A stretch of DNA of 64,000 nt from Verrucomicrobiia bacterium (GTDB taxonomy: Bacteria; Verrucomicrobiota; Verrucomicrobiia; Palsa-1439), in contig JBEKLM010000001.1 of assembly GCA_050010195.1 (NCBI GenBank), positions 65,045 through 129,044 of the forward strand, in the 5' to 3' direction. The position numbers were made by a program, and so were the translations under genes. Positions 1 through 64,000 of this stretch are shown in pieces; within the stretch, counting starts at the first letter, position 1, and each line of letters opens with the position of its first letter. The notes under the pieces are model-generated. The model was not told the DNA's origin. It saw nothing but the letters and a program-made list of their open reading frames with translations, and did not search any database.

Positions 1-157
1 CCGTCCGACCGTCCCCCAATCGTATCTTGTACGACGTGTTGAACAGTCCCCCGCGAATCGTCGTCACCCGCGGCGCCGTCGCATCGTCACCGAACTGCTT
101 TCCAATAATCCGCCGGATGTCCGCCGCCGAAATCGGTTGCTTCAATCGCTCTCTCAT
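1..157 (-). CDS. N-terminal fragment of a phosphotransferase (APH/CotS-like kinase family) protein, running off the left window edge
   Basis: Reverse-complement translation from ATG (revcomp at 155-157) gives MRERLKQPISAADIRRIIGKQFGDDATAPRVTTIRGGLFNTSYKIRLGDGRT. This resembles N-termini of aminoglycoside/choline-kinase-like phosphotransferases. Not in ORF track because <60 aa inside the window. Confidence 0.4.
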   Translation of the reverse strand, partial: MRERLKQPISAADIRRIIGKQFGDDATAPRVTTIRGGLFNTSYKIRLGDGRT

Positions 158-351
158 AGGCGCTCTCGACCTTCTGCCGCTTCACTCCGCCGTCCGTGGT
201 ATGTCGAAAATTGAGAGGTCACGGCATAAACAGTGTCAAAAAGACCAGCCCGTTACAATTTACTTATCCCCTGGTGAACCACCAATCACCAGCCATTTCC
301 CCCTGCGCTTCCCTCTTTCCGCCGGCAAAATCTTCTGCCATACTCCGCCGC

Positions 352-2430
352 ATGATTTTTTCACCGAAGCGGGTTTTCGCAGTCACCGTCACGCTCGCCC
401 TTCTCACTTCCCCCTTCGCACATCGGCTCTACGCCGCTGACCCCATCGAACCCGTCGACCCCGTCCGCCGCCAGATTGACGAGGCCGTCGCGCGCGTCAA
501 ACCCGCGTTGGTCCGCATCAAGGTCGTCGCCACGCAGTATTATCAGGGCCGCGAGGTGAAATTCGAAGCCAGCGGCAGCGGCGTCATCATCAGCAAGGAA
601 GGCCACGTCATTACCAATCACCACGTCGCCGGCCACGCCACCCGCATCGTCGTCATCCTCGCCAGCAACGAGGAAATCCCCGCCGACCTCGTCGGCACTG
701 ACCCGCTCGCCGACATCTCCGTCCTGAAATTGAAGCCCGACGGCAAACGCGAGTTCCCCACCGTCGAATTTGGCGACTCCGACGCCATGCGCGTCGGCGA
801 TTCGGTGCTGGCGATGGGCAGCCCGCTGGCCATGTCGCAATCCGTCACACTCGGCATCGTCAGCAACATCAAAATGGTCATGCCGGAAGCGTTCTCATCC
901 TCGCGGTTCACGCTCGACGGCGAAGACGTCGGTTCGCTCGTCCGCTGGATCGGCCACGACGCCGACATTTATCCCGGCAACTCGGGCGGCCCGCTCGTCA
1001 ACCTCAAAGGCCAGGTCATCGGCATCAACGAAATCAGCTTCGGCCTCAGCGGCGCCATCCCCGGCAACCTCGCCCAGCGCGTCGCCCGCCAGATCATCGA
1101 AAAGGGCAAGGTCAGCCGCAGTTGGCTCGGCGTCGAAATCCAGCCGTTGCTCAAGGAAGACAAGGACAACCGCGGCGTGTTGATTTCGGACGTGCTGGAT
1201 GATTCGCCGTCGGCCAAAGCGGGCGTTCATTCGGGCGACATCCTCCTGAAAATCGCCGGCCGGGACGTGCTCGTGCGCTACGCCGAGGAAATCCCGCTCC
1301 TGAACCAGATGGTCGCGGAATTGCCCGTCGGCCAGGAAATCGAAGTGGTGGTGCGACGCGGCGGCCAGGAGAAGACGCTGAAACTGACCACCGCTGAGCG
1401 CGAACAAAACCAGCGCCAACAATTTGAACTCAAACAGTGGGGCGTCACCGCCCGCGATATCTCCGCCCTCGCGGCCCGCGAACTGAAACTCAAAAGCCTC
1501 GACGGCGTGATCGTGACCTCGATCCGCCCGGGGGGGCCCTCCGACGACGCCAAACCGCCCGTCCAGACCGGCGACGTGCTCACGGAAATTAACAGTACCC
1601 CGATCCGCAACGTCGCCGAGATGCAGGACGTGACCGACAAGATCACCACCGGCAAATCGAAACCCGTCCCGACGCGCCTCGGCTTTCTTCGCAAGACGGA
1701 GCAATTGCTCACCGTCGTCAGGGTCGGCATCAAGGAACTCGAAGATCCCGGCCTCGAAGCCCAAAAGGCCTGGCTGCCCGTCGCCGCACAGGCCATCACC
1801 AGCGATTTGGCCGAGCAACTGGGCAGCCCGGGCCTGCATGGCGTCCGCCTCACCCAGGTCTACGCCGATAGCACCGCGGAAAAAGCCGGCCTGAAAGTCG
1901 GGGACCTGATTCTGGCCCTCGACGGCGACCCCATCGAAGCCTCGCAGCCAGGCGACGAGGAGATTCTCGACACGATGGTGCGCCAGTACAAAATCGGCGC
2001 CACCGCGACGCTGGCCGTCCGGCGCGGCGCGGACAAACTCAGCATCCCGGTCGAACTGGTCCGGTCCCCGAAACTCGAACGCGAAATGAAGAAGTACCGC
2101 GACGAGGATTTCGAGTTTACTGCGCGCGACACGACGTTCATCGACAAGGTGCAGGAACACTGGTCGCAGGAACAGCCGGGCGCGCTGGTCACCGAGGTCA
2201 AGGAGGGCGGTTGGGCTGCGCTCGGCCGCCTGGGCATCGGCGACCTGATCACCGCGGTCGATGGCGAGCCCGTGACGGACGTGGCCTCGCTGAAGCTAAA
2301 AATGAAACACGTCGCCGCCGAAAGACCAAAGACCACGGTCTTGCGCGTCATCCGCGGCATTCATACCCTGTACCTGGAATTCGAGCCAAACTGGGACGGA
2401 CACAAGGCGGTCCTGAAAGGAAACCTGTAG
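352..2430 (+). CDS. DegP/HtrA-family periplasmic serine endoprotease with PDZ domains
   Basis: Signal peptide MIFSPKRVFAVTVTLALLTSPFA from ATG 352; His (HHVAGH), Asp and GNSGGPLVN catalytic-serine motifs; two or three PDZ-like repeats (GVLISDVLDDSPSAKAG..., GDVLTEINS..., GDLILALDGDPI...). The ORF-track start at 196 is an upstream in-frame extension. Confidence 0.85.
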   Translation: MIFSPKRVFAVTVTLALLTSPFAHRLYAADPIEPVDPVRRQIDEAVARVKPALVRIKVVATQYYQGREVKFEASGSGVIISKEGHVITNHHVAGHATRIVVILASNEEIPADLVGTDPLADISVLKLKPDGKREFPTVEFGDSDAMRVGDSVLAMGSPLAMSQSVTLGIVSNIKMVMPEAFSSSRFTLDGEDVGSLVRWIGHDADIYPGNSGGPLVNLKGQVIGINEISFGLSGAIPGNLAQRVARQIIEKGKVSRSWLGVEIQPLLKEDKDNRGVLISDVLDDSPSAKAGVHSGDILLKIAGRDVLVRYAEEIPLLNQMVAELPVGQEIEVVVRRGGQEKTLKLTTAEREQNQRQQFELKQWGVTARDISALAARELKLKSLDGVIVTSIRPGGPSDDAKPPVQTGDVLTEINSTPIRNVAEMQDVTDKITTGKSKPVPTRLGFLRKTEQLLTVVRVGIKELEDPGLEAQKAWLPVAAQAITSDLAEQLGSPGLHGVRLTQVYADSTAEKAGLKVGDLILALDGDPIEASQPGDEEILDTMVRQYKIGATATLAVRRGADKLSIPVELVRSPKLEREMKKYRDEDFEFTARDTTFIDKVQEHWSQEQPGALVTEVKEGGWAALGRLGIGDLITAVDGEPVTDVASLKLKMKHVAAERPKTTVLRVIRGIHTLYLEFEPNWDGHKAVLKGNL

Positions 2431-3357
2431 ATGAAAAGACATAGCACGTTGATCGTATCCATCACCCTCGCCTTGGCGGGCGCAATGATCTCTCTTCCCG
2501 CGCGAGCCGACGACCTCGCCAAGTCCGGCCGGGACATCCTGGCCAAATCCCAGGGCGCTGTCGTCACTGTGAAGCTCGCGATCAAACAGAGCGTCTCGAT
2601 GGGCGGGCGCGAAAACAAGTCGGAAAGTAAGACCGAGACCACGGGCACCGTCGTCGATCCGTCGGGCTTGACCGTTGTCTCCCTGGCGACCACCGACCCC
2701 AGCAGCACGGTCAAAGACGCGTACGCCCACGCGATCGCCGCCCGCGGCGGTGACATGTCGCAGTTCAAGTTCGACAGCGAACTCAACGATGTGAAAATTG
2801 TATTGGCCGACGGGACCGAGATCCCCGCGGACGTCGTACTGCGGGACAAGGACTTGGACCTCGCGTACCTGCGTCCATCCGACAAGCCTGCCAAACCGCT
2901 CGCCTGCATTGACCTGACCAAGGATGCGAAAGCGCGGATTCTCGACGAGGTGATCGTGATCAATCGTCTCAGCCAGGCCGCCAATCGCGCCCCCGCCGTC
3001 TCCATCGGCCGCATCGAAGGCATCATCGACAAACCGCGCACGTTCTATCTGCTCGGCCAATCGATGTGGGCCTACTCCCTCGGCGCGCCGGTGTTCGCCC
3101 TTGACGGTAAACTCGTCGGGATCGTGTTGCTGCGGAGCGCCAAAACCCAGACCGATCAGGATAGCGGGTTCATCTTCAGCAACCTCAACCAATGGGGCAT
3201 GATGCCGGTGATTCTACCGGCGTCCGACATCGTCGATGGCGCCAAGCAGGCCCTCGAAGCCAAAGCACCCGTGGCCGAAGACAAACCGGTAACGGGAGAA
3301 AAGCCGGCCACAAACGAAGCAGCGAAACCGGCCCCCGCGCCCGCGAAATCTCCGTAA
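2431..3357 (+). CDS. Secreted HtrA-like trypsin-fold paralogue, apparently catalytically degenerate (pseudo-protease), with Ala/Pro/Lys-rich C-terminal tail
   Basis: ATG immediately follows the DegP stop (TAGATG). Signal peptide MKRHSTLIVSITLALAGAMISLPARA. Segment YSLGAPVFALDGKLVGIVLL aligns with GNSGGPLVNLKGQVIGI of the upstream protease but has Leu in place of the nucleophilic Ser. Tail PVAEDKPVTGEKPATNEAAKPAPAPAKSP. Confidence 0.6.
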   Translation: MKRHSTLIVSITLALAGAMISLPARADDLAKSGRDILAKSQGAVVTVKLAIKQSVSMGGRENKSESKTETTGTVVDPSGLTVVSLATTDPSSTVKDAYAHAIAARGGDMSQFKFDSELNDVKIVLADGTEIPADVVLRDKDLDLAYLRPSDKPAKPLACIDLTKDAKARILDEVIVINRLSQAANRAPAVSIGRIEGIIDKPRTFYLLGQSMWAYSLGAPVFALDGKLVGIVLLRSAKTQTDQDSGFIFSNLNQWGMMPVILPASDIVDGAKQALEAKAPVAEDKPVTGEKPATNEAAKPAPAPAKSP

Positions 3358-4422
3358 CTACGGTTTGATTTCGACAAGATCGATCTTGGCGCGGTCGGAT
3401 TGACCGAGGCCGAGACGGCTCGCCGTCGCGATGTGGCTGGCCTGCAGTCCGGCCAATGTCACTTTGGCTCCCCGCCGCCGCGCGTCAATGGCCTCCAGGC
3501 AGAGCGAATCGATGGCCACGGGATCCGTGCTGAAATACAGCGCGCCGTTGTTCCACGAATACTGCGGTTTGAATCCCGGTCCCCCGGCATAACCGGCAAT
3601 CAGCCCATCCATAATATTGAGCACCAGCTTCCCGCGGACCTGCGGCATGGCGCAAATCTCCGCGATCATCGGATCGCCGTGCTGGCCCAACGTTTCAAAC
3701 CGGCGCGTGTTGTCCACCATGCCGAGCGAGAGGTTGTACAGGCAACCCGCCAGGCCGCACACGTCGTTGTCCTGAAGAACCGGGACGTTGATCAACTTGG
3801 TGATGGTCCCCGTCACGAGTTTCGGAAGATGCGAACGCTTGCTCAGGACCTCGTCGTCCTTGCCGAACAGCAGATCCCCCCAGATCAGTTTCCCCGCGAG
3901 ATTGTTCTGGAAGTAGACCTTGGCGTCCCAGCCGGTCCCGTCAATTACCGACGCGACCGTCATGGAATTCGTCCCGCGGACCGGAAGGTAGCCGGCCGCC
4001 TGCATCTGAAGCGGATCGCGGTCGAAAATATACACGTTCGTGCCCAACACGCCCGCCGCGCGCAACCCGTGCGCAATCGCCTCCACCACCGCGCGCCGCG
4101 TCGACTGGAGTGGGCCGGATTGCGTGCTGATCTTGATGCCGACCACGTCGTTGCTGGACACAAAATGCCGCCACGCCGCCGCTTCGTCGCTTTCCCCCGT
4201 GAGCGATTGGATGCCTGCGGCAACCATCGCCTGCGCCTTCGCGGGGTCCACGCTGTAATTCTCCACCGCGCTCGCATCGCGCACGAGCACCACCCGGCTC
4301 TTCACAACGGGAGCGAGCGCCGGGGAATTGGTGTCCTCGGCGTGTCCTGATGTCAATCCCAGTGACGCCAGAACGGCAAAGATGACCGCGGTGGCAGGTG
4401 CCCTAGACATGCCCGTCATCAT
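3358..4422 (-). CDS. DUF362-domain protein with N-terminal signal peptide
   Basis: Likely start MMTGMSRAPATAVIFAVLASLGLTSG (signal peptide) at revcomp ATG 4420-4422. Body matches the DUF362 architecture (…VYIFDRDPLQ…GCLYNLSLGMVDN…). The ORF-track start at 4626 adds an Arg/Lys-rich extension that is probably spurious. Confidence 0.55.
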   Translation of the reverse strand: MMTGMSRAPATAVIFAVLASLGLTSGHAEDTNSPALAPVVKSRVVLVRDASAVENYSVDPAKAQAMVAAGIQSLTGESDEAAAWRHFVSSNDVVGIKISTQSGPLQSTRRAVVEAIAHGLRAAGVLGTNVYIFDRDPLQMQAAGYLPVRGTNSMTVASVIDGTGWDAKVYFQNNLAGKLIWGDLLFGKDDEVLSKRSHLPKLVTGTITKLINVPVLQDNDVCGLAGCLYNLSLGMVDNTRRFETLGQHGDPMIAEICAMPQVRGKLVLNIMDGLIAGYAGGPGFKPQYSWNNGALYFSTDPVAIDSLCLEAIDARRRGAKVTLAGLQASHIATASRLGLGQSDRAKIDLVEIKP

Positions 4423-4459
4423 GGCAAGTGGGGCAGAAAATGCAAGAAGTGTGACACAC

Positions 4460-6088
4460 TCAGAATTTCCCCAGTAATCTGGCGAGCCATCCAGCGCTCC
4501 GCGCGTGACTAAATGCTGCATCGAGTCTTTTTTCGGCGGCTTCAGCACGCTCTGCTGCCTTTTGCGCGGCAGCTTCCGCGCTGCGCATGCCCTCCACCAA
4601 CCGTAAGGTTTCGTTGACGGCTTCAATCGCTTTTTGCGTCAGGTTTGCCGCCTCCTCACGCGCCGCTTCCGCAAGCCGTCGTTCTTCGGCTGCGGCCTGT
4701 TTGATTTTGGTAGTTTCTCTATAGATACTTGCTGCCTTCTCTCGTATTTCCTCAATGCTTAGCGGTGTGTCACTCTCGGACGCAAACGCCAGTGCTTCTT
4801 TCTCAACCAAGATGTCACGGTTGCCAAGGTCACGCCGAAGGTGAATCTGGTCGAGTTTTCGAACGCGCGAGAGTGCGACATAGGTTTGCCCTCCCGACCA
4901 AATGCCGTTGCCCAAATCCAGCCACATTGGCCCCTCGACTGTTTGGCCTTGCGCTTTGTGAATGGTCATTGCCCAAGCCAGCTTTAAAGGCATCTGAGTG
5001 TAGATAGCCCTCCCGCTTTCGATCATCTCACGGCCATTCCACTTCCAAATCGGGAATTCCCACGAGTATTTTCGCACAGGGATCTCAATGCCATTCGACA
5101 CAATAACAACCTCTTCGTCGTCGAACCTTACGACTTTGCCCACGCTCCCATTCACCAACCCCGGGCCAGCACCGTTCGCACAAACGAGCACCTGTGCCCC
5201 AACTTTCAGCTCAACCTTGTCTGGAACTGGCTTCGTTTTCCATTCGTCCGGCCAATGTTCTTTCGTGGCAGTGTAGGGTTTGACCTGACCAGGCAGCAGA
5301 TCGAGCTTCTGCTTGTTCATCCTATCGGCCAGTTTGTTCGTTGGCACGAGAGAGATTGCCTCCTCAGGTTGAGTCCCTGAGACCCTGTGGTTGAGAAGCG
5401 AAAAATCCTTTGGTTGTGTTCGACATTCTCGGAGCCTCTGCAAGCATTCAATAAAATCCCTTCCCTCGTGGTCTTCGTTGAGGTGACGAAAGATCTTCGT
5501 GAGCGTGATCCGTGAGAAGTTTCCGGACCCATACGCACGGGCCTTGAAAAACCAAGGCGAATCCCATCCGTCCTCGCCTTGGCTCTGAGCATGCCATTGT
5601 CCATTAAAAGCGGGCAAGTCGCCCGTCTCGACGATTGGCGGAAGCTGAAGCACATCACCAAACAGTCCAATTTGTACACCCCCGAAAGGCTCGCCCGGAC
5701 ATGGGCCATGATCGCGGAGAAAGGCGTCGATGGCGTCAAACAGATCGGCGCGAACCATCGAGACCTCATCAATAAGCAAGACTTCTAGGTCACGCAGATA
5801 ACGACGTTGGTTCTCAGCCTGCTCGGTGCTGCTCTTAAGAAGAGGATGCGTCCGCTTTTGAAGACCTATTTCGAACCCAAAGAAGCTATGAATTGTACTG
5901 CCGCCAACATTTAATGCGGCCAACCCGGTAGGCGCCACCACCTCAACCCGCTTGCGTGAGTGTTCCCTTAACCGCCGCAGTAGGAGGCTCTTGCCGGTAC
6001 CCGCGCTGCCAAGCACTAGGAAGTTTCGGCGAGTATTGTGAAACAGAAGCTCCACCCGCTCGGTTTCGGATGTCGCTTCAAACGGCAT
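4460..6088 (-). CDS. PIF1/RecD-family (SF1B) DNA helicase with C-terminal Ala/Glu-rich coiled-coil tail
   Basis: Walker A GSAGTGKS; Walker B LLIDEVSMV; motif V-like AMTIHKAQGQTVEG; SH3-like region. The C-terminal ~100 aa are low-complexity AAEERRLAEAAREEAANL… Local GC visibly lower (~50%) than flanks. Confidence 0.7.
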   Translation of the reverse strand: MPFEATSETERVELLFHNTRRNFLVLGSAGTGKSLLLRRLREHSRKRVEVVAPTGLAALNVGGSTIHSFFGFEIGLQKRTHPLLKSSTEQAENQRRYLRDLEVLLIDEVSMVRADLFDAIDAFLRDHGPCPGEPFGGVQIGLFGDVLQLPPIVETGDLPAFNGQWHAQSQGEDGWDSPWFFKARAYGSGNFSRITLTKIFRHLNEDHEGRDFIECLQRLRECRTQPKDFSLLNHRVSGTQPEEAISLVPTNKLADRMNKQKLDLLPGQVKPYTATKEHWPDEWKTKPVPDKVELKVGAQVLVCANGAGPGLVNGSVGKVVRFDDEEVVIVSNGIEIPVRKYSWEFPIWKWNGREMIESGRAIYTQMPLKLAWAMTIHKAQGQTVEGPMWLDLGNGIWSGGQTYVALSRVRKLDQIHLRRDLGNRDILVEKEALAFASESDTPLSIEEIREKAASIYRETTKIKQAAAEERRLAEAAREEAANLTQKAIEAVNETLRLVEGMRSAEAAAQKAAERAEAAEKRLDAAFSHARSAGWLARLLGKF

Positions 6089-6097
6089 CGCCGCGCC

Positions 6098-7519
6098 TCA
6101 GAATTTCATCGACAGCAGGAATTCCGCGTTGGAGCGGGTCTTCTTGAGTTTCTCGGTGACCAGTTCCATCACCTCCACCGGCGGCACTCCCGCCAGCGCC
6201 TTGCGCAGGATGTAGATGCGGTCGAGTTCATCGGGATGATACAGCAACTCTTCCTTGCGCGTGCCGCTCCGCTCGACGTTGATCGCCGGGAAAATGCGTT
6301 TCTCGACCAGATGCCGGTCGAGGCACAGTTCCATGTTGCCCGTGCCCTTGAACTCTTCGAAAATGACTTCATCCATCCGTGAGCCGGTTTCCACCAACGC
6401 CGTGGCGATGATCGTCAGCGACCCGCCTTCTTCGACGTTGCGCGCCGCGCCAAAGAAACGCTTCGGCTTGTGCAACGCATTGGCGTCGACGCCGCCCGAC
6501 AAGATCTTGCCGGAGTGCGGCTGCAAGGTGTTGTAGGCGCGCGCCAGGCGCGTGATCGAGTCGAGCAGGATCACCACGTCCTTCTTGTGCTCGACCAGGC
6601 GTTTCGCCTTCTCCAGCACCATCTCCGCAACCTGTGCGTGACGTTCCGGCGCTTCATCAAATGTCGAACTGATGATCTCGGCATGGACCGTCCGCTTGAA
6701 GTCCGTCACTTCCTCGGGGCGCTCGTCGATCAGCAACACGATCAGGATCGCCTCGGGATTGTTGGTGAGCACCGCGTTGGCAATCTTCTGCAACAGGATC
6801 GTTTTGCCCGTGCGCGGCGGCGCAACGATCAATCCGCGCTGGCCTTTGCCGATCGGCGTGAACAGGTCCATGACGCGGCTGTTGATCTCGTCGGACACCG
6901 TTTCGAGGATGAACCGGCTGGTCGGGAAGTAAGGCGTGAGATTATCAAACATGATCTTCTCTTTCGCCTTGTCGGGATTGTCCCGATTCACCGCCTCGAC
7001 CTTCAGCAGCGCGAAGAACCGCTCCTTGTCCTTCGGCGGACGCACCTGGCCTGCGACCAGATCGCCCGTCTGCAATTCAAACCGCCGGATCTGGGAGGGC
7101 GAAACGTAAATGTCCTCGGGGCAGGGGAGATAGTTGTACGCCGGCGAGCGCAGGAAACCGAAACCATCCGGCAGGATCTCCAGCACACCCTCGCCGAACA
7201 TCTGGCCGTTGCGCTCGGCATTCTTCTTGAGGATTTCAAAAATGATCTCGTGCTTCTTCAGCACCGCCACGGCCTCCACGCCGCCGTCGCGCGCCATTTT
7301 CTGCAGGCGCGGCATCGACATGGCTTGAAGCTCGGCGAGGTTCAAGGTCTCGCCCGCCGGCAACTGATTGTGGGGGGCGGGGGTCTCGTCCTTTTCGGCG
7401 GTGACTACGGCGACGCCGCCGTTCTTCTCGACATCCTCCGCTTTCGTTTCGGTCTCGGCCGGGGCGCTCAACTCGGGCGCTTTCGGTTCATCGTGCTTGC
7501 TGGTTTTTGCTCGGGGCAT
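6098..7519 (-). CDS. rho: Transcription termination factor Rho
   Basis: RNA-binding NTD, Walker A (PPRTGKT), Q/R loops and C-terminal [15 protein letters not shown]…SGTRKEELL. Start MPRAKTSK with SD aggagat 6 nt upstream (revcomp). Has a hydrophilic ~55-aa N-terminal extension. Confidence 0.9.
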
Positions 7520-8126
7520 GGTAAATCTCCTTGATGGTGGCCCAAATGATCTCGGCCTGCTGGTGTAACACCTCCGGCACGCCGTCGTTCCAAATGACAA
7601 AATCTGCCCGGTCCATTTTCGTTGGCACCGGCCACTGCGCGCGGATCCGGGAGCGCGCCTGCGTTTCGCTCAACCCCTTCTTCGTCAGGCGCGCCAACTG
7701 TGTCGCCTCGCTGCATCCCACGACAACGACGCAATCAAATTGTGATTCCGCCGCCACTTCGTACAACAGCGGGATCGCAACGACCACGAATTCCGCCTGT
7801 CCTTCGCGCTTCAGCCGCTCGATGTCTTCTTTCCACATCCTGTCCACCGCCGGGTGTATGATGCGGTTCAACACCTCGCGCCTCCCATCGTCGGCGAACA
7901 CAATTTCGCCAAGCCTAGGACGGTTGACTGTCCTGTCCGGATTCAAAATCTCGCTGCCAAACGCGCGCACAACCTCTTCCCACGTAGGCTCGTCCGGCGT
8001 CAGGGCCCCATGTGCCAACCCGTCGGCATCAATGACGGCCGCGCCGGCCTCTCGCCACTGTTTCAACGTGGTGGATTTTCCCGTGGCAATACCACCCGTG
8101 AGGCCGACCTTGGTGAGCCGTCTCAT
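7488..8126 (-). CDS. coaE: Dephospho-CoA kinase
   Basis: [20 protein letters not shown]-loop at N-terminus; length ~212 aa. Overlaps rho start by ~32 nt. Confidence 0.85.
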
Positions 8127-8378
8127 AACCCAGTTTCCCCAGTTGGATTCATTGGGAGAGGTGAACCGATTGAGTGCTAGTGATTTAGGATTGCCTAACG
8201 ACCAAGGGGCCAAACAACTTCGCCTACGAAACTAAAAATAACCGCACGGACACCCCGCGTCAAGTGTCCAAATCACTTTTTTCTGGGCCGCCAATTAGCC
8301 GAAGCCCGTGGTCGATCGCCTGTTTCCCTCACGCTTTTTCTTCCCTGTCACGGGTCGTTGCGATAGATTGCGGGAATC

Positions 8379-8933
8379 ATGCATCCCATGCGCCAGGACT
8401 TGGAAGAGGTGCTTTTGTCCGAAGAGCAGATTCAGCATCGGCTCGATGAACTGGCTGTCGAAATCCAGCGCGACTATGCGGATAAGGACCTCACGTTGGT
8501 CGCCATCCTGACCGGCAGCGTGATGTTCATCGCGGATCTGCTCCGACGATTGCCCATGCAACTGCGACTCGATAATATTGGTGTCTCCAGTTATCACGGC
8601 GAAACGCGGTCCTCGGGGGAATTGATTGTGACCAAGGCCCTGAAGCTCGACGTGCGTGGCCGCGACGTGCTGGTCGTGGACGACATCCTCGACACGGGCC
8701 TGACGCTCATCAAAATCCGCGAGATGCTACAGAAGTTCCAGCCCCGCAGCGTGAAATTCTGCACCCTCCTCGAAAAAAACGTTCCGCATCAGGAAAATTT
8801 CCAGGCCGACTACGTCGCGTTTCACATCCCCAATAAATTCGTCGTTGGCTACGGACTGGACTATCGAGAACGGTATCGTAATTTGCCCTACGTCGGGGTG
8901 CTCCGCCCCGAGGCGATTGCCGCAACGCAGTGA
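8379..8933 (+). CDS. hpt: Hypoxanthine-guanine phosphoribosyltransferase
   Basis: PRTase motif VLVVDDILDTGLT, ~184 aa, typical Hpt length and N-terminus. Confidence 0.9.
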   Translation: MHPMRQDLEEVLLSEEQIQHRLDELAVEIQRDYADKDLTLVAILTGSVMFIADLLRRLPMQLRLDNIGVSSYHGETRSSGELIVTKALKLDVRGRDVLVVDDILDTGLTLIKIREMLQKFQPRSVKFCTLLEKNVPHQENFQADYVAFHIPNKFVVGYGLDYRERYRNLPYVGVLRPEAIAATQ

Positions 8934-9574
8934 AAATTACCGTCCAGCTTTTCAGTTTCCTCCGTCAACTCACCGGCCAAAACGAGTTGCCTCTCGAGTT
9001 GCCCGATGGCGCCACCGTCACCGATGCACTCACGCAACTGTACGCAAAATTCCCCCGACTCCAGGAAGCCGATAAAACAACCTTGATCGCCATCGGCGTC
9101 GACTTCGCCACCCGCGCCACCAAACTCCACGACGGCGATGTGCTTTCGCTGATGCCACCGCTCCAGGGCGGGGCGGGTCCATCGACCGACGAAGTGCTCC
9201 TCACGGAGAAACCAATCGACGAGGCCGAAGCCGCTCTCGGCAGGTTCAACGGCGATGTGGGCGGCGTCGTGACATTCTGGGGCGTCGTGCGCGGTCAGGA
9301 AGGCGGTGAACCAATTCGCGCGCTGGAATACGCGGCCTACCGCAAAATGGCCGACCACCAGTTCCGCACACTCCTCGCCGAGACGCGCCAAAAATGGCCG
9401 CTCAAGCGAATTCGTGTCATCCATCGGCTCGGTGTCATTGTCGCCGGTGAGCCATCATTGCTTGTGCGGGTGGAAGCCGCGCATCGCGGCGAGGCGTTTG
9501 CCGCCGCGCAATTCATCATCGACGAGCTGAAGCGGCGTGTCCCGATTTGGAAGACAGCGGTGCCGCAGAGCTAG
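8930..9574 (+). CDS. Molybdopterin synthase MoaD-MoaE fusion (sulfur-carrier domain + catalytic subunit)
   Basis: N-terminal ~80 aa ThiS/MoaD fold ending in GG (…LSLMPPLQGG). Remainder is MoaE-like (…VTFWGVVRG…EYAAYRKMA…). GTG start overlaps the hpt stop (GTGA). Confidence 0.75.
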   Translation: MKITVQLFSFLRQLTGQNELPLELPDGATVTDALTQLYAKFPRLQEADKTTLIAIGVDFATRATKLHDGDVLSLMPPLQGGAGPSTDEVLLTEKPIDEAEAALGRFNGDVGGVVTFWGVVRGQEGGEPIRALEYAAYRKMADHQFRTLLAETRQKWPLKRIRVIHRLGVIVAGEPSLLVRVEAAHRGEAFAAAQFIIDELKRRVPIWKTAVPQS

Positions 9575-10380
9575 CAGTGCCATTGCCCATGGGTAACACA
9601 AGGGTCGAGTGAGATTGACGTGTAACAGAGACCGCAACAATGGTGTGAAATCGAGTAGGCGCTGTCGCTGAGCGCCACCGATGTGCGCGGAACGTTTGGA
9701 CGAGCATGGCTCCCGCCGCAGCCTTGGGCCGCGTACTTCGTCCGGTCGGTGACACCAATCACATGAAATGCTTTTTGGCGTTCGGCGCATTTGTTGCAGC
9801 GGCCGCAGGGGAGGCCATCTTTCGGGGCGATGCAGGAGAAGCTGAGGTGGAGCGGTAGTTTGAGACGGAGACCGCGGCGGATGACCTGTTCCTTGGTGTA
9901 TGTGCGCAACGGGGCGATGATTTTGATGCGGAAGTCGAGGGCTGCGCCGGCGGCGGTAGCGAAGTCGCGGAAGAATTTAAGCGTGGCGTCGGGGAACGGG
10001 TTGTGGCCGAGCGAGCCGACGGCGATGGTGTCGATTTTGTGGAGCGCGCAGAACACGGCGGCTTTCGAGAGCAGCATCAGGTTGCGGCCGGGAAGGTAGA
10101 CAGCCTCGTCGGGAGTTCTTGCGCCGGGGACGCGACGGCCAGTCATGCTCCAGTGCAAACCATAGAGATCATTCGCGGGTAAATCGAGGATGGTCAACGG
10201 TTCATGGCGAATGCGGGCCGCCCGGAGATACCGGCGCAGTGAATGAAGCTCGGCGGTTTCCCAAGCGAGGTTCTGGCGGATGAAGACGGGATACACCTTG
10301 CGGTACTGGCGCGTGAGCGTGGCCAGCATCACGCAACTGTCGAGGCCGCCGCTGACCAACGCGCAGACGGAGCGCTTCAC
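9571..10380 (-). CDS. queC: 7-cyano-7-deazaguanine synthase QueC with ~60-aa Cys/His-rich C-terminal extension
   Basis: ALVSGGLDS PP-loop, zinc site CGRCNKCAERQ. Extra tail …HHCCGLCYTSISLDPCVTHGQWHC. Stop overlaps the moaDE stop convergently. Confidence 0.8.
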   Translation of the reverse strand: MKRSVCALVSGGLDSCVMLATLTRQYRKVYPVFIRQNLAWETAELHSLRRYLRAARIRHEPLTILDLPANDLYGLHWSMTGRRVPGARTPDEAVYLPGRNLMLLSKAAVFCALHKIDTIAVGSLGHNPFPDATLKFFRDFATAAGAALDFRIKIIAPLRTYTKEQVIRRGLRLKLPLHLSFSCIAPKDGLPCGRCNKCAERQKAFHVIGVTDRTKYAAQGCGGSHARPNVPRTSVALSDSAYSISHHCCGLCYTSISLDPCVTHGQWHC

Positions 10381-10658
10381 TTGCCCTGACGAACCTTCTC
10401 TTTCTCGTCTTCGAGCTTCCCGCGCAGCTTGGCGATTTCGTTGCGAAGAATTTCGTCGAACTTTTGTGCGTCCTCGGCCTTGCCGGCCGCATTGGCCGCA
10501 GCGATCTTTGGCTTCAATTCCAATTCGCGTTCGGCGATCTTGGCGGTGTAGACGCGGTCGATCTCAGCGAGTTTGGCCTTCTGCTCGTTTGTCAGCTTCG
10601 CAGAGGACTTGCCGCCGGTGCGTTCGAGCGCCAGTTCCCAGGATGATTTAAGCGCCAT
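10377..10658 (-). CDS. Small lysine/glutamate-rich coiled-coil protein, hypothetical
   Basis: 93-aa ORF, stop overlaps queC start (ATGA). Charged helical sequence, no recognisable domain. Confidence 0.4.
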   Translation of the reverse strand: MALKSSWELALERTGGKSSAKLTNEQKAKLAEIDRVYTAKIAERELELKPKIAAANAAGKAEDAQKFDEILRNEIAKLRGKLEDEKEKVRQGK

Positions 10659-10962
10659 TGAGTTTCACCTTTACGTCGTTGCCTTCCACTACGCACTCGA
10701 ACTTCTCGACCTTCGCCGTAGGAATCGCGGGATTCTGCCCCGTGCACACATCGAACTTCCAACCGTGCCATGGGCAGGTGACCACGTTGCCGTCAAGCGT
10801 CCCCTCGCCCAACGGTCCGCCGCGGTGCGGGCAAACATTGTCCGTCGCGTAGTATTTCCCGCCCACATTGAAGAGAGCCAGTTCGCGTTCCCCGACGGCC
10901 ACCGTCTTGCATTCGCCGGGTTGCAGGTCGCCAACTTCGGCCACTTTGATCAAATCACTCAT
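10648..10962 (-). CDS. Rieske [2Fe-2S] ferredoxin-like protein (NirD/dioxygenase-ferredoxin type)
   Basis: CPHRGGPL … CPWHGWKF Rieske CXH…CXXH motifs; 104 aa. Confidence 0.8.
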   Translation of the reverse strand: MSDLIKVAEVGDLQPGECKTVAVGERELALFNVGGKYYATDNVCPHRGGPLGEGTLDGNVVTCPWHGWKFDVCTGQNPAIPTAKVEKFECVVEGNDVKVKLNGA

Positions 10963-11001
10963 TTATTTGTGTTCTCCTCCCGAAACACCTATTCTTGTGG
11001 C

Positions 11002-11568
11002 ATGAATTCGAGCCGCTTTCAAGACGCGATTGCCCGGATCGACGCCGCCAATGCGCAGGATCCCCGCGGCATCGAGTTGCCGTATGCGAAACGATTGAGC
11101 GGGTGGGTCGAGCGGCTCGCGCCGGCGGCGTCCGAAGAACTTCGGCTGGCGGCGCGCGCGCAGCACATCTGCCGCTGGATGATCCCGCGCGAATCGTACC
11201 CGGCGGGCCGCATCGGCTACCTTAAGTGGCGCGAGGATTTGAAACACTTTCACGCGCAGAAAGCGGGTGAGATCCTGCGTGAGTTTGGTTACGACGAGAC
11301 CACTGTGTCGCGCGTGCAGGATTTGATTCGCAAACGGAATTTCCCGCGCGTCCCGGATGGCCGCGTGCTGGAGGATGCGTTGTGTTTGGTGTTTTTGGAG
11401 ACGCAATTTGCCGAGACAACGGCGAAGACGGGCGACGAGAAGATGATCGGCATTCTGCAGAAGTCGTGGCGCAAAATGACGCCGCAGGCGCAGCAGATTG
11501 CCCTGACGATTCCGATGACGCCCGAATGCCATGCGCTGGTCGAGAAGGCATTGCAACCTTCCTCGTGA
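11002..11568 (+). CDS. DUF4202-family protein, hypothetical
   Basis: Start MNSSRFQDAIARIDAANAQD at ATG 11002. The ORF-track start at 10573 is an upstream extension overlapping the Rieske gene on the opposite strand. ~188 aa helical protein. Confidence 0.5.
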   Translation: MNSSRFQDAIARIDAANAQDPRGIELPYAKRLSGWVERLAPAASEELRLAARAQHICRWMIPRESYPAGRIGYLKWREDLKHFHAQKAGEILREFGYDETTVSRVQDLIRKRNFPRVPDGRVLEDALCLVFLETQFAETTAKTGDEKMIGILQKSWRKMTPQAQQIALTIPMTPECHALVEKALQPSS

Positions 11569-11620
11569 TTTGTCATGCTGGATGCGGTGACGAGCCCAAG
11601 GGCGTTCGTCGAATAGATTT

Positions 11621-12751
11621 ATGAAGCTGGCCGACGTTCCGATCTCAACGACTGATCCGACCAACGCGAAGATCCTCGCCGTGTCCGAGGACCAATTGCA
11701 GGGGTTTCAACGCGATCCGCTCGGCGAGATTGCGCGGCAGTCGGGCGTGGAAATGCCGGTTGTCATCGAGCGGATTCAGGCGATGCTGCGCGCCGGGACA
11801 ATTCGTCGTGTGCGGCAGACGTTGCTGGCCACGAACCTCGCGCAGGGCGCACTCGTGGCGTGGCAGGTGCCGGAGGATAAACTCGATGCCGCGTTCGACT
11901 GCATGTTTCAGCGCGACCCGTTCAGCGGTCATGTGGTGGTCCGCACGACGGACACGGCCACCGTCGGCTCGAAATACCGATTGTGGACAACGCTGAAAGT
12001 GCCGCAGGGGTTCTCGATGACCGAGCACTGCCAGTTCTTGTGTCGGCAAACAGGCGCGGAGAAATTCATTCTCCTGCCGGCGAAAAAGCTGTTTGCGCTC
12101 GGGGTCGGCCACGTGAGACGGCGGGGACTCGAACCCGGTAGTCGTGCGGACGTGCTGGCCGACGTGACGGACGTTTCCGTGACCGAACTGGACGATCTGG
12201 AATGGCGCGTGTTGGTGGCACTCAAGCGGGAATTTGCTCCCGAGGACCTCACGGCGGACATCTGGGCGGCGCGAGCGAAGGAAGCCGGAGTCCCGCTCGA
12301 ACAGTTCCTCGAAATTGCCGCCGAATTGAATCGACGCAAGATCATTGGGCGCTTCTCGACATTTTTGGAGCACGTCAAGCCCGTTGCCAATGGCGAACAG
12401 GTGACGCGCTACAACGCGCTGTTCCACTGGGCGGTGCCGCCGGGCCGTGAGATTGACGCCGGGCGTGAAGTGGGCCGCCATCATATTATGACGCACGCCT
12501 ACTGGCGGGAGGGTGGCCCTGAATTCCACAACGTCAATGTCATGGGCGTAGCGCATGGGACCGACAAACAGGTGCTCCTCGCCCACAAGTCCGCGATCGA
12601 CACGCATTTGAAGGAAGCCGGCATCATGGTCAGTTACACGAATGTGTTCTGGGGCGGCCGGAGCGAGATCAAGCCGAGCGAGATTTCGCCGTTTGCGTAT
12701 CGGGAGTGGTGTCGCAGTGTTGGCTTCCATTCTGAAGGGGCGGCGAAATGA
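11621..12751 (+). CDS. Tandem Lrp/AsnC-like two-domain protein, possibly siroheme decarboxylase (AhbA/AhbB or NirDL-like fusion)
   Basis: Two repeats of an AsnC-type HTH followed by a RAM-like domain (…LGEIARQSGVEMPVVIERIQAMLRAGTIRRV… and …DLEWRVLVALKREF…PLEQFLEIAAELNRRKIIGRF…). 376 aa equals two fused ~170-aa units. Confidence 0.45.
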   Translation: MKLADVPISTTDPTNAKILAVSEDQLQGFQRDPLGEIARQSGVEMPVVIERIQAMLRAGTIRRVRQTLLATNLAQGALVAWQVPEDKLDAAFDCMFQRDPFSGHVVVRTTDTATVGSKYRLWTTLKVPQGFSMTEHCQFLCRQTGAEKFILLPAKKLFALGVGHVRRRGLEPGSRADVLADVTDVSVTELDDLEWRVLVALKREFAPEDLTADIWAARAKEAGVPLEQFLEIAAELNRRKIIGRFSTFLEHVKPVANGEQVTRYNALFHWAVPPGREIDAGREVGRHHIMTHAYWREGGPEFHNVNVMGVAHGTDKQVLLAHKSAIDTHLKEAGIMVSYTNVFWGGRSEIKPSEISPFAYREWCRSVGFHSEGAAK

Positions 12752-13749
12752 AAATTGCCTTTCTGGAACTTCAACCCTGGGAAGAGAAGTATTTACGGGG
12801 TCGGGTGGATGGGACGCAGGAGATCGTGGCGCTTCCGGGGGTGCTGGAGGACAAGCAACTCGCCAGGATTGCGGATGCGGAGATTGTGTCGCCGTTTATT
12901 TATTCGAAGTTGACGGCGGAACGATTGGCGAAGCTGCCGAAGTTGAAGATGATAGCGACGCGGTCGACGGGATTCGACCACATTGACATGGCGGAATGCG
13001 CGCGGCGCGGGATCACGGTGTGCAATGTGCCGTTTTACGGTGAGAACACGGTGGCGGAGCACACGTTCGCGTTGATCCTGGCGTTGTCGCGGAAAGTGCA
13101 TGAGGCATTCGTGCGCGTGCGGGCGGGAAATTTCTCATTGGAGGGGTTGCGCGGGTTCGACCTCAAGGACAAGACCATCGGCGTCGTTGGCGCGGGGCGG
13201 ATCGGTCTGCACGTGATTCGCATTGCGCGGGGTTTTGGGATGAAGGTGCTGGCGTTCGACGTCAAGCGGGACAATTTCTGGGCCGAAGTGCTGGGATTTG
13301 AATATGCAGAATTGGACGATCTGCTGGGGCGGTCGGACATCATCACGTTGCACGCGCCGTACAATCGCCACACGCATCATCTGATCAGCATGGAAAACAT
13401 CCACCAGATCAAACGCGGGGCGATTTTGATCAACACGGCGCGGGGCGGATTGGTGAACACCGACGCGCTGCTGAAGGCGCTGGACGAAGGCATCCTCGCA
13501 GGCGCTGGACTGGACGTGCTGGAAGGCGAGGAAACGATTTACGAGGAGAGCGCGTTGCTCGGCGACGCGACGAACCCCGAGAAACTGCGGACGGCGATCC
13601 AGAACCATGTGATTTTGAAGAAGCCCAATGTGGTCTTCACGCCGCACAACGCATTCAACAGCCAGGAAGCGCTGGAGCGCATCCTCGACACGACGGCGGA
13701 GAACATTGTTGCGTTTGCGGCGGGCGCGGCCAAGAACGTTGTGCGGTAG
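12748..13749 (+). CDS. D-isomer-specific 2-hydroxyacid dehydrogenase (NAD-binding)
   Basis: GVVGAGRIGLHVIRIARGFGMKVLAFD Rossmann motif, catalytic RGG…E…H pattern; 333 aa. Start overlaps the previous gene stop. Confidence 0.85.
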   Translation: MKIAFLELQPWEEKYLRGRVDGTQEIVALPGVLEDKQLARIADAEIVSPFIYSKLTAERLAKLPKLKMIATRSTGFDHIDMAECARRGITVCNVPFYGENTVAEHTFALILALSRKVHEAFVRVRAGNFSLEGLRGFDLKDKTIGVVGAGRIGLHVIRIARGFGMKVLAFDVKRDNFWAEVLGFEYAELDDLLGRSDIITLHAPYNRHTHHLISMENIHQIKRGAILINTARGGLVNTDALLKALDEGILAGAGLDVLEGEETIYEESALLGDATNPEKLRTAIQNHVILKKPNVVFTPHNAFNSQEALERILDTTAENIVAFAAGAAKNVVR

Positions 13750-14148
13750 GCCGGCAGCGACTTGAGCCCGACATCCTTGCATCCATTCGTCGCTTCCGAA
13801 GACCCGGCACGGCTACGCGAACTTCTTCATTCCGGAAGACCGGTTTACTGGATCATCAACGATCCATGGAAAAAAGGAGCGATCGCCCGAACTCGACACC
13901 CTGCAGCACTCGTTCCGTCTGGAGGCCCTGGCGGCCGGCGTCGCCGGAGACGGAATCAAACAACCGTTCTTTGGCCGGATGTACGAACTGTTGGAACGAC
14001 ATTGAGCGTGTCGTGCAGGAAGCGTTGCGTCCGACCCGGTCAAGACCGAGTCGATTGGGGACTGGTTCCCGCCTGCTGGTAGCAGCCACACCGCACCGCT
14101 GATTATCATCTTTTCGCTGTCCACTCTCCTGTGCTATCAGTCTGCGCC

Positions 14149-15597
14149 ATGGCTTACGAGTCTTTGCGGGAATTCGTGCGGAAGCTGGATGCCGCCGGTG
14201 AACTGAAGCGGATTTCGGTCGAGGTCGATCCCGTTCTGGAGATCACCGAAATCGCTGATCGCGAGATGAAGTTGCCAAACGGCGGCCAGGCGTTGTTCTT
14301 CGAGAAGTGCAAAGGCTCGCAGTTTCCGCTGCTCATCAACGCGTACGGCTCGACGAAACGCATGGCGCTGGCGCTGGGCGTGAACGACGTCGAAGACATC
14401 GCCCACGAACTCGAAAGCCTCCTCAAGGCCAAACCACCGACCTCCTTCAAGGAAGCCATCTCACTGCTCGGGACAGCGTTCGAGTTGCGCCACGCGAAAC
14501 CGAAGAGCGTCAATTCTGGCGCCTGTAAGCAGATTGTTCAGCAGAAACCGAACGTCAACACGCTTCCCATCCAAAAATGCTGGCCACAGGATGCGGGGCG
14601 ATTCGTCTGCATGCCATTGGTCATCACCCGTGATCCCGACAACGGCTCGCGCAATGTCGGCACCTACCGCATGCAGGTGATTGACGAGCGGACGACGTTC
14701 ATGCACTGGCAATTGCACAAAACCGGTGCGCGTCATTGGCGACGGTACATGGAATTGAAACAGCGCATGCCCGTGGCCGTGGCCCTCGGGGGCGACCCAG
14801 TGTACACGTTCGCAGCTACGGCCCCGCTCCCCGACGGTATCGACGAGATGATGCTGGCGGGTTTCCTCCGCAAAAAGTCGGTCGAGATGGTGAAATGCGA
14901 CACGAGCGATCTTGAGGTGCCCGCCGACTGCGATTTTGTCCTGGAAGGCTACGTCGAGCCGGAAGAAAAACTCGATCTGGAAGGCCCGTTCGGTGATCAC
15001 ACGGGTTATTACACCCTGCCCGAACCGTACCCGAAGTTTCACATCGAACGCGTCACGCATCGTCGCGACGCGATCTACCCGAGCACGATCGTTGGCATTC
15101 CTCCGATGGAAGATTTCTACATGGGCACCGCCAGCGTGCGCATCTTCCTGCCCGTGTTCAAAACCAACTTCAACGAAATTGTCGACATGGCATTGCCCGC
15201 CGAGGGCGCGTTCCACAATCTCGTCATCGTCTCAATCAAGAAACAGTTCCCGTATCATGCGATGAAGGTCATGCACGGCCTGTGGGGCATGGGACAGATG
15301 ATGTTCACCAAGATCATCGTCGTGGTCGACGCCGATGTGAACGTGCACGACACGAGCGAGGTGCTGTTCCGTCTCACGGCGAACATCGATCCCGAACGCG
15401 ACATCATTTTCACGAAGGGCCCCGCCGATGTGCTCGACCACGCCACACCCGTGATGGGCTTCGGCAGCAAGATCGGCATCGACGCCACGCACAAACTCAA
15501 AGGCGAAGCGAACACGCGTCCGTGGCCGCCCATCATCCAGATGGACGACGCCGTGAAGAAGCGCGTGGATGACTTGTTGCGCCATGCCACGCACTGA
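14149..15597 (+). CDS. UbiD-family (prenylated-FMN-dependent) decarboxylase
   Basis: N-terminal MAYESLREFVRKLDAAGELKRISVEVDPVLEITEIADR…, typical UbiD length (~480 aa). Start could alternatively be GTG 14131. Confidence 0.85.
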   Translation: MAYESLREFVRKLDAAGELKRISVEVDPVLEITEIADREMKLPNGGQALFFEKCKGSQFPLLINAYGSTKRMALALGVNDVEDIAHELESLLKAKPPTSFKEAISLLGTAFELRHAKPKSVNSGACKQIVQQKPNVNTLPIQKCWPQDAGRFVCMPLVITRDPDNGSRNVGTYRMQVIDERTTFMHWQLHKTGARHWRRYMELKQRMPVAVALGGDPVYTFAATAPLPDGIDEMMLAGFLRKKSVEMVKCDTSDLEVPADCDFVLEGYVEPEEKLDLEGPFGDHTGYYTLPEPYPKFHIERVTHRRDAIYPSTIVGIPPMEDFYMGTASVRIFLPVFKTNFNEIVDMALPAEGAFHNLVIVSIKKQFPYHAMKVMHGLWGMGQMMFTKIIVVVDADVNVHDTSEVLFRLTANIDPERDIIFTKGPADVLDHATPVMGFGSKIGIDATHKLKGEANTRPWPPIIQMDDAVKKRVDDLLRHATH

Positions 15598-15886
15598 CGA
15601 GCCGTCCCTTTGCCCGAACTGCGGCGCCGAAGTTCCCGCAAAGGCCCGGGCGTGCCCGGAGTGCGGCGCCGACGAAAAGACGGGCTGGTCGGACGATACC
15701 ATTTACGATGGGACGGACATCGAAGACCCGGGCGAGTTCAACTACGAGGACTGGAAACGTCGCGAAGTCGATGGCCGTGGCCCGCGGCGAACCGGCAAAC
15801 AGCGCTTCTGGTGGATCGTGGCGGTGTTGATTCTGGCGTTGGTGCTGTGGTTGGTCGTTTTCCGACTGTGGTGTGCCATCCCGTAG
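15584..15886 (+). CDS. Zinc-ribbon protein with C-terminal transmembrane helix
   Basis: CPNCGAEV…CPECGADEK double CxxC; C-terminal WWIVAVLILALVLWLVVF TM segment. Overlaps the UbiD 3' end. Confidence 0.45.
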   Translation: MPRTDEPSLCPNCGAEVPAKARACPECGADEKTGWSDDTIYDGTDIEDPGEFNYEDWKRREVDGRGPRRTGKQRFWWIVAVLILALVLWLVVFRLWCAIP

Positions 15887-15898
15887 GCGGCATTCGCT

Positions 15899-17401
15899 TT
15901 GAAAACCGGATCCGCCATCTTGAAGATCGACAACCAACGCTCGGTGGCTTTGCTGAGCATCGTACTTCTGGCGGCGCTCGGGCTTCGGCTATTTCATCTC
16001 CAAGAACGCGTGCTGTGGTTCGACGAGGCCAATTCCCTGCTGATTGCCAGAGCGGGTCCTGTCGAGATTATCGACGCCGTTCGCGATGATACACACAGTC
16101 CGTTCTACTACCTGATCTTGCATTACTGGCAATTTGTGGCCGGAGGCGAAACGGGGGCGCGACTGATGTCCGTGCTCGCTGGCGTCGCGACGGTCGCGGT
16201 GGTCTATTCGATGGGCTGCACCCTGGCAGGACGTGGCGCGGGGTTGCTGGCCGCGGCATTTCTGGCCGTGTGTCCGCTCCATGTCTGGTACTCCCAGGAA
16301 ATCAGGATGTACGCGTTGCAGACGTTGCTCGTGGCCTTGTCGTTCCTCCTGATGGTGTGGGCGCTGCGGCAGCAACGAGGCGCGCTCTGGGTGGGCTATT
16401 CGGTTATCACCGCGCTGAGTTTATATGCGCAGTACGCTTCGCTCTATGCCGTCATTGCCCAGAATGTCTTTGTCGTGATCTATTATTGGCGGGATCATCA
16501 GAAACTGCGCCACTGGCTCATGTCGCAGTGCGCGGTGGCGCTGCTGTTTGCACCCTGGCTCCCCGTGTTTGTCTCCCAAACAAGGATGGCCATGGGCAGT
16601 TCGTGGTTGGGGCCGCTGGAGTTCAGTCGGGTACTGGCCTTCTTCTCGCTCTTTAGCGGCGCGTATCTCGGAGATCCGCACGAGCGCTTTGTATCGGTGG
16701 CGATTACTGGCGCGGCCGTGATCGTTCCGTCGGTGGTTCTGTTGCGCCGCCGTGAGTCTCGTCAATTTGCTGCGTTGCTTGTCCTTTGGTTCATTTTGCC
16801 GGTGGTTCTCCTGGTGTTGCAGTCGTTGAATCAGAACCGCTTTCTGCCGCGGGTGTTGTTGTGCACGACACCACCGCTCGCCTTGTTGCTCGGATGCGCC
16901 CTGACCCAGCGGGGCAAGATGGCTACGCGCGCCATCTTGGTTCTCACGGCGATCGTTCTTCTGATTGCCAATGTCTATGCCTTGCAGAACTACTACTTTC
17001 TGGAGAATCGCTGGGTGAAATCCGATTTGCGCGAGGCGGCCGGCAAACTCGCGAGAGAATTTCGAGCAGGCGATGTCGTTGTGCATATAACGGAATCTTC
17101 GTTTCGACCGTTTCAGTGCTACCTCGCGGAAAGTATCGGTCAGGGCATGATCGACCCGCCCGTGTACCAGCCGCATCTGTTCGGCGTGACCGGAGACGGC
17201 CGACTGCCACAATCCACCGGTGAGATCCGGCGCATCTGGTTGGTCCTGTATCCGGACCAATTTCATCCAGACCTCGCGGAAACGACCCGCAACTGGATGA
17301 ATCAGCATCACCATTTCGTTCGCGCGGTTTACGACTCCAGCACCATTTTCGTTGGTCTTTACGAACGCCAGGACCCGCAACTGGTGCCGACCGCGAAGTA
17401 A
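15899..17401 (+). CDS. GT39/ArnT-like (PMT_2) integral-membrane glycosyltransferase
   Basis: Multi-TM N-terminal domain with DE motif (…LWFDEANS…) characteristic of dolichyl-phosphate-mannose/undecaprenyl-phosphate-dependent glycosyltransferases; 500 aa. Confidence 0.65.
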   Translation: MKTGSAILKIDNQRSVALLSIVLLAALGLRLFHLQERVLWFDEANSLLIARAGPVEIIDAVRDDTHSPFYYLILHYWQFVAGGETGARLMSVLAGVATVAVVYSMGCTLAGRGAGLLAAAFLAVCPLHVWYSQEIRMYALQTLLVALSFLLMVWALRQQRGALWVGYSVITALSLYAQYASLYAVIAQNVFVVIYYWRDHQKLRHWLMSQCAVALLFAPWLPVFVSQTRMAMGSSWLGPLEFSRVLAFFSLFSGAYLGDPHERFVSVAITGAAVIVPSVVLLRRRESRQFAALLVLWFILPVVLLVLQSLNQNRFLPRVLLCTTPPLALLLGCALTQRGKMATRAILVLTAIVLLIANVYALQNYYFLENRWVKSDLREAAGKLAREFRAGDVVVHITESSFRPFQCYLAESIGQGMIDPPVYQPHLFGVTGDGRLPQSTGEIRRIWLVLYPDQFHPDLAETTRNWMNQHHHFVRAVYDSSTIFVGLYERQDPQLVPTAK

Positions 17402-17470
17402 ACTCCCCAGAAGTCTTGATTGCCATCGCGCTCACACTTAGAGTGGCGAGAGCGAGGCGCGACAGTTTTA

Positions 17471-20400
17471 ATGAAGCATTCGGATTTTGTTCATTTGCAT
17501 TTGCACACGGAGTACAGCCTGCTCGACGGGGCGTGCCGCATATCGGACGTGGTCGACAAGGCGCACGCGTGCAAAATGCCGGCGGTGGCGATGACCGACC
17601 ATGGCAACATGTTCGGGGCCATCGAGTTTTACAAAACCGCGCAGGAGAAGGGGCTCAAGCCGATTATCGGCTGCGAGACCTACATCGCCCCCGGCTCGCG
17701 TCTCGACAAGAAATCCACCAACGCCCGCGATGCCGCCTTCCATCTGGTCTTGTTGGCCAAGGACGATGTCGGCTACAAGAACCTCGTCAAACTCGTTTCT
17801 TCCGCCCACCTCGAAGGTTTCTATTACAAGCCGCGCATCGACAAGGAGATCCTCGCCCAACACTCCAAGGGGCTTATCGGCCTCACCTCCTGTCTCAAGG
17901 GCGAAGTGCCCAATAAAATCAAGGAAGACCAGATTCCCCAGGCCAAGGCCGCGTTGGACGACTATCGCCATATTTTCGAGCCCGGCGATTTCTACGTCGA
18001 ACTCCAGAACCATGGCATCGAAGAGCAACGCACGGTCAATCGCACGCTGATCCCCTGGGCGAAGGAGTTCAATCTTCCCATGGTCGCCACCAACGACGTG
18101 CATTACGTCGAACGCGAGCATTGGGAGGCGCACGATTGCCTGATTTGCCTGCAGACGCAGTCATTGCTCTCCGACGAAAAGCGGATGCGATACGTGTCCC
18201 AGCAGTTTTATCTGCGGACGCCGGAGGAAATGCACGAATTGTTCGCCGAGACGCCCGAGGCGCTCCAGAACACCCTGGCGGTCGCCGAGAAATGCAATCT
18301 CCTGATGGAATTCGGCAAGCTGCGGTTTCCGGTTTACGAACCGCCAACGGGGTTCACGCGGGAACATTACCTGCGGCATTTGTGCGAGCAGGGGATGCGT
18401 GACCGCTACGGCATCGAGTGGAAGCAGCCCAAGAACGCACAGGAGAAGCAGATTGTTGACCGCGTGGAGTACGAATTGAAGATCATGGAGAAAACGGGCT
18501 TTGTCAGTTACTTCCTGATCGTCTGGGATTTTGTCCACTTCGCGCGCAGTAACAACATCCCCGTCGGCCCGGGTCGTGGCAGCGCCGCCGGCAGCGTGGT
18601 GGCGTACATCTTGAAGATCACGGATATCGATCCGCTCCGCTACAACCTGCTTTTCGAGCGTTTTCTCAATCCCGAGCGCATCTCGCCGCCCGATATCGAC
18701 ATGGACTTCTGCTACAACCGCCGCCCTGAGGTCATCGATTACGTGCGCAAGAAGTACGGTGACGACCATGTCGCCCAGATCATCACGTTCGGCACGCTCG
18801 GCGCCAAGATGGTCGTGCGCGACGTCGGCCGCGTGATGGGGCTGTCGTATGGTGAATGCGACCGGATCGCGAAGATGATCCCGCCCGACATCGGCATGAC
18901 GCTGAAGAAGGCATTGGAGATCAATCCCGAGTTGAAGGGCGCCTACAATAACGAGGCGACCGTCAAACGGGTGATCGATTACGGGTTCACGCTGGAAGGC
19001 CTGTCGCGCAATGCGTCCACCCACGCCGCGGGCGTGGTCATCGGCGCCGAGCCGCTCGACAATATCGTCCCACTCACCACGGGCACGAACTCGGACGAAG
19101 TCGTCACACAGTACTCGATGAATCCGCTCGGTGATCTCGGCCTGCTGAAAATGGACTTTCTCGGGTTGAAGACGCTCACGGTCATTCAGGACGCGCTTGA
19201 CATTATCGAGCAAACCACGGGGAAGCGTCTCGACATCAACAAGATTCCGCTCGATGACAAGAAGACGTTCGACATGCTGGCCAAGGCCAACACCATCGGC
19301 GTGTTTCAGTTGGAATCTCAAGGGATGCGCGACCTCTGCCGCCGCATCGGCGTGGACTCCGTCGACGTGATCATCGCGCTCATCGCGCTCTTTCGTCCCG
19401 GCCCGATGAACATGCTCGACGATTACGTCAACCGCAAACACGGCAAGGTCAAGGTCGAATACGACCATCCATTGTTGGAGCCGATCCTCAAGGAAACGTT
19501 CGGCGTGTTCGTGTACCAGGAGCAGGTGATGCAGGCCACGAACGCCCTCGCGGGTTACTCGCTGGGTGGCGCCGACGTGCTGCGCCGCGCGATGGGCAAG
19601 AAGAAGCCCGAGGAAATGGAAAGCCAGCGCGAGATTTTCATCAAGGGCTGTCACGAGAAGAACAAGATCCCGCGCGGCAAGGCCAACCAGATTTTCGACA
19701 TGCTGGCGAAATTCGCCGGGTACGGGTTCAACAAGTCGCACAGCGCCGCTTACGGGGTCGTTTCGTACCAGACCGCGTGGCTCAAGGCGAATTACCCGGT
19801 CGAATTCATGGCCGCCGTATTGTCCAACGAACTGGCCAATACCGACAAGATCCAGCTATTCATCAACGAGTGCAAACGCATGGGCATCGAGGTCCAGGCG
19901 CCGGACGTGAACGAAAGCGGGGTCCGCTTCACCGTGGGCGGCGGCAAGATTCGCTTCGGCCTCGCGGCAATCAAGAACGTCGGTGAAATAGCCGTGCAAA
20001 ATGTCATCCAGGTGCGCGAGGCCAGTGGACGATTCACATCTTTCGAAGATTTCTGCACGCGCGTCGATTTGCGCATTGTGAATCGCAAGGTGCTGGAATG
20101 CCTGGTGAAATGTGGCGCATATGATTCCCTGGGGGAACCGCGAGCCGTGGTGTATGCGGCGGTCGAGTATCAAATGAACCGCGCCTCCAGTGTCCAGCGC
20201 GACAAGGAACGCGGTCAGGCCGCGTTGTTCGACGTGGAACCGGTCAACGCCCGGAAGAAAGCCACGGGTCAGGCTCCTTCCGTGGAATGGTCGCAGAGCG
20301 AAATGCTCGCGTATGAAAAAGAGCTTCTTGGTTTTTATGTGACGGGACATCCCCTGAGCGAGTACGCCGAGATTCTGCAACGGTACGAACTCGGTTCGTC

Positions 20401-20989
20401 AGGGAAACTGGCCCAATTGCAGGACGGTCAAATGGCCCGCGTCGGCGGCATCATCAGCAAAATTGTGCCGAAGACGACGAAGCAGGGCAAACCCATGGCG
20501 ATCCTGACTCTGGAAGACCTCGATGGCTCGGTGGAAGTTCTCGTGTTCCCGGAGTCGTACGCGAAACACGCCGCTGGTTTGAAAACTGATGTCGCCGTCC
20601 TCTTGTGTGGCACGGTCAACTTGCGTGAAGACAAACCGAAGATCGTGGCGGAACAGGTCATCCCGCTCAGCGAAGTCCCGACACGGTTCACGAAAGCCGT
20701 GCACATCCGTATCTCCGCAGAAACAACCGAGGATTCAACCCTGACGCGCGTTCACGACGTCATGCGCACCCACCAAGGGAGCGTTCCCGTCTTGTTCTGC
20801 TTCATTTATCCCGACGGCAAACTGGTCTTTCTGGAAGCGCACGAACATTTTTCCGTCTCGCCGACGCAGCAATTCGTCCACGACGTCGAAGCCATCCTCG
20901 GCGAAGATAGCGTCTGGCTCAAAGTCGACACCGAGAAGTTGGCCGCGACCAACGGCAGCCGCCGCGAGCGCCGCTACGCCGCTGCCTAA
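17471..20989 (+). CDS. dnaE: DNA polymerase III alpha subunit
   Basis: PHP domain HLHLHTEYSLLDGA at N-terminus, polymerase core, OB fold; 1172 aa from ATG 17471. Confidence 0.95.
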   Translation: MKHSDFVHLHLHTEYSLLDGACRISDVVDKAHACKMPAVAMTDHGNMFGAIEFYKTAQEKGLKPIIGCETYIAPGSRLDKKSTNARDAAFHLVLLAKDDVGYKNLVKLVSSAHLEGFYYKPRIDKEILAQHSKGLIGLTSCLKGEVPNKIKEDQIPQAKAALDDYRHIFEPGDFYVELQNHGIEEQRTVNRTLIPWAKEFNLPMVATNDVHYVEREHWEAHDCLICLQTQSLLSDEKRMRYVSQQFYLRTPEEMHELFAETPEALQNTLAVAEKCNLLMEFGKLRFPVYEPPTGFTREHYLRHLCEQGMRDRYGIEWKQPKNAQEKQIVDRVEYELKIMEKTGFVSYFLIVWDFVHFARSNNIPVGPGRGSAAGSVVAYILKITDIDPLRYNLLFERFLNPERISPPDIDMDFCYNRRPEVIDYVRKKYGDDHVAQIITFGTLGAKMVVRDVGRVMGLSYGECDRIAKMIPPDIGMTLKKALEINPELKGAYNNEATVKRVIDYGFTLEGLSRNASTHAAGVVIGAEPLDNIVPLTTGTNSDEVVTQYSMNPLGDLGLLKMDFLGLKTLTVIQDALDIIEQTTGKRLDINKIPLDDKKTFDMLAKANTIGVFQLESQGMRDLCRRIGVDSVDVIIALIALFRPGPMNMLDDYVNRKHGKVKVEYDHPLLEPILKETFGVFVYQEQVMQATNALAGYSLGGADVLRRAMGKKKPEEMESQREIFIKGCHEKNKIPRGKANQIFDMLAKFAGYGFNKSHSAAYGVVSYQTAWLKANYPVEFMAAVLSNELANTDKIQLFINECKRMGIEVQAPDVNESGVRFTVGGGKIRFGLAAIKNVGEIAVQNVIQVREASGRFTSFEDFCTRVDLRIVNRKVLECLVKCGAYDSLGEPRAVVYAAVEYQMNRASSVQRDKERGQAALFDVEPVNARKKATGQAPSVEWSQSEMLAYEKELLGFYVTGHPLSEYAEILQRYELGSSGKLAQLQDGQMARVGGIISKIVPKTTKQGKPMAILTLEDLDGSVEVLVFPESYAKHAAGLKTDVAVLLCGTVNLREDKPKIVAEQVIPLSEVPTRFTKAVHIRISAETTEDSTLTRVHDVMRTHQGSVPVLFCFIYPDGKLVFLEAHEHFSVSPTQQFVHDVEAILGEDSVWLKVDTEKLAATNGSRRERRYAAA

Positions 20990-21056
20990 GAAGAGCCCCG
21001 CCTCGCCTCCACAGCGCCGAGGTGCTGCCTGGCTCAAGCCAAGAGCCTCACGGCTG

Positions 21057-21614
21057 TCACTTCGATGGAATGACGAGCTTCTGCCCGACCTTCAGCGAGT
21101 CGCTGGTCAGACTGTTGGCCTTCCTCAAATCGGCAACAGTGACGCCATTATTCTTGGCGATCACCGTCAGGTTGTCGCCCTTTTTGACCTCGTATTCATT
21201 GCCATTGGCCGGGCCGGCTGATGGATTGGTGGTGGTGCCGCCGCTACCGCCGCCATGCGAACCGCTCATGGCCGCGAGTTCCCTGGCGAGTTGATCGAGG
21301 ATGACTTTCTTGTCCGTCTCACGAGCGGCATCCAACGCCTTCACGCGTGCCTCTAGTGCCTCTAAGTCGTTGGCGGAGGCACTTGGTCCAGACTGATGGA
21401 GTTCTGCGAGTTGCGCCTGGACTTGTTTGAGGTCCTGCTGGATTTGCTGCTGGTTCGCTTGGATCGCATCGACGTCCGCCCGCAGCTTGCTGAGGCGCTC
21501 GTCAAGGATGGACACCTGCTGGCCGATGGTTTGGTCCTCGGCTGGCGCAGTTGGTGCACCAGCGGTGCCGAGGACGACCAGTGTGGCAAAAATGAGAAGC
21601 TCCGTGTGTTTCAT
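21057..21614 (-). CDS. Secreted LysM-domain protein with coiled-coil region
   Basis: Signal peptide MKHTELLIFATLVVLGTAGA. Gln-rich coiled coil. C-terminal LysM (YEVKKGDNLTVIAKNNGVTVADLRKANSL…LKVGQKLVIP). Confidence 0.7.
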   Translation of the reverse strand: MKHTELLIFATLVVLGTAGAPTAPAEDQTIGQQVSILDERLSKLRADVDAIQANQQQIQQDLKQVQAQLAELHQSGPSASANDLEALEARVKALDAARETDKKVILDQLARELAAMSGSHGGGSGGTTTNPSAGPANGNEYEVKKGDNLTVIAKNNGVTVADLRKANSLTSDSLKVGQKLVIPSK

Positions 21615-21710
21615 GGCGGCAGTCTAGAAATCGTGGCGAAACGTTGCAAGTCCCGAATCGGCCCATGCGGAACGGCCTGGCCCGGAGGCTGATAATGACT
21701 GGCCTGAATC

Positions 21711-23114
21711 GTGCTCCCCTGCATGATGGACCAGTATTTCATGAGCATATCTGACCTTCAACATACCGAGGATGTCGCAGTTGAGGCCGAGTTGGGAGGA
21801 CCCGTCGTACCCGAAATTCCGACGGATTCGCTCACCCCGCTCTTCGCCAATCCCGCTGACTGGTTCGTCCCCCCATTCCCCGAGAAACTGGAGGCTTTGG
21901 ATGTCAGCCCCGGCTTCCTCGCCGAACTTGCGCTGAAGACCGTGCCGCTGGACTCCGACTGCAGCACCGCCACGATCGCCACCCGCATGCACCTGGGCAT
22001 CATGATCACCGAGGCGCTCCTCCAGCGGTTGTGCCACGATCGATTCATAGAAATCAAAGGTGTGGTGGGCCTGCACAACCATCGCTACGCGATGCTCGAT
22101 CACGGCTGGGAGGAGTTGCGACGCCTCACCAGTTTTTGCAGTTACGCCGGTCCGGCCCCCGTCTCCCTGAAGTCCTATACGGAGATGATCACGCAACAGG
22201 TGCGCAACCGTCCGCCCGCGACGCGCCAGGCCATCGAGCAGGCGATGTCGAACCTGATCCTCTCCGATTACGCCAAGGAAATTATCGGGTTGGTCATCGG
22301 CTCGGGACGCAGCCTGTTCCTCACCGGACCGTCGGGCAACGGCAAAACCGCCACCGCGCGCGCCCTCGTCGACGCGCTCCCCGGCGAAATCTGGATCCCG
22401 TATGCCATCGAAGTCGACGGCCAGGTGATCCGCGTCTTCGACGCCCACAACCATTCGCCCATTCCGCACGCGAACGACAATCATGATCGCCGCTGGGTGC
22501 GCATCCGTCCGCCACTGGTGGTGGTCGGCGGAGAGTTGACGCTCGACAGCCTCGAACTCGCCTACACCGAGACGCAGCGTTTTTACGAAGCGCCCCTCCA
22601 CGTCAAATCCAACGGCGGCGTGTTGGTGGTGGATGACCTCGGTCGCCAGCGTTGCTCCGCGACGGAATTGCTCAACCGCTGGATTGTCCCGCTGGAATAC
22701 CACGTCGATTACCTCACGTTGAGCACCGGCAAGAAAATTCAGGTGCCGTTCGAGCAGATCGTGGTGTTCGCGACGAATCTCGCCGAATCCGACCTCGAAG
22801 ACGAAGCGTTCATGCGCCGCATGGGCTACCGCCTTCATGCGGACGCACCCAGCCCCGAGACCTACACGGAAATTTTCCTGCGGTATGCCCGCGCCCGCGG
22901 GTTGTTCGCGGATGAAAACCTGGTGACCCAGTTGTTGCAGAAATACCAGACCGAAGGCCGCATCCCCAAGGCCTGTGATCCCCGTGACCTGATCGATCGC
23001 ACCATCGACCTCTGCCGGCTGCACAGACAGCCCGTCAAGCTGACAGAAGAAGGCCTCGAAGTTATCTGGAAGGGCTATTTCGGCCAACCCGGTACCGATC
23101 CCAAGCGGCGTTGA
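21711..23114 (+). CDS. AAA+ ATPase-domain protein, hypothetical
   Basis: Walker A LTGPSGNGKT, Walker B VLVVDDLGRQ, sensor/arginine-finger region. N-terminal ~180 aa without recognisable domain. Confidence 0.6.
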   Translation: MLPCMMDQYFMSISDLQHTEDVAVEAELGGPVVPEIPTDSLTPLFANPADWFVPPFPEKLEALDVSPGFLAELALKTVPLDSDCSTATIATRMHLGIMITEALLQRLCHDRFIEIKGVVGLHNHRYAMLDHGWEELRRLTSFCSYAGPAPVSLKSYTEMITQQVRNRPPATRQAIEQAMSNLILSDYAKEIIGLVIGSGRSLFLTGPSGNGKTATARALVDALPGEIWIPYAIEVDGQVIRVFDAHNHSPIPHANDNHDRRWVRIRPPLVVVGGELTLDSLELAYTETQRFYEAPLHVKSNGGVLVVDDLGRQRCSATELLNRWIVPLEYHVDYLTLSTGKKIQVPFEQIVVFATNLAESDLEDEAFMRRMGYRLHADAPSPETYTEIFLRYARARGLFADENLVTQLLQKYQTEGRIPKACDPRDLIDRTIDLCRLHRQPVKLTEEGLEVIWKGYFGQPGTDPKRR

Positions 23115-23600
23115 CCCCCGAATTTGGGTTCGTTTTTGGGTTCGTTTCACTCAGTTTTCCACGCCGGCTTGAATAAAATTGGGTTCGTTTGGTAACCCCC
23201 CACCCCCGCGGCGTCCGCCCCTCGTTATGCCCCGCTCTTCGTAGGGTAGGGACGGCTCGCCGAGCCGTCCGCTCATCCCATCGCAGCATCTGTCGTAGCT
23301 GACCGCCAGCCGAGAACCCTGAACCGTGAACCTCGAACCGATCCCTATATCAAAGAACCTGATAACCTTCCCCGACTCTATCACACGTCCCCAACCGCGT
23401 CCAGCACGAAATATCATTGTAGGATAATCGAAATAATCCATCAGCCGCACCCCCCACGCGGCGGCCGTCTTGTAGGGCAACCGGCCCGGTTGCCGCCTTC
23501 CGAATTGTAGGGCGGGATTGCCCGAATCCGATGAGGGTATCCCGCCGCTTTCCGAAAACCATCCGGGCATTGCCACCGCCGCGATTTTTCTCTATCGTCC
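23115..23600. repeat. Non-coding repeat-rich region: three copies of GGGTTCGTTT plus three TGTAGGG-hairpin units
   Basis: GGGTTCGTTT at ~23128, 23140, 23194. The TGTAGGG hairpin units are at ~23243 (gggacggctcg/cgagccgtcc), ~23473 (gcaaccgg/ccggttgc) and ~23507 (cgggatt…aatccg). Confidence 0.5.
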
Positions 23601-23605
23601 TCCAT

Positions 23606-24349
23606 ATGAGCACCGATTTGAAAGGAAAGGTCGCATTGGTCACCGGCGCGTCGCGCGGGATCGGTCGCGCCATCGCCGAGCGGCTCAGCCGTGACGGCGC
23701 CGCGGTCGCCATAAATTATGCCTCTCAGGCGGCTGCCGCCCGGCAACTGGCCAGCGAAATTGAATCCGCCGGTGGAAAAGCGTTTGCCATTCAGGCCGAC
23801 GTGGGGCGCGTGGCGGACGTCGTCCGGCTCTTCGACGAAACCATCGCCCGCTTCGGGAAGCTCGATATTCTGGTGAATAACGCCGGCATCATGTCCACCA
23901 AGCCGGTCAGGGACGTGTCCGAGACCGAGTACGACCGCATTTTCGCGGTCAACGTGAAAGGCACCTTCTTCGCCTGCCAGCAGGCCGCCACCCGCCTCGC
24001 CGACGGCGGCCGCATCATCAATCTGTCCAGTTCGACCACCGCCCGGATCATGCCGAACTACGGCGCCTATGTCGCCACCAAGGGCGCGGTGGAACAGTTG
24101 ACCCGTTCCCTCGCGGGGGAACTCGGACCGCGCCGCATCACCGTCAATGCGATTTCACCGGGCCCGACCGAGACGGAGTTGTTCATGGACGGCAAAACCC
24201 CCGAACAGCTCCAGCGTTTCGCCCAGCAGGCCGCCCTCGGCCGGCTGGGTCAACCCGCCGAAATTGCCGAGGTCGTCGCCTTCCTCGCCTCCGACGCCGC
24301 CGCCTGGGTCACCGGCCAAAACCTCCGCGTCAACGGCGGCATCGCGTAA
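23606..24349 (+). CDS. SDR-family oxidoreductase (FabG-like 3-oxoacyl reductase)
   Basis: TGASRGIGRAIA cofactor motif, NNAG, catalytic S…Y…K (YVATKGAVEQ). ATG 23606 (MSTDLKGK). Confidence 0.85.
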   Translation: MSTDLKGKVALVTGASRGIGRAIAERLSRDGAAVAINYASQAAAARQLASEIESAGGKAFAIQADVGRVADVVRLFDETIARFGKLDILVNNAGIMSTKPVRDVSETEYDRIFAVNVKGTFFACQQAATRLADGGRIINLSSSTTARIMPNYGAYVATKGAVEQLTRSLAGELGPRRITVNAISPGPTETELFMDGKTPEQLQRFAQQAALGRLGQPAEIAEVVAFLASDAAAWVTGQNLRVNGGIA

Positions 24350-24610
24350 AACAAAACCGCCGCCCGGCGACGGCCTCTGCTTTCAGCCGATTCATTCCAG
24401 CCTGCGAGCCACGCCCGCAATGCAAGCGGGCATTGCCGACCACCTTTGGAGTTTGTAGGAAGTGGCGCAACGGCAACGGCTTAATTCGAATTACCGATAG
24501 GCCGGCGTTGCGGCAATTCGGGGTAGGGCCTGATACGGGAACGGCAACCTGAGTGGTTAAGAAATAGAGCTTGACACTGTTTTTAGTAAATATTACGAAT
24601 ATTAACCATT

Positions 24611-25273
24611 ATGAAATCACAATCTGAATTCTTAACCGCAATCCGTGACGACTGGACCCCCGAGAACATTGCCGGTTTGGTTTCAGCGATCACCGCTGGC
24701 TATGCGGCGGTGATCGAAAGAACAAACCCAAGCGTCGACCCGATTTACGACACACCGAATCTGTCACTCCTGCAGGGATACACACGATGGAACTTCGTAG
24801 ACTCTCGACTGTATCGCGCCTGCGACATAGGCCTTATCACGGGGATTAAACCGAAGTGGGTCCCTCTGACCGAAAATGGTACGGGGATTATGGCGCTGGA
24901 ATTGCAGGGTAGATTCACGTCCTTGATGGCGCATCACCTTCAGAATGCCGCCGACCCCCCAAGGTACTCGGAGCTGCGTTACGATCGGCGCCTTCGCAAC
25001 TGGCAGAATCCTATGCTTCCCGGGTACGGCGCTGACGAGCCGACCAACGGACTAATCCATTTGACGTTGGTTCACGGCAACAAGAATGCGGAGTTCGCGT
25101 TTCTCCGGATTTTCGACAATCCAGACGACCCGCAATCCTACGTCGCCGCGTCGGGGAACATCATGCTGAACCCGTCGATTATGATTTCGACCGAAGCGGA
25201 GCATGTCGAGGAGCCGAAGATTGAGCTGAAGAAGGAATCCCGCCAAGACGAACAACGAGCGCAGAACGAATGA
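24611..25273 (+). CDS. Hypothetical 220-aa protein (candidate toxin/effector partner of the downstream HTH-ImmA/IrrE gene)
   Basis: No recognisable motif, soluble, acidic/basic C-terminal tail. Stop overlaps the downstream start (ATGA). Lies in a low-GC islet; AT-rich promoter-like region with TTGACA at 24571. Confidence 0.5.
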   Translation: MKSQSEFLTAIRDDWTPENIAGLVSAITAGYAAVIERTNPSVDPIYDTPNLSLLQGYTRWNFVDSRLYRACDIGLITGIKPKWVPLTENGTGIMALELQGRFTSLMAHHLQNAADPPRYSELRYDRRLRNWQNPMLPGYGADEPTNGLIHLTLVHGNKNAEFAFLRIFDNPDDPQSYVAASGNIMLNPSIMISTEAEHVEEPKIELKKESRQDEQRAQNE

Positions 25274-26421
25274 ATCGCGCCGACCCAGAGAGAATCAGTC
25301 AAGCGAGAGAACTGGCCGGTCTTAGCAAGACGAAACTCGCTGACCTACTGGATGTGACGCCCGCCGCTGTCGCACAATGGGAAAGCGGTGTGAAGAGCCC
25401 GACAATGGATAACATAGTCGCGCTATCTCGTTCGTTGAATTTTCCAATGCCGCTGTTGCTAAGGGTGATTCCAAGAGAATTGTCCCATAAGGGGCCGGTC
25501 ACGTTTCGCGCATGGAACTCTGCAAACACACGTCGAGCCAATCGCCGAGCAGAACGATTGGCCGAACTAGTGGCCGAGGTGTTCCTGTGGCTGGAGCAGC
25601 ATATATCGTTGCCATCACCATCACTTCCGGAAATCAGCCATCGAGCGGACGTTGAGATGGCGGCCATAGAATGCAGAAGGACCTGGAAGCTCGGTGATCG
25701 CCCCATTCTGAAACTCGGAGAACTGATCGAATCAAAAGGCATAGCCATTGCGAGAGCCTCATTTGCCGACACCCGTTTCGACGCATTTTCGTGCATCATA
25801 AACGGTCGTCCATACGTTTTCTTGGGAGATGAGAAACTAGATCGCGCTCGGTCTCGCTTCGACGCTGCCCATGAGCTCGGACATCTTTTATTGCACCAAC
25901 ATCTGACAGAATCAGATTTCCTAACCGCAGACACGCTAAACACAATAGAAGCCGAAGCAAACCGTTTCGCAAGTGCGTTCCTGATGCCCGAAGGGACGTT
26001 CCTACCAGATGTTATGGATGCCAGCTTGGATGGATTTCTGAAATTGAAACCCAGATGGGGTGTTTCAGTCCAAGCAATGATCGTGCGTTCACACGATCTT
26101 GGGATCATCACTGACAACCAATACCGTGAGCTGTTTCGTCAGACAGGCTTGAAGGGATGGCGAAGAGCTAAGGGCGAGCCATTTGACGACATGGTACCAG
26201 ACATCCAAGGTTCGCTAGGAAAGAAGAGCTTAGAACTTTTGGAGTCAAACGCCGTTATACATGGCTGGGAGATCCCGACCGAGCTCCCAATGCCGACGCA
26301 TGTACTGTGCGAGGTGTTCCGAGCGAACCCTCAATTGTTCAGTCCCTCCGAGTTCGGGAATATAATCCCTTTCGAGAGGCCCGCTGAGGGTGACTCTACG
26401 GGCCGAAGGAGGAGTAATTGA
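25270..26421 (+). CDS. HTH_XRE (Cro/C1) DNA-binding domain fused to ImmA/IrrE-family (COG2856) zinc metallopeptidase
   Basis: N-terminal ISQARELAGLSKTKLADLLDVTPAAVAQWESGVKSPTMDNIVALSRSL is a classic XRE HTH. HELGHLLLH HEXXH plus downstream EANRFASAFLMPE glutamate match the ImmA/IrrE protease core. Confidence 0.8.
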   Translation: MNRADPERISQARELAGLSKTKLADLLDVTPAAVAQWESGVKSPTMDNIVALSRSLNFPMPLLLRVIPRELSHKGPVTFRAWNSANTRRANRRAERLAELVAEVFLWLEQHISLPSPSLPEISHRADVEMAAIECRRTWKLGDRPILKLGELIESKGIAIARASFADTRFDAFSCIINGRPYVFLGDEKLDRARSRFDAAHELGHLLLHQHLTESDFLTADTLNTIEAEANRFASAFLMPEGTFLPDVMDASLDGFLKLKPRWGVSVQAMIVRSHDLGIITDNQYRELFRQTGLKGWRRAKGEPFDDMVPDIQGSLGKKSLELLESNAVIHGWEIPTELPMPTHVLCEVFRANPQLFSPSEFGNIIPFERPAEGDSTGRRRSN

Positions 26422-26488
26422 AGCAGATCAACATGAGAGGAGACGATTACAATGTGCGGAGCTAAGAGGAAACCGCTGAGCTTCACAC

Positions 26489-26917
26489 TCAACGCTTGGG
26501 GAACAAATAATTGGCCACTATGATGAAAATACTTATGACGCTCGCGGTCGTCCCCCCAACCACGGCCAAGAGAACGCTGTCAGAAAGTTTGAAAACAGTC
26601 CTGATGGCGTAAAGTGCTTTCCCGTGAGAAATAATCATCGGAGGTGATGTCGTGTCGCTCAGGAAGCCCTGTAACAGCAGCATAGCGAACACACCGACAA
26701 GCCAGAGGCAGAGCATGCTGAAAATCTTGCGCGCATACTCTTTTCGCTCCGTGATGTCCTGACGGAATCCCTCCAGTTCCGCCTTCTGCCGATCGACCTC
26801 AATCTGCTTGGCATAATCCTTCTGTTCTTCTTCTGCTTCTGGCGTCGGCGCAGGAGCCGTGGGCTCTTTGATCTGCTTTAGGTTAATCATGGGCGCATCG
26901 GCGACCACAATCGTCAA
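26489..26917 (-). CDS. Small two-TM membrane protein (candidate membrane-acting toxin, PanT-like)
   Basis: Two hydrophobic helices (IFSMLCLWLVGVFAMLLLQGF and LLAVVGGTTASVISIFIIVANYLF). TTG start overlapping the upstream stop (TTGA); alternative ATG at 26890. Confidence 0.45.
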   Translation of the reverse strand: MTIVVADAPMINLKQIKEPTAPAPTPEAEEEQKDYAKQIEVDRQKAELEGFRQDITERKEYARKIFSMLCLWLVGVFAMLLLQGFLSDTTSPPMIISHGKALYAIRTVFKLSDSVLLAVVGGTTASVISIFIIVANYLFPKR

Positions 26918-27423
26918 TTCTTGGACTTTTGAAGGAAATATTCCTTTATCAAGCCATCCGGTATGTCGGCTCCCTTTTTGTCCTTCCCGCCCAACTCAAA
27001 CCAAGTTTTGAACCAAGGGGTGTCGGGTTGGTGTGTAAGTGTCGACAGCTGCAGTGCCGAGAAGCCGCCATATACTTCCCAAATTTTGTCGAAGAATTCC
27101 CCGAGAGTATGATCACTTGGCAGGCAACATTCGACGTACTTAATCTCCCCCTTTTTCATCCAAGCTTCCAAATCGAGGTCGGTGGCGTGATCCGTGATTG
27201 GCTCTGTTCCATATTGCTTGAATGCGTGATACACCGAGGGCACGACCGGGCCAAACCTCCACGCCTCAATCGATTCGTTCAGAAGCGCGGAATCTTTGAG
27301 TGCCAAATGCCAGCCGTGAGCAAAATAGAGTAGCTTTAGCAGCTTCATCGGGGTGACTGAGCTTCCCCGGCCGCTAGCAATATCCAGAATATGATTGGCG
27401 ACTGCCTTCGACGGATACCCCAT
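26914..27423 (-). CDS. Panacea-domain (DUF4065, GepA/SocA-like) protein, candidate PanA antitoxin
   Basis: MKLLKLLYFAHGWHLAL…EAWRFGPVVPSVYHAF matches the DUF4065/Panacea core (KLqKLlYfaqgW … aw..GPV…vY). 169 aa. Confidence 0.7.
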   Translation of the reverse strand: MGYPSKAVANHILDIASGRGSSVTPMKLLKLLYFAHGWHLALKDSALLNESIEAWRFGPVVPSVYHAFKQYGTEPITDHATDLDLEAWMKKGEIKYVECCLPSDHTLGEFFDKIWEVYGGFSALQLSTLTHQPDTPWFKTWFELGGKDKKGADIPDGLIKEYFLQKSKN

Positions 27424-27557
27424 GAATGCACCTTTTCACATGTTGCTAGATTCGCGTCAAGCACAACGATGTACCACACTTTTGTGTGGTGTCAAGCTTT
27501 TTGAATCTTTGCGTCCATCCGATTTCAAACCGAGCCACCATCCCGCTTTCGTCGGAG

Positions 27558-27586
27558 TTGACATCCCCCGCCGGATTTGCTAGCTT
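27558..27586 (+). promoter_or_regulatory. Candidate sigma70-type promoter for the aro leader transcript (TTGACA-17-TGcTAGCTT, extended -10)
   Basis: TTGACA 27558-27563, 17-nt spacer, TGn + TAGCTT 27578-27586. The predicted TSS would be only ~4 nt before the leader ATG, so this is uncertain. Confidence 0.3.
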
Positions 27587-27596
27587 ACATTTGAAC

Positions 27597-27686
27597 ATGA
27601 AGTCAGTGCATCAATACATCTCCGCAGTCCGGGCGTCGTATTATTGGTTTTACTTTAGCCAGCCCTGTCTGCGGGCTGTGTGTTGA
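27597..27686 (+). CDS. 29-codon attenuator leader peptide MKSVHQYISAVRASYYWFYFSQPCLRAVC with six consecutive aromatic codons
   Basis: Codons 27639-27656 = UAU UAU UGG UUU UAC UUU (Y Y W F Y F). The stop is 22 nt before an intrinsic terminator, directly upstream of the DAHP synthase gene. No obvious SD. Confidence 0.55.
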   Translation: MKSVHQYISAVRASYYWFYFSQPCLRAVC

Positions 27687-27707
27687 TGCGTAAACGTTGA
27701 CACCCAA

Positions 27708-27736
27708 CCGTCCCGCAGACGCGGGACGGTTTTTTT
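27708..27736 (+). terminator. Rho-independent terminator (attenuator 3:4 hairpin) ccgtcccgc-agac-gcgggacgg + T7
   Basis: 9-bp GC-rich stem 27708-27716/27721-27729, 4-nt loop, seven T 27730-27736. Upstream segment 27667-27675 (gtctgcggg) is complementary to 27712-27720 (cccgcagac) = antiterminator. 27660-27665 (cagccc) pairs with 27673-27678 (gggctg) = anti-antiterminator. Confidence 0.7.
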
Positions 27737-27780
27737 ATTGCCCAAAACCGAACCGCGTACAGGACATAAGGAGCAAAGGA

Positions 27781-28806
27781 ATGATCATCGTGTTAAAGCC
27801 GGGAACCAGTGAACAGGATGTCCAGCAGGTCGCGGACGCGGTGAAGAAGTTCAATTACGAGCCCCGCCTGATTCGCGGCGTGGAGCGCACCGTCGTCGCT
27901 TGCATCGGCGATGAACGCAACCATCACACCCTCGAATCCCTCATCGTGTTGCCGCAGGTCGAGAGCGTCACTCCCATTCAGAAGAAGTACAAACTCGTCA
28001 GCCGCGAATACCAGGGACGCGATACCGTGCTCGACGTGGCCGGACTCAAAATCGGCGGCGGCACGTTCCACGTGGTGGCGGGCCCGTGCTCGGTGGAAAA
28101 CCAGACGCAAACTTTGGAAACCGCGAAAGCGGTGAAGTCGTACGGCGCGACACTCTTTCGTGGTGGCGCATTCAAGCCGCGCACGTCGCCGTACGACTTC
28201 CAGGGATTGGGCCGCGAGGGGCTTGAGATGTTGAAGCAGGCCCGCGCGGCCACGGGATTGCCCATCGTGACCGAAGTGATGTCGCCGCAAGACGTGGAAA
28301 TGGTGGCGTCTTACGCCGACATTCTGCAGATCGGGGCGCGCAACGCCCAAAATGTCCCGTTGCTGGCCGAGGTCGCGGCGTCGGGCAAGGTCATCCTGCT
28401 CAAACGCGGGGTGTCCGGGTTGATCGACGAATGGCTGCTGGCCGCCGAGTACATCTGCGTGCATGGCAACAGCAAAGTGATCCTCTGCGAGCGGGGTATC
28501 CGCACGTTCGAGCACGCCTGCCGCAACACGCTCGATCTCAGCGCGGTCGCGGTCGCCAAAAAGGAAACGCACCTGCCGGTGTTCGTGGACCCGAGCCATG
28601 CGGCGGGCCGATTCGACATGGTGATCCCGCTCGCTCGCGCCGCCGTTGCGGTGGGCGCGGACGGTTTGCTGGTGGAAGTCCATCCCGATCCGGCTGCGGC
28701 ACTTAGTGACGGGGGCCAGCAGCTCAAACCCAAGCAGTTCGGCCAGTTGATGGCGGAAATTCGCCCCATTGTCGAAGTGATGGGCAAACAGTTGGGCGGC
28801 GCTTAG
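27781..28806 (+). CDS. 3-deoxy-7-phosphoheptulonate (DAHP) synthase, type I-beta with N-terminal ACT/ferredoxin-like regulatory domain
   Basis: Strong SD aaggagcaaaggaATG. N-terminal MIIVLKPGTSEQDVQQVADAVKKF regulatory domain. KDO8P/DAHP synthase barrel motifs (KPRTSPYDFQG, GARNAQN, VDPSHA). Confidence 0.9.
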   Translation: MIIVLKPGTSEQDVQQVADAVKKFNYEPRLIRGVERTVVACIGDERNHHTLESLIVLPQVESVTPIQKKYKLVSREYQGRDTVLDVAGLKIGGGTFHVVAGPCSVENQTQTLETAKAVKSYGATLFRGGAFKPRTSPYDFQGLGREGLEMLKQARAATGLPIVTEVMSPQDVEMVASYADILQIGARNAQNVPLLAEVAASGKVILLKRGVSGLIDEWLLAAEYICVHGNSKVILCERGIRTFEHACRNTLDLSAVAVAKKETHLPVFVDPSHAAGRFDMVIPLARAAVAVGADGLLVEVHPDPAAALSDGGQQLKPKQFGQLMAEIRPIVEVMGKQLGGA

Positions 28807-28829
28807 CAGCCGTTGAAAAGTGGTGTAGC

Positions 28830-28860
28830 GGCGCTTCTGTGAAGCGCCAAGCCGTTTGTC
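28830..28860 (+). terminator. Candidate terminator hairpin after DAHP synthase (ggcgcttc-tgt-gaagcgcc followed by weak T-rich tract)
   Basis: 8-bp stem 28830-28837/28841-28848 then aagccgtttgtctctt. The U-tract is imperfect. Confidence 0.3.
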
Positions 28861-28909
28861 TCTTGGGAAATTCTGTGGCTCACAAAGCCACCGCTACAAC
28901 GGAACTTTG

Positions 28910-31300
28910 TCAGCCGTTGTGTGAGTCTTGGGACCATTTGCCGAGACACAGCCAGGCGGTTATCGCGATGCTGATGATGCTGATCGCAGCACCCAGCTTC
29001 AATGCGGGCGGCGAGAAGCTCACGACAATCCGCCCGGCGCCCGCTTGGGGAATTACGAGGCCTTGGAAGGCGCCGAAGACTTCGATCAGCTTTATACGTT
29101 TATCGTTCGGCACCCAGCCGGGGTAGAATGCTTGGGAAACGAACACGATACCGGGTCGGCTCACGCCGTAGGTGATCGAATAGCTCTCGGGCGTCAGGCT
29201 CTGGAATTGAACGGAGTCGTTATCGCCCGCTCCCGGGCTCGGCTCGTCCCCGCGTAACCCGTCGAATGAGAAGGGTTCGCTTACGGCCACCTCGCTGCGC
29301 CAATCAATATCGCCTCGTTCCAACGCGTCCAGGAGCGCGTTTCTCGAGTCGTAATGCCGGATGCGTGAAAAGAATCGCGCGCGCGGCAGCGAATTTGTGT
29401 ACGCGCCCAACCAGTCTTTGCCGTTTTCATCGCGTTCCATGGTGACCTGGATATTTTGAATGCCGATCTTGGCCGCCTGATTGGTCATGGCTTGAAATCT
29501 CGCAATGTTGTCCAGGTAAAAACTCGTGTAGCCTTCCGGGACTTCCAAATAGTCATGAAAATACGGCAGGTTGCGAAACGTGGCGATTTCCTCGCTAACC
29601 CGGCCCCGGACGATCTGGCCGAATCGAAATGGGCCGCGGTGTTCACGATAATCTTCCAGAAGCGTGAGGAGGCGATTGGTCTCGGGGTAACACTCATCCG
29701 GATTGGCGTTGCCGCGATGAAAACCTTCATACGCGTAACAAAAATCGGCTGCGGCAACCAGCAACAGGCTGTACAGGCATATGGTTTGGAACACCCAGCG
29801 CTTCGGATTGCGAATCGCCCCCAGGATCGCCAGCGCACACAGGATCGCCAAGAGCAAGGCAATCAGTGTTTCATGCCTGGACCAGGCCAGCCGGTCAAAG
29901 CTCCGCAATCGGCCGCCCAGGTGTCCATCGCCCGCGTAGAGCACCGCCGCCAGACAGCCGTAGCCGGCCGGAAAAAGCAATGCTGGCCACAAGCGCAACT
30001 GCGGCGCTCGACGACGAAGGAGGTCGACCGCGTACGCGCAGGCAGTCGCCGCGGCAAACGTGGCAACACACGCCATCCTCGCAGGGACGCGGAAAAGCGT
30101 CACGCCCGGAAGACACCAATACAGGACCTGATACAAGCCGCCATATCGACCCATCATGAACCACGTGGCCATGACCCAGGTCGTCAGGAAAAACCCGATC
30201 CCCCGCTTGTCTTCGATCCTCCGCCAATTGAAAAGAATCAGAAGAAGAGCCAGCCAGAAGATTTGTCCGGAGTAGGCGCCGAATTCCCAGTACTGCCAAA
30301 AGCCGGGTCCGCCATGTACAGAACGGTTGAGCATAACGGTTTGGCTATGCCGATCAAAGCCCCAGAACGGATGGGGAGACGTGAACGACCGCGAGACTCC
30401 GAAGAAATTGGGCACGAATAGCGTCAGCAATTGATCGTACGGCAACGAGGAGTCAGCCAACGCTTCAAAGGACCGGCTCGGTCGGGCCGTCCGCCACCAA
30501 TTCTCGGCCCCCGGCACCACCATGATACCGGCCAGTCCGAAGACGAGCACGAACGTACCGACAATTCTCGGCACGTCCCTTCCGGCGACTTGGCGGGCAG
30601 CCATGCGGGCGCTGGAACCTTCCTCACGGCGAACGCCGTAGCAGCGATACAACCAGTAGGCGGTCACCAGATACCAACAGTAGAGCGTCACCTGTGGGAA
30701 TCCTGCCAGCACGGACGCTACCGTGGCACCCACGAGCCCGAGCCAGGACAACCGCCTCCGGTCACTCGTGAGGCGGTGGACAAAAAGCAGTTGGAGTGGA
30801 AGCCACGCAAATGCCTGAAACATCGTGAAGCTCGCGATTCGCAGTGAAGAAAAGCCGGAGAAACAGAACACGAGCGCACCGGTGACCGCCGCGATCGGAC
30901 TGAACTTCAGCCGCTTGAGAAAGGCGTACAGGAACAGACCGCCTAACAGGTAATGCAATACGATATACCTCTGGTAGGCGACGAACGGCAATCGTCCATT
31001 GTGAACAAAAGGAATCAGGAGCCATTGCGCCGGATAGAACCCGCCCACCTGAATGTCCGAGTAAAAGGGCGACCCGTCGCGGACCCCGGGGAACCAAAGC
31101 GGCAGCCGCCCCCCTTGGACCGATTTGGCGAAATAATTCACGCCCGGATAAAACTGCGTCAGGGTGTCGTCCCAGATGAAACATCGTCCGTTCAGAAAAC
31201 CCCAGTAAAAGACGCCCAGAAATGCGGCCAGAAAAGCCACGGCGCAAGCATCGGGCGCCAGCCGCCTCAGGCGCGGAGCGTTGAGAAGTTTCCCCTCCAT
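28910..31300 (-). CDS. YfhO-family large polytopic membrane protein (glycosyltransferase-like)
   Basis: ~800 aa, >12 TM segments, with conserved N-terminal region FIWDDTLTQFYPGVNYF… typical of YfhO. Start MEGKLLNAP at revcomp ATG 31298-31300. Confidence 0.65.
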   Translation of the reverse strand: MEGKLLNAPRLRRLAPDACAVAFLAAFLGVFYWGFLNGRCFIWDDTLTQFYPGVNYFAKSVQGGRLPLWFPGVRDGSPFYSDIQVGGFYPAQWLLIPFVHNGRLPFVAYQRYIVLHYLLGGLFLYAFLKRLKFSPIAAVTGALVFCFSGFSSLRIASFTMFQAFAWLPLQLLFVHRLTSDRRRLSWLGLVGATVASVLAGFPQVTLYCWYLVTAYWLYRCYGVRREEGSSARMAARQVAGRDVPRIVGTFVLVFGLAGIMVVPGAENWWRTARPSRSFEALADSSLPYDQLLTLFVPNFFGVSRSFTSPHPFWGFDRHSQTVMLNRSVHGGPGFWQYWEFGAYSGQIFWLALLLILFNWRRIEDKRGIGFFLTTWVMATWFMMGRYGGLYQVLYWCLPGVTLFRVPARMACVATFAAATACAYAVDLLRRRAPQLRLWPALLFPAGYGCLAAVLYAGDGHLGGRLRSFDRLAWSRHETLIALLLAILCALAILGAIRNPKRWVFQTICLYSLLLVAAADFCYAYEGFHRGNANPDECYPETNRLLTLLEDYREHRGPFRFGQIVRGRVSEEIATFRNLPYFHDYLEVPEGYTSFYLDNIARFQAMTNQAAKIGIQNIQVTMERDENGKDWLGAYTNSLPRARFFSRIRHYDSRNALLDALERGDIDWRSEVAVSEPFSFDGLRGDEPSPGAGDNDSVQFQSLTPESYSITYGVSRPGIVFVSQAFYPGWVPNDKRIKLIEVFGAFQGLVIPQAGAGRIVVSFSPPALKLGAAISIISIAITAWLCLGKWSQDSHNG

Positions 31301-31332
31301 AACAATGTTACGTGTGCCGCGGCCGGTGCGTC

Positions 31333-32445
31333 TCAGGCCCGCGCGACACGCCAGAGCAACCACAAGCCGAGGAATTCGAAAAGGAGATTGGGCGACCAGA
31401 GGATCGCTTCCGGGAACAGCGCGGGGCGGCTCTTGAGCGTGTTGGCCAGTATCATCACAAAGTAGAACACCAGCGCGAGCCCGATGCTGAAGGCGATCCC
31501 GACCGATGTCTCGCGGCGGCTGGTCTTGATCCCCAGAGGAATGCCGATCAGCGTAAACGCCAGGCAGGCGACCGCGCCGGCGACCCGTTGATGCGCCTCG
31601 ATAAGGGCCGCCGCAGGATAGATGCCGTGCGCGCGCAAATCCCGAATCTCGCCGATCAACTCGGAAAACACAAGGTCCCCCAATTGCCGCGTCGCCCGCG
31701 CCTGCCGCAGGGCGCGGCTCAGGTCCATCTCGATCGGGTAATGCTCGGCCGTGGTGTCAGGTCGAATCTTGTGGACGTTGGTGGGCTCCTTCGGATCGCG
31801 CAAGTCACCGCGGACATTGTACAGGTCGAGCAGGAGTTTGCGTTCCTCGGGCTTCGAGGAAACGATCCCCTTTTGCGCGCGCAGGCTGGACGCGACGTTG
31901 TTGCTCTCATCGAGCGTGTAAATCATCACGTCTTCAATGATATTTCCCTTCTTCTTGCCGGCGTAGATCACGAAGCCGGGGAAATCCTTGATATAGGTGC
32001 CTTCCTCGATCAACGCCATGGGGCGTTCCGAGCCGAGCCGCACAAACAGCGTCTTGAACTCGAACCGGCACCACGGGGCGAGGTTGGCGTTGATGTACAG
32101 ACAGCACACGCTCGCCACCGCGCCGAGCAGGATGACCGGCGCCACGACCTGCCCGAGGCTCATCCCGCTGGCGCGCATGGTGGTGACCTCGTTGTCGGCG
32201 CTCATCCGCCCGAAAATCAGTATCGCCGTCGCCAACATCGCCATCGGCAGGGAGAGACTCAGGACGTTCGGCGTCATCAACAGCACGAAGTATCCGACCA
32301 CTTCCAGGCCAACTTTCTGGTTCACCAACATGTCGCTGAGTTGCTTGAGGATGCGGGCCAGCAGCAGCACGAAGGTGCAGACACCAATGGTCAAAAGCAG
32401 CGTGATGACCGCTTGCCGTGTGATATACTTGGCGAGGATTTTCAT
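31333..32445 (-). CDS. LPS export ABC transporter permease (LptF/LptG, YjgP/YjgQ family)
   Basis: MKILAKYITRQAVITLLLTIGVCTFVLLLARIL… N-terminus, 6 TM + periplasmic beta-jellyroll region; 370 aa. Confidence 0.75.
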   Translation of the reverse strand: MKILAKYITRQAVITLLLTIGVCTFVLLLARILKQLSDMLVNQKVGLEVVGYFVLLMTPNVLSLSLPMAMLATAILIFGRMSADNEVTTMRASGMSLGQVVAPVILLGAVASVCCLYINANLAPWCRFEFKTLFVRLGSERPMALIEEGTYIKDFPGFVIYAGKKKGNIIEDVMIYTLDESNNVASSLRAQKGIVSSKPEERKLLLDLYNVRGDLRDPKEPTNVHKIRPDTTAEHYPIEMDLSRALRQARATRQLGDLVFSELIGEIRDLRAHGIYPAAALIEAHQRVAGAVACLAFTLIGIPLGIKTSRRETSVGIAFSIGLALVFYFVMILANTLKSRPALFPEAILWSPNLLFEFLGLWLLWRVARA

Positions 32446-32450
32446 TCGCT

Positions 32451-35345
32451 GTGAGTACGACTAGCAATTTTTCCGCGTCAATGCCACGCAAAATCCACGT
32501 GGGCTCGTTTCAACCCGTGTTGGAGGCCGCCATGGCGGACGAGGTTTCCGCTCGGAAGAAGTCGCGCGGTGCGCTGACCGCTCTGACGATTATTGTGCGG
32601 TCACGCCTGCTGGGCCTTCATCTTCAACGGACGCTCGCCCGAATGCTCCCCAACGGTCACGTCAATTTGCGGTTTCACGTCTTGGAAGACCTTTTGCCGA
32701 AAGCGCGTCAGGCCCCCCGACTCGGTCTTGAGCTTCTTTGTGACAAGATCGCCCGAAATGAAATCTCCGCCAATGGTTATTTCGCTCCCATTCGCGACAC
32801 CAAAGGCTTTCGCAATTCGTTGTTGGAGACGTTCAAGGATCTCGAACAAGCCGGCGTTTCGCCGGGGTCATTCCGTAAAGCTGCCGGCAAGTCCGGCAAG
32901 CTGTCCGAATTGTCGGCCGCCTACTCGGCGTACCGCGACTGGCTGGCCGACCACGGTTTCGTCACGGAATCCAGCTTGTATCAGAGTGCGCCCGTACTGA
33001 ATTTGAATTCGGAAATATTTCTGTATGGCTTCTACGATCTTACGGCCGCCCAAAAACAGTTCGTGCGGAAACTTTCCCCCTCGACCGTGTTCTTTCCGTC
33101 AGCTTCACACAACGCCTATTCTGAGCCGCTCTTGGATTGGTTCCGAGCGCAGGACTACAAGTCCGCTCTGACTTCTCTCCGGAGGAAGCCCAAACCCGCG
33201 ACGATTCTCTCGTGCCCGGGCGAGACAAGTGAAGTGCAGGAGGCCGTGCGCGAAGCGCTCGCGTTCGTGGCGGCAGAGGGTCGCTCCTTTAACGATGTCG
33301 CAATCCTCTGCCGAAGCCGGGAACAATACGACGCGATCCTGCGTGACACGCTCGCCAGCCTCGGAATCAGAGCGTACTTCCGCGGTGGCCGCCCGCTGTC
33401 TGAACAACCAGATGCCCGCCTTTTGTCATTGCTGCTGGCCACGGTCCGCTCCGACTTTAGCCGCGCGTCCGTGATGGAGTTGGCCTGTCACACCGACTCG
33501 CGCTCGCACTGGGACGCGCTCTCGGTGCAACTCGGCATCGTGGGTGGCCAACAGCAGTGGATCGAACGTCTCGAAGCCGCCTCGTGCAGTTCTGACAAAG
33601 AACAACGGGAGGCAAATGAGGGACGACATCGCGAGCGATGGCATCGTGATGCCGAACAGGTGCTGGCGTTTGTCAGGAAACTGATGTCGCTTCTCGGTGG
33701 GCTGCCCGGCGAAGCGATATGGAGTGAGTATGGCGCCACGCTCGTCACCGCGTTCCGTGGATTGGGTGGTAAGAGCGAAGCTGTCGTCGATTGTATCCAC
33801 GTGTTGGCCGAGTTGGAGGAGTTTCAGCCGCGTGTGACGTTCGAGACGTTTGCTGATTACTGTTGGAAAGCGGTCGAAGCATCTTCCGACCAACCCGAGC
33901 AATTCCAGGGTGGGGGGATCTTCGTCGGCGACGTCATGAGCGCCCGCGGCTTGTCGTGGCCGCTGGTCATCCTGCTTGGTCTCGTGGAGAAGAGTTTTCC
34001 GCGCGTCATCCGCGAAGATCCGCTCCTGACCGATGAGGAACGCGCCCGCATCAGTCCGGACCTGTCCCGCAAGCTCGATGGGCATGAGGAGGAACGGCTC
34101 TTGTTCTCGCTCACCACGGAGGCGGCGCGTGAGAAACTCGTGCTTGCCTATCCGCGGTTGGAACCATCGACATCGCGTCCGCGCATGGCCTCGTTTCTGT
34201 TGCTGGAATACGCCGGCGCGAACAACTTCCGGGCGCTCGACGAACGCGCCGTCAAGATTCCACTATCGCCAGTGCGTACAGTTGCCGAGCCACTGAACGA
34301 GCGCGAGTTTGATTTGGCAGGACTCATGTCGGTCGCAGACAAGCACAGCTACCTCGGCCAAATATCAGGCTTATTGGCTGAAGGCGTTAACAATGCCGGC
34401 ATGCGCTGGCGCGAGCGCGCGCTCACCCCATACGATGGTCTGCTGGGCAGCGCCAATGCGCGGGAGGTTCTCCGCGAGCGTTTCGGTCTGGACAAACTCG
34501 TGATAAGCGCCACTTCGCTGGAGGATTTCTTCGGTTGCCCATTCTACTATTTCCAAAAGCATGTCCTCGGCATCGAGCGATGGGAAGAGCCCGAGGCGGC
34601 GCTTTCGATCGATGCGATGGATCTCGGTTCGCTCTACCACGCGATCCTGGAGGACTATTACCGGTCGCGCGGCAACAACATCGCGACGGTTGCCGAAAGA
34701 CATTTCAACGAGTTTCAGCGCCGCGGCGTGACCGGCTATCCAACGGTCTGGGAGGTCAAGAAGCAGATCATTATCGAGGAACTGGACGCGTTCATCGAGC
34801 GCGATCGGAATGCATCCGTTGGTTGGCGCCCAACGGACTTCGAAAGAGAATTTCGCAGCATCGCCGCGGCCCCGCCTGTGCGATTGCGTGGCACGATCGA
34901 TCGCATCGATCGGAGCGACGACGGCGGGCGCGCGCGAGTGCTGGACTACAAGACGGGCCGGTTGCCGCGCAACATCCGAGACGACTCGCTCACGGGCGGC
35001 GAAGCGTTGCAATTACCATTGTACATTCTCGCGGCGGAAAGCCTGCTGCCGAAGGTCAGGGTCGACTCGGCCAGCTACCTTTACTTCACCCTGCGCGGGG
35101 AATATCGAACGGTCACCTTTACCCACGAGGCGCTGGACGATCAACGTCCGGCATTGTCCAACCTGCTCGACACCGCCGCCAGTATGATTCGCGATGGTGT
35201 GTTCGCGCAGTACGCCACCGCCGAAGGCTGCCGTCAGTGCGATTACCGCGCGATCTGCGGCAACGGCATCCTGAAACTGTATGAACGGAAGCGTGATGAC
35301 GCTCGGATGGAAGTGTTCCGGTCAATCAAGGAGAACGTGAAATGA
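32451..35345 (+). CDS. AddB/RexB-like helicase-nuclease subunit B (inactive helicase-like N-terminus, C-terminal PD-(D/E)XK nuclease with Fe-S cysteines)
   Basis: C-terminal nuclease motifs GTIDRIDRSDDGGRARVLDYKTG and cysteine cluster CRQCDYRAIC (plus an upstream Cys); operonic with addA (ATGA overlap). Confidence 0.7.
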   Translation: MSTTSNFSASMPRKIHVGSFQPVLEAAMADEVSARKKSRGALTALTIIVRSRLLGLHLQRTLARMLPNGHVNLRFHVLEDLLPKARQAPRLGLELLCDKIARNEISANGYFAPIRDTKGFRNSLLETFKDLEQAGVSPGSFRKAAGKSGKLSELSAAYSAYRDWLADHGFVTESSLYQSAPVLNLNSEIFLYGFYDLTAAQKQFVRKLSPSTVFFPSASHNAYSEPLLDWFRAQDYKSALTSLRRKPKPATILSCPGETSEVQEAVREALAFVAAEGRSFNDVAILCRSREQYDAILRDTLASLGIRAYFRGGRPLSEQPDARLLSLLLATVRSDFSRASVMELACHTDSRSHWDALSVQLGIVGGQQQWIERLEAASCSSDKEQREANEGRHRERWHRDAEQVLAFVRKLMSLLGGLPGEAIWSEYGATLVTAFRGLGGKSEAVVDCIHVLAELEEFQPRVTFETFADYCWKAVEASSDQPEQFQGGGIFVGDVMSARGLSWPLVILLGLVEKSFPRVIREDPLLTDEERARISPDLSRKLDGHEEERLLFSLTTEAAREKLVLAYPRLEPSTSRPRMASFLLLEYAGANNFRALDERAVKIPLSPVRTVAEPLNEREFDLAGLMSVADKHSYLGQISGLLAEGVNNAGMRWRERALTPYDGLLGSANAREVLRERFGLDKLVISATSLEDFFGCPFYYFQKHVLGIERWEEPEAALSIDAMDLGSLYHAILEDYYRSRGNNIATVAERHFNEFQRRGVTGYPTVWEVKKQIIIEELDAFIERDRNASVGWRPTDFEREFRSIAAAPPVRLRGTIDRIDRSDDGGRARVLDYKTGRLPRNIRDDSLTGGEALQLPLYILAAESLLPKVRVDSASYLYFTLRGEYRTVTFTHEALDDQRPALSNLLDTAASMIRDGVFAQYATAEGCRQCDYRAICGNGILKLYERKRDDARMEVFRSIKENVK

Positions 35346-38300
35346 CGCGGCCGGTCGACCATGCGGCGCGCGAAAGCGCAGCGAACGATTTGGATGCGAC
35401 GTTGTTCATCGAGGCGGCAGCGGGCACGGGCAAAACCACCGCGCTGGTAGCGCGCATCCTGTCGGCCGTAAGCAAGGGTCGCGCGCGGCTCCGCGAGATC
35501 GTCGCGATCACGTTTACCGAGAAGGCCGCAGGGGAATTGAAGTTGCGGTTGCGCGAGAAACTCGAAGAGACCCTCAAGGGCGACAAGCTCGCGGAAGCCT
35601 GGAGCGATCTGGAGCGGGCGCATATCACCACGATCCATTCCTTCTGTGCGTGGGTTCTGCGGGAGCGCCCGGTGGAAGCCGTGGTGGACCCGCAGTTTGT
35701 GGTCGCCGATGAATTGCAGCGGCAACTCCTGTTCGAAGAGGCATGGGAAGGATGGTTGGAAGCCGAGTTGGCGAAGAATCCGTCAGCGTTACGACAGGCC
35801 TTGATGCGCGGCGTGGAACTGGAAAAGCTTCCCGAATTGGTGGCGCTGCTGGTCGATCATCGCGACCGCCTCGCAGTCGCGAAGCTGCCGGTGCCCGTGC
35901 CATTGGACGTTGCCAAAGCGGTGGCGGAATTGAAATCGTCCGCGCCGGCATTGGAGCGATGTCTGAAACATTTTGTGGAACGCAAGGAGAAGACGTATCT
36001 CCGTGCGCGGACTTTGCTCGATACACTGCCGGCGTTGGAACGGGCCTCGATCGAGCGCCAGGTCGCGGTGCTTCGGTCCCTGGAGATGATCACGCCACGG
36101 GCGATGGCGCATTTTGACGGCGAAGCAGCATTCCACGAGATGAAGGACGTGGTGAAGAACCTGAAATCGTTGCTGGAAGATTTCAACACCGCGGCTGACC
36201 ACAACCTTCTTGTCGAATTGGTCACATGGCTACGCGGGTTCATTAATCATTTTCAAAAGGTCAAACACGAACGGGCCATACTCGATTTTGACGATCTCCT
36301 GGTGAAAGCGCGCGACTTGCTCCGTGACCGCACAGAGGTCAGAAACGATTTGCAGCGGCGGTTCAAGTTTGTGCTCGTGGATGAATTTCAGGACACCGAT
36401 CCTGTGCAAACCGAGTTGGTGCTTCTGCTCGGCGAAGGTGCGTCGGGCAAGTTGTTCGTCGTCGGCGACCCCAAGCAAAGCATCTACGGATTTCGCCGCG
36501 CCGATATCGAGATGTACGCTGGTACCCGTAATCAGATCGAGCAAACGGGAAAGACGCTGACCTTTCAGCAAAATTTCCGAAGTAAGTCCACGATTCTCGA
36601 TTGGGTGAACGAGGTGTTTTCAAAGATTCTTGTCAAGCCCGAGCACGGCAATTATCAGCCAGAATATATTGCACTGAAACCCCGGCCAGATCTGAAGACC
36701 ACGGAAGCGGCGGTGACACTGCTTCGGCCGAAGCAGTTTCTCAAGGCGACGGCGGACGAATTGCGGCGTGTCGAAGCAGCGGCCGTCGCCCGCTACCTTT
36801 ACCAACAGGTGGCGACGGGCGCCTGCCAGTGGGGCGATGTGGCGCTGTTGTTCCGCAGTTTCACAGGAGTCGAGACATACAGCGATGTCCTGCACCAGCA
36901 CGGCGTACCCTGTCGCATCATCGGTGGGAAGGGGTACTATCAGCGGCAGGAAATCCAAACCTTGTCCTCTCTGCTCTCGTGTCTCGACAATCCAGCCGAT
37001 AAGCTCAATCTGGCGGCCACTTTGCGATCTCCATTGTTTGGTTGGGCAGATGAACTGGTGTTTCTGATCTCCCAGAAGTCGAAGTTGGACTACCTCGCCG
37101 ATGTCCCGGCCGACATGCCGGAACAGGCGAGATCGACATTCACTCTGCTGCGGGAATTACACAACCGTCGGCATGATTTCTCGGTTCCGGGCTACGTAGA
37201 CCACGTGTTCGCCCGTGCCAGGATCTGCGAAGCGTTTTTTGCCAGCCAACCCGATGGCGCCCAATGCGTGGCAAACCTGTTGAAGGCCCTCGAATTGGCT
37301 CGACAACTCGAAAGCCTAGGTCTGCGTTCGGTCCGCGCATTCGTGCGGCGGTTGCATGAGACGGTGTTGGGCGGCGTTGAGGAGGAACCGTCGCCGGCCA
37401 GTGAGGAGACGGACAACGTGGTGCGCATCCTGACCATGCACAAGGCGAAGGGCCTGGAATTTCCCGTGGTCGTGTTGGCTGACCTGGCAGGACGGTCTTC
37501 CGACGCGGGTGCAAAATTGTTGTTCCGCCCTGATGGTCGATGGGAATTGCGATTTGCCGGAATGCGAACGGCGGGTTTTGATGAAGCGGACCAGGAGCAG
37601 GGCAAGCGCGAGGAAGCGGAAGAAATCCGCCTGTTGTATGTCGCGGCGACCCGCGCCAAGGAGCGGCTGGTGATTCCGTGGTTCGCGGAGAAGGGAGGGC
37701 GGATCGATTTGTTGGCGCGCGGATTCAAGCCCGAGGCTGGCGCCTTGGTGGAGGCGCCAGATTTGGAATCGCTGGGCGCCTGGGGCGTCGAGGGTGGCAA
37801 GACAGAAGCAAGAACCACCCCGGTGAAACAGCTGGCCGATAGGCGGCGTGAATGGCAGGAGTCTCGCTCCAAATTGCTCGTGCGCGCGGCCAGGCCGTTC
37901 GCGCGTGTCAGTCCATCGAAACTGGCCACGGAGGCGGAACCACGTGACGACGAGCCGGTTGGCGCCGAGCGCGAGAAGGCGATGGACTTTGGAAGTGCCG
38001 TTCACGACGCGCTGGAAATCGTCGATCTGCAGGCAACCGCCGCGCAACAACGCGGGCAAATCGAGCAGTTCGTTGCGCAGACGGGTCTGAGTGATGGAAA
38101 CAAGCGCCGCGCGGTTGAACTGGTCAGCAACGCACTCGGTTCAGAGTTGCTGGCGCGCGCGCGACGCGCGGATCAGGTTTATCGCGAATTACCCTTTACC
38201 GAGGTCGTGGACGAAGGGTTGATGGAGGGAAAAATCGACCTGTTGTTCTGCGAGAATGGCCGGTGGGTGCTGGTCGATTACAAGACGGACGCGCGGGTGG

Positions 38301-38428
38301 AGGTTGCGAAATACGCCCAGCAATTGCGTGCTTATGAGGCCGCGCTCCGGCAAGTGGCTGGCATCGAGCTTGCTCAGAAGCTGCTGTTTTTCCTGGTCGA
38401 TGGAACGGTTAAAGAAGTGAGCGAATGA
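35342..38428 (+). CDS. addA: AddA/RexA-like UvrD-family helicase with C-terminal PD-(D/E)XK nuclease domain
   Basis: Walker A AAAGTGKTT, UvrD motifs (FVLVDEFQDTD, VGDPKQSIYGFRRAD, TMHKAKGLEFPVV). C-terminal nuclease GKIDLLFCENGRWVLVDYKTD. Confidence 0.85.
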   Translation: MTRPVDHAARESAANDLDATLFIEAAAGTGKTTALVARILSAVSKGRARLREIVAITFTEKAAGELKLRLREKLEETLKGDKLAEAWSDLERAHITTIHSFCAWVLRERPVEAVVDPQFVVADELQRQLLFEEAWEGWLEAELAKNPSALRQALMRGVELEKLPELVALLVDHRDRLAVAKLPVPVPLDVAKAVAELKSSAPALERCLKHFVERKEKTYLRARTLLDTLPALERASIERQVAVLRSLEMITPRAMAHFDGEAAFHEMKDVVKNLKSLLEDFNTAADHNLLVELVTWLRGFINHFQKVKHERAILDFDDLLVKARDLLRDRTEVRNDLQRRFKFVLVDEFQDTDPVQTELVLLLGEGASGKLFVVGDPKQSIYGFRRADIEMYAGTRNQIEQTGKTLTFQQNFRSKSTILDWVNEVFSKILVKPEHGNYQPEYIALKPRPDLKTTEAAVTLLRPKQFLKATADELRRVEAAAVARYLYQQVATGACQWGDVALLFRSFTGVETYSDVLHQHGVPCRIIGGKGYYQRQEIQTLSSLLSCLDNPADKLNLAATLRSPLFGWADELVFLISQKSKLDYLADVPADMPEQARSTFTLLRELHNRRHDFSVPGYVDHVFARARICEAFFASQPDGAQCVANLLKALELARQLESLGLRSVRAFVRRLHETVLGGVEEEPSPASEETDNVVRILTMHKAKGLEFPVVVLADLAGRSSDAGAKLLFRPDGRWELRFAGMRTAGFDEADQEQGKREEAEEIRLLYVAATRAKERLVIPWFAEKGGRIDLLARGFKPEAGALVEAPDLESLGAWGVEGGKTEARTTPVKQLADRRREWQESRSKLLVRAARPFARVSPSKLATEAEPRDDEPVGAEREKAMDFGSAVHDALEIVDLQATAAQQRGQIEQFVAQTGLSDGNKRRAVELVSNALGSELLARARRADQVYRELPFTEVVDEGLMEGKIDLLFCENGRWVLVDYKTDARVEVAKYAQQLRAYEAALRQVAGIELAQKLLFFLVDGTVKEVSE

Positions 38429-39147
38429 TCAAAGTGGACATGCATATGCACTCGGGAGAAGACCCCGAGGACGGGTTGCGCTATCCGGCGACGGCGTTGA
38501 TCGACCGCGCCGTTGAACTCGGTTACAGCGCGATTGCCATCACCCTCCACTGCCGTGTGCTCGAAGATGAGCGGGTCTTCGAGTACGCGCGGCAGAAGGG
38601 GCTGCTGCTCATACGCGCGGTCGAGTGGAACATCCAGGGGCGCGATGTGTTGCTCTACAATATCACCCAGCGCGATGCGGAAAAGCTGCTCACATTCGAC
38701 GATCTTCGCGCCTACAAGCGCGAGCGCGGTGAGGATCTCTTGATCGTGGCGCCACACCCGTGCTACCCGAAAGGTCACAGTCTGGGTCCGGACTTCGAGC
38801 CGAACATCGACCTGTTTGAGGCGGTCGAGTATGCATCGATGCATTTTTCCTGGCTGGATATCTTCAACCAGCGCGCGATGCGGATCGCACGGAAACACCA
38901 GAAACCAGTGGTCGCGAGTTCCGACGCGCACAATCTGTGGATGTTCGGCCGCCATTACACGATGGTGGATGCCGAACCGACAATGTCATCGATCTTTCGG
39001 GCCATCCGCGAAGGGCGCGTCGAGCCGCACAGTCCGCCGGTCAAGATGTGGACGTCCCTGCGCATGTTCTTTTGGGATCCGCTGGTGGAGCGCAAACCGG
39101 GTGAGATCATGGAGAGCTTCCCAGGCGCGCCCTCCAAAGTCGGTTGA
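38425..39147 (+). CDS. PHP-domain (polymerase/histidinol-phosphatase fold) metal-dependent phosphoesterase
   Basis: MIKVDMHMHSGEDPEDG…HPCYPKG…SSDAHNL His/Asp metal-ligand pattern of PHP domains. Start overlaps the addA stop. Confidence 0.75.
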   Translation: MIKVDMHMHSGEDPEDGLRYPATALIDRAVELGYSAIAITLHCRVLEDERVFEYARQKGLLLIRAVEWNIQGRDVLLYNITQRDAEKLLTFDDLRAYKRERGEDLLIVAPHPCYPKGHSLGPDFEPNIDLFEAVEYASMHFSWLDIFNQRAMRIARKHQKPVVASSDAHNLWMFGRHYTMVDAEPTMSSIFRAIREGRVEPHSPPVKMWTSLRMFFWDPLVERKPGEIMESFPGAPSKVG

Positions 39148-39157
39148 GCCGCCAGCT

Positions 39158-40036
39158 TCAGATGCCAAGTTTATCGTCGCGCGTGAAAAACGAGGCGACG
39201 AAGTGGAACATGGTAAAGTACTCGAGGGCGAACGGCAGAAAACCGAGGAAGCCGACGAGGGGCATCTGGAAGTACCTCGCATTCTGGCCAAGTGGAAAAA
39301 TATAGACCCACTTGGTGTAGGCCCACATGTTCCAAAACTCCCACAGCACGCCGCACATAGCCCCCGCCCCGAACAATTGCAGCGTGCGCGACAGGTCACC
39401 GTATTGCCAATCGCGGTAGATGCTGGGCAGGCCCCGCCAATAGTTGAACGGTTCCAGCAGGAAGAACCAGCCCATCCACACGAACGCCCACAAATAACCT
39501 CGCGTGTGGGGTGGCATCAAGGGCGGCACGAGGACAAAGACCGCGCCCACCACGACCGATGTGACGAGCACGCCGTGACTCCACCGAATTTTCGGCATCC
39601 AGGCCCTCCCAAAGATTTCGTGACTCTGGAGAAACTCGCAGGTCAGGAATAACGCCGGCATGATCGTGGCAAAGGCCATGGCGTATCCCAACAAACGCAC
39701 GGACAGGTTTTGTTCCAGATGCACGTAGCGCCAGCCCGGCATCACCCGATTGTACGCCTCGAACAAGCACCAGAAGACGATGGACAGGATGCATTGAATG
39801 ACCAGCGACTCGCGCCGGTCCGTCAGCAGTGACGTGCCCTTGCGGCGGTAGATCCAGGCGTCAACGATCAGGATGTACGCCCACCAGCAGACGGGTGTGG
39901 TCCACGTGGTAATTCGCCACCACGCGACTTCCGGAAATGCATCCGTTTGCGAGCAGAAAACCGCCGTCTCCATCAACAAGAGAATAATCAGGCCGAGGGT
40001 TCCGTACTGCGGAAAGCGGTGGCGATAGCCATTCAT
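39158..40036 (-). CDS. Polytopic membrane protein, hypothetical
   Basis: Start MNGYRHRFPQYGTLGLIILLLMETAVF at revcomp ATG 40034-40036; ~8 TM. The ORF-track N-terminal 142 aa (Arg-rich) look spurious. Overlaps the upstream gene stop (ATGA). Confidence 0.5.
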   Translation of the reverse strand: MNGYRHRFPQYGTLGLIILLLMETAVFCSQTDAFPEVAWWRITTWTTPVCWWAYILIVDAWIYRRKGTSLLTDRRESLVIQCILSIVFWCLFEAYNRVMPGWRYVHLEQNLSVRLLGYAMAFATIMPALFLTCEFLQSHEIFGRAWMPKIRWSHGVLVTSVVVGAVFVLVPPLMPPHTRGYLWAFVWMGWFFLLEPFNYWRGLPSIYRDWQYGDLSRTLQLFGAGAMCGVLWEFWNMWAYTKWVYIFPLGQNARYFQMPLVGFLGFLPFALEYFTMFHFVASFFTRDDKLGI

Positions 40037-40803
40037 GGGCTGTCGGCGTCGTCGTCCTCGGGATGGTCCAAATTGGAAAGGTGTCGCAACACGGCGTCCT
40101 TGCAGCTCCACGCCAGGGACAACGTCAGGGAAAACGGCAACAACAGCACGATGATCACGAGCAGGTTGGCATGGCTGAGGACGAACCGCACTTCGGAAAG
40201 CAGGTCGCCCTTCTGCAAGACGGCGCTCACGACAATGTACGCAAGGATACCCGCGAAGGGGAGAAGCAACAGCCCGATGTTGCCCGTGCCGAACACGCGC
40301 GATTCGAGCGCCATGTCCTTGCGTCTCAGGGTCGCCGCCAACACGGCGACCACGCGGTTGAAAGCAATCATGTACAGGATGCCGGCGGCGGCGAATGCAA
40401 AGACATTGGTCAGCAGGTAGTCGTTGTCCGGAACGCGCCGCCACAGGTAGACAAACAAGCAAAAATACATCATCAACCCCGCCAGGGCCAGCGTGGTCAG
40501 CGTCCGACGATGCCAGAGGTCTCCCAAACTGCGCACCTGATACAACCGCCAGGTACCAACCGTCGTCGCCAACACGCCCAGCCCAAGAAAAAGTTCCGCA
40601 AACGGTGGGATGTCGCTGAGGATCAATAACTGCGCCCCCATCAGCACGGTCACGAGCAGTCCCCAGAAAATGAAATAAAAACCCTGCCCGAGACGGACGT
40701 AATCGCGCGCGGGAACCTGGAGATTCACGCCAACCCCAGGCAACGCGGCAACCGGTTCGAGCCTCGTCGCCGCCTGCGCGGCCGCGTCAATTGTATCCGA
40801 CAT
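40033..40803 (-). CDS. Polytopic membrane protein, hypothetical
   Basis: 256 aa, ~6 TM, acidic C-terminus (HPEDDDADSP); translationally coupled to the downstream membrane-protein gene. Confidence 0.5.
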   Translation of the reverse strand: MSDTIDAAAQAATRLEPVAALPGVGVNLQVPARDYVRLGQGFYFIFWGLLVTVLMGAQLLILSDIPPFAELFLGLGVLATTVGTWRLYQVRSLGDLWHRRTLTTLALAGLMMYFCLFVYLWRRVPDNDYLLTNVFAFAAAGILYMIAFNRVVAVLAATLRRKDMALESRVFGTGNIGLLLLPFAGILAYIVVSAVLQKGDLLSEVRFVLSHANLLVIIVLLLPFSLTLSLAWSCKDAVLRHLSNLDHPEDDDADSP

Positions 40804-41428
40804 GTTTGTTCGGCAGTCTGCCCTGAAGTGATTTCCAGAGTTCGAACTGGTTGATTTTCCGTTGCAGCAGGGCCACGAGTTTCTCCAGCCGTTCGTTCGT
40901 GTCCAGGGTCTCCAGCATCAACTGCTTCTCGTAGTAATCGTCCAGCAGCGTGTAACTCACGAGGTCGGAAAGGTAATCCGCGTTCTTGACCGAACGCAAG
41001 GCGGAGAGGACGGATTTCGGCAGTTCCACGCCCATGCGCGCCCGCGCTCTCGCCAGTTGTGTGACCATCTTGAGCAACGGCGTGCGTTGAGTGGCCTCGG
41101 CTTCATCGGAACTTTTCAACGGCTCCACGCGCGCCACGCGGTACGGTCGCAGTTTCACGTACTCGGTCACGCGCACCCGCGCTACGCCTTCCAAAATCAC
41201 ATTGGCCGAGCCGTCGGGGCGCGCCACGCACGTGCGAATCACGCCGATCCCGGCAATCGGGTGGGGTGTGGGATTGTTGCCTTCCAGTTCCCAACCCTTG
41301 CGCAGCAGCGCCACCGCAAACATCCGCTCGCCGTTCAGGCAATCCGCCAGCATCTGCTTGTAGCGCGGCTCAAAAATATACAGCGGGAGCAACACTCGCG
41401 GAAACAGGATCGCGTTGGGCAACGGCAT
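40787..41428 (-). CDS. Stand-alone Lon N-terminal (LON substrate-binding, PUA-like) domain protein
   Basis: MPLPNAILFPRVLLPLYIFEPRYKQML… matches the Lon N-domain consensus (LPlFPL..vlfPg..lpL.IFEpRY). ~213 aa, no ATPase/protease domains. Confidence 0.7.
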   Translation of the reverse strand: MPLPNAILFPRVLLPLYIFEPRYKQMLADCLNGERMFAVALLRKGWELEGNNPTPHPIAGIGVIRTCVARPDGSANVILEGVARVRVTEYVKLRPYRVARVEPLKSSDEAEATQRTPLLKMVTQLARARARMGVELPKSVLSALRSVKNADYLSDLVSYTLLDDYYEKQLMLETLDTNERLEKLVALLQRKINQFELWKSLQGRLPNKHVGYN

Positions 41429-41521
41429 GACGGCTATTTGCTTCGGCAGCCTCACCCCTCCAGTATAACCGTTGTGGTCGCGCCCGTCAAAGCGTTCCCG
41501 TGAAACCCTTCTGTACCGGGA

Positions 41522-41998
41522 CTATTCCAGGCTCTTTCGCAACTCGGCATACAGCTCCTCCAACGCCTGGGGAACGACGTGCGTGTCGGCCAGCACGGGC
41601 ATGAAGTTCGTGTCGCCGTTCCACCGCGGGACGATGTGCATGTGGAGGTGGTCGAGCACGCCCGCACCGGCGCACCGGCCCAGATTGATGCCGATATTGA
41701 ACCCCTCGGGCTTGAGCGCCTTGGCGAGCAACTGTTTGCAGCGGCGGCTCAGTGCCATGAATTCGGAAAGTTCCTGCTCGGACAGGTCATCCAGTTCGCC
41801 CGTGTGCTTGTACGGCGCGACCATCAAATGGCCCGCGTTGTACGGAAATGTGTTCAGCAGCGCGAAACAGTTCCGCTCGCGTATCAGGATCAGGTTCTTC
41901 GCGTCATCGGACTCCTGCGATTTCCGACAGAAAAAACAGCCCGTCTCCCGTTCCCCCAGTATGTACCGAATCCGCCACGGCGCCCAGAGATGTTCCAT
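41522..41998 (-). CDS. HIT-family (histidine triad) nucleotide hydrolase/transferase
   Basis: HLHMHIVPR histidine triad near C-terminus; start MEHLWAPWR at revcomp ATG 41996-41998. Confidence 0.8.
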   Translation of the reverse strand: MEHLWAPWRIRYILGERETGCFFCRKSQESDDAKNLILIRERNCFALLNTFPYNAGHLMVAPYKHTGELDDLSEQELSEFMALSRRCKQLLAKALKPEGFNIGINLGRCAGAGVLDHLHMHIVPRWNGDTNFMPVLADTHVVPQALEELYAELRKSLE

Positions 41999-42199
41999 CC
42001 CGCGGTTATAGAACTGCCACGCCGACAAGTCAACGCACCTCCTTTCCACCCACGCCCTCTCGGTCAGTCAGGCCAATATCAGCCGCTGGCTCAGCGAAGG
42101 CCACGAGCCCTCCACCGACGTGCTCATCCGCATCGCGGCGGTGACGCAATCAACACCGCGCCGCTTGACACCACGCCGCACCATCCGCAAACTACCGCC

Positions 42200-43324
42200 A
42201 TGCCTGTCGCGGCCACAAAGACCAAATCCATCTACCTCATCGGAGGCGCGGACGAGTTTTCGATCAAGGAAACGGCGGCCAAGCTGGCCGACAAGCTCGC
42301 CCCGAAAAAGGCGGGCGAATTCGGATTGGAGATCATCGAAGGCTCGGCGACGAACCAGGATGAAGCCCTGAAGGTCCTCTCCCGCCTGCGTGAGGCGTTG
42401 AGTACGGTCGGTTTGTTCGGCGGCGGCGACAAACTCGTCTGGCTGAAAAATACCGACCTTCTCGCCGATAGCCCGACAACCCGCGCCGAGGCGGTGAAGG
42501 AGTCGCTGGCCGAACTTGCCGACCTGCTCAAGGCCGGTTTGGGCGGGGGCGTAACACTGCTCATCAGCGCCATCGGCACCGACCGCCGCAAGACGCTCTA
42601 CAAAACACTCGAAAAAGTCGGTGAGGTCCAATTCTTCGAGGCGCTCGAAGAAGGCAAGGGTGACGCCGACGAGGATATCGAGGCGTTCATCCAGTCGAAG
42701 TCGCGCGCCGACGGCAAGACGATGAATCCTGAGGCAGTGCAAACGTTTCGCGAACTGGTCGCGCCGAACCTGCGCGAAATCGCCAACGAATTGGAGAAAC
42801 TTTTCGTCTACGTCGGCAAACGCACCGCCGTCACGAAAGAAGACGTTCGCGCCATTTGCTCGGCCTCGCGCCAGGCCGTCATCTGGGAATTGACCGACGC
42901 GCTCGGCGCGCGCCGCACGTCGCAGGCCATCCACGCATTGGAAAACCTCCTCGACGCGGGCGAGCAACCGATGGGCGTGTTGATGATGCTGGTCGCGCAA
43001 TTCCGATTGATGTTGCTCGCCCGCGACCTGATGCAGCGCAAGCTGATCACCGCCCGCGACGGTCAGGGCGGCAACTTCGAGTTCGTGAAAGCCTTCGAGC
43101 GGCTGCCCGAACAAACGACCGCCCATTTTCCGCGGACGAAGGAGGGCGCGCTCCCCAACGCCTGGCGCCTGTACCGCTGCGCGCTCGCCGCGAAGAATTT
43201 CACCACTACGGAACTGATCCGCGCCATGGATTTGCTGTTGGAGGCGAACCACCAACTCGTTTCCACGCAACTCGACGACAGGCTTGTCTTGGAAGAGACG
43301 ATCGCTAAAATCGCCCTGAAGTGA
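42200..43324 (+). CDS. holA: DNA polymerase III delta subunit
   Basis: MPVAATKTKSIYLIGGADEFSIKE… N-terminus and three-domain clamp-loader delta architecture (~374 aa). The ORF-track start at 41579 is an antisense extension over the HIT gene. Confidence 0.75.
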   Translation: MPVAATKTKSIYLIGGADEFSIKETAAKLADKLAPKKAGEFGLEIIEGSATNQDEALKVLSRLREALSTVGLFGGGDKLVWLKNTDLLADSPTTRAEAVKESLAELADLLKAGLGGGVTLLISAIGTDRRKTLYKTLEKVGEVQFFEALEEGKGDADEDIEAFIQSKSRADGKTMNPEAVQTFRELVAPNLREIANELEKLFVYVGKRTAVTKEDVRAICSASRQAVIWELTDALGARRTSQAIHALENLLDAGEQPMGVLMMLVAQFRLMLLARDLMQRKLITARDGQGGNFEFVKAFERLPEQTTAHFPRTKEGALPNAWRLYRCALAAKNFTTTELIRAMDLLLEANHQLVSTQLDDRLVLEETIAKIALK

Positions 43325-43404
43325 GTTGTCGGGTAAGGGTCGACCCAATTCACGGTTGACCGAGGCGCGCAAGTGGTCGGACGCATCCAAGCAGTTGGCG
43401 AGTT

Positions 43405-45738
43405 ATGGAGATTTCACGTTTACTGGCGGAACTGCATCCGCGATTGGTCCCGTTTCCAATCGTATTGCTTCTGACGGCCCTGCTGTTGGATGGCGCCGGC
43501 TTGATCTGGCGAAACGAGCGGGCGCACCAGACCGCCAAATGGCTGATGGCGGCAGGAACCGCCTCCGCGCTGCTCGCCTTCATCTGCGGCATCTGTGCCG
43601 AGATTTGGGCCGGCCGCGCCGGTGTCCCGCAACTTCCCATCGAATTCCACGAACTCGCCGCCACCGTGGCGGCGTGGGGATTCATCGGGCTCACGTCGTG
43701 GCGGCTGTTCCTCGACGGCACGCACCGCGGCGCGATGCTGGCCTACGTGGTGTGCGGCCTCGCGCTGTACGCCATGATCGGCGTCGCGGGGTATCTCGGC
43801 GGCAAGCTGGTCACCGAGTACGGCGCGTCGGTCGCCGGCGCCGACGCCAAGACGATCCTTTCGATGCACGACCTCAACACGCTCGCCGAGCGTCAGACCG
43901 ACCGCAACCTTGAGTACTCCGACTTCATGCACCACAGCGCGGGCGTGTTCGTGCTCCTGCTGACGCTGTCCATCTTCGTGCGCGAGCTGTGGCCAAACTA
44001 CGAGCCCAAGGTGCAGTGGGTTGGGCCCACGTTGTTGAAATTGGGCGGCGTGCTCCTGTTCTTTTGCGCGGATTTGGATCTCTATGCCTTGACCGACCCG
44101 CGGCAACTTCTGGATCGCGAAGCGCAGATGCACAAGCTGACCGCGCTGATCATGGTCGCGGTGGGATTACGGATGCTGTTGAAGCAGCGCAAGGCGCCCT
44201 CGGTGCAACGGACCGAAACACAGGCCCGATTCCAAAATCGTCTCATCGCGATCTTCGCCCTCATCGGCGGCGGCCTGCTGTTTACGCACGTCCATACCGT
44301 CGCGCCCTACGCCAATGTCGCCGCCGGCGTGTACATCAATCACATCACGATGGGGTTCGTCGCCCTGGCCATCGGCGCCGTCAAACTGCTCGACGACGCT
44401 CTCCCGAACCCGGCCCGCTGGCGCGCCCTGTTGTTTCCCTGTTTTCTGGGCATCGAGGCGTTTCTGCTGCTCACCTACACCGAAGGCATCCCGTGGTGGG
44501 CGGGCATCGGCCATTACAACCGCTGGGGTCCCGACGGCGGCACGATCGCCCCGTTCGGCAAGGAACGCGCCGAGTTGGTGTTTGACCACGACACCGGCCT
44601 GATGGACGTGCGCGTCCTCGCCCGATTCGCGGACATGCCGGTGCGCGTCGCCACAACCAACATCACCGTCATCGTCGCGCGCGGCTATGAGGAAACGGCG
44701 GTCCCACTCAACGCGGTCGATGCCGCGCAGGGCACCGCGTCACATTTTCAGGGCCGCGCCTTGTTCTTGGAAGACGCGACGCAGTTTGACGCCCGTCTGA
44801 CGCTGCCACTGCGTGGCAAACAGCGCACCGGCTATTTCGACCCGTGGGTCCTGCCCGTTATCCTCGGCATTCCGCCCAATGAAGTCGCCCACTACGTCTG
44901 CCCAATGCACGACGGGATCCGCTCGACCACCCCCGGCGTCTGCAAAATCTGCGGCATGCCGCTCGTGCCGCTCCAACTCACGCCGCCTCATGAACTGTAC
45001 GACCCGAAGTACACGATGACGCTGGAACGGAATGGCGACACGCTGCATTTCTCCCCGCGGCTTGCGGCCACGGGTGAGATGGTGCGAAATCTGATGGTTG
45101 TCCATGAGCATCTGCTCCATCTGATCATCGTCAGCGAGGATCTGTCGTTCTTCGACCACGTTCACCCGGTCCGCCAAACCGACGGCTCGTTCACCCTCGA
45201 TTACAAATTCCCGCATGGCGGCCATTTCCTCCTCTTCGCTGACGTCACGCCGTACGGCGAACGCGCCCAGGTGTTCCGGCTGCCCGCGACCGTTACTGGG
45301 GTAGACCTGCCAGCAGCGAAGGTCAACCTGTCTCCCACGTTGGCCCGCGAGATTGGCCCCTACCACGTCGAGATGATTGTCCAGCCGCGCACCCTCGTGG
45401 CCGAACGGGAAACGCAACTGGCGCTTCGGCTCGAACTGAACGGGAAACCCGTGACGGACCTGAGTCCGTACATCGGAGCGATGGGGCATTGCGTGATCAT
45501 CAGTGAAGACACACAATGGTATCTGCATAGTCATCCCCAGATGTTCACGATGGCGCTGCCGGCGAATGCGCGGGGCGGACCCGAGGTCGCCTTCCACACG
45601 ATGTTCCCCAAGCCCGGCCGCTACAAGGTCTGGGGACAATTCAAACGCGACGGCAAAATCATCGTCGCCGACTTCGTGGTCAATGTCGAAAAACCGCTCC
45701 TGCCCCAGTGGTTTGTCAACGCCCTGCTGTTCGATTGA
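43405..45738 (+). CDS. Large membrane protein: N-terminal DUF2231-like multi-TM domain + CPxH…CxxC heavy-metal-binding domain + C-terminal beta-rich domain
   Basis: N-terminal ~330 aa with ~8 TM. Central AHYVCPMHDGIRSTTPGVCKICGMPL matches the heavy-metal-binding domain found at N-termini of CopA/CusB-type proteins. His-rich C-terminal domain (HEHLLHLIIVSEDLSFFDHVHP…HSHPQM). Confidence 0.6.
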   Translation: MEISRLLAELHPRLVPFPIVLLLTALLLDGAGLIWRNERAHQTAKWLMAAGTASALLAFICGICAEIWAGRAGVPQLPIEFHELAATVAAWGFIGLTSWRLFLDGTHRGAMLAYVVCGLALYAMIGVAGYLGGKLVTEYGASVAGADAKTILSMHDLNTLAERQTDRNLEYSDFMHHSAGVFVLLLTLSIFVRELWPNYEPKVQWVGPTLLKLGGVLLFFCADLDLYALTDPRQLLDREAQMHKLTALIMVAVGLRMLLKQRKAPSVQRTETQARFQNRLIAIFALIGGGLLFTHVHTVAPYANVAAGVYINHITMGFVALAIGAVKLLDDALPNPARWRALLFPCFLGIEAFLLLTYTEGIPWWAGIGHYNRWGPDGGTIAPFGKERAELVFDHDTGLMDVRVLARFADMPVRVATTNITVIVARGYEETAVPLNAVDAAQGTASHFQGRALFLEDATQFDARLTLPLRGKQRTGYFDPWVLPVILGIPPNEVAHYVCPMHDGIRSTTPGVCKICGMPLVPLQLTPPHELYDPKYTMTLERNGDTLHFSPRLAATGEMVRNLMVVHEHLLHLIIVSEDLSFFDHVHPVRQTDGSFTLDYKFPHGGHFLLFADVTPYGERAQVFRLPATVTGVDLPAAKVNLSPTLAREIGPYHVEMIVQPRTLVAERETQLALRLELNGKPVTDLSPYIGAMGHCVIISEDTQWYLHSHPQMFTMALPANARGGPEVAFHTMFPKPGRYKVWGQFKRDGKIIVADFVVNVEKPLLPQWFVNALLFD

Positions 45739-45750
45739 GGCCTGTTGTAG

Positions 45751-45767
45751 GCCGCGTGCCCTCACGC
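45751..45767 (+). terminator. Hairpin gccgcgtg-ccctca-cgcggc immediately after the 777-aa gene, preceded by TGTAGG
   Basis: 8-bp GC stem 45751-45758/45765-45772 region followed by gtttgg (weak U-tract). Shares the TGTAGG+hairpin format with the 23115-23600 repeat units. Confidence 0.3.
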
Positions 45768-46450
45768 GGCGTTTGGAGGTCGGAGCTCCCGCCGAGCCGC
45801 ATTAGAGGGCATTTAACCGCGAATGGACGCAAAGCCCCGGAGGCGAGTCTTATTCCATGATACATCGGTATCCGATGCATCGTGGGAGTGGGACCTTCGC
45901 AGATTCAGGACCAGCCCTTCGACGCTGCCCGGGGCAGGCGAGCGTGGGGATACATGGTAGTGCCATGTATCTTGTTCAAGGGCGGGGCGAAGGTGGCGGG
46001 AGGAAAGAGTTGAGGACGGGGAAACAACAAGAACTACATACTACAGAGTCGACCCCGCTTACCATCGCCATGTCTGCCAATAGTCAATGACTGACCCGCT
46101 CACACAGGTGATCTTCCAGATGGCGGAGGTGGCGATCCCACGGGAATTGTTCCGGACTATTCTGGAACGGATTGGGTGGCTGAGATTGCCGACACCGCAG
46201 GCGGGTTGACCACCGCCGGTCGAAGGCGTTGGAATGGGAGTGCGATGGAAGATGATTGTGTTGATGCTCGGTCAAAATTCGCTGCGGAGCCCAGTGGCGG
46301 GCAGAAACGATGTCGCCAAAGTCAGAAATCAAGTCTTGGGATGGAAAAATAAAGCTCGCAGACACTGTCAGCGGTAGTAAAATGACACGCAACCAGCTTC
46401 AACGTCCCGCGATGGTCGCGGGAGCAAGTCATATGGGAAATGTCGGATAA

Positions 46451-46723
46451 TTGGAAATAGCAATGACGCGACTGCCCAAAATTCTTTACGTTGTTTCTGC
46501 GGTGGCATTTGTGGTTCAGATCATTCTCGGATACTTGCGAAAAAAGCTCTATGGATTCGGCGATCCGCAGGACCACCTCAGGCTTCCGGGAGACCCAGCC
46601 ATGGGAAGGACATATTACCATTATGGGGGCAAACAAGAAATGCTTCTCAAGCTACGCGTGTGTTTCGTGATTATCTTCATCATATCCTTGGTTCTAGCTG
46701 TTATTCTGTCCATTATTACATGA
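46451..46723 (+). CDS. Small two-TM membrane protein, hypothetical (low-GC islet)
   Basis: MTRLPKILYVVSAVAFVVQIILGYL … CFVIIFIISLVLAVILSIIT; AT-rich codon usage unlike the host. Confidence 0.3.
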   Translation: MEIAMTRLPKILYVVSAVAFVVQIILGYLRKKLYGFGDPQDHLRLPGDPAMGRTYYHYGGKQEMLLKLRVCFVIIFIISLVLAVILSIIT

Positions 46724-46868
46724 AAAACTGTTCCGCACGCCTAACAGCCGACACCCCGGCGCTGAATACGCCAAGTCAGAGAATTTGGACTGGTATTGCG
46801 TTGTTTCGAGATGGAGGTGTCAGATAAGCCTTTGGAATAGACTATTCGGCATTAAACAAATCAGTTCA

Positions 46869-47528
46869 ATGTTGGGGGCTACAGCATCCGTAAGGAATGG
46901 TGATAACTGGTATTTCGCTGAGGACAAAGCTCGCTCATTGAGTCAGGTTGTGCTGACCTCTAACCCTGAAAACAAGGTTGCGTCGCGCTTTTCGTCCACT
47001 TTTACATTCCCGAGAGAGTATTCAGGCCTGTTATATGCTTCTCCACTGGCAACAGGCTTCTTTCGGACCGACCGTTACCCTGGCCCCTATATGTTGATCC
47101 GAACGGATGGGAGCTTTGGCGGTAAAGTTGAATTGGTCGATTCAATGGCGACATTTCGTGTTGCCTTTACATTTGTTCAGATGCCGACAAGTGGGATCGT
47201 TGCTGTCTTCGTTGCGAGCGATTTTCTTCAATCTATTTCAAAAAGGGGATTTCTTGAGCAAATCTATGGTCTTGACGACGCGAAAACGCAGACGCTCCTC
47301 TCGGACGCGATCAACAAAGACGGGCTTGATGTTGTCTTGGCGGGAGACAGTGGTTATAAATATGACATGAAAATACCATTCGACGACTCATGCAAGCAGG
47401 TTCTCGCAAAAGAGTGGAACGCAATATTATCGCATCATAGGAAAATTCGAGGCCCGGATTTTGAAGCAGCAGGGCGTCGTCTCTTTGAACTTTTCCCAGC
47501 AGGAACTAATCCAATTCTTCCAGCCTGA
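46869..47528 (+). CDS. Hypothetical protein (low-GC islet)
   Basis: 220 aa from ATG 46869 (MLGATASVRNGDNWYF…), no recognisable domain; atypical composition for this genome. Confidence 0.4.
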   Translation: MLGATASVRNGDNWYFAEDKARSLSQVVLTSNPENKVASRFSSTFTFPREYSGLLYASPLATGFFRTDRYPGPYMLIRTDGSFGGKVELVDSMATFRVAFTFVQMPTSGIVAVFVASDFLQSISKRGFLEQIYGLDDAKTQTLLSDAINKDGLDVVLAGDSGYKYDMKIPFDDSCKQVLAKEWNAILSHHRKIRGPDFEAAGRRLFELFPAGTNPILPA

Positions 47529-47593
47529 AAATAGGCGCAACTGGCGACAAATCGTTCCCTGTGCCAGAGAAAATCGTCAAAGGGGTCTGTCAT

Positions 47594-47861
47594 TGACTCT
47601 TGACGTCCTTGCCTGAAGCAAGCCCCTCAACGAGCTTGGGTTTGTCAAATATACAAGCCCCGCTCGTGATTTTCTCGACCACGGAATACCGAGGAAGGAC
47701 CGCCTAACTATCTCGCTGCCCACCGAGTCCCCAGAACCAAGCATAACCGCCGAGTGCGTTGGGGCACAGTTGTTGTTCGCATGCACTCATCCTGGCTTCG
47801 GACAGGGCTTTTCGTACTACAAACTGCGGGCACCGGGGTCAACTCCTGACTCTTGACGTCC
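47594..47861. repeat. 15-nt direct repeat TGACTCTTGACGTCC (47594-47608 and 47847-47861), each preceded by GGGGTC
   Basis: Two identical 15-mers 253 bp apart at the right edge of the low-GC islet, the second just 3' of dsbD. Confidence 0.5.
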
Positions 47862-47892
47862 ACTCACTGTGATAATCCCCGGGGAATCCCCG

Positions 47893-49614
47893 CTAGAACG
47901 GATTCAGCAATTGCGGCGGCACATCGGGGGCGCGGGCCGTCGGGCCGTTTGTCGGCGCCACGCTCTCGTCCTTCGTCAACAACTCCAGAAGCTCGGTCGG
48001 CGTGACGTATTCGACCCGGCGCAACTCGCTGTGCTCCCGGCCATCGGGACCAATGAAGACCAGCGTGGGGACGCCCCAGATACCAAAGTCCTTGCGCAAT
48101 TTCTCGACATCGGGCGAGCCTTCATGCGTCAGATCAGCTTTAAGCACCGTGAAATGTTTCGCTTCCTCCAGGACACGTTTGTCGTGGAACGTCGTGCGCT
48201 CCATCTTGCGGCATGGCCCGCACCATTCCGCCGAAAAATCAATAAACACCGGACGATGTTCGGCGGTCGCCCGTTGGACTTTCGCCGCGGCATACGGTTC
48301 AAACGTGACGCCGCCTTCCGTTGACGAGGCCAGGTCCAGCCACAACGGACTGGTGATCCACGCAGCCACAGCAATCAGCGCGACGCCGAACACCTTTTTC
48401 ACATTGACCATCCAGGTGCCGGATTTCGGCAGGCGCGTCAGCAACCCCGAAAATGTCCCGAGCACCACGTAGGGCAGGCCCAACCCCAGCGCGAGCGCGA
48501 AGAACAGCCACCATCCCAGCCACGGGTTGCCGATCTGGCCGACAAACGCCAGCAGCGCGACCACGAATGGCGCCAGACACGGCGCGGCAATCACGCCGAT
48601 CACCGCGCCAAAGAAGAACACGCCAATGTACCCGGCCTTGTTCGAAAGGCCCGTGGCCCGTTGCATGAGAAATTGCGGCGGTTGCAATTCGTACAATCCG
48701 AACATGCTCAGGGCCAGGGCGACGAGCAGCACGGCGATGCCGATGAGCAGGACGGGACTTTGCAGCGCCGAGCCGAACAACGAGCCCGTCAGCGCCGCGA
48801 TCAGTCCGAGCGTCGAGTACGTCAGCACGATTCCGAGGCAATAGATCAACGACGAGACAAAGGCCCGGCGCGCGTTTCGTTCGCCACCCTGGCCGCCAAA
48901 GTAACTGACCGTAATCGCGATCATCGGATACACGCACGGGGTCAGGTTGAGCGCCAACCCGCCGAGGAATACCACGAGGATCGTGACAAACCATCCGCGT
49001 TCGCGCACGAGTGTGGCGATCGAACTGTCCGCCCCGGCATTGCCGGCGGTGACCAACGGCGCCAATGGCGCGCTTGATGTTGCCGACCCGAAGATGTCGG
49101 CATGAACAGGCTGCGGCTTCTGCGATTCGGAAACGATCTCGGTATCCAGGGCGACAGGAATATTTTTCGGCGCGATGCAAACACTGTCGTTGCACGCCTG
49201 GTAGCGGAGCGAGCCTTCGAGTTTCACCGGCCCGGTCTTGGCGTCGGCGCTCACGTGTCCCTCGGCGAAAATGATCGTCCGGCCCGTGTACAACGCGACC
49301 GGCTCATCGTTCCACGCGACCTTCGTCGTCACGCCCTTGGGGTACACGATCCGATCGATGACAATGGACGCCGGCGGCTCGAGCGTGAGCGTGGTCGGGA
49401 TCAGGCCTTCGGCGTTGGCGGGATTGGCGTTGATGTGCCAGTGCTCGGCGACATCGATCACCACCGCGAGACGGAAGTGCGCATTCGGAGCGAGCTTGTC
49501 CACCGATAGGAAAGCATTGACCTTGAAGTCGGCCTGTTGCGCGTTGCCCACCAACGGCGCGAACCAGATGGCCAGTGTTGCCAGCGCAAGGATGGACAGT
49601 TGGAGCCGTTTCAT
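47893..49614 (-). CDS. dsbD: Thiol:disulfide interchange protein DsbD (N-terminal periplasmic domain, TM core, C-terminal thioredoxin domain)
   Basis: Signal peptide, conserved TM cysteines (…LTPCVYPMI…, …AAPCLAPF…), C-terminal FSAEWCGPCR thioredoxin motif. Confidence 0.85.
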   Translation of the reverse strand: MKRLQLSILALATLAIWFAPLVGNAQQADFKVNAFLSVDKLAPNAHFRLAVVIDVAEHWHINANPANAEGLIPTTLTLEPPASIVIDRIVYPKGVTTKVAWNDEPVALYTGRTIIFAEGHVSADAKTGPVKLEGSLRYQACNDSVCIAPKNIPVALDTEIVSESQKPQPVHADIFGSATSSAPLAPLVTAGNAGADSSIATLVRERGWFVTILVVFLGGLALNLTPCVYPMIAITVSYFGGQGGERNARRAFVSSLIYCLGIVLTYSTLGLIAALTGSLFGSALQSPVLLIGIAVLLVALALSMFGLYELQPPQFLMQRATGLSNKAGYIGVFFFGAVIGVIAAPCLAPFVVALLAFVGQIGNPWLGWWLFFALALGLGLPYVVLGTFSGLLTRLPKSGTWMVNVKKVFGVALIAVAAWITSPLWLDLASSTEGGVTFEPYAAAKVQRATAEHRPVFIDFSAEWCGPCRKMERTTFHDKRVLEEAKHFTVLKADLTHEGSPDVEKLRKDFGIWGVPTLVFIGPDGREHSELRRVEYVTPTELLELLTKDESVAPTNGPTARAPDVPPQLLNPF

Positions 49615-50150
49615 TGCTTCAAAATGGCTCTCACATCGGCGTCGAGAGCATTCGTCTCGGTGACGCCAACGAATCTGTCGATAATGTTCTGGTTCTTGTC
49701 GATGACGATTGTCACCGGAATCGATGTCAAACCGCCGAACGTTTGGACCACGTCGTAATCGGCCACGTGCAGCGCGTAGCGCAAGTGTTGTTGCTCCGCG
49801 TAGGTCTTGAGGGAGTCAGGCCCTGTCTGGTCGAGCGCCAGCGCAAGCACGGCGAGATTCGTCTCCCCGTACCGTCCAACCATGTCATTCAATATCCCCA
49901 TCTGGTTCCGGCTGGGCACGTCCGACGTCGTGAGAAAACAGACGATCAGCGCCTTGTTCTTGAAATCGGTGAGCTTGATGGTCTTGCCGTGCGGTTCCTT
50001 CATGACGAACGAGGGCGCAGGCTGGGCGACCCGGACGGTGTTCTGCCCAAACGCCCGGCCCAACAGCAGAATGACCGCGACCAAAACGATTCCGCCCGAG
50101 AACAATGGATTCAAGAGCCGTCTGCGCCATGCATGGGGTTGGATGTTCAT
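49611..50150 (-). CDS. TlpA/redoxin-like periplasmic thioredoxin-fold protein (single Cys)
   Basis: Start MNIQPHAWRRRLLNPLFSGGIVLVAVILLLG (TM anchor) at revcomp ATG 50148-50150. AhpC/TSA-redoxin fold region ALIVCFLTTSDVPS. Stop overlaps the dsbD start. Confidence 0.65.
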   Translation of the reverse strand: MNIQPHAWRRRLLNPLFSGGIVLVAVILLLGRAFGQNTVRVAQPAPSFVMKEPHGKTIKLTDFKNKALIVCFLTTSDVPSRNQMGILNDMVGRYGETNLAVLALALDQTGPDSLKTYAEQQHLRYALHVADYDVVQTFGGLTSIPVTIVIDKNQNIIDRFVGVTETNALDADVRAILKQ

Positions 50151-50267
50151 GGTTCGAATGACAGTATTAGTCCACTCTATGGCGCTACGCAAGTGCGGCC
50201 TGCCTTGGATTGCCCAGCCGACGGCGTCTTGACGCGCCACGAGTACCGGCGTAAGTTTTGAGCACCA

Positions 50268-50639
50268 ATGCGCGAGGCTTTGAGAATATTGACAACGCTC
50301 GTGGCGATTTTGCTCGCGGGCGGCCTGCCCATGCGCGGCGATTCCTCTGAACTTGCCACGGTGCCGTGTAGCCAGGCACCTTCACAGCCGATGAATTGCT
50401 GTCGGGGCGCCCATTGCCGTTGCGATTTGTCCGCGCCATGTCAGTCGGCGTCGAACCGGATGCCGGCCCGTGCCACGCCAACGCCCGGTCAGCGGGTCGC
50501 AAAAGTCACAGTCATATCAGCGGGCACCGCGCTGCTCGCGAGTGAGGTTGCGTGCCACCCCGCGTCAACCGCGAGAGCAACCGCTTCGACGCCCGCCGCC
50601 GCCTCGTCGTACCTCTGGACGCATGCGTTCCTGATCTGA
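50268..50639 (+). CDS. Small secreted Cys/His-rich protein, hypothetical (possible metal-binding)
   Basis: Signal peptide MREALRILTTLVAILLAGGLP; CSQAPSQPMNCCRGAHCRCDLSAPC cysteine cluster. Confidence 0.35.
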   Translation: MREALRILTTLVAILLAGGLPMRGDSSELATVPCSQAPSQPMNCCRGAHCRCDLSAPCQSASNRMPARATPTPGQRVAKVTVISAGTALLASEVACHPASTARATASTPAAASSYLWTHAFLI

Positions 50640-50688
50640 GACCGAGCGCCACGCCCGTGGTGTCTCTTGCGTCCGTCTCAGGTCAGTC

Positions 50689-51240
50689 ATGCAACTTCAC
50701 GAACAACCAGATTCCGAGGTCGTCCGCCAAATCCAGTCGGGCGCTGCCGCCGCATTTGACGAATTGATGCGCCGGTACAAACGTCCCGTGGTGAATTTCA
50801 TTTTCCGCATGTTGGGGAACACCCAGGATGCCGCCGACGTCGCGCAGGACGTGTTCGTGCGCGTCTACCAGAATCTGGATACTTACCGTCCCGAAACGGA
50901 ATTCTCCACCTGGCTGTTCGCGTTGGCGCGCCACGCTGCGATTGATCGGATCCGCTGGCGGTCGCGCCATCGAACGGAGTCAATCGAATCGGCGCCGGAG
51001 ATTGTGGCGTCCTCCGGCACGGCGGAGGAGGTGAACGCACGCGAAATCGGCGACCAGATTGCTAAGGCCATCGCCAAACTCCCTGAAGATCAAAGAACCG
51101 CCGTCGTCCTGTCTGAATATCACGGAATGTCGTATGCCGAGATTGCGGATGTGATGCGCTGTTCCGAGAAATCGGTGGAATCCCGCCTGTACCGCGCCAG
51201 GCAGACACTGAGAATGTCGCTCCAGCATCTGTTGGAATGA
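50689..51240 (+). CDS. ECF-subfamily RNA polymerase sigma-70 factor
   Basis: Region 2 (…FVRVYQNLDTYRPETEFSTWLFALARHAAIDRIR…) and region 4 HTH (…GMSYAEIADVMRCSEKSVESRLYRAR…). Confidence 0.9.
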   Translation: MQLHEQPDSEVVRQIQSGAAAAFDELMRRYKRPVVNFIFRMLGNTQDAADVAQDVFVRVYQNLDTYRPETEFSTWLFALARHAAIDRIRWRSRHRTESIESAPEIVASSGTAEEVNAREIGDQIAKAIAKLPEDQRTAVVLSEYHGMSYAEIADVMRCSEKSVESRLYRARQTLRMSLQHLLE

Positions 51241-51510
51241 CTTGTCACTGTAGGAGTTTAACCACCCTGACTGATTCACGGCAGCAGATTTCCGTATTCC
51301 CGTCCGCGCCGGTAATTCTTGACGGCACGGATTCTCCTGCAACCACGGGAGTTGCGGAATATTCACACAAGCGACGCGAGCTTGGCACGCGGGATGTTAA
51401 TAGTCTCACCAACCGCGCGCGATGGTGCGCGAACGCCAAAACGGTTCGGCGTTCGTCAACTCACCAACACCATCGCCAAAGGCCCTCCTTATCCCGTCGG
51501 AAGCTGAAAA

Positions 51511-51539
51511 CCCTCGTAGGAAACTACGAGGGTTTTTTT
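51511..51539 (+). terminator. Rho-independent terminator ccctcgtag-gaaa-ctacgaggg + T7 (A-tract upstream, potentially bidirectional)
   Basis: Perfect 9-bp stem 51511-51519/51524-51532, GAAA tetraloop, seven T 51533-51539. Lies 270 nt downstream of the sigma-factor stop and 24 nt upstream of the anti-sigma start. Confidence 0.7.
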
Positions 51540-51562
51540 CGCCCCCAGCGTATCACTCTGTG

Positions 51563-51898
51563 ATGAACCAGAATGACGACAGGCTAAGGGCATTGCTCAA
51601 ACAATGGCGCGACATCGAGCCGCCGGGGAATTTCGAGTCCAATGTGTGGCGGCGGATTCGAGTTGCCACCGACAAGCGTCCTGAACGTATGAGCCTGATG
51701 GAGGCAGTTGGGCGGTTGCTGTGGCAACCGGCATGGTCGGTCGCCATAGCGCTGTTCGCGGCAGCCATCGTCGGGGTCTGGGGCGGCGTCGCGTCCACGT
51801 CTCGGCCAGCGGACACTTCTCGGGCCGAGCTTCAATTCCTGGCACCAGGCACGCTGGCGGGTAGCTACCTGCAAGGTGCCGCGAAGGAGTCGCCATGA
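51563..51898 (+). CDS. Putative membrane-anchored anti-sigma factor
   Basis: MNQNDDRLRALLKQWRDIEPPGNFESNVWRRIRV (cytoplasmic ASD-like) then TM WSVAIALFAAAIVGVWGGV. Follows the ECF sigma; stop overlaps the next gene (ATGA). Confidence 0.5.
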   Translation: MNQNDDRLRALLKQWRDIEPPGNFESNVWRRIRVATDKRPERMSLMEAVGRLLWQPAWSVAIALFAAAIVGVWGGVASTSRPADTSRAELQFLAPGTLAGSYLQGAAKESP

Positions 51899-52362
51899 AA
51901 AAAACGGTGATCGCTCTGGCCGTCCTGACGCTTTTCGTCTCGTCGCTTTCTTACGGCGTGGCCAGTTGGTGTATTCATCGCTCCGTGAGCCGTGGGATGG
52001 CCGACCTGAACGACACTCCGTGGCTCAGGCGTGAATTGAACCTGACCGACGCCCAGAGCGCCGCGATTGACAAGTTGAACCAGGAATTTCGCGCGAAGGT
52101 CGACCACTGCTGCGACACACACTGCGACGCGCGCTTTGCGTTGGGCCGGGAACTGGCCAAACCGCAGTTCGACCTCACCCGGGCCAATGCCTGCGTGGAT
52201 CGCATGGCCGCCGCCCAGGTTGAGTCGGAGCGCGCCACGCTCGACCACATCCTTCGCGTGCGCGCGGTGTTGACGCCCGACCAGCAGCAACAATACGCGG
52301 CGCTCGTGAGCCAGCAGATCTGTGCCGCCGGCCCTCTCGGCATGCATCATCCCACGCCATGA
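51895..52362 (+). CDS. Periplasmic CpxP/Spy/ZraP-family protein with Cys/His cluster (metal-stress chaperone-like)
   Basis: Signal peptide MKKTVIALAVLTLFVSSLSYG. Two LTxxQ-like motifs (LNLTDAQSAAI, AVLTPDQQQQY). HCCDTHCD cluster. Confidence 0.6.
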   Translation: MKKTVIALAVLTLFVSSLSYGVASWCIHRSVSRGMADLNDTPWLRRELNLTDAQSAAIDKLNQEFRAKVDHCCDTHCDARFALGRELAKPQFDLTRANACVDRMAAAQVESERATLDHILRVRAVLTPDQQQQYAALVSQQICAAGPLGMHHPTP

Positions 52363-53618
52363 AGCCCATCCTGATCGCCTTCATCTCTGTGGTCGGGACA
52401 ATGGCCGCATCCGCGCAAACGAATGATTCGTTGGATGCGCTTATCGAGACCGCCCTCGCAAACAACCCCGAAATTGCCATGGCCCACAGGAAGTGGGACG
52501 CAGCGCTACAGAAGATTCCACAGGCGCGTGCGCTGGACGATCCAACGGTTGGCGTGGACGCTTGGCGCAAGAGCGAGGAGGCCGCGTCACCGAGCCAGAC
52601 CGGCCTGATGGTTTCCCAGAGCATACCGTGGTTCGGGAAACGCGACTTGCGCGGCGGCATCGAGACGGGCGCGGCGAAACAGGCGGAAATGGCGTGGCAG
52701 GTGAAAACACTGGAGGTCGTGGCGATGGTCAAGCGGTCCTACTACGATCTCTGGCAGGCACAGCGCGAGTTGGATATCAACCAGCGCAATCAAGAGTTGA
52801 TGCAGCAATTTGTCGAAGTGGCCCGCTCGCGCTATGAGACGGGCAAAGCCTCGCAATCCGACCTTATCCGCGCCCAAAATGAATTGGCCAGGCTCGCCGA
52901 GGATCGCACCGACCGCACGCGGACGTATCAGGTAGCGTTGGCAGAGTTGAACCGCCTTATGAAGCGTGTGCCCAATTCGCCTGTCGAGATCAGTCCCGAC
53001 GTGACCGCGCCGGTGTCGGAGCCCGTCGTGACCCTGGATCAACTGCAAGCGGCCGCCGCGTGTCGGCCCGAGTTGCAGGGACTACAGGAAGGCGCGGTGC
53101 GCAGCGCCGAGTCGGCGCTGGCGCTGGCGAAGAAGGGGTACGACCCCGATGTGCAGGTTCGGGTGGAGGCCTGGCAGTATGAGGGCAAAAGCGGCATCCA
53201 GGAGTATGACGCAGGCGTCTCGGTCAATTTCCCGTGGTTCAACGGCGGCAAGCACCAGGCGCGCATCAACGAGGCGCGCGCGAACCTCGACGCGAGCCGG
53301 GACGAGTTGGACGCCATGCGCGTGCAAACCGCGACCGAGGTACAGGAACTCTACGACGGCATGCACACGATGCACCACCATTACGAATTGTACGTGGGGA
53401 AGCTGATTCCACAGCAACAACTCGCTGTCGAGGCCGCGCGGTCGGCCTACGAGAGCGGCACTGGCGGGTTCCTCGATGTTCTGGATGCGCGGCGAATGTT
53501 GTTTGACCTGGAAATGGAAAACTTACACCACGCCGCTGAATTTCAACGGCTCATGGCGTTACTGGAACGAATGGTGGGAGGCCGGTTGCCGATGGCAATA
53601 ACAGAGGAAAAGAAATGA
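52359..53618 (+). CDS. Outer-membrane efflux protein (TolC/CusC/CzcC family)
   Basis: Signal peptide, two OEP repeats with ALANNPEI and coiled-coil periodicity, ~419 aa. Confidence 0.85.
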   Translation: MKPILIAFISVVGTMAASAQTNDSLDALIETALANNPEIAMAHRKWDAALQKIPQARALDDPTVGVDAWRKSEEAASPSQTGLMVSQSIPWFGKRDLRGGIETGAAKQAEMAWQVKTLEVVAMVKRSYYDLWQAQRELDINQRNQELMQQFVEVARSRYETGKASQSDLIRAQNELARLAEDRTDRTRTYQVALAELNRLMKRVPNSPVEISPDVTAPVSEPVVTLDQLQAAAACRPELQGLQEGAVRSAESALALAKKGYDPDVQVRVEAWQYEGKSGIQEYDAGVSVNFPWFNGGKHQARINEARANLDASRDELDAMRVQTATEVQELYDGMHTMHHHYELYVGKLIPQQQLAVEAARSAYESGTGGFLDVLDARRMLFDLEMENLHHAAEFQRLMALLERMVGGRLPMAITEEKK

Positions 53619-54835
53619 ACCGGAGCATTGGATGGATAACAATCTCGTTGGCGCTCGCCGTCGGCATGACAGCCGTGTCGTGCTCCCTCAAGGAACGCGG
53701 CACGTCCGGCGCGGCCACGTCGGCGCCGAAAAAGACGATGTATCACTCGACGATGAATCCCAACGAGGTCAGTGACCAGCCGGGCAAAGATTCAATGGGG
53801 ATGGACATGGTACCTTTTGAACCCGAAGAGTCGGCGGAGAAGACGCCCTCAGGGCTGGCAGCGGTATCGATCACGGCCGACGCGCGGCAACGGATGGGAT
53901 TAACAACGAGCATGGTGGAACAGCGCGCACTCGCGCGCGAGGTGCGTACGTCGGCTCGGATCACGGCAGACGAGACACAGTTGTACCGGGTGACCGTCAA
54001 AGTGGACGGCTGGGTGGACAAGCTTTTCACCGCCACGACCGGGCAATTCGTGAAACAAGGTGACCCGCTGCTTACGGTTTACAGCCCCGATCTGCTGACG
54101 TTGCAGAATGAATACCTCACAGCATTGCGATCCGGCTCATCGAACCTGGTCGTATCGGCGCGACGACGCTTGTCGCTCTGGGATATTTCTGACGAGCAAA
54201 TCGATCGGCTGGACAAAACCGGCGTTGCCGAAAAGATGATCACACTGTTCGCGCCGGCCGGCGGGTGGATTATCGAGCGCATGGTCTTGCCCGGCCAAAA
54301 GATCACGGCAGGCGAACCGTTGTTGGTCATCGCCGATTTGTCGACGGTCTGGGCCGACGCCGACATTTATCAGTCGGATCTTCTGTACGTGAAGGTCGGC
54401 ATGCCGGTCGAATTGACCTTGTCCTCCTGGCCGGACAAGAAGTTTACGGGGAAGGTGACGTTCGTCTCACCGACGTTGGATCCCGAGAGTCGCACCATGA
54501 AAGCGCGGCTGGAGATTCCCAATCCGGAATTACTGTTGAAGCCGGAAATGTTCGCCACGGCCACACTCTCGTACGAATTGGGCGAGGGACTGGCCATTCC
54601 CGAAACCGCGGTGATGCGCACGGGACAGCAGACGTACGCGTTTCGCGACGCGGGCGATGGACGGCTGGTGCCGACGCCGATCGTGGTGGGCGAACGCAGC
54701 GATGGTTACTACCAACTTCTCTCGGGATTGAGTGCCGGCGACAAGGTCGTCACATCCGCCAACTTCCTGGTGGACTCCGAGTCGTCGATGAAGGCCGCCT
54801 TGGAGTCGATGGCGGCCAGTTCGCGCCAACCGTGA
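53615..54835 (+). CDS. RND efflux periplasmic adaptor (CusB/CzcB, HlyD family)
   Basis: Lipobox-like N-terminus (…AVSCS), Met-rich N-terminal segment (KDSMGMDMVPFEPEE), beta-barrel/lipoyl/alpha-hairpin domains. Confidence 0.85.
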   Translation: MNRSIGWITISLALAVGMTAVSCSLKERGTSGAATSAPKKTMYHSTMNPNEVSDQPGKDSMGMDMVPFEPEESAEKTPSGLAAVSITADARQRMGLTTSMVEQRALAREVRTSARITADETQLYRVTVKVDGWVDKLFTATTGQFVKQGDPLLTVYSPDLLTLQNEYLTALRSGSSNLVVSARRRLSLWDISDEQIDRLDKTGVAEKMITLFAPAGGWIIERMVLPGQKITAGEPLLVIADLSTVWADADIYQSDLLYVKVGMPVELTLSSWPDKKFTGKVTFVSPTLDPESRTMKARLEIPNPELLLKPEMFATATLSYELGEGLAIPETAVMRTGQQTYAFRDAGDGRLVPTPIVVGERSDGYYQLLSGLSAGDKVVTSANFLVDSESSMKAALESMAASSRQP

Positions 54836-54848
54836 GCGACGAGCCGGT

Positions 54849-57800
54849 ATGATCAAGCGAATCATCGAATTCAGCGCGCGCAATCGTCTTCTCGTCGTCC
54901 TGCTCGTGGCTGCGGCGGTGGCGTATTCATTCTACACGATGAAGAATATCCGCTTGGATGCGATCCCTGACCTCAGCGACACGCAGGTGATCGTGTTTAC
55001 GAAATGGGACCGCAGCCCGGACATCGTGGAAGACCAGGTCACCTATCCGATCATCTCCGCCTTGCTCGGCGCACCGCGCGTGAAGGCCATCCGTGGCGCC
55101 AGCGATTTTGGGTTTTCGTATGTGTACGTGATTTTCGAGGATGGTACCGACCTCTACTGGGCGCGCAGTCGGGTCAATGAATACCTTTCGAAAATCACCG
55201 GCCAATTGCCAGCGGGTGTCAGACCGGAACTCGGTCCCGATGCGACGGGTGTGGGCTGGGTTTATCAATATGCGCTGGTGGACAAGTCCGGCAAACACAG
55301 CCTCGCCGATTTGCGGAGTTATCAGGATTGGGTGTTGCGGTACGCGTTGCAAAGCGTGCCCGGCGTGGCCGAAGTGGCAGGATTGGGCGGCTTTCAGAAA
55401 CAATATCAGGTGACGGTCGATCCGGTAAAACTGCAGGCGTACAGCGTTGGCGTCGTCGACATCATGGACGCCATCAAACGCAGTAACAACGAAGTCGGCG
55501 GTCGCCTGATTGAGTGGAACGGCAAGGAATTCATGGTGCGTGGGCGCGGCTACGTCAAGTCGACCGAAGATTTGGGCCTGATTGCCGTCAAGACAACCAA
55601 GGCCGGCACACCGGTGTTGTTACGCGACGTGGCCGATATCGCACTCGGGCCGCAGATTCGGCGCGGCGTTGCCGATCTAAACGGCGATGCCGATGTCGTC
55701 GGGGGCATTGTAATCATGCGGCACGGGGAGAATGCCCTCAACGTCATCGAGCGCGTCAAGGCGAAGCTGGCGGAGATAAAATCATCCATGCCAGAGGGCG
55801 TGGAGGTCGTTTCGACCTACGACCGTTCGGAGTTGATACGAAAGTCCATCGACAATTTGAAAGACGACCTGATCATGGAAATGATCATTGTCAGCTTTGT
55901 GATCCTGTTTTTTCTCTGGCACATCCCGTCGGCGATTGTGCCGATCATCACCATCCCCGTCTCCGTCGCGCTCGCGTTCATCCCGATGTATTTCATGGGG
56001 ATCACGTCGAACATCATGAGTCTCGCCGGGATTGCTATTTCCATTGGCGTCCTCGTCGACGGCGCGATTGTGGAGGTCGAGAACGCCTACAAAAAACTCG
56101 AACGGTGGAAGGAAGAAGGTGGGCAGGGCGACTTTCACAAGATTCGACTGGAAGCCCTGATGGAGGTCGGTCCATCGGTCTTTTTCTCGTTGCTGGTGAT
56201 TGCGGTGGCATTTCTACCCGTGTTCACTCTTGTCGACCAGGAAGGCCGACTCTTCAAACCGCTCGCGATCACGAAAACGTTGGCGATGGCGTTGGCGGCG
56301 CTATTGGCGATCACGCTTGATCCCGCCGTGCGCATGCTGTTCACGCGGATGGAGCCGTTCCAGTTGCGACCGCGTTGGCTCGCGAAGGTGATGGACGGCG
56401 TGTTTGTCGGCAAGTATTACCCCGAGGAGAAACATCCCGTCAGCCGCGTGTTGTTCTGGCTGTATGAGAAACCGTGCCGGCTCGTGTTACGGCATCCGAA
56501 GACAACCATCGCGCTGGCGGCGGTCATCGTGGCGACAACCGTCCCGGTGTATTTGCAACTGGGTCACGAATTCATGCCACCGCTGAATGAAGGCTCGATC
56601 CTCTACATGCCGACGACATTCCCCGGCATCTCCGTGACCGAGGCGGAACGGTTGATGGAAACACAGGATCGTATCCTGAAGCAGTTCCCCGAAGTCGTTT
56701 CGGTGCATGGCAAAGCGGGGCGGTCCGATACATCGACCGATCCTGCGCCGTTCTCGATGATGGAGACGGTCGTCCAACTCAAGCCGGTGTCCGAATGGCC
56801 GCCGAAGCAGCGGTTCTTTTCCTCGTGGCCGGGGCCGTTGCGCGCGATGCTGGGCCACATCTGGCCCGAACACATTTCGCAGGAGGAACTCATCAACGAA
56901 ATGGACCGCGCCGTGCAGATTCCCGGCAGCGTCAATGCCTGGACGATGCCGATCAAGAATCGCATCGACATGCTCGCCACGGGAATCCGCACACCGGTCG
57001 GGGTCAAGGTCTTCGGAGCCAATCTCGATGAAATCCAGCGCATCGGCGAGCGCGTCGAGGGTATTCTTCGCAACGTGCCGGGCACCCGCAGCATTTTCGC
57101 CGAACGCGCCGCGGGTGGTTATTTCGTGGACATCACGCCGAGACGCGAGGCGCTCGCGCGGTACGGCCTCACCATCGACGATGTTCAGAACGTCATCATG
57201 ACGGCCATCGGTGGCGAGACAATTTCTACCACCATCGAAGGCCGAGAGCGTTACTCGATCAATCTGCGCTACCCGCGCGATTTGCGCGAAAACATCGATC
57301 AACTGGAACGCGTGTTGGTCATGGCGCCGATGGGACGCCAGGTTCCGCTAAAAGAAGTGGCTGACATCTCACTGGTGAATGGGCCATCGATGATTCGCGA
57401 TGAGAATGGGATGCTCGCAGGCTATGTGTACGTGGACATCACGGGACGTGATGTCGGCGGTTACGTGGAAGATGCGAAACGCGCCGTAGCGGCGGAATTG
57501 AAGCTACCGACCGGTTACTCAATCATCTGGAGCGGACAATATGAGAACATGCTGCGCGTGCGCGAGCGCTTGAAGATCGTATTGCCGGTGACCATCGCGG
57601 TAATTTTCCTGTTGCTGTACGCCAACACGAAATCAAGCTTCAAGGCGCTGATCATCATGCTGGCGGTGCCATTTTCGCTGGTGGGAGCGGTGTGGCTGTT
57701 GTGGTTGTTGAACTACAACATTTCCATCGCCGTGTGGGTTGGAATGATTGCCTTAATGGGACTCGATGCGGAGACGGGCGTGTTCATGCTGTTGTTTCTC

Positions 57801-58103
57801 GATTTGTCTTACGACGAAGCGAAACGGAATGGAAAATTGCGCAATCGGTCGGATCTGCACGAGGCCATTATTCACGGCGCGGTGAAACGTATTCGTCCAA
57901 AGATGATGACGGTCGGCGCGGCGGTGATGGGGTTGATGCCGATCATGTGGTCGGTCGGGAGCGGCGCGGACATGATGAAACGGATTGCCGCCCCGATGGT
58001 GGGCGGATTGTTCACATCGTTCCTGATGGAATTGCTGGTCTACCCCGCAATTTATCTGCTCTGGAAAGGGCGCGAGCAGAAGACGACTGGAACAGTCGGG
58101 TAA
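54849..58103 (+). CDS. cusA: Heavy-metal efflux RND transporter CusA/CzcA family
   Basis: 1084 aa, 12 TM, conserved HME-RND TM4 motif (…AIGVLVDGAIVEVEN…) and two large periplasmic loops. Confidence 0.9.
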   Translation: MIKRIIEFSARNRLLVVLLVAAAVAYSFYTMKNIRLDAIPDLSDTQVIVFTKWDRSPDIVEDQVTYPIISALLGAPRVKAIRGASDFGFSYVYVIFEDGTDLYWARSRVNEYLSKITGQLPAGVRPELGPDATGVGWVYQYALVDKSGKHSLADLRSYQDWVLRYALQSVPGVAEVAGLGGFQKQYQVTVDPVKLQAYSVGVVDIMDAIKRSNNEVGGRLIEWNGKEFMVRGRGYVKSTEDLGLIAVKTTKAGTPVLLRDVADIALGPQIRRGVADLNGDADVVGGIVIMRHGENALNVIERVKAKLAEIKSSMPEGVEVVSTYDRSELIRKSIDNLKDDLIMEMIIVSFVILFFLWHIPSAIVPIITIPVSVALAFIPMYFMGITSNIMSLAGIAISIGVLVDGAIVEVENAYKKLERWKEEGGQGDFHKIRLEALMEVGPSVFFSLLVIAVAFLPVFTLVDQEGRLFKPLAITKTLAMALAALLAITLDPAVRMLFTRMEPFQLRPRWLAKVMDGVFVGKYYPEEKHPVSRVLFWLYEKPCRLVLRHPKTTIALAAVIVATTVPVYLQLGHEFMPPLNEGSILYMPTTFPGISVTEAERLMETQDRILKQFPEVVSVHGKAGRSDTSTDPAPFSMMETVVQLKPVSEWPPKQRFFSSWPGPLRAMLGHIWPEHISQEELINEMDRAVQIPGSVNAWTMPIKNRIDMLATGIRTPVGVKVFGANLDEIQRIGERVEGILRNVPGTRSIFAERAAGGYFVDITPRREALARYGLTIDDVQNVIMTAIGGETISTTIEGRERYSINLRYPRDLRENIDQLERVLVMAPMGRQVPLKEVADISLVNGPSMIRDENGMLAGYVYVDITGRDVGGYVEDAKRAVAAELKLPTGYSIIWSGQYENMLRVRERLKIVLPVTIAVIFLLLYANTKSSFKALIIMLAVPFSLVGAVWLLWLLNYNISIAVWVGMIALMGLDAETGVFMLLFLDLSYDEAKRNGKLRNRSDLHEAIIHGAVKRIRPKMMTVGAAVMGLMPIMWSVGSGADMMKRIAAPMVGGLFTSFLMELLVYPAIYLLWKGREQKTTGTVG

Positions 58104-58179
58104 AATGGTGGATAGTAAGGAAAGAATCGTTGGTGGCGAAATCCTGATCGGAACCGAACAATCAAGCAGGAGGAAGTCT

Positions 58180-58542
58180 ATGAAAACGTTCGTGGCATTC
58201 AGTGTGGCAATTGTTGTCGCTGGTTTGATCGTGGCCGGGAACATCCGGGCGGCGGATGCAGACAGCACTATCACCGTCAAAGGCGAAGTGTTGGACATGG
58301 CCTGTTACCTCGACCACGGCGCGCACGGCGAGAAGCACGCGCAGTGTGCCGCGACCTGCATCGAGTCGGGTTTGCCCGTGGGCATCAAGGGCGAGGACGG
58401 GAAGACGTATCTGCTGGTCGGTGAGCACAAGCCCCTCAACTCGACGCTGGCGCAATACGCCGGCAAAACGATTACCGTCAAGGGCAAGCTCGCCAGCCGT
58501 GACGGGATCAACATGATCGAAAACGCCGAGATTCAGAAGTAG
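58180..58542 (+). CDS. Small periplasmic Cys/His-rich protein downstream of cusA (candidate metal-binding accessory protein)
   Basis: SD aggagg 8 nt upstream of the ATG; signal/TM MKTFVAFSVAIVVAGLIVAGNIRAA; MACYLDHGAHGEKHAQCAATC. Confidence 0.5.
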   Translation: MKTFVAFSVAIVVAGLIVAGNIRAADADSTITVKGEVLDMACYLDHGAHGEKHAQCAATCIESGLPVGIKGEDGKTYLLVGEHKPLNSTLAQYAGKTITVKGKLASRDGINMIENAEIQK

Positions 58543-58552
58543 TCAGGATTCG

Positions 58553-59095
58553 GTGCAGCATCGGGCGGTCGCGCCCAGGATGACTGAATTGCACGACTTC
58601 CTGCAGCAGCTTCGGCAGCCCGAGTATGTTCACGTGCTGCTCAATCCGATTCCGGTCTACGCGATGGCGAGCGGGATTCTGGCGTTGATTGTTGCGTTGA
58701 TCCTGCGGAGTCGGCCCGCCCAGATCACGGCGTTTGTCGTCGTGATTTTCGCCGCGCTCTCCGTGTGGCCCGTGGGAGAATATGGCGAGCGCGCTTCCGA
58801 CCGCGTGTATTCCATGTCGAACAAGGAGGCGCAGCAATGGCTGGATGTCCACAGGCACCGCGCCGACGTCGGGGAATGGGTGTTTTACGTGACGGCAGCC
58901 GTTGCGGCAGTGGCGCTGGCGGTGCCGCGATTTCGTCCGCGCACGCAGTTGCCGCTCGCATTGGCCACGCTCGTGCTTGCGCTGGCCTCACTGGGCGTGG
59001 GCGCGTGGATCAGTCGCGCGGGCGGGAAGATTCGCCATTCGGAATTCCGCAACGGCCCGCCGCCGAATCCCGTGATGCACGACGAAGAGCATTAG
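58553..59095 (+). CDS. Membrane protein, hypothetical (4 TM)
   Basis: Hydrophobic segments; last gene of the same-strand cus cluster. Confidence 0.35.
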   Translation: MQHRAVAPRMTELHDFLQQLRQPEYVHVLLNPIPVYAMASGILALIVALILRSRPAQITAFVVVIFAALSVWPVGEYGERASDRVYSMSNKEAQQWLDVHRHRADVGEWVFYVTAAVAAVALAVPRFRPRTQLPLALATLVLALASLGVGAWISRAGGKIRHSEFRNGPPPNPVMHDEEH

Positions 59096-59150
59096 AGGGC
59101 AACTCGCGCCGACGGCCTCGGAGAACACGCAAACTTCGTGGATGGAATGT

Positions 59151-59960
59151 TCAGCGACTTCTTTGGGCGACCGCTTTGAAAAAGGTGTAGCAAAACACAC
59201 CATCGGGATGCGTGGTTCGATACAGATCCTCGATGCCCTTATCAAAATCGGCTCGGCTGATGATTCCGGCGTCGACAGCTGAATCGCGGACGCCTTCAAT
59301 CATGGCGGTGAAGGTCTTCTTGGTAAAGCCGTCCACCAACTCCGGCTTGCTGGAATCGACATAGACCATTCGCGGCGAGACGCGGATCGATCCAAATCCC
59401 GCACTGTGCAAGAGGGGGTAGAGTTCCCGTCCGATCTCGGCATTGCCACCGGCCCTTCTCTGCAGTTCGATCTGGCATTGGATCGCGTTACGAGCCGACT
59501 CGCTGTCGGGGTGAAAACAGGTCGAACCATGATCGCCTTCGATGACCGTGATGGTGCCACCGATTGTGAGGAGGTTCTTGAGCGCCTGTAACGCCTCCAC
59601 TGGACGGGACAAATGCTCCAGCACAAAGCAAACAAAGACGTGGTCGAAAGACTCCGGACCGAAAGGCAAATGAAAGATGTCGGCCTGTTGGAACTGCACG
59701 TTCGTCAGACCGGCTGATGCTGCCTTCCCTTTTGCTTCGGCAAGGGAACTCTCCGATATGTCGACGGATGTAATCAGCGCGTGCGGGCTGTTTCGCGCCA
59801 GCGTGAGTGTCTGAGCGCCGACGCCACAGCCCGCTTCCAGGACCCGGCACCCGGCGGGATAAGAGGTGTCGGAGTGCAACAACTCAATCAGGGTGGTGGC
59901 CTGGTCCTGCAACCGCATATTTTCTCGTTGATGGTATCCGTGAACGTAGGGAGCATCCAT
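59151..59960 (-). CDS. Class I SAM-dependent methyltransferase
   Basis: VLEAGCGVGAQT motif I, post-I acidic residue (SVDIS), motif II FDHVFVCFVLEH. Confidence 0.85.
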   Translation of the reverse strand: MDAPYVHGYHQRENMRLQDQATTLIELLHSDTSYPAGCRVLEAGCGVGAQTLTLARNSPHALITSVDISESSLAEAKGKAASAGLTNVQFQQADIFHLPFGPESFDHVFVCFVLEHLSRPVEALQALKNLLTIGGTITVIEGDHGSTCFHPDSESARNAIQCQIELQRRAGGNAEIGRELYPLLHSAGFGSIRVSPRMVYVDSSKPELVDGFTKKTFTAMIEGVRDSAVDAGIISRADFDKGIEDLYRTTHPDGVFCYTFFKAVAQRSR

Positions 59961-60048
59961 GGTTTCACTTTGCCTGTTTGGGACCGAAATTACAGTGCAA
60001 AGTTCGATGCCGGGAACAACGCGATTCTGTGCGGTGCACTACGCCGGG

Positions 60049-60564
60049 TCAGGCGTCCGGGCGAAGGAGGTCGACATACGCGCCTTCGATCAACTGCTGC
60101 GGGGAAATGCCAAGCTTGGCCAGTAATTCATGGGCGACCCTGACTCCGGACTCGGTGGTTTCGTCTTCCGAAAGAACCACTTCCAGTTCGAGGAAATCTC
60201 CGAGTCCTTCGACACGGTCCAGGTGTACCCGTGTTCTTCCCACCATGAAGAGCGTGCGATGTTTACGGACCCGGCCACATTGTCCAAACGCGAGCGAGAG
60301 AACTTCACGGAGCGTGTTGGGCGATGCGGTCGGCGAAATGACATAAAACGACTCTTTCGGGCCGGCTCTGTCGGGGCGCTGATAGAAGATCAACTCGCCG
60401 CTGGTTTCTGAAAACGCACGGAGTTTCAGTCGCCCGTTCGGACAGGAGAAAAACGTGTCGTCTTGGACGATTTCGGTCGGCCCGGTGTCGGCGACGGCTC
60501 GGACGCGTGGCAGCAGTTTGTCGACACTCTCGACGCGCGCCTTGATTTCAACGTTTCGGGGCAT
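60049..60564 (-). CDS. CYTH-domain protein (CyaB-like class IV adenylate cyclase / triphosphate tunnel metalloenzyme)
   Basis: N-terminal EIKARV (ExExK) motif, ~171 aa beta-tunnel family signature residues. Confidence 0.7.
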   Translation of the reverse strand: MPRNVEIKARVESVDKLLPRVRAVADTGPTEIVQDDTFFSCPNGRLKLRAFSETSGELIFYQRPDRAGPKESFYVISPTASPNTLREVLSLAFGQCGRVRKHRTLFMVGRTRVHLDRVEGLGDFLELEVVLSEDETTESGVRVAHELLAKLGISPQQLIEGAYVDLLRPDA

Positions 60565-60611
60565 TTCCTTCTACCGTCGGTGACGATTGGAATGGCGATC
60601 CCGCACCGAAA

Positions 60612-63173
60612 TTAATCGTCGTTATCCGCGTTGGCCTTCGCGTCGCCGTGGATGACGACGAAGGCGGCGCGGGTGGGGGCGGGGGCGTGGGAATTCTCGC
60701 CGCGGACGGAGCGCCAGATGACTTCGTTGAGGAGCAGATCATCGGCGGCATCTTCCTTGGTGAAATCCATCGTCCGGGAGATTTCCGTACCCCAACTGAC
60801 CTTGGTGTTGAGCTCATCGAGGTCGATGCGCGCGGGAAGGGCGGTGTAGCTGGTCAGGTCGGGCTTGCCCTGGAAGGCGGCAAACATCGGCACGGCAGCG
60901 GCATCGAATTGCGACATCGGCTTGAGGCCGAGGATCAACTCGATCGTGCGCAGCATGCTGCTGGTGGAGTACATGGTGGAATCGACCGCGTGGCGTTTGA
61001 TGTACGGGCTGGCGATGAAGGCCAGCGTGCGATGCGCGTCCACGTGGTCGGCCCCGTTCTGCGCGTCGTCTTCGAGGATGAAAATGGCGGTCTGCGGCCA
61101 GAATTTGGAGCGGCTGATGCCTTCGACGATGCGGCCGAGCGCGGCGTCGTTGTCGGCGATGTACGCGCTGGGTGTTCGTTTGCCCTGGCGCACGCCGTTG
61201 GTGTGATCGCCGGGCAGTCGAACCACCTGCAAGCGGGGCATGTCGCCGTCGTCCTCGAATCGCTTGAGTTCATGGAGGAAACGATCAGCGCGTTTGGCGT
61301 CCGGATAATCGAGGTCGAACCCGCGATACATTTCGTCGAGATGACCGCGCAACGCTTTGACGCGCGGGGTCGACGGGTCCATGGGTGTTTTTCCATTGGC
61401 AACAAATTCGCCATAGCTGCGATAGCTCAGGCCGGCATCCGCGGCCCGGTCCCAGAGATAGCCACCCGCCGGTGTGGCCATGGGGAAGACACCTTCCGCG
61501 GGGTAGACGTATTTCCTGCTCTGGTTGTGACCGTACTGGAGTCGCCACATCTTTTGGACGAAATCACTCGCGTATGCGCCCATGGTCCACTCGTGTCCGT
61601 CGGCGCTGATTTCGGCGTCGGCGTAAAAGTTGTCGAGCAGAACGAAGTCACGGGCCAACTGGTGCTGGTTCGGCGTCACTTCCTCGGGGAACAGACAGAG
61701 GTTCGTGTCGCCGTTGCCCTCCTTCATGTCGCCCAGGACCTGATCGTACGTGCGGTTCTCTTTGATGACGTAGAAGACATACTTGATGGGGCTCGGGTCG
61801 CCGGGCGTCTGCGGAATCGGGTTGTCATCGGGACGCGCGGCGGTCACCGAGGTGTCCGCCTTGAGTGGACTGCAACGGTAGGCGGCGGCGGTGTAGACCA
61901 CGAGTTGATTATCAAGTTCGTCGCGCGAGCGCGGCAAATCAATTACGCTCAGGGCGCCCTTGAGAAGTTGGGCAATATACTGTGGAAGCGTTTCCGCGCG
62001 ACTCTTGCGGCCGGGTTGCGGGCCATTCGGGTTGGCCATCGGGAGGATGCCTTTGCCGTTGCTGACAAGCAGGTGCCGGCCGTCGGGCGTCACGCGAACG
62101 GAAGTTGGATACCAACCGACAGGGATGAAACCGAGCGAGTGGCTGTGGCCGGGCGCGCTAACGTCGAACACGGCGAGATTGTTGTTGCCGGCGTTGGCGA
62201 CGAAGAGGATTTTCCCATCGGGCGTGAGGGCCAGGCTGTTGGGGGTCGAGCCGGAGGGCGCATTGGGATAGAGCGCCGCGGTGAGCGTTTCCAGGGTCTT
62301 GCCGGTTTCCGTGTCGAACACGGTGACGGTGTTGCGGTTGGCGTTGGCGACGAAGAGCGTATTGCCATTGGCGGTCAGGACCATTTCATTGGGATGTTCC
62401 TGGGTGGGCCAGCGGGCGATTACTTTCTGCGAATCCAAATCGACCACGGCGACCTCGGCGTTACCCCACAGGCTGACGTAACACCGGTGGCGTTTCTCGT
62501 CGATGCGGCAGGCATACGGGAACACGCCCAGGTGATTGAGTTCGATGTCGACCGAATGCGCCGCCTTGGTGACGGTTTCGAACGAGTTGGTCAATGAGTT
62601 GGGCGTCAAGGGGACGTCGACGACGGTGTTCGTGTGCAAATCGACGAGCGAAACGCTCTGCCCATAGAGATTCGCGACGCAGAGTTCCTTCAAGTTGGAA
62701 TCGACGGCCAATCCAGCCGCGATCCCGACGTTATTGGTGCTGCGCAGTTGGATGTCGTGTGGATCTGTAAGAAGGCCGTCCTGGAAATGATAACTGTGGA
62801 TGACTTCGTCGCTGGCGCCGCTGCAAAACAGTTGTGAACCGTCGCGGGAGAACTCGACCCCGTAGAAGCCTTCGTGGAGCGGGACGTTGGTGACCACTTT
62901 CTCCGTCTTCAAATCCACGATCCAGAGCCCGTGCTGGCTGTCACCCGTGTGCAGGATCGCGGCGAACCGGCTCGTGGGATCGACGGCGATATTAATGGGA
63001 AAGTCGCCCAGTTGTATTTGCCGTCCGACGGGACGAAGCGACCACTGGTTTGGCAACAGGACGGAGCCGTCGGGCCGTTGGCCGGGCAATGAAACCGGCG
63101 TCCTGGCATCCCGGGCCAGTGAAAAGGCCGCGCTCCCCAACAGAACCGCAACACTCAGCATGAGCCTGTACAT
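60612..63173 (-). CDS. Secreted bifunctional protein: N-terminal YVTN-type beta-propeller fused to C-terminal phosphoesterase-family (PLC/acid-phosphatase-like) domain
   Basis: Signal peptide MYRLMLSVAVLLGSAAFSLA at revcomp ATG 63171-63173. Repeated …LYVANxxxNTVSVFD… propeller blades. C-terminal YVFYVIKENRTYDQVLGD… phosphoesterase motifs. The ORF-track 218-aa upstream extension is Arg/Gly-rich and likely untranslated. Confidence 0.7.
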   Translation of the reverse strand: MYRLMLSVAVLLGSAAFSLARDARTPVSLPGQRPDGSVLLPNQWSLRPVGRQIQLGDFPINIAVDPTSRFAAILHTGDSQHGLWIVDLKTEKVVTNVPLHEGFYGVEFSRDGSQLFCSGASDEVIHSYHFQDGLLTDPHDIQLRSTNNVGIAAGLAVDSNLKELCVANLYGQSVSLVDLHTNTVVDVPLTPNSLTNSFETVTKAAHSVDIELNHLGVFPYACRIDEKRHRCYVSLWGNAEVAVVDLDSQKVIARWPTQEHPNEMVLTANGNTLFVANANRNTVTVFDTETGKTLETLTAALYPNAPSGSTPNSLALTPDGKILFVANAGNNNLAVFDVSAPGHSHSLGFIPVGWYPTSVRVTPDGRHLLVSNGKGILPMANPNGPQPGRKSRAETLPQYIAQLLKGALSVIDLPRSRDELDNQLVVYTAAAYRCSPLKADTSVTAARPDDNPIPQTPGDPSPIKYVFYVIKENRTYDQVLGDMKEGNGDTNLCLFPEEVTPNQHQLARDFVLLDNFYADAEISADGHEWTMGAYASDFVQKMWRLQYGHNQSRKYVYPAEGVFPMATPAGGYLWDRAADAGLSYRSYGEFVANGKTPMDPSTPRVKALRGHLDEMYRGFDLDYPDAKRADRFLHELKRFEDDGDMPRLQVVRLPGDHTNGVRQGKRTPSAYIADNDAALGRIVEGISRSKFWPQTAIFILEDDAQNGADHVDAHRTLAFIASPYIKRHAVDSTMYSTSSMLRTIELILGLKPMSQFDAAAVPMFAAFQGKPDLTSYTALPARIDLDELNTKVSWGTEISRTMDFTKEDAADDLLLNEVIWRSVRGENSHAPAPTRAAFVVIHGDAKANADNDD

Positions 63174-63316
63174 AATCCCGCGGCGGATTATGACGGTCTT
63201 TCTTCGGTTGTAAAGTCGGGACAAGGTCCGGGGGTACTCTCGGCTTCTCCGACATTGACAGGTCTTCGAAGTGCGCTGGCTCATGGTTTTTCTCTTGTTT
63301 GGTTGAATGATTCGAT

Positions 63317-63961
63317 TTAATCGGCGTAGCCGTCGGCCTTGGCCGGCCAAGCCGCGGCGAAAAGCAGTGTCCCCAGGATCGTCGCGATCAGGAGCACCCA
63401 GAAAGCCGCGTCCCATCCGTGGTCCTCTACCAGCTTGCCCAGTCCCCATCCCGAAAGCACTGTGCTCGCATAACCAAAAATGCTGGTCAGCCCGACAGCC
63501 GTACCAGCAGCCCGTTTGGTGGCCAGATTGGCAGCCGTAACCGCCAGCAGGCATTGTGGGCCATAGATGAAAAAGCCCACCGCGCCCAGCATGGCTGTTG
63601 TCAGCAACTCGGATTTCACCGGCACCTTCCAGAAGACCAGAACCGAAACGCCTGCCAGAATCATATAGATGAGGCACATCCGCGCGGCGCGTCCCGCCAG
63701 CCAGCGGTCCGTGAGCCGTCCGCCGATCAAAGCGCCCATCAGCCCGCAGGCTTCGAATGCCACGACCATCCAGGCCGCGTGCCGAATCTCGATGTGCTTG
63801 GCCTGCATCAGCATGGTCGGACCCCAATCCAGCACGGCGAAACGGACTGTGTACACGAAAAAATTGGCGATGGAGACGAGCCAGATATATTTGTTCTTGA
63901 AGACCCGCTCGATCACGAATGCCCGGAACTCCGCGCGCGAGTGCTCTTGCGATCCTGCCAT
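63317..63961 (-). CDS. C-terminal six-TM half of a GlpT/UhpC-like organophosphate:phosphate antiporter (MFS); possibly split or truncated gene
   Basis: Sequence begins in the central loop region typical of GlpT-family MFS (…FKNKYIWLVSIANFFVYTVRF…) and carries 6 TM. An in-frame TAG lies 15 nt upstream of the first ATG. Confidence 0.5.
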   Translation of the reverse strand: MAGSQEHSRAEFRAFVIERVFKNKYIWLVSIANFFVYTVRFAVLDWGPTMLMQAKHIEIRHAAWMVVAFEACGLMGALIGGRLTDRWLAGRAARMCLIYMILAGVSVLVFWKVPVKSELLTTAMLGAVGFFIYGPQCLLAVTAANLATKRAAGTAVGLTSIFGYASTVLSGWGLGKLVEDHGWDAAFWVLLIATILGTLLFAAAWPAKADGYAD

Positions 63962-64000
63962 GTGCGTGCCCTCTACTTCAGGCAGTCCAACGGACGGAGG

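Follow-up and report, generated by a model that had tools for sequence, protein, structure and literature searches.

RosmerTA systems have been described as anti-phage toxin-antitoxin (TA) systems (Millman et al., 2022; Ernits et al., 2023), in which the antitoxin, RmrA, contains a Zn-peptidase, and for which transformation with a delta-rmrA construct proved impossible (10.1101/2022.05.11.491447). The toxicity of RmrT, its neutralization by RmrA and protection against phage are known from members other than the one described here (10.1101/2022.05.11.491447; PMC10440598), RmrA/ImmA having been recognized as an antitoxin hub (PMC10440598). In the PanAT systems (Kurata et al., 2022), a gene for a Panacea-domain antitoxin adjoins and overlaps that for a small toxin. 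The validated PanTs of E. coli, Bartonella and Helicobacter, in which a charged N-terminal region is followed by transmembrane (TM) helices at the C-terminus, depolarize membranes, and toxicity and neutralization through complex formation with PanA have been shown for such pairs (PMC8832971).

The combination of an XRE helix-turn-helix (HTH) with a COG2856/M78 peptidase is shared by RmrA with ImmR/ImmA of ICEBs1, DdrO/IrrE of Deinococcus and the CapH/CapP regulators of CBASS. Hotspots that lack an integrase and gather defence and accessory genes between conserved core genes are known from pan-genome studies of defence islands. Here we describe a low-GC islet within a 64,000-nucleotide stretch of DNA (the window) from an uncultured Verrucomicrobiia bacterium of a peat-bog lineage, located just upstream of the promoter of an attenuator-controlled DAHP synthase gene. 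We put at roughly 0.8 the probability that this islet is horizontally acquired cargo in a recombination or insertion hotspot, made up of two independent two-gene TA modules of known kinds. Four hypothetical genes of peatland Verrucomicrobiia are thereby assigned to two TA/defence families; current understanding is not overturned, RosmerTA and PanAT both being kinds already described.

Composition and boundaries of the islet

At the 3.2-kb scale, GC in the window is lowest at the islet (Table 1), which lies ~4.8 SD off. When GC was scanned in 3.2-kb segments over the whole window, the minimum was found to start at 24500 (0.519), while segments without islet overlap have a mean of 0.594 (sd 0.0155) and a minimum of 0.544. 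Taken slightly more broadly, 24350-27696 has a GC of 0.522 versus 0.595 for the remaining window, and the GC3 of the four islet genes is 0.54-0.67 versus 0.70-0.82 in eleven other window genes. The low-GC drop that a preliminary description had placed here is thus confirmed; that description had also given the flanks as 62-65% GC, and at ~0.58-0.66 they are not uniformly within that range.

The ends of the insert were fixed against L006, the nearest species representative (~94% DNA identity), whose homology covers 21067-24359 and picks up again at 27520. Other break points fall at 24359/27568 (L010) and at 24378/27569 (L009). The extent originally proposed, 24350-27560, agrees well with this comparison. 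Within the insert lie four intact ORFs in two overlapping pairs, the first on the plus strand and the second on the minus strand.

Table 1. Positions in the window of the islet, its genes and associated features
Feature	Position	Strand	Basis
Inserted low-GC segment (islet)	24360-27519		comparison with relatives; GC 0.52 vs 0.595
IS1-family transposase 3'-end relic, 29 codons, in-frame stop	24381-24467	+	tblastn
Putative rmrTA promoter region: A-rich GGTTAAGAAA (24555-24564), TTGACA (24571-24576), palindrome (24589-24603)	24555-24610	+	sequence
rmrT, 220-aa soluble toxin candidate of RosmerTA	24611-25273	+	PADLOC RmrT match, no TM segment
rmrA, 383-aa antitoxin/repressor candidate	25270-26421	+	HTH_3 + Peptidase_M78, PADLOC RmrA
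panT, 142-aa membrane toxin candidate	26489-26917	-	two TM helices, always downstream of PanA gene
Segment missing in natural variant, 895 bp, junction of GGCCACTA with CCCCATGA, 2-nt TA microhomology	26521-27415		L002, L005
panA, 169-aa Panacea (DUF4065) domain antitoxin candidate	26914-27423	-	Pfam SocA_Panacea
panAT upstream region, two TTGAC(A/G) boxes and inverted repeat	27424-27519	-	sequence

Two gene pairs and their families

By its domain content and its conserved operon, the first pair is a RosmerTA system, joining a Zn-peptidase RmrA to an RmrT-family partner. The two genes overlap through ATGA. RmrA is composed of an XRE HTH (residues 9-61; Pfam HTH_3, 2.9e-12), an M78/ImmA Zn-peptidase (residues 154-273; Peptidase_M78, 9e-20) with an intact HELGH motif at residue 201, and a C-terminal region, and it matches PADLOC RmrA over its full length (1.8e-92, residues 5-369). 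Among PDB entries, its peptidase domain matches CapP (7t5t, 1.5e-6), and the P22 C2 repressor is also found. The pair resembles known RosmerTA systems in being a two-gene operon, in the fusion of the XRE HTH to an ImmA/M78 Zn-peptidase with HExxH, in having a toxin candidate within a PADLOC RmrT family, and in its toxin-first order, common in the family (58% toxin first; PMC10440598). Unlike ImmR/ImmA, DdrO/IrrE and CapH/CapP, on the other hand, RmrA carries both domains in one polypeptide and goes together with a toxin gene instead of an integrase, a DNA-repair regulon or CBASS.

The RmrT match to its PADLOC model, PDLC03938, is a modest one (8.7e-11, 39.5 bits, 19-197 of 215 profile positions); the same model is matched by 42 of 46 RmrT relatives, the best at 2.3e-90. 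Two 1,700-aa repeat proteins (P0113 and P0120) were set aside as spurious relatives, their low-complexity repeats matching the RmrT tail. The subfamily is rare, with 76 clusters at 50% identity among 1.84 billion representatives, and no relatives were found in PLSDB plasmids or INPHARED phages (tblastn) or in IMG/VR. Hydropathy analysis gives no TM segment, and RmrT is predicted to be soluble, in contrast to the membrane-depolarizing RmrT of Gordonia phage Kita; the window pair differs, too, in being known from sequence and in its uncultured Verrucomicrobiia host. An AF2 model of RmrT (pLDDT 89.8) had no significant structural match in the PDB or BFVD, and its profile drew chance hits only from PDB sequences. 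One reading considered for RmrT is a PD-(D/E)xK nuclease, for which a restriction-endonuclease-like fold with catalytic acidic and lysine residues would be expected. Three residues are invariant (N130, N183 and E197), the latter two falling in a C-terminal tail that is conserved and poorly ordered. We raise, as a tentative suggestion, that this subfamily comprises soluble toxins whose fold and activity are absent from solved structures, and that the tail could be a handle by which the RmrA peptidase/repressor holds or processes RmrT. Were this so, the pair would be a tractable model of infection sensing by RosmerTA; the rare subfamily is a candidate for biochemistry.

In 9/9 testable loci, the gene immediately 3' of an RmrT relative (37-65% identity) encodes RmrA, and one protein (P0070) is a natural RmrT-RmrA fusion. 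This strict pairing bears on an alternative in which a decayed prophage or integrative element left behind the HTH-peptidase gene as an ImmR/ImmA-type regulator, and the 220-aa gene, as unrelated cargo, would encode no toxin. Fused or paired XRE and M78 proteins, such as ImmR/ImmA, DdrO/IrrE and CapH/CapP, do control mobile elements and SOS-like responses, and an IS1 relic shows past mobile DNA at the site. We nonetheless judge this reading improbable, given that the two genes are found together and overlapping in all nine of those unrelated contexts and fused in the one protein, that RmrA models are matched beyond the peptidase domain alone, and that the islet and its surroundings lack genes for an integrase, a capsid or other parts of an element.

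The AT-rich stretch at 24540-24610, which had been noted as part of the compositional shift, is present and reads as the promoter region of the rmrTA module itself. The motif GGTTAAGAAA-N6-TTGACA is found again ahead of RmrT relatives on other contigs, in the form GGTTAA(G/A)AAA-N5-6-TTGAC/TTGA in five of them (L050, L084, L085, L086 and L088). Because a scan for the sigma-70 consensus found 4 matches versus 2.6 expected, not above shuffles, our promoter assignment rests on this conserved motif. Beyond the motif lies a palindromic pair, AATATT-ACG-AATATT, that is a candidate operator; a palindrome after the promoter motif is seen both in the window and in L055.

The second pair is, by the same kind of evidence, a PanAT system, consisting of a Panacea antitoxin and a conserved, adjacent two-TM toxin candidate. 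Here, too, the genes overlap, by the four nucleotides TTGA, and an alternative ATG start for panT is available 27 nt downstream. PanA matches Pfam SocA_Panacea (PF13274) over residues 28-137 (3.3e-20, 73.5 bits versus a cut-off of 25.7). SocAB, the type VI TA system of Caulobacter in which the antitoxin SocA serves as ClpXP adaptor for the toxin SocB, was also considered for this pair; since the NCBIfam SocA_antitoxin model scores 123 bits, under its 190-bit cut-off, and the partner is a two-TM protein without a family match, the pair was assigned to PanAT. Together with the PADLOC matches of the first pair, these Pfam results bear out the initial reading of four genes in two coupled pairs forming two adjacent TA/defence-like modules.

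PanT is predicted to begin with an acidic N-terminus and to continue as a long helix that enters TM1 (64-86); after a short loop comes TM2 (114-136). The two TM segments are seen in hydropathy, and the AF2 model (pLDDT 81) has helices at 26-86 and 113-138. The arrangement is, by description, like that of the validated PanTs noted above. The window PanT differs in belonging to an unannotated family of 43 homologues, with no Pfam match and a conserved motif, GGTTAxVIGIFIxVANYLFPK, and the antitoxin-first order of the pair is the minority one among NetFlax Panacea nodes (78% toxin first; PMC10440598). Among PanT relatives (28-46% identity), the gene immediately upstream encodes a PanA homologue in 19/19 loci with DNA and in one without DNA, and 16 of the 20 contexts are IMG/VR viral contigs; searches of PLSDB plasmids and INPHARED phages with PanT (tblastn) gave no match. 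The panAT upstream region, which may act as promoter or operator, holds a perfect 7-bp inverted repeat, ACCACAC-N4-GTGTGGT, at 27471-27492.

Possible modes of action

For both modules, toxicity, neutralization, trigger and an anti-phage role are proposed here by analogy with the family literature. In the RosmerTA module, RmrT would be the toxin, and RmrA would most likely repress rmrTA at the palindrome beside the TTGACA box, a candidate operator, while holding RmrT inactive. Infection or damage might then switch RmrA off, as in ImmR/ImmA, DdrO/IrrE and CapH/CapP, leaving RmrT to halt the growth of the infected cell. In the PanAT module, PanA, a Panacea-domain protein, would bind and neutralize PanT, and PanT, once released, would presumably insert into the inner membrane via its two C-terminal helices and cause depolarization.

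The insertion site in related genomes

When the 10 kb to either side of the DAHP synthase gene were inspected in a sample of 44 related species loci, none of the four genes was found in any of the 44. The site's conserved neighbours are the DAHP synthase leader and g467 (21711-23114), which encodes a 467-aa ATPase. In 8 species g467 is only 170-223 bp from the DAHP synthase gene, while in 15 others the gap is 1.1-5.7 kb and filled with varied, unrelated cargo. This cargo includes a PIN/DUF433 TA pair, a TIR protein, a PARIS-like ATPase, IS1595 transposases and PD-T7-4-like genes, as well as non-defence genes for a fucosidase, a GNAT protein, a sigma-54 activator and an SDR; many small ORFs of the hotspot in these relatives matched no Pfam or PADLOC family. 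The SDR gene beside the islet, taken at first for housekeeping context, is present in just 3 of the 23 relatives having both flanks, with a 59-bp remnant in a fourth (L036), and is therefore part of the variable region.

The horizontal origin originally argued from composition is supported by this synteny comparison, the site being either empty or occupied by other cargo in the relatives. Low GC might in principle be a property of the gene families, or a product of relaxed selection, instead of a sign of foreign origin, and PanAT modules elsewhere do fall below their surroundings (0.47 vs 0.55, 0.51 vs 0.58 and 0.44 vs 0.50). Such an explanation has very little to recommend it when the segment is missing at the orthologous site in every one of the 44 species, when empty sites exist, and when the closest RmrTA homologues reside in contigs of ~0.51-0.53 GC, matching the islet.

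As with other integrase-free hotspots, this one has two conserved flanking genes, sites that are empty in some relatives and hold other cargo in others, and an enrichment in TA and defence genes and IS remnants. It differs in its uncultured peatland Verrucomicrobiia host and in abutting the promoter of an amino-acid biosynthesis attenuator. The preliminary description had reported no integrase, tRNA or clear att repeat, and this holds: tRNA and Rfam gathering scans of the whole window gave no hit, no integrase is found among the window ORFs, and repeats in 23400-28900 are only short, low-identity, chance-level direct or inverted pairs, none att-like at the boundaries. An integrative genomic island or prophage remnant was rejected on these grounds, the window offering no phage, plasmid or integrase context to explain delivery. 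The further claim that no acquisition mechanism is evident needs qualifying, as acquisition is not entirely traceless: an IS1-family relic sits at the left junction. Its match is to residues 243-271 of the IS1 family transposase QND69621.1 (CP050295.1; 52% identity, E 1.5e-4, tblastn), and longer IS1 fragments occur in the same hotspot of L036 (101 aa, 5e-32), L009 (56 aa, 2e-18) and L041. The IS1595 transposase of L041 does not match the window. When the four IS1 relics were aligned as DNA, they proved similar only within the coding relic, and no common IS end could be defined.

Turnover at the site extends to the strain level. Two assemblies, L002 (ENA ERZ27315280) and L005 (SRR5208283), match the window at 100% identity as far as 26520 and resume at 27416, in a clean deletion affecting both panA and panT, while the pair is intact in L001, L003 and L004. 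Because both genes could be lost in this way, panAT is not fixed by addiction. With its empty sites, alternative cargos, IS1 relics and strain-level deletion, the locus is an integrase-free swap hotspot usable for the study of defence-gene turnover in soil populations.

The deletion also bears on whether the modules are purely selfish addiction cassettes, whose loss kills the cell or which stabilize neighbouring DNA, with no anti-phage role here. A defence role is undemonstrated for many TA modules, neither phage genes nor other defence systems are found beside the islet in the window, and the hotspot also carries the non-defence cargo listed above. We consider this account unlikely, in view of the loss of panAT, the defence against phages by RosmerTA systems tested so far, the PARIS-like, TIR and PD-T7-4-like genes in the same hotspot of relatives, and the dense defence island around the closest RmrTA homologue, with type I R-M, caspase-like plus DUF4760, Abi_alpha and TIR genes. 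That all four genes make up one composite system, the convergent pairs acting together, would fit their adjacency and their co-occurrence in three assemblies. It is highly improbable beside the reading of two independent modules: RmrTA relatives without PanAT and PanAT relatives without RmrTA both exist, and in the panAT-deleted variant rmrTA is retained with 100% identity.

Composition and setting of the islet

The islet is a pair of known toxin-antitoxin/defence modules, RosmerTA and PanAT, seated in a variable, integrase-free hotspot. Its composition sets it apart, as the preliminary description had held: the sliding-window profile drops from GC 0.60–0.66 to 0.50–0.56 over ~24400–27800, and 24350–27696 has a GC of 0.522 versus 0.595 for the remaining window. 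The lowest GC of all 3.2-kb windows (0.519) starts at 24500; those free of islet overlap average 0.594 (sd 0.0155), with a floor of 0.544. GC3 is 0.54–0.67 in the four islet genes, as against 0.70–0.82 in eleven other window genes. The arrangement of these four genes as two coupled pairs is likewise borne out, rmrT and rmrA having an ATGA in common and panA and panT a TTGA, with a second possible panT start, an ATG, 27 nt further on.

A scan for the DAHP synthase protein, covering a single genome of each species, gave 44 loci, mostly labelled Verrucomicrobiia MAGs from bogs and soils, and in none of these are RmrT, RmrA, PanA or PanT encoded within 10 kb. The window belongs to JGI contig Ga0427940_0000017. 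The conserved neighbours of the site are the ATPase gene g467 and the DAHP synthase gene, which in eight species lie only 170–223 bp apart (the empty site) and in 15 others are separated by 1.1–5.7 kb. The g467 product carries a Walker-A motif, GPSGNGKT, with no Pfam match on record, and throughout the clade its gene keeps its place next to that for DAHP synthase. Besides the cargo listed in the table, the gaps hold GNAT acetyltransferases, an RNase T-like exonuclease, a fucosidase, a sigma-54 activator and many family-less ORFs. The absence of the four genes from all 44 loci, together with the empty or differently filled sites, supports the horizontal origin originally read from composition.

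Coordinates of features in the window, in related-species loci (L010–L041) and in the homologue-bearing contig L050
Feature	Position	Strand	Content
g467	21711–23114		467-aa product
SDR gene	23531–24349		
rmrT	24611–25273	+	220-aa ORF
rmrA	25270–26421	+	383-aa ORF
panT	26489–26917	-	142-aa ORF
panA	26914–27423	-	169-aa ORF
DAHP synthase leader region	27558–27745		leader peptide 27598–27687, terminator 27706–27731
L010 cargo	8675–9423		PIN_10 + DUF433 TA pair
L012 cargo	7224–8342		pentapeptide-repeat TIR protein
L013 cargo			SPFH protein
L016 cargo	7156–9733		581-aa PARIS-like AriAB ATPase (PADLOC 1.8e-26), adjoining DUF4145/PD-T7-4-like protein
L041, L014 cargo			IS1595 transposases
L050 defence island	1–12687		type I R-M, DUF4268, Peptidase_C14 (caspase-like) then DUF4760, Abi_alpha, TIR_2

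In the closest relative (L006, ~94% DNA identity), homology to the window stops at 24359 and restarts at 27520, with a different 750-bp insert between the breakpoints. In L010 and L009 the breakpoints fall at 24359/24378 on the left and 27568/27569 on the right; the right edge of the islet lies just before the TTGACA box (27558–27563) of the DAHP synthase leader. The SDR gene, host-like in composition (GC 0.655, GC3 0.82) and formerly taken for housekeeping context, occurs at the site only in L006, L009 and L010, three of the 23 relatives with both flanks, with a 59-bp remnant in L036, and is therefore variable cargo.

Identity and pairing of the RosmerTA and PanAT proteins

By domain content and profile matches, the 383-aa protein is RmrA. 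It combines an N-terminal XRE helix-turn-helix (Pfam HTH_3, 2.9e-12) with an M78/ImmA-IrrE peptidase domain (Pfam, 9e-20) whose zinc-binding motif, HELGH at residue 201, is intact, and the PADLOC RmrA models match it full length (1.8e-92). PDB matches are CapP (7t5t, 1.5e-6) for the peptidase domain and the P22 C2 repressor for the HTH. The 220-aa protein, for which profile scans returned no Pfam or NCBIfam family, is matched nearly full length by PADLOC RmrT PDLC03938 (8.7e-11) and is on that basis RmrT, the toxin candidate; 42 of 46 aligned relatives match the same model, the best at 2.3e-90. Such relatives are rare (an exhaustive profile search found only 76 clusters in 1.84 billion representatives), and in all nine distinct loci with DNA downstream, on metagenome contigs and with RmrT identities of 37–65%, an RmrA homologue (54–74% identity) follows directly on the same strand. 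One library protein, P0070 (642 aa), joins an RmrT domain (12–227) through a ~50-residue linker to a full RmrA with HTH and HELGH peptidase; it represents either a toxin and antitoxin fused in nature or the artefact of a frameshift. The closest RmrTA homologue (65% for RmrT, 74% for RmrA) sits in the L050 defence island, where several interspersed unannotated ORFs may be uncharacterised defence genes.

The AF2 model of RmrT, a confident one (pLDDT 89.8, pTM 0.82), places three N-terminal helices before an alpha/beta core, and its weak structural matches are recurrently restriction endonucleases, Holliday-junction resolvases and other PD-(D/E)xK proteins. The invariant or near-invariant residues (W15, G56, W83, L98, H109, R123, N130, H155, G156, L165, N183 and E197) do not form a canonical nuclease motif, and N183 and E197 lie in a C-terminal tail that is conserved and modelled with low confidence. 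For RmrT, a nuclease-like fold is no more than a lead.

PanA contains a Panacea domain (Pfam SocA_Panacea, 3.3e-20) and scores 123 bits against the NCBIfam SocA equivalog, below its 190-bit cut-off. Membership in SocAB was rejected, given this score and a partner with two TM helices and no family match. That partner, PanT, for which family scans likewise returned nothing, has 43 relatives, an acidic N-terminal part, hydrophobic helices at 64–86 and 114–136, and a strongly conserved GGTTAxVIGIFIxVANYLFPK segment; in its AF2 model (pLDDT 81) a short loop joins a long helix (26–86) to another at 113–138. It is a candidate PanT-type membrane toxin. A PanA homologue lies directly upstream of the PanT relatives on the same strand in each of the 19 loci with DNA, and in one further context without DNA (four metagenome and 16 IMG/VR viral contigs in all). 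Because partner adjacency held in every testable locus, RmrTA and PanAT are conserved, co-inherited two-gene modules, each also found without the other.

These assignments sustain the earlier reading of toxin-antitoxin/defence-like modules, and the islet fits published descriptions of both systems. RosmerTA is reported as a defence system in which a Zn-peptidase serves as antitoxin to toxins of unknown function, and for which a delta-rmrA construct was not transformable (10.1101/2022.05.11.491447); RmrA/ImmA is a hub antitoxin domain partnering many toxins, and one phage-borne RmrT depolarises membranes (PMC10440598). By forming complexes with them, Panacea antitoxins neutralise toxins of many types, and membrane depolarisation is the effect of validated PanTs that combine a charged N-terminus with TM helices at the C-terminus (PMC8832971). 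The islet differs in its RmrT, of a rare, predicted soluble subfamily, in its PanT, of an unannotated family, and in its host, an uncultured Verrucomicrobiia bacterium.

Mechanism traces and strain variation

The tRNA scan, the Rfam search and inspection of the window ORFs yielded no tRNA, Rfam family or integrase in the window, and the repeat search found no boundary repeats beyond chance level; the preliminary description had likewise noted no integrase, tRNA or clear att repeat. Its further statement that the acquisition mechanism is not evident needs amending: directly past the left boundary, 24381–24467 holds a remnant of an IS1-family transposase, 29 codons from its C-terminal part (QND69621.1 residues 243–271, 52% identity, E 1.5e-4 in ~0.9 Mb). 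With this and the SDR gene corrected, its observation and interpretation stand. Longer relics of the same transposase gene occur in the hotspot in L036 (101 aa, 5e-32), L009 (56 aa, 2e-18) and L041, the DNA being alignable within the relic only. IS activity probably had a part in building the hotspot, and cargo exchange today would probably rely on homologous recombination within the conserved flanks.

Differences at strain level speak for a turnover that is still going on. Two contigs, L002 and L005, match the window without a difference as far as 26520 and resume at 27416, an 895-bp deletion with 2-nt microhomology that removes both panA and panT and leaves the reading frame ATG-GGG-TAG. Upstream of 23509, L002 and L004 (the latter with panAT intact) depart from the window, to which their identity is otherwise 100%; this divergence, noted for the interval 23190–23509, and the patchy SDR gene make the variable region wider than the low-GC islet. 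Identity between L002 and the window is 100% for 3 kb to the left of the deletion, and on the right L002:3146–4133 matches 27416–28403 at only 99.1% (9 mismatches in 988 bp), which points either to a mosaic made by recombination or to strains joined as a chimera in assembly.

Candidate regulatory sequences

The AT-rich stretch before rmrT holds GGTTAAGAAA at 24555–24564 and TTGACA at 24571–24576. GGTTAA(G/A)AAA-N5-6-TTGAC/TTGA recurs before RmrT-relative genes in the unrelated contigs L050, L084, L085, L086 and L088, from which we infer that the rmrTA promoter travels with the module; RmrTA seems to bring along an UP-like element and a -35 box of its own. The palindrome AATATT-ACG-AATATT (24589–24603) lies 3' of the TTGACA box, with another, 9-bp palindrome in the corresponding place in L055, and both would fit as candidate operators for the RmrA HTH. 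Upstream of panA, a perfect 7-bp inverted repeat (27471–27492) is flanked by TTGAC boxes.

Beyond the islet, a leader peptide, MKSVHQYISAVRASYYWFYFSQPCLRAVC, of 29 codons with six aromatic residues in a run lies ahead of the DAHP synthase gene, as does a strong terminator, a hairpin with a U-run. An aromatic-rich leader is kept at this place in ~28 related species, and shuffled sequences fold far less well than the leader RNA does (z -5.7), observations that support a Trp/Phe/Tyr-sensing attenuator.

Follow-up and report, generated by a model that had tools for sequence, protein, structure and literature searches.

The window analysed here is a 64,000-nucleotide stretch of a Verrucomicrobiia genome (GenBank assembly GCA_050010195.1, contig JBEKLM010000001.1, positions 65,045 to 129,044 of the forward strand), and all coordinates are positions within it. 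Two neighbouring genes on the minus strand, panA and panT, encode a putative Panacea antitoxin and a small putative membrane toxin with two transmembrane (TM) segments. Together with a second toxin-antitoxin pair they occupy a region of low GC content, 0.51-0.55 over positions 24500-27999 compared with about 0.58-0.64 in the flanks. The features are as follows, with PanT residues given in the numbering of the longest (142-aa) reading frame.

27471..27495, minus strand: candidate panAT promoter/operator, a -35-like TTGACA with a 9-bp inverted repeat (hairpin scan and sequence inspection).
27429..27434, minus strand: AAGGTG resembling a Shine-Dalgarno sequence, 5 nt ahead of the panA ATG (sequence inspection).
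26914..27423, minus strand: panA, putative Panacea antitoxin gene, 169 aa, ATG start (ORF and PF13274 match).
26489..26890, minus strand: panT, putative membrane toxin gene, 133 aa from ATG 26890 (ORF and homologues).
26726..26785, minus strand: pre-TM helix of PanT, residues 45-64, proposed PanA contact site (conserved columns, AF2, hhalign).
26657..26725, minus strand: TM1 of PanT, residues 65-87, with invariant W72 (Kyte-Doolittle 19-residue windows reaching 2.3, alignment A1, AF2 helix).
26579..26656, minus strand: variable, predicted extracytoplasmic loop of PanT, residues 88-113 (length variation, dN/dS, low K/R, low pLDDT).
26492..26578, minus strand: TM2 and C-terminal tail of PanT, residues 114-142 (signature, dN/dS, AF2 helix, hhalign).
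26474..26494, minus strand: terminator-like hairpin overlapping the panT stop (consensus scan, weak match).
24611..26421, plus strand: RosmerTA pair, convergent with and outside the PanAT module (PADLOC, Pfam, GC profile).

The preliminary description of this DNA had noticed another toxin-antitoxin-like pair beside panA and panT in the same low-GC islet, and the GC profile and PADLOC matches agree with it. The pair is a RosmerTA system consisting of an rmrT-like gene at 24611-25273 (PADLOC RmrT, 8.7e-11) and rmrA at 25270-26421 (PADLOC RmrA, 1.8e-92), whose product carries the Pfam domains HTH_3 and Peptidase_M78, that is, a helix-turn-helix and an M78/ImmA peptidase. The convergent panT and rmrA are separated by 67 bp, which hold the terminator-like hairpin. 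Upstream of panA, the TTGACA at 27495..27490 (minus strand) is directly followed by the inverted repeat ACCACAC-N4-GTGTGGT (27471-27492), and these elements are possibly the promoter/operator of panAT; a sigma-70 promoter scan of the operon yielded no convincing promoter. No tRNA, flanking direct repeat or Rfam family was found at the islet boundaries, and none of the ORFs of 24000-30000 stood out as integrase-like. A DAHP synthase gene lies adjacent, with a likely aromatic-codon leader-peptide attenuator upstream of it.

The motifs KLLKLLYFAHGW and EAWRFGPVVPSVY, from which the 169-aa panA product had been recognised as a Panacea (DUF4065) protein, are present in its sequence, and the profile search proposed for checking this assignment bears it out. 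PF13274 (SocA_Panacea, formerly DUF4065) matches residues 28-137 of 169 with 73.5 bits (E 3.3e-20) against a Pfam gathering score of 25.7, and the match spans profile positions 1-112 of 113. The protein is a standalone Panacea without an extra N- or C-terminal domain. The Panacea core motifs W-x-[FY]-G-P-V and T-H-x4-P-W, both invariant or nearly so across paired PanAs, occur here as EAWRFGPVVPSVY and LTHQPDTPW; among the 30 paired PanAs aligned (A3), out of 44 distinct pairs assembled, G58, P59, V60, H131 and W137 do not vary, and the mutagenesis primers used for V. harveyi PanA encode KFGPVVPSVY. The best NCBIfam match is SocA_antitoxin (NF047745) with 123.1 bits and E 9e-36, which falls short of the 190-bit equivalog cut-off, and judged by these scores the panA product is a Panacea protein and not a SocA equivalog. 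It is also matched by phrog_1281 in PHROGs (E 5.5e-40), and it has been deposited from a Verrucomicrobiia MAG as MGD0057861.1, "type II TA system antitoxin SocA domain-containing protein". A search of PDB sequences with it found nothing.

The start of panT is called differently by different gene callers, which give products of 133, 139 and 142 aa. The longest ORF (26917..26489, minus strand) starts at a TTG that overlaps the panA stop in the sequence TTGA and encodes 142 aa; a GTG at 26908 would give 139 aa, and the ATG at 26890, which is used in the NCBI annotation (MGD0057860.1), gives 133 aa and leaves a 23-nt gap after the panA stop. Both the TTG and the ATG reading frames exist as had been described, but the TTG named first in the preliminary description is disfavoured by comparison with the closest divergent relative, L062, in which a 1-nt indel shifts both the TTG and the GTG candidate into another frame. 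In the same comparison, the conservation of panT starts just upstream of the ATG. Because of the indel and this onset of conservation, the sequence comparison favours ATG 26890 as the better-supported start.

The panT product is a hypothetical protein: it has no Pfam, NCBIfam or PADLOC family and no significant match in PHROGs, a profile search of PDB sequences found nothing, a Foldseek search of BFVD gave no match at E ≤ 0.001, and tblastn against plasmid and phage collections gave no match at E ≤ 1. The preliminary description had seen a small protein with a charged N-terminal region and two strongly hydrophobic helices, and indeed residues 1-64 contain 14 D/E and 11 K/R, and Kyte-Doolittle windows pick out two hydrophobic segments at about 65-87 and 114-137. 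The N-terminus is acidic and disordered. In the AF2 model (mean pLDDT 73.8) a continuous helix, residues 26-86, runs into TM1, and a second helix covers residues 113-138. The first helix includes the pre-TM segment 45-64, where pLDDT is about 80-90 and the family consensus is E..L.QDI.ERK.YA..IF, with R58 invariant and Y61 nearly so in alignment A1. K/R residues average 4.7 over the 15 positions preceding TM1, 1.2 over the loop and 2.1 beyond TM2; by the positive-inside pattern, these counts support a topology with both the N- and the C-terminus inside.

Conservation is distributed unevenly along PanT. Compared with a 76%-identical relative, dN/dS is 0.17 overall, indicating purifying selection. 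The loop 88-113 differs in length among homologues and has the highest dN/dS of the four regions (0.36), and TM2 with the tail has a dN/dS of 0.044. TM2 carries the highly conserved family signature GGTTAxVIxIFxIVANYLFPK, and T123, T124, V134, Y137 and F139 of TM2 and the tail are invariant.

Homologues of PanT are numerous and almost always accompanied by a PanA. With a single sequence as query 43 were found; with a profile, 1.84 billion cluster representatives yielded 4,980 matches. At 7/7 metagenome loci, 41/45 genome loci and 16/16 viral loci a PanT homologue is encoded directly downstream of PanA. The genes flanking the pairs vary from locus to locus. The two genes are also tightly spaced: in 45 of the 46 distinct pairs, the nearest candidate start of panT lies between -46 and +12 nt from the stop of panA. 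PanA and PanT co-diverge, with their identity matrices correlated at r = 0.71 (Mantel 0/2000). Among the copies that lack a PanA, two resemble remnants without start codons, and another, at a Bdellovibrio locus (L056), is intact with no PanA nearby; this homologue is either neutralised in some other way or not toxic at its native level. The module occurs on mobile DNA, including an IS1595 element present in three identical copies and viral contigs, and homologous pairs are located at the end of temperate phage genomes of E. coli.

These relatives connect the window pair to a group with a characterised toxin. One PanT homologue, at locus L033, is WP_088482757.1 of Roseateles puraquae, which is paired with WP_088482758.1 and matches the window PanT with a phmmer E of 7.1e-17 and 40% identity. 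This pair is listed in dataset S1 of Kurata et al. 2022 (PMC8832971) under PanT cluster T3 (pT3/T3) with gene order A|T and a gap of -17, and the T3 entries of that table are marked "noNTD". The PanT of E. coli STEC O31, also in T3, depolarises and permeabilises the membrane (SYTOX) and is neutralised by its PanA (PMC8832971). An E. coli-type PanT was reached through a PanA tblastn match in phage PhiR47_1, whose pair is annotated PanA/PanT and has a 22-nt gap, as in the validated E. coli pair; from the equal gap and the naming, the phage PanT is likely to be WP_000019185.1. Pairwise BLASTP between the window PanT and the E. coli-type PanT is not significant (E 2.5), and the likeness is detected only by profile methods. 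In hhalign, the window PanT family (A1) and the E. coli-type family (A2) align with 98.0% probability (E 2.2e-13) over 88 columns, whereas controls made by reversal or column shuffling stay at or below 1% and TM proteins that are PanA-linked but unrelated score 1-2%. The alignment takes in the pre-TM helix 45-64, and it places TM2 against ALLGTSTISIVGLVGFVVSGLFKS of the E. coli-type PanT. The family alignment A1, the Kyte-Doolittle profile, the intergenic gap, the AF2 model and the K/R counts all agree with the T3 architecture of Kurata et al. Through its similarity to WP_088482757.1 and the hhalign match, the window PanT falls in the T3 homology group.

Other assignments of PanT were rejected. 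A T12, Bartonella-type identity was considered through Aggregatibacter phage S1249 YP_003344835.1, a T12 member, which gives an hhalign probability of 1.8% against A1 and 2.5% against the E. coli-type family; a relationship between T3 and T12 had been suggested by Kurata et al. (PMC8832971). A 129-aa PanA-linked TM protein of a Pseudomonas phage is unrelated (1.2%). Pfam gives no S-4TM (PF18159) match to the window PanT at E ≤ 1, and matches to holin and bestrophin-like families were sub-threshold and taken as compositional hints only.

The PF13274 match, the conserved synteny, the co-divergence and the T3 relationship uphold the earlier proposal that panA and panT are a PanA-PanT pair. We consider it probable, with good confidence, that they form a T3-type toxin-antitoxin operon in which PanT depolarises the membrane and PanA neutralises it by binding. 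The operon would have arrived horizontally with its small low-GC islet. PanT would be a small inner-membrane protein whose acidic disordered N-terminus and conserved helix lie in the cytoplasm; the helix would continue into TM1, a short variable loop would face outward, and TM2 would lead back, leaving both ends cytoplasmic. Free PanT would most likely oligomerise through the small and polar face of TM2, so that membrane potential is lost and growth stops. PanA, encoded immediately before PanT on a shared transcript, would most likely prevent this by type II neutralisation, binding the cytoplasmic N-terminal region and the pre-TM helix. We infer the latter as the contact site from Ernits et al. 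2023 (PMC10440598), in which mutagenesis backs a model where a standalone Panacea directly contacts the N-terminal region of a membrane PanT and the helix preceding its TM segment. Residues F57 and H131 of the window PanA may tentatively correspond to Y56 and H120 of B. choladocola PanA. The biological role may be stabilisation of mobile DNA, abortive-infection defence against phages, or both.

It is possible, but in our judgement doubtful, that PanT is a membrane effector of phage-triggered abortive infection or superinfection exclusion instead of a classical growth-arresting toxin, and that Panacea is mainly a sensor by which PanT is released or activated on infection. A sensory role of Panacea was proposed by Ernits et al. 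2023 (PMC10440598), the module shares its islet with the neighbouring RosmerTA defence system, phage protein families are among the matches of PanA, and the pairs on viral contigs and at the ends of E. coli temperate phage genomes point in the same direction. Such a role would extend the toxin-antitoxin reading and not contradict it, as in that case, too, PanA would neutralise an effector that is a membrane toxin. Neither PanA nor PanT matches any PADLOC-DB 2.0 family at E ≤ 1, and no phage-defence phenotype of PanAT was found in the literature searched.

A more specific version, which we regard as unlikely, makes the NYLFPK-type PanT not just a general membrane disruptor but a specific oligomeric ion-conducting effector distantly akin to the S-4TM effectors of CBASS and released by PanA as a phage sensor. 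The NYLFPK-type family comprises about 5,000 clusters at 50% identity, has no Pfam or NCBIfam model and has a near-invariant polar TM2. Of 36 family members, 6 match PF18159 weakly and below the gathering score (best E 0.0026), and the consensus reaches 13.8 bits, short of the required 26.9; two Mucilaginibacter T3 members are labelled "S_4TM superfamily" (CDD) in the table of Kurata et al. (PMC8832971). If this version were true, the 3-kb stretch with RosmerTA and PanAT would be a compact defence islet of two independent trigger-and-kill toxin-antitoxin modules.

The intact Bdellovibrio orphan, and the report that several predicted PanTs were non-toxic in E. coli (Kurata et al., PMC8832971), would also suit a PanT that is a harmless small membrane protein, such as an anchor or accessory subunit, travelling with a PanA whose true partner or function is elsewhere. 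We find this quite unlikely. The near-obligate pairing across phyla, the coupled or overlapping genes and the co-divergence argue against it, the two apparent remnants among PanA-less copies are expected if a lone toxin cannot persist, and the homology group contains a validated toxin.

It is very unlikely that PanA works as SocA does in the type VI system, as a proteolytic adaptor passing PanT to ClpXP or another protease and not as an inhibitor that acts solely through binding. SocA_antitoxin heads the NCBIfam matches and the two mechanisms are compatible according to Kurata et al. (PMC8832971), but the score lies below the equivalog cut-off, neutralisation by PanA in E. coli did not depend on ClpXP or Lon (Kurata et al. 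2022, PMC8832971), and SocB, from another toxin cluster (T10), inhibits replication as a soluble protein and does not reside in the membrane. Finally, the disputed panT start and the lack of a clear promoter in the scan might suggest that the ORFs are gene-calling artefacts or remnants in decay, now without function, which is extremely improbable for two intact ORFs with thousands of homologues, conserved motifs and the dN/dS given above.

The T3-type toxin-antitoxin reading, which we prefer, assigns MGD0057860.1, an unannotated hypothetical protein, together with a large family known mostly from metagenomes, to a toxin group with a characterised representative, and thereby gives the family a testable function. 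It extends the reach of T3-type PanAT to Verrucomicrobiota, Acidobacteriota, Latescibacterota, Planctomycetota and other poorly studied phyla, carried on IS elements and phages, and the conserved TM2 motif and pre-TM helix are mutagenesis targets for learning how a soluble Panacea keeps a membrane toxin inactive. Otherwise the finding is confirmatory, as the literature already describes this type of system along with its architecture and probable action.

Among known systems, HokB (type I) and RmrT_D5 (RosmerTA of Gordonia phage Kita) share the effect expected of PanT, loss of membrane potential and shutdown of macromolecular synthesis. Their sequences are unrelated to PanT, their regulators are an antisense RNA for Hok and an HTH-ImmA protein for RmrT, and the window PanT is larger and has a long cytoplasmic part. 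The S-4TM effector of CBASS (PF18159) has four TM helices compared with two in PanT. Caulobacter crescentus SocAB has a Panacea antitoxin like the window pair, but there the antitoxin serves as a ClpXP adaptor for a soluble T10 toxin. The PanAT of Bartonella apis / B. choladocola, which is T12 in Kurata 2022 and PanT_D11 in Ernits et al. 2023 (PMC10440598), resembles the window pair in that a standalone Panacea neutralises a small membrane-depolarising toxin with a charged N-terminus and C-terminal TM segments; this T12 PanT, the source of the binding-site model, is not detectably homologous to the window PanT.

Closer in sequence is the PanAT of Roseateles (Pelomonas) puraquae CCUG 52769, whose PanT is of the same NYLFPK-type subfamily and whose PanA matches the window PanA with E 2.6e-43. 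Its genes overlap and stand in the same order, and it is a predicted T3 pair; its PanT differs in a longer N-terminus and a basic C-terminal tail of about 40 residues, and it comes from another phylum. The characterised counterpart is the PanAT of E. coli STEC O31 (WP_000287252.1/WP_000019185.1), in which depolarisation is experimental, whereas the window pair is known from sequence. The E. coli pair is prophage-borne and the window pair sits in a chromosomal islet of a Verrucomicrobiia MAG. The two PanTs are remotely related, sharing about 22% identity across 88 aligned columns. At 182 aa, with an N-terminus of about 107 residues, the E. coli protein is the longer one, and it ends in GLFKS compared with NYLFPK. 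In both systems a standalone PanA is encoded upstream of a PanT in which a long charged or acidic N-terminal region is followed by two C-terminal TM helices, and the two PanTs have in common the TM2 motif AxxG[GT][TS]TxSxxGxxxxVxxxLF.

The stretch around panA and the small membrane-protein gene beside it, panT, carries the following features.
27423..26914, minus strand: panA, a 169-aa ORF.
Start directly downstream of panA, end at 26489, minus strand: panT, an ORF.
24611-26421, plus strand: RosmerTA pair (PADLOC), convergent with panAT and sharing its low-GC islet.
27597-27731, and on to the DAHP synthase start near 27782, plus strand: leader region, read as an ORF and a hairpin.
27697-28806, plus strand: DAHP synthase ORF as listed, 369 aa, its TTG start inside the terminator region.

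The Panacea signature ascribed earlier to the 169-aa protein was confirmed by HMM comparison, in which PF13274 matched PanA residues 28-137 with 73.5 bits against a Pfam gathering score of 25.7. The NCBIfam equivalog model of SocA, a type VI antitoxin carrying the Panacea domain, gave 123 bits, under its cut-off of 190. Because PF13274 was passed and the SocA cut-off was missed, the window protein is a PanA-type Panacea protein and no SocA orthologue. The exact PanA and PanT sequences are MGD0057861.1 and MGD0057860.1 of a Verrucomicrobiia MAG. Some 50-70 nt ahead of panA, on its strand, the stretch 27471-27495 combines a -35-like TTGACA with an adjoining 9-bp inverted repeat, ACCACAC-N4-GTGTGGT; the repeat may be an operator, although PanA has no DNA-binding domain.

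The preliminary description placed a two-TM ORF directly downstream on the minus strand, with which our coordinates agree, and let it start at a TTG overlapping the panA stop or at ATG 26890. In L062, a 76%-identical relative, the stretch from the panA stop to the ATG has a 1-nt indel that throws both the TTG and the GTG candidate start out of frame, and nucleotide conservation sets in just upstream of the ATG; ATG 26890 is therefore the better-supported start, predicting a protein of 133 aa that begins 23 nt past the panA stop. Annotators differ on the length (NCBI 133 aa, ENA 139 aa, JGI 142 aa). Against L062, panT dN/dS was 0.17 overall, 0.04 in TM2 and 0.36 in the loop. PanT matches no family in Pfam, NCBIfam or PADLOC and belongs to a large subfamily for which these hold no model: a single-sequence search returned homologues (n=43), and profile matches among 1.84 billion cluster representatives numbered 4,980 at E <= 0.001, of which 2,669 passed E <= 1e-10.

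The claimed two hydrophobic helices and charged N-terminal region were also recovered. Two strong hydrophobic segments lie at residues 65-87 and 114-137 (142-aa, TTG-start numbering), both preceded by the charged part. An alignment of 36 PanT members (A1) distinguished four regions: an acidic N-terminus, variable and rich in proline (mean net charge about -4.8); a conserved helix, E..L.QDI.ERK.YA..IF, continuous with TM1, in which W72 is invariant; a loop whose length differs among members; and TM2 plus tail, which hardly vary (GGTTAxVIxIFxIVANYLFPK; T123, T124, V134, Y137 and F139 invariant). The AlphaFold model (mean pLDDT 73.8) shows residues 1-25 disordered, a single unbroken helix at 26-86 and, past a loop of low confidence, a second one at 113-138. 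The 15 residues ahead of TM1 contain 4.7 K/R, against 1.2 for the loop and 2.1 beyond TM2, which indicates that both termini are cytoplasmic. G122, S126, S129 and N136 share one side of TM2, forming a small/polar face.

As had been noticed, panAT sits in a low-GC islet (about 0.51-0.55 over 24500-27999 vs about 0.58-0.64 in the flanks) beside a second TA-like pair, identified as RosmerTA. RmrA has an HTH and an M78/ImmA peptidase (1.8e-92), and its gene overlaps by 4 nt that of a 220-aa RmrT-like protein (8.7e-11), in which a hydrophobic stretch was not evident by eye. Elsewhere panAT was seen in an IS1595 element, on viral contigs and at E. coli phage genome ends. One Latescibacterota MAG holds in three places (L041-L043, locus coordinates 2434-4660) a 100% identical 2.2-kb unit in which an IS1595-family transposase (PF12762, 1.1e-40) precedes panA and panT; the TA pair is thus passenger cargo of an insertion sequence. 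PanAT could stabilise mobile DNA or act in abortive-infection defence, and a sensor-and-effector defence module would extend the TA reading, not replace it.

The intergenic region on the far side of panA, ahead of the DAHP synthase gene, has the look of a leader-peptide attenuator for aromatic amino acids, in this case from a Verrucomicrobiia genome. A 29-codon ORF, MKSVHQYISAVRASYYWFYFSQPCLRAVC, has six aromatic codons in succession (Tyr-Tyr-Trp-Phe-Tyr-Phe) and is followed, just upstream of the gene, by an 11-bp GC-rich hairpin with a U-run (27706-27731). An antiterminator could form, since GTCTGCGGG (27667-27675) complements the terminator 5' arm (27711-27719) exactly. The leader RNA fold scored z = -5.7 vs shuffles, and the region matched no Rfam family. 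The true DAHP synthase start is more likely ATG 27782 (MIIVLKPG...), with AAGGAG ahead, than the TTG.

Pairing of panT with panA was near-obligate. Each of seven metagenome contexts, whose flanking genes are unrelated, had a PF13274 gene immediately before panT on the same strand; 41/45 loci of GTDB species genomes had a PanA homologue in that position (E 1e-30 to 1e-51 against PanA of the window), and the pair was present in 16/16 IMG/VR viral loci. The GTDB pairs span Acidobacteriota, Latescibacterota, Verrucomicrobiota, Proteobacteria, Planctomycetota, Gemmatimonadota, Chloroflexota and Bdellovibrionota. For 45 of 46 distinct pairs, the nearest panT start fell between -46 and +12 nt from the panA stop, and the PanA and PanT identity matrices correlated at r = 0.71 (0/2,000 permutations as high). 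The panA-panT pair is a mobile, co-evolving two-gene module. The four GTDB loci lacking an upstream PanA comprise two PanT-like ORFs, a fragment of 21 residues and an orphan that is intact. The two ORFs (L027 and L055, around locus 3950-4340), in which no start codon is obvious, are probably decaying remnants, in line with a toxin not persisting alone. The orphan, in Bdellovibrio sp. HCB-162 (NZ_CP178861.1, locus 3962-4264), is about 100 aa with a complete TM2 motif and has no PanA within 4 kb; behind a 72-aa upstream ORF come a hairpin and a T-run that resemble a terminator of that ORF's own. This PanT is an orphan toxin or is neutralised some other way. The near-obligate pairing and the fact that copies without PanA decay argue against PanT being a harmless membrane protein; the intact Bdellovibrio orphan speaks for it. 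Two further loci are set apart: in L006 (locus 2085-4997) a DDE transposase gene lies between two PanA paralogues, with a PanT homologue only after the second, and Salinibacter ruber M8 plasmid pSR56 (locus 1986-3387) carries the best plasmid PanA match (40.5% identity) with a different 300-aa partner (S_4TM sub-threshold, E 0.0017), which exemplifies how a closely related PanA can change toxin partners.

The standalone Panacea protein and the two-TM protein are encoded in tight linkage, diverge in step and evolve under purifying selection, within the T3 homology group (T3 and T12 are PanT toxin clusters sensu Kurata et al. 2022). Under the TA reading, free PanT would insert in the inner membrane, probably as an oligomer through the small/polar TM2 face, and dissipate the membrane potential; PanA would probably bind the cytoplasmic N-terminal region and pre-TM helix and keep PanT inactive. 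This proposal draws on how the T3 toxin of E. coli behaves, on neutralisation for which ClpXP and Lon are dispensable (PMC8832971), and on Ernits et al. 2023 (PMC10440598), where a standalone Panacea touches the unstructured N-terminus and short pre-TM helix of a membrane PanT and Y56A and H120E abolish neutralisation. That contact site serves as analogy only, because the PanT concerned is T12-type and not homologous to ours. A SocA-like proteolytic mechanism is disfavoured by the sub-cut-off equivalog score and the same independence of ClpXP and Lon.

Kurata et al. 2022 (PMC8832971) predicted 1,268 PanA-linked TA loci with 88 toxin clusters and validated nine pairs, three with membrane toxins; at least 106 entries of their table belong to T3. 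Among these is Pelomonas puraquae CCUG 52769 (WP_088482758.1/WP_088482757.1, order A|T, gap -17), identical in accessions and gap to our L033, whose PanT matched the window PanT at E 7e-17 and 40% identity. A PanA tblastn match led to phage PhiR47_1, with genes annotated PanA and PanT 22 nt apart, also the gap of the validated E. coli STEC O31 pair (PMC8832971). In this phage and phiSTEC1575-Stx2k (L058 and L059) the E. coli-type pair (308-1352) lies at the very left of the genome, in temperate phages that include a Stx2-converting one; the STEC O31 pair is flagged 'NotPhage' in Kurata's table (PMC8832971). The A1 profile matched PhiR47_1 PanT alone with 93% probability and an alignment of 31 enterobacterial homologues with 98.0% (E 2.2e-13) over 88 columns covering the pre-TM helix, TM1 and TM2; reversed and column-shuffled controls reached at most 1%. 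Two other PanA-linked TM proteins, one from T12, gave 1-2%, and T12 (Bartonella-type) homology was ruled out. The relationship to the E. coli type is remote, since pairwise BLASTP gave no significant match. With the PF13274 match, the conserved pairing and T3 homology, the PanA-PanT reading of the preliminary description holds, and the window pair is assigned by homology to the T3 PanAT class, with a putative membrane toxin. T3 also includes, as a distant relative, the PanT of E. coli STEC O31, a toxin that causes depolarisation and permeabilisation in E. coli and that its own PanA neutralises (PMC8832971).

Follow-up and report, generated by a model that had tools for sequence, protein, structure and literature searches.

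Transcriptional attenuation of DAHP synthase genes by aromatic leader peptides has an experimental precedent in the aroR-aroF system of Corynebacterium glutamicum (first noted in PMC4046766; Neshat et al. 2014, as reported in PMC11802643), and the initial annotation of the locus studied here, made from the sequence, was correct in pointing to it (PMC11802643, PMC4046766). According to these accounts, the DAHP synthase gene is controlled at the level of transcription by a short aromatic leader peptide with a terminator behind it, the arrangement also proposed for our locus, and a ribosome that stalls for want of charged tRNA raises read-through by the same logic (PMC11802643). The aroR peptide as described there carries Phe-Tyr-Phe only, with no Trp, and the response reported is to Phe and not to Tyr. 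C. glutamicum belongs to a different phylum, Actinomycetota, and its leader is compared with ours by description. The Corynebacterium AroF is a type I-alpha DAHP synthase, whereas the enzyme of our locus is of type I-beta and has a ferredoxin-like domain.

Several other described elements resemble this locus in part. The computationally defined uORFC-13-1 motif upstream of aroF in Acholeplasma (Brewer et al. 2021, PMC8632094), for which ribosome-mediated attenuation was proposed, likewise combines promoter boxes and an upstream ORF placed directly before an intrinsic terminator and a DAHP synthase gene. Compared by description, it differs in having a ribosome-binding site and a U run encoding at least one Phe in place of a six-codon Y/W/F block, and it is confined to Acholeplasma and environmental sequences (24 representatives; PMC8632094). 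The Merino database, as cited in Table 7 of PMC1173090, predicts attenuators at aroA-I-beta > tyrA of Thermus thermophilus and at aroA-I-alpha > tyrA of Vibrio; these are also terminator/antiterminator pairs before DAHP synthase genes, including one of type I-beta, but they come from other lineages, are compared by description, and appear in that table as structure-only predictions with neither a leader peptide nor a sensing mechanism given. The trpL, pheL and pheM leaders of Escherichia coli (Rfam Trp_leader and Phe_leader, RF01859) share the four-region logic of our element: regulatory codons, a stop codon that lets the terminating ribosome block region 2, an antiterminator that shares the 5' arm of the terminator, and a terminator that is the more stable structure, so that the choice between the two is kinetic. 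Unlike our element, the E. coli leaders have a Shine-Dalgarno sequence, sense a single amino acid, carry their regulatory codons inside region 1 rather than in the loop between regions 1 and 2, and control terminal-branch or tRNA-synthetase genes rather than the entry enzyme.

We analyzed computationally a 64-kb stretch of DNA (hereafter, the window) from a soil Verrucomicrobium, Verrucomicrobiia bacterium GCA_050010195.1 (contig JBEKLM010000001.1; lineage Palsa-1439), in which the initial annotation had proposed a Tyr/Trp/Phe leader-peptide attenuator of a DAHP synthase gene. Comparative genomics, covariation and ribosome-constrained folding support this central reading, and we consider it highly probable that a ribosome-mediated attenuator adjusts expression of the gene to how fully tRNA-Tyr, tRNA-Trp and tRNA-Phe are charged. 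The parts expected of such a device are all present, namely a codon cluster, a terminator, an antiterminator, an anti-antiterminator and a stop codon in region 2 (Table 1).

Table 1. Predicted features of the leader and the DAHP synthase gene in the window.
Feature	Position	Strand	Basis
Leader promoter, -35 box TTGACA	27558..27563	+	Locus comparison
Leader promoter, extended -10 element (TGc TAGCTT)	27578..27586	+	Locus comparison
-10-to-ATG interval, 10 nt, no Shine-Dalgarno	27587..27596	+	Locus comparison
Leader ORF, 29 codons + TGA, peptide MKSVHQYISAVRASYYWFYFSQPCLRAVC	27597..27686	+	ORF translation, conservation
Region 1, anti-antiterminator 5' strand	27602..27627	+	Minimum-energy fold, covariation
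Regulatory codons TAT TAT TGG TTT TAC TTT (Y Y W F Y F)	27639..27656	+	Sequence, conservation
Local hairpin cagccc/gggctg (1:2 hairpin of the initial annotation)	27660..27678	+	Folding with region 1 masked
Region 2 and top of antiterminator hairpin, including stop codon 27684-27686	27667..27703	+	Folding
Region 3, terminator 5' arm (27706-27716) and loop (27717-27720)	27706..27720	+	Folding, covariation
Region 4, terminator 3' arm and T7 run	27721..27736	+	Folding, conservation
Shine-Dalgarno AAGGAG of DAHP synthase gene	27768..27773	+	Read from sequence
DAHP synthase, type I-beta, N-terminal ferredoxin-like regulatory domain	27781..28806	+	Pfam and structure match

The downstream enzyme, named as a DAHP synthase in the initial annotation, is confirmed by Pfam, with matches to PF18152 (DAHP_snth_FXD, residues 1-68) and PF00793 (DAHP_synth_1, residues 88-325; E = 1.5e-81). 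Thermotoga maritima DAH7PS (1RZM/3PG9) aligned over its full length with residues 1-337 (E = 2.5e-112), and an FXD domain followed by a DAHP_synth_1 barrel, colinear with the T. maritima protein, places the enzyme in type I-beta. By homology with the Thermotoga enzyme, the ferredoxin-like domain probably adds allosteric feedback, and inhibition by Tyr or Phe would be expected on the same grounds. The gene starts with an ATG at 27781, 94 nt beyond the leader stop codon rather than the 95 nt given initially, and has a Shine-Dalgarno sequence while the leader ORF has none. The next gene lies on the opposite strand, making the transcription unit monocistronic, and the gene upstream of the leader is also on the other strand.

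The leader ORF (ATG at 27597, TGA at 27684-27686) and its six aromatic codons stand as initially annotated. When the window was translated in all six frames, YYWFYF was the sole aromatic run of six or more residues, against 0.008 such runs expected, and chance was set aside on this basis. A leader-like ORF preceded none of the other terminators in the window, and no further attenuator was found in the 64 kb.

A comparison of the regions upstream of orthologous DAHP synthase genes, which the initial annotation had suggested, covered 37 Verrucomicrobial genomes with readable upstream DNA, the relatives all being uncultured metagenome-assembled genomes. The aromatic run and the terminator were conserved in 35 of the 37 loci. 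The DAHP synthases of these 35 have 57-99% identity to that of the window, and the loci share a common layout: promoter, short ATG ORF, W/F/Y cluster, 7-9 codons, TGA inside GTTGA, terminator and gene. The view that leader-peptide attenuation would be unusual for this lineage was thus mistaken. Together with one Terriglobia locus (L043), these 35 loci make up the 36 leaders considered below. The start codon (ATG, or GTG in two loci) and the in-frame TGA within GTTGA were kept in all 35 Verrucomicrobial loci, as was a distance of 7-9 codons from the last aromatic codon to the stop. The ORF occurred in eight different lengths of 22-30 codons, always open and in frame, and the N-terminal half of the peptide diverged freely. 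Phe, Trp and Tyr were all present in 34 of the 36 leaders, in runs such as YYWFYF, WYWFYF, WFWFYF, FGFYFYF and WFYYF in which F, Y and W interchange; the conserved feature of the run is the amino acid class rather than the nucleotide sequence.

Among the regulatory codons, those for Phe and Tyr show a strong skew toward the rare synonymous forms TTT and TAT, a point that we add here. TTT accounted for 82% of leader Phe codons and TAT for 64% of Tyr codons (TTT:TTC = 72:16, TAT:TAC = 57:32), compared with 22% and 13% in the aroF genes that they precede (67:239 and 28:191), with the caveat that P values for this bias overstate independence among phylogenetically related leaders. Selection for an unstructured, AU-rich loop could be an alternative cause of the bias.

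A consensus promoter scan of the window missed the leader promoter because its -10 hexamer matches TATAAT at only three of six positions, and the promoter was found solely through locus comparison. TTGAC was located 36-41 nt 5' of the leader start codon in 35/35 Verrucomicrobial loci, and a 17-nt spacer followed by TAnnnT was found in 31 of them, 23 of which also had the TG extension. The -10 element lay 7-13 nt from the ATG across loci (mode 10), suggesting that transcription starts near 27593 and leaves a 5' UTR of about 0-7 nt. No SD-like motif was found within 20 nt upstream of the ORF in 34 of the 36 leaders. A start site so close to the AUG would mean that translation proceeds from leaderless or nearly leaderless RNA, and the lack of a Shine-Dalgarno sequence in a leader ORF that appears to be leaderless or nearly so is a further point new to this study. 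Frame-preserving variation in length, the fixed distance between promoter and ATG, conservation of amino acid class and the rare-codon bias together suggest, indirectly, that the ORF is translated, and, given the absent Shine-Dalgarno sequence, its translation would depend on leaderless or short-UTR initiation.

The strong intrinsic terminator initially placed after the leader stop codon was borne out at 27706-27736 (-21.3 kcal/mol, z = -6.2 against shuffles). Its stem (27706-27731) has 11 bp, eight of them G-C, and the loop AGAC; the T7 run spans 27730-27736. In 36/36 leader-bearing loci an intrinsic terminator separates the leader ORF from the gene, and its sequence, AACCGTCCCGC...GCGGGRCGGTTTTTTT, is nearly invariant among loci with DAHP synthases 79-99% identical. 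An antiterminator, which is mutually exclusive with the terminator since it uses the terminator 5' arm, was predicted at 27667-27720 (-26.1 kcal/mol, z = -5.0), and an equivalent structure was found in 36/36 loci. The initial annotation had paired gtctgcggg (27667-27675) with cccgcagac (27712-27720); these are exact reverse complements, but the predicted structure is larger, a two-tier hairpin in which the outer helix joins 27667-27676 to a 3' strand within region 3 (27707-27708, 27710 and 27712-27720), and a second, inner helix joins 27680-27688 to 27695-27703 around the loop 27689-27694.

In the minimum-energy fold, region 1 pairs with 27669-27701, forming a region 1:2 hairpin (27602-27701; -42.6 kcal/mol, z = -5.2) that holds the aromatic codons in its apical part. 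The initial annotation had instead assigned the 1:2 hairpin to cagccc (27660-27665) and gggctg (27673-27678). This hairpin can form, although in folding it did so only with region 1 masked, and the dominant conserved partner of region 2 is 27602-27627. We rejected it as the general anti-antiterminator, regarding it as local and specific to the close clade, because its 5' strand (the CAGCCC columns) is absent in about half of the relatives and because it loses to the antiterminator when 27657-27720 is folded.

Covariation among the relatives bears on both of the alternative pairings. In the region 1:2 helices, 83% of alignment cells were paired versus 30-46% in slid controls, seven pairs changed on both sides, and the covariation score was reached by 0 of 500 shuffles, a statistic that overstates independence among phylogenetically related sequences. 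In the antiterminator outer helix, 87% of cells were paired versus 41-59% in slid controls. Its core is mostly invariant (GCGGG/CCCGC) and uninformative, and covariation of the antiterminator comes from two positions. Column 137, in the terminator loop, covaries with column 80 of region 2 (UA 19, UG 5, GC 3), and column 80 also covaries with column 30 of region 1; the loop base plays no role in the terminator itself. In two loci (L021 and L035) Arg CGG stands in place of Leu CTG and the terminator loop has changed to match; in the C-terminal tail RNA pairing is a stronger constraint than peptide sequence.

Masked folding, another check suggested in the initial annotation, yielded the alternative structures and their energies, but the full-length fold at equilibrium kept the terminator. 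It remained in the minimum-energy structure of the full leader when a 28-nt footprint alone was masked, and in 32/36 loci it was kept even when everything 5' of the stalled ribosome was masked; in the window, with a stalled ribosome imposed, the terminated state (-40.5 kcal/mol) was more stable than the antiterminator (-26.1 kcal/mol). Given this persistence despite the stall, read-through must be kinetic, as in the E. coli trp leader, and we therefore judged the switch on a transcript ending before the terminator 3' arm, with the ribosome position imposed, in 36 loci. A ribosome stalled on any aromatic codon left an antiterminator of -18 to -32 kcal/mol that occupied 5-11 nt of the terminator arm. 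These values held for stalls at the first and middle codons in 36/36 loci, and for a stall at the last codon the antiterminator was weaker in L029 (-11.0 kcal/mol) and L043 (-9.8 kcal/mol). With the ribosome at the stop codon the antiterminator was lost in 36/36 loci, the remaining structure being -5.5 kcal/mol or weaker.

We propose the following sequence of events, in which the stalling and the kinetic choice between structures are model-based. The conserved promoter (TTGACA, 17 nt, TGnTAnnnT) would start the RNA a few nucleotides before the leader AUG. When aromatic aminoacyl-tRNAs are plentiful, the ribosome would reach the UGA at 27684, inside region 2, and cover 27667-27688, allowing the terminator (27706-27736) to form and ending transcription about 45 nt before the gene. 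If no ribosome is present, region 2 would pair with region 1 (27602-27627) and the terminator would again form. Scarcity of one aromatic tRNA would stall the ribosome within 27639-27656, with its footprint reaching to about 27666, exactly up to the start of the antiterminator 5' strand. A ribosome in this position would probably also cover 27621-27627 or its surroundings and so break the region 1:2 helix. The freed region 2 could then pair with the 5' arm of the terminator and its loop (27707-27720) while the 3' arm is not yet transcribed, resulting in read-through into the DAHP synthase gene.

Of the metagenomic type I-beta DAHP synthase genes that we sampled, a third have an analogous leader in front of them, which is also a new observation: a leader and terminator were found upstream of 23/71 genes, versus 0/71 on the reverse complement and 0/71 inside the gene. 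A covariance model built from 31 Verrucomicrobial leaders recovered the expected position in 12-15 metagenomic loci, weakly (E = 7e-5 to 0.4). In Rfam 15, no family matched the window element at threshold, with Phe_leader (RF01859) scoring 17.5 bits against a gathering score of 55 (E = 3.3), and T-box, riboswitch and other leader families were absent at E values up to 10; in 20 related loci the search returned nothing except one tRNA. Our literature search found nothing relevant on leader-peptide attenuators in Verrucomicrobia, although the comparative survey of Lopatovskaya et al. (2010) may list such elements. As far as these searches show, the element is uncatalogued for the Verrucomicrobial lineage; the mechanism itself is textbook, and aroF leaders have already been reported in Corynebacterium and Acholeplasma.

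Alternative RNA structures alone would fit any attenuation mechanism, and together with the missing Shine-Dalgarno sequence they leave room for a switch operated by a metabolite (a riboswitch), an uncharged tRNA (T-box-like) or an RNA-binding protein (TRAP-like), with the aromatic ORF incidental. We regard this as very improbable. In addition to the negative Rfam results for the window element and the 20 further loci, the sequence lacks the series of GAG/UAG repeats of a TRAP-like switch, and the 5' half and loop, where a ligand would have to bind, diverge in sequence. What is kept instead is an open frame of variable length, with its ATG at a fixed distance from the promoter and with aromatic residues that replace one another at the amino acid level. 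Only a ribosome would account for the constant 7-9 codons from the last aromatic codon to the stop in the Verrucomicrobial loci and for the location of that stop in region 2.

It is less probable again that the product of the short ORF is itself functional, either as an aromatic-rich micropeptide or as an arrest peptide that senses a free amino acid in the ribosome tunnel in the manner of TnaC, one of the known arrest peptides (PMC8429421). Conservation of the C-terminal tail (S-Q-P-C-L-R-A-V-C) is good within the close clade, but it tracks base-paired nucleotides (CTGCGGGC and GTTGA) and not residues: the unpaired codon between these motifs varies among V, L, A, M and E, the last residue is C, G or D, and Leu gives way to Arg at loci with an altered pairing partner. 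The N-terminal half is unconserved, and a terminator always lies within about 50 nt, overlapping the 3' end of the peptide in the alternative pairings. The least probable reading, to which we give almost no weight, is that there is no regulation, the hairpin being a plain terminator or an insulator against transcription from upstream, and the aromatic ORF having arisen by chance in a T-rich spacer. An insulator is plausible in that the neighboring upstream islet varies between strains, and one relative (L019) has kept the terminator without a leader ORF. Nevertheless, the upstream gene is on the other strand, a conserved promoter stands between it and the ORF, an aromatic run of this length is hardly expected in the window, and ORF and terminator recur together in 35 Verrucomicrobial genomes and, well above controls, in the metagenomic loci. 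Region 2 also covaries with the terminator loop, and the comparative data disfavour this reading.

Returning to the ribosome-mediated attenuator, these bacteria seem to set the inflow into the aromatic pathway at the RNA level, through tRNA charging, in addition to a probable allosteric effect on the enzyme; TyrR/TrpR-type repressors do the equivalent job in E. coli (PMC11802643). We lean, with modest confidence, toward a broader proposal, that an uncatalogued and widespread family of attenuators, of which this element would be the founding example, gates entry into the shikimate pathway in Verrucomicrobiota, Acidobacteriota-like and other poorly studied soil and peat bacteria, reading three tRNAs (Phe, Tyr, Trp) in a six-codon block, and that its Verrucomicrobial version is leaderless and uses deliberately rare U-ending codons. 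If true, this would be the phylum's first documented ribosome-mediated attenuator and a natural sensor with three inputs. The element would also place classical attenuation, with the transcription-translation coupling it implies and apparently leaderless initiation, beyond the phyla studied so far. The element provides a regulatory annotation for abundant uncultured Verrucomicrobiota of peat and soil and could mark the true aroF transcription unit in metatranscriptomes. The alignment and covariance model might seed a new Rfam family, and a compact part that senses three aromatic amino acids with six codons could be reused in engineering the production of aromatic compounds. The extent of conservation delimits the unit on its upstream side: similarity to the relatives begins at 27520-27597, DNA farther upstream is unrelated, and the upstream edge of the conserved unit is exactly the promoter.

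On computational evidence, the element ahead of the DAHP synthase gene (aroF) is very probably a leader-peptide attenuator of that gene. The leader ORF, the six aromatic codons, and the intrinsic terminator reported in the initial annotation are all present in the sequence as described, and the ribosome-mediated attenuation read from them is supported by conservation, covariation, and folds under an imposed ribosome. Translated in all six frames, the 64-kb window holds no other run of at least six aromatic residues (0.008 expected by chance), and no leader-like ORF was found ahead of any other terminator in the window. The DAHP synthase has PF18152 (ferredoxin-like) and PF00793 domains (Pfam) and aligns colinearly with the type I-beta enzyme of Thermotoga maritima (1RZM/3PG9, E = 2.5e-112); an identical protein is also encoded on a 283-kb JGI metagenome contig. 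Because the next gene lies on the opposite strand, the transcription unit consists of the leader and one gene.

Features of the aromatic leader and the DAHP synthase gene in the window (z scores relative to shuffled sequence)
Feature	Position	Strand	Description
-35 box	27558-27563	+	TTGACA; from comparison of loci
Extended -10	27578-27586	+	TGcTAGCTT; from comparison of loci
Leader ORF	27597 (ATG) to 27684-27686 (TGA)	+	29 codons, product MKSVHQYISAVRASYYWFYFSQPCLRAVC
Aromatic run	27639-27656	+	codons 15-20, TAT TAT TGG TTT TAC TTT
Region 1:2 hairpin	27602-27701		-42.6 kcal/mol, z = -5.2
Antiterminator	27667-27720		-26.1 kcal/mol, z = -5.0
Terminator	27706-27736		-21.3 kcal/mol, z = -6.2
Intrinsic terminator stem	27706-27731	+	11 bp, 8 G-C, loop AGAC
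Terminator T run	27730-27736	+	TTTTTTT, continues from stem
Shine-Dalgarno of DAHP synthase gene	27768-27773	+	AAGGAG, strong
DAHP synthase gene	27781-28806	+	starts 44 nt past terminator T run

When one genome per species was scanned, 44 loci were obtained, 38 of them from Verrucomicrobiota metagenome-assembled genomes, mainly from peat, bog, and soil; DAHP synthase identity to that of the window was mostly 79-99%, with three outliers at 64%, 57%, and 88%, the 88% value coming from a 665-nt fragment. Comparison of the regions upstream of these orthologues bore out the leader, as the same layout, with its aromatic codon cluster and terminator, was kept in 35 of the 37 Verrucomicrobial loci whose upstream DNA could be read. 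Leader ORFs in the 35 loci have 22-30 codons (eight distinct lengths), start with ATG or, in two loci, GTG, and despite this length variation are open without exception from the start codon to the conserved stop, a TGA within GTTGA that is separated from the W/F/Y cluster by 7-9 codons. The terminator (AACCGTCCCGC-loop-GCGGGRCGGTTTTTTT) is near-invariant and lies ~50 nt past the leader stop. The peptide's N-terminal third shows no conservation. The aromatic clusters include YYWFYF, WYWFYF, WFWFYF, WFWFFYF, FGFYFYF, WYFYF, and WFYYF, their positions swapping among F, Y, and W in a way that is non-conservative in nucleotides and conservative in the demand for aromatic aminoacyl-tRNA; all three residues are present in 34 of 36 leaders (the 35 Verrucomicrobial leaders and one from Terriglobia, L043). 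The similarity in nucleotide sequence that the window shares with 13 relatives sets in abruptly at 27520-27597, continues through the DAHP synthase gene and, where the locus is long enough, extends into the downstream YfhO-like gene, with none found upstream of ~27520. This onset, preceded by unrelated DNA, indicates that the conserved unit begins at the leader's own promoter.

Nothing comparable to the leader layout was found upstream of the DAHP synthase gene of locus L034 (64% identity). In L019, a relative with an 84% identical DAHP synthase, the leader ORF is deleted with the promoter box and terminator kept, and the covariance-model match is weak (E = 0.03); this natural deletion variant should show either constitutive termination or different regulation. 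The retained segment (L019:2366-2500), directly after a cold-shock-protein gene, comprises the TTGACA box, an GGTTGACG...CGTCAA helix, and the terminator.

All 35 loci have a TTGAC(A) box 36-41 nt 5' of the leader start codon. In 31 of them a TAnnnT hexamer follows after a spacer of 17 nt, and 23 of these have the TG extension; the gap from hexamer to start codon is 7-13 nt (mode 10). Given the usual spacing, the predicted leader transcript in the window would start near 27593, ~4 nt before the AUG. Of 36 leaders, 34 lack a Shine-Dalgarno-like motif ahead of the ORF; the DAHP synthase gene has one. The promoter geometry leads us to infer that translation of the leader begins on an RNA that is leaderless or nearly so. 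On the + strand at 27471-27492, a terminator-like hairpin (GTACCACAC-TTTT-GTGTGGTGT, then CAAGCTTTTT), ~65 nt 5' of the leader promoter and between it and a divergent SocA-domain gene, might insulate the promoter against upstream transcription.

Codon choice in the 35 distinct leaders departs from that of the adjacent aroF genes, with TTT 72 and TTC 16 for Phe (82% TTT) and TAT 57 and TAC 32 for Tyr (64% TAT) in the leaders, versus TTT 67 and TTC 239 (22%) and TAT 28 and TAC 191 (13%) in the genes (odds ratios 16 for Phe and 12 for Tyr). The window's long ORFs favor C-ending Phe and Tyr codons about 2:1. Rare, wobble-read codons at the sensing positions fit a stalling device; alternatively, the TTT/TAT bias could stem from selection for an AU-rich, unstructured loop.

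The three competing structures, formed by RNA regions 1-4 (1:2 anti-antiterminator, 2:3 antiterminator, and 3:4 terminator), were all far more stable than shuffled sequence when folded separately. Unconstrained, 27590-27745 folds at -65.9 kcal/mol (z = -5.7) into the terminator and a long hairpin (27602-27627 against 27669-27701), which carries the aromatic codons in its apical part. The conserved partner of region 2 is 27602-27627, which displaces as region 1 the small hairpin proposed initially (27660-27665 with 27673-27678). That small hairpin was absent from the fold of 27657-27720, and its 5' strand is lacking in about half of the relatives. The 9-bp helix assigned to the antiterminator (27667-27675 with 27712-27720) was recovered as part of a larger structure than proposed, with additional pairs (C27676-G27710; GU27678-27679 with AC27707-27708) and an inner 9-bp helix (27680-27688 with 27695-27703), which together tie up 8 of the 11 nt of the terminator 5' arm and the terminator loop. 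The inner helix has a constant architecture but two sequences, GTGTTGATG/CGTTGACAC for the clade that includes the window and TTGACG/CGTCAA for the others.

In a 31-sequence alignment of Verrucomicrobial leaders (A1), whose members are related to one another so that covariation statistics are support and not probabilities, 83% of cells in the region 1:2 helices were paired, versus 30-46% with the partner slid by 1-3 columns; seven pairs changed on both sides (e.g., columns 14/100, G-C 14 and A-U 11), and the covariation score was reached by 0 of 500 shuffles. The antiterminator outer helix was paired in 87% of cells, versus 41-59% in slid controls, and its GCGGG/CCCGC core was invariant. Column 80 in region 2 covaries with column 30 in region 1 and also with column 137 (U-A 19, U-G 5, G-C 3), a terminator-loop base without a role in the terminator; in two relatives (L021 and L035) the change at column 80 converts Leu CTG to Arg CGG. 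These patterns point to a leader tail in which pairing is conserved and peptide sequence is not.

Transcripts of the 36 leaders were cut just 5' of the terminator 3' arm and masked to 12 nt beyond the A-site codon. With the ribosome stalled at the first aromatic codon or at the middle one, the antiterminator formed in 36 of 36 leaders at -18 to -32 kcal/mol, occupying 5-11 nt of the terminator arm (the stall value of the distant locus L038, -44.9 kcal/mol, includes a contribution from an unrelated upstream hairpin). On the last aromatic codon it was kept in 34 leaders and weaker in L029 (-11.0 kcal/mol) and the Terriglobia leader (-9.8 kcal/mol); at the stop codon it was gone, leaving residual structure of at most -5.5 kcal/mol, and with the ribosome absent, region 1 occupies region 2 in most loci. 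For the leader in the window, when its last Phe codon is in the A site, the ribosome footprint reaches ~27666, and the antiterminator strand runs from 27667. The expected switch was seen on the cut transcript, but the terminator persisted in the complete transcript at equilibrium, where it was favored in 32 of 36 loci despite an imposed stalled ribosome. Read-through must therefore be a kinetic choice, which would be settled within the ~15 nt between the making of region 3 and of region 4. The decision in the E. coli trp leader is likewise kinetic, and the window element follows the same logic as the trp and phe leaders of that species.

Analogous leaders occur outside Verrucomicrobia. The Terriglobia locus (L043:2329-2449) encodes MGKNSMLERTRFYFYWRWAGR, followed by a terminator, and has a Shine-Dalgarno sequence. 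A metagenome scan with a DAHP synthase alignment gave 80 loci, of which 71 include 200 nt or more of upstream DNA. In 23 of these 71 type I-beta loci (among L047-L114), a short ORF that starts with ATG and has at least four aromatic residues in seven is followed by a terminator within 20-110 nt; the same search, run as a control on the reverse complement and within the gene, gave 0 of 71 each time. Examples are MSHYYWFRFSKAPN, MNRSAYSYWFRFWYPPI, MATKIISNNWYWFYYFYAPVCPMLRRT, and MELFRYYYYYCYYGQVCPEVDTRTF; loci with aromatic leaders include L051, L060, L076, and L083. VCPxLRR-type tails in several of these leaders hint at a similar region 2 design, and the Verrucomicrobial covariance model matched the expected place weakly in 12-15 metagenomic loci (E = 7e-5 to 0.4). 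The metagenomic and Verrucomicrobial leaders could reflect either shared ancestry or convergence.

The element belongs to a well-known type of regulator, and leaders of DAHP synthase genes have been described before. The Phe-Tyr-Phe leader of Corynebacterium glutamicum aroR-aroF is experimentally supported (PMC11802643, PMC4046766), the Acholeplasma uORFC-13-1 motif is a computational candidate leader with Phe codons ahead of a DAHP synthase gene (PMC8632094), and structure-only attenuators were predicted for Thermus and Vibrio operons starting with aroA (PMC1173090). For the PVC group, the sole case discussed is a doubtful Chlamydia trpL (PMC7755916), and our literature search, with one relevant survey outside its coverage, found no report of a leader-peptide attenuator in Verrucomicrobiota. 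Neither the window element nor the related loci searched matched an Rfam family, the window element scoring 17.5 bits against Phe_leader (threshold 55). Unlike the known DAHP synthase leaders, this one covers the three aromatic amino acids in a single uninterrupted block, seems to initiate leaderlessly, controls a Thermotoga-type enzyme, and is conserved over a broad range of uncultured soil bacteria.

Directly 5' of the leader promoter lies a strain-specific islet (24611-27423), which carries on the + strand a 220-aa ORF without a Pfam match and an HTH_3/Peptidase_M78 (ImmA/IrrE-like) gene (25270-26421). Its - strand holds a SocA/Panacea antitoxin-domain gene (26914-27423) and, sharing 4 nt with it, a 142-aa ORF whose product is hydrophobic in its C-terminal half (26489-26917); the two together resemble a Panacea-type toxin-antitoxin system. 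On the other side of the unit, 24 nt 3' of the DAHP synthase stop codon, the perfect hairpin GGCGCTTC-TGT-GAAGCGCC (28830-28848) is single-copy in the window and has exact copies at unrelated positions in two relatives (L006:449-467 and L009:1274-1292); it may represent a small dispersed repeat or a terminator-like element that they have in common.
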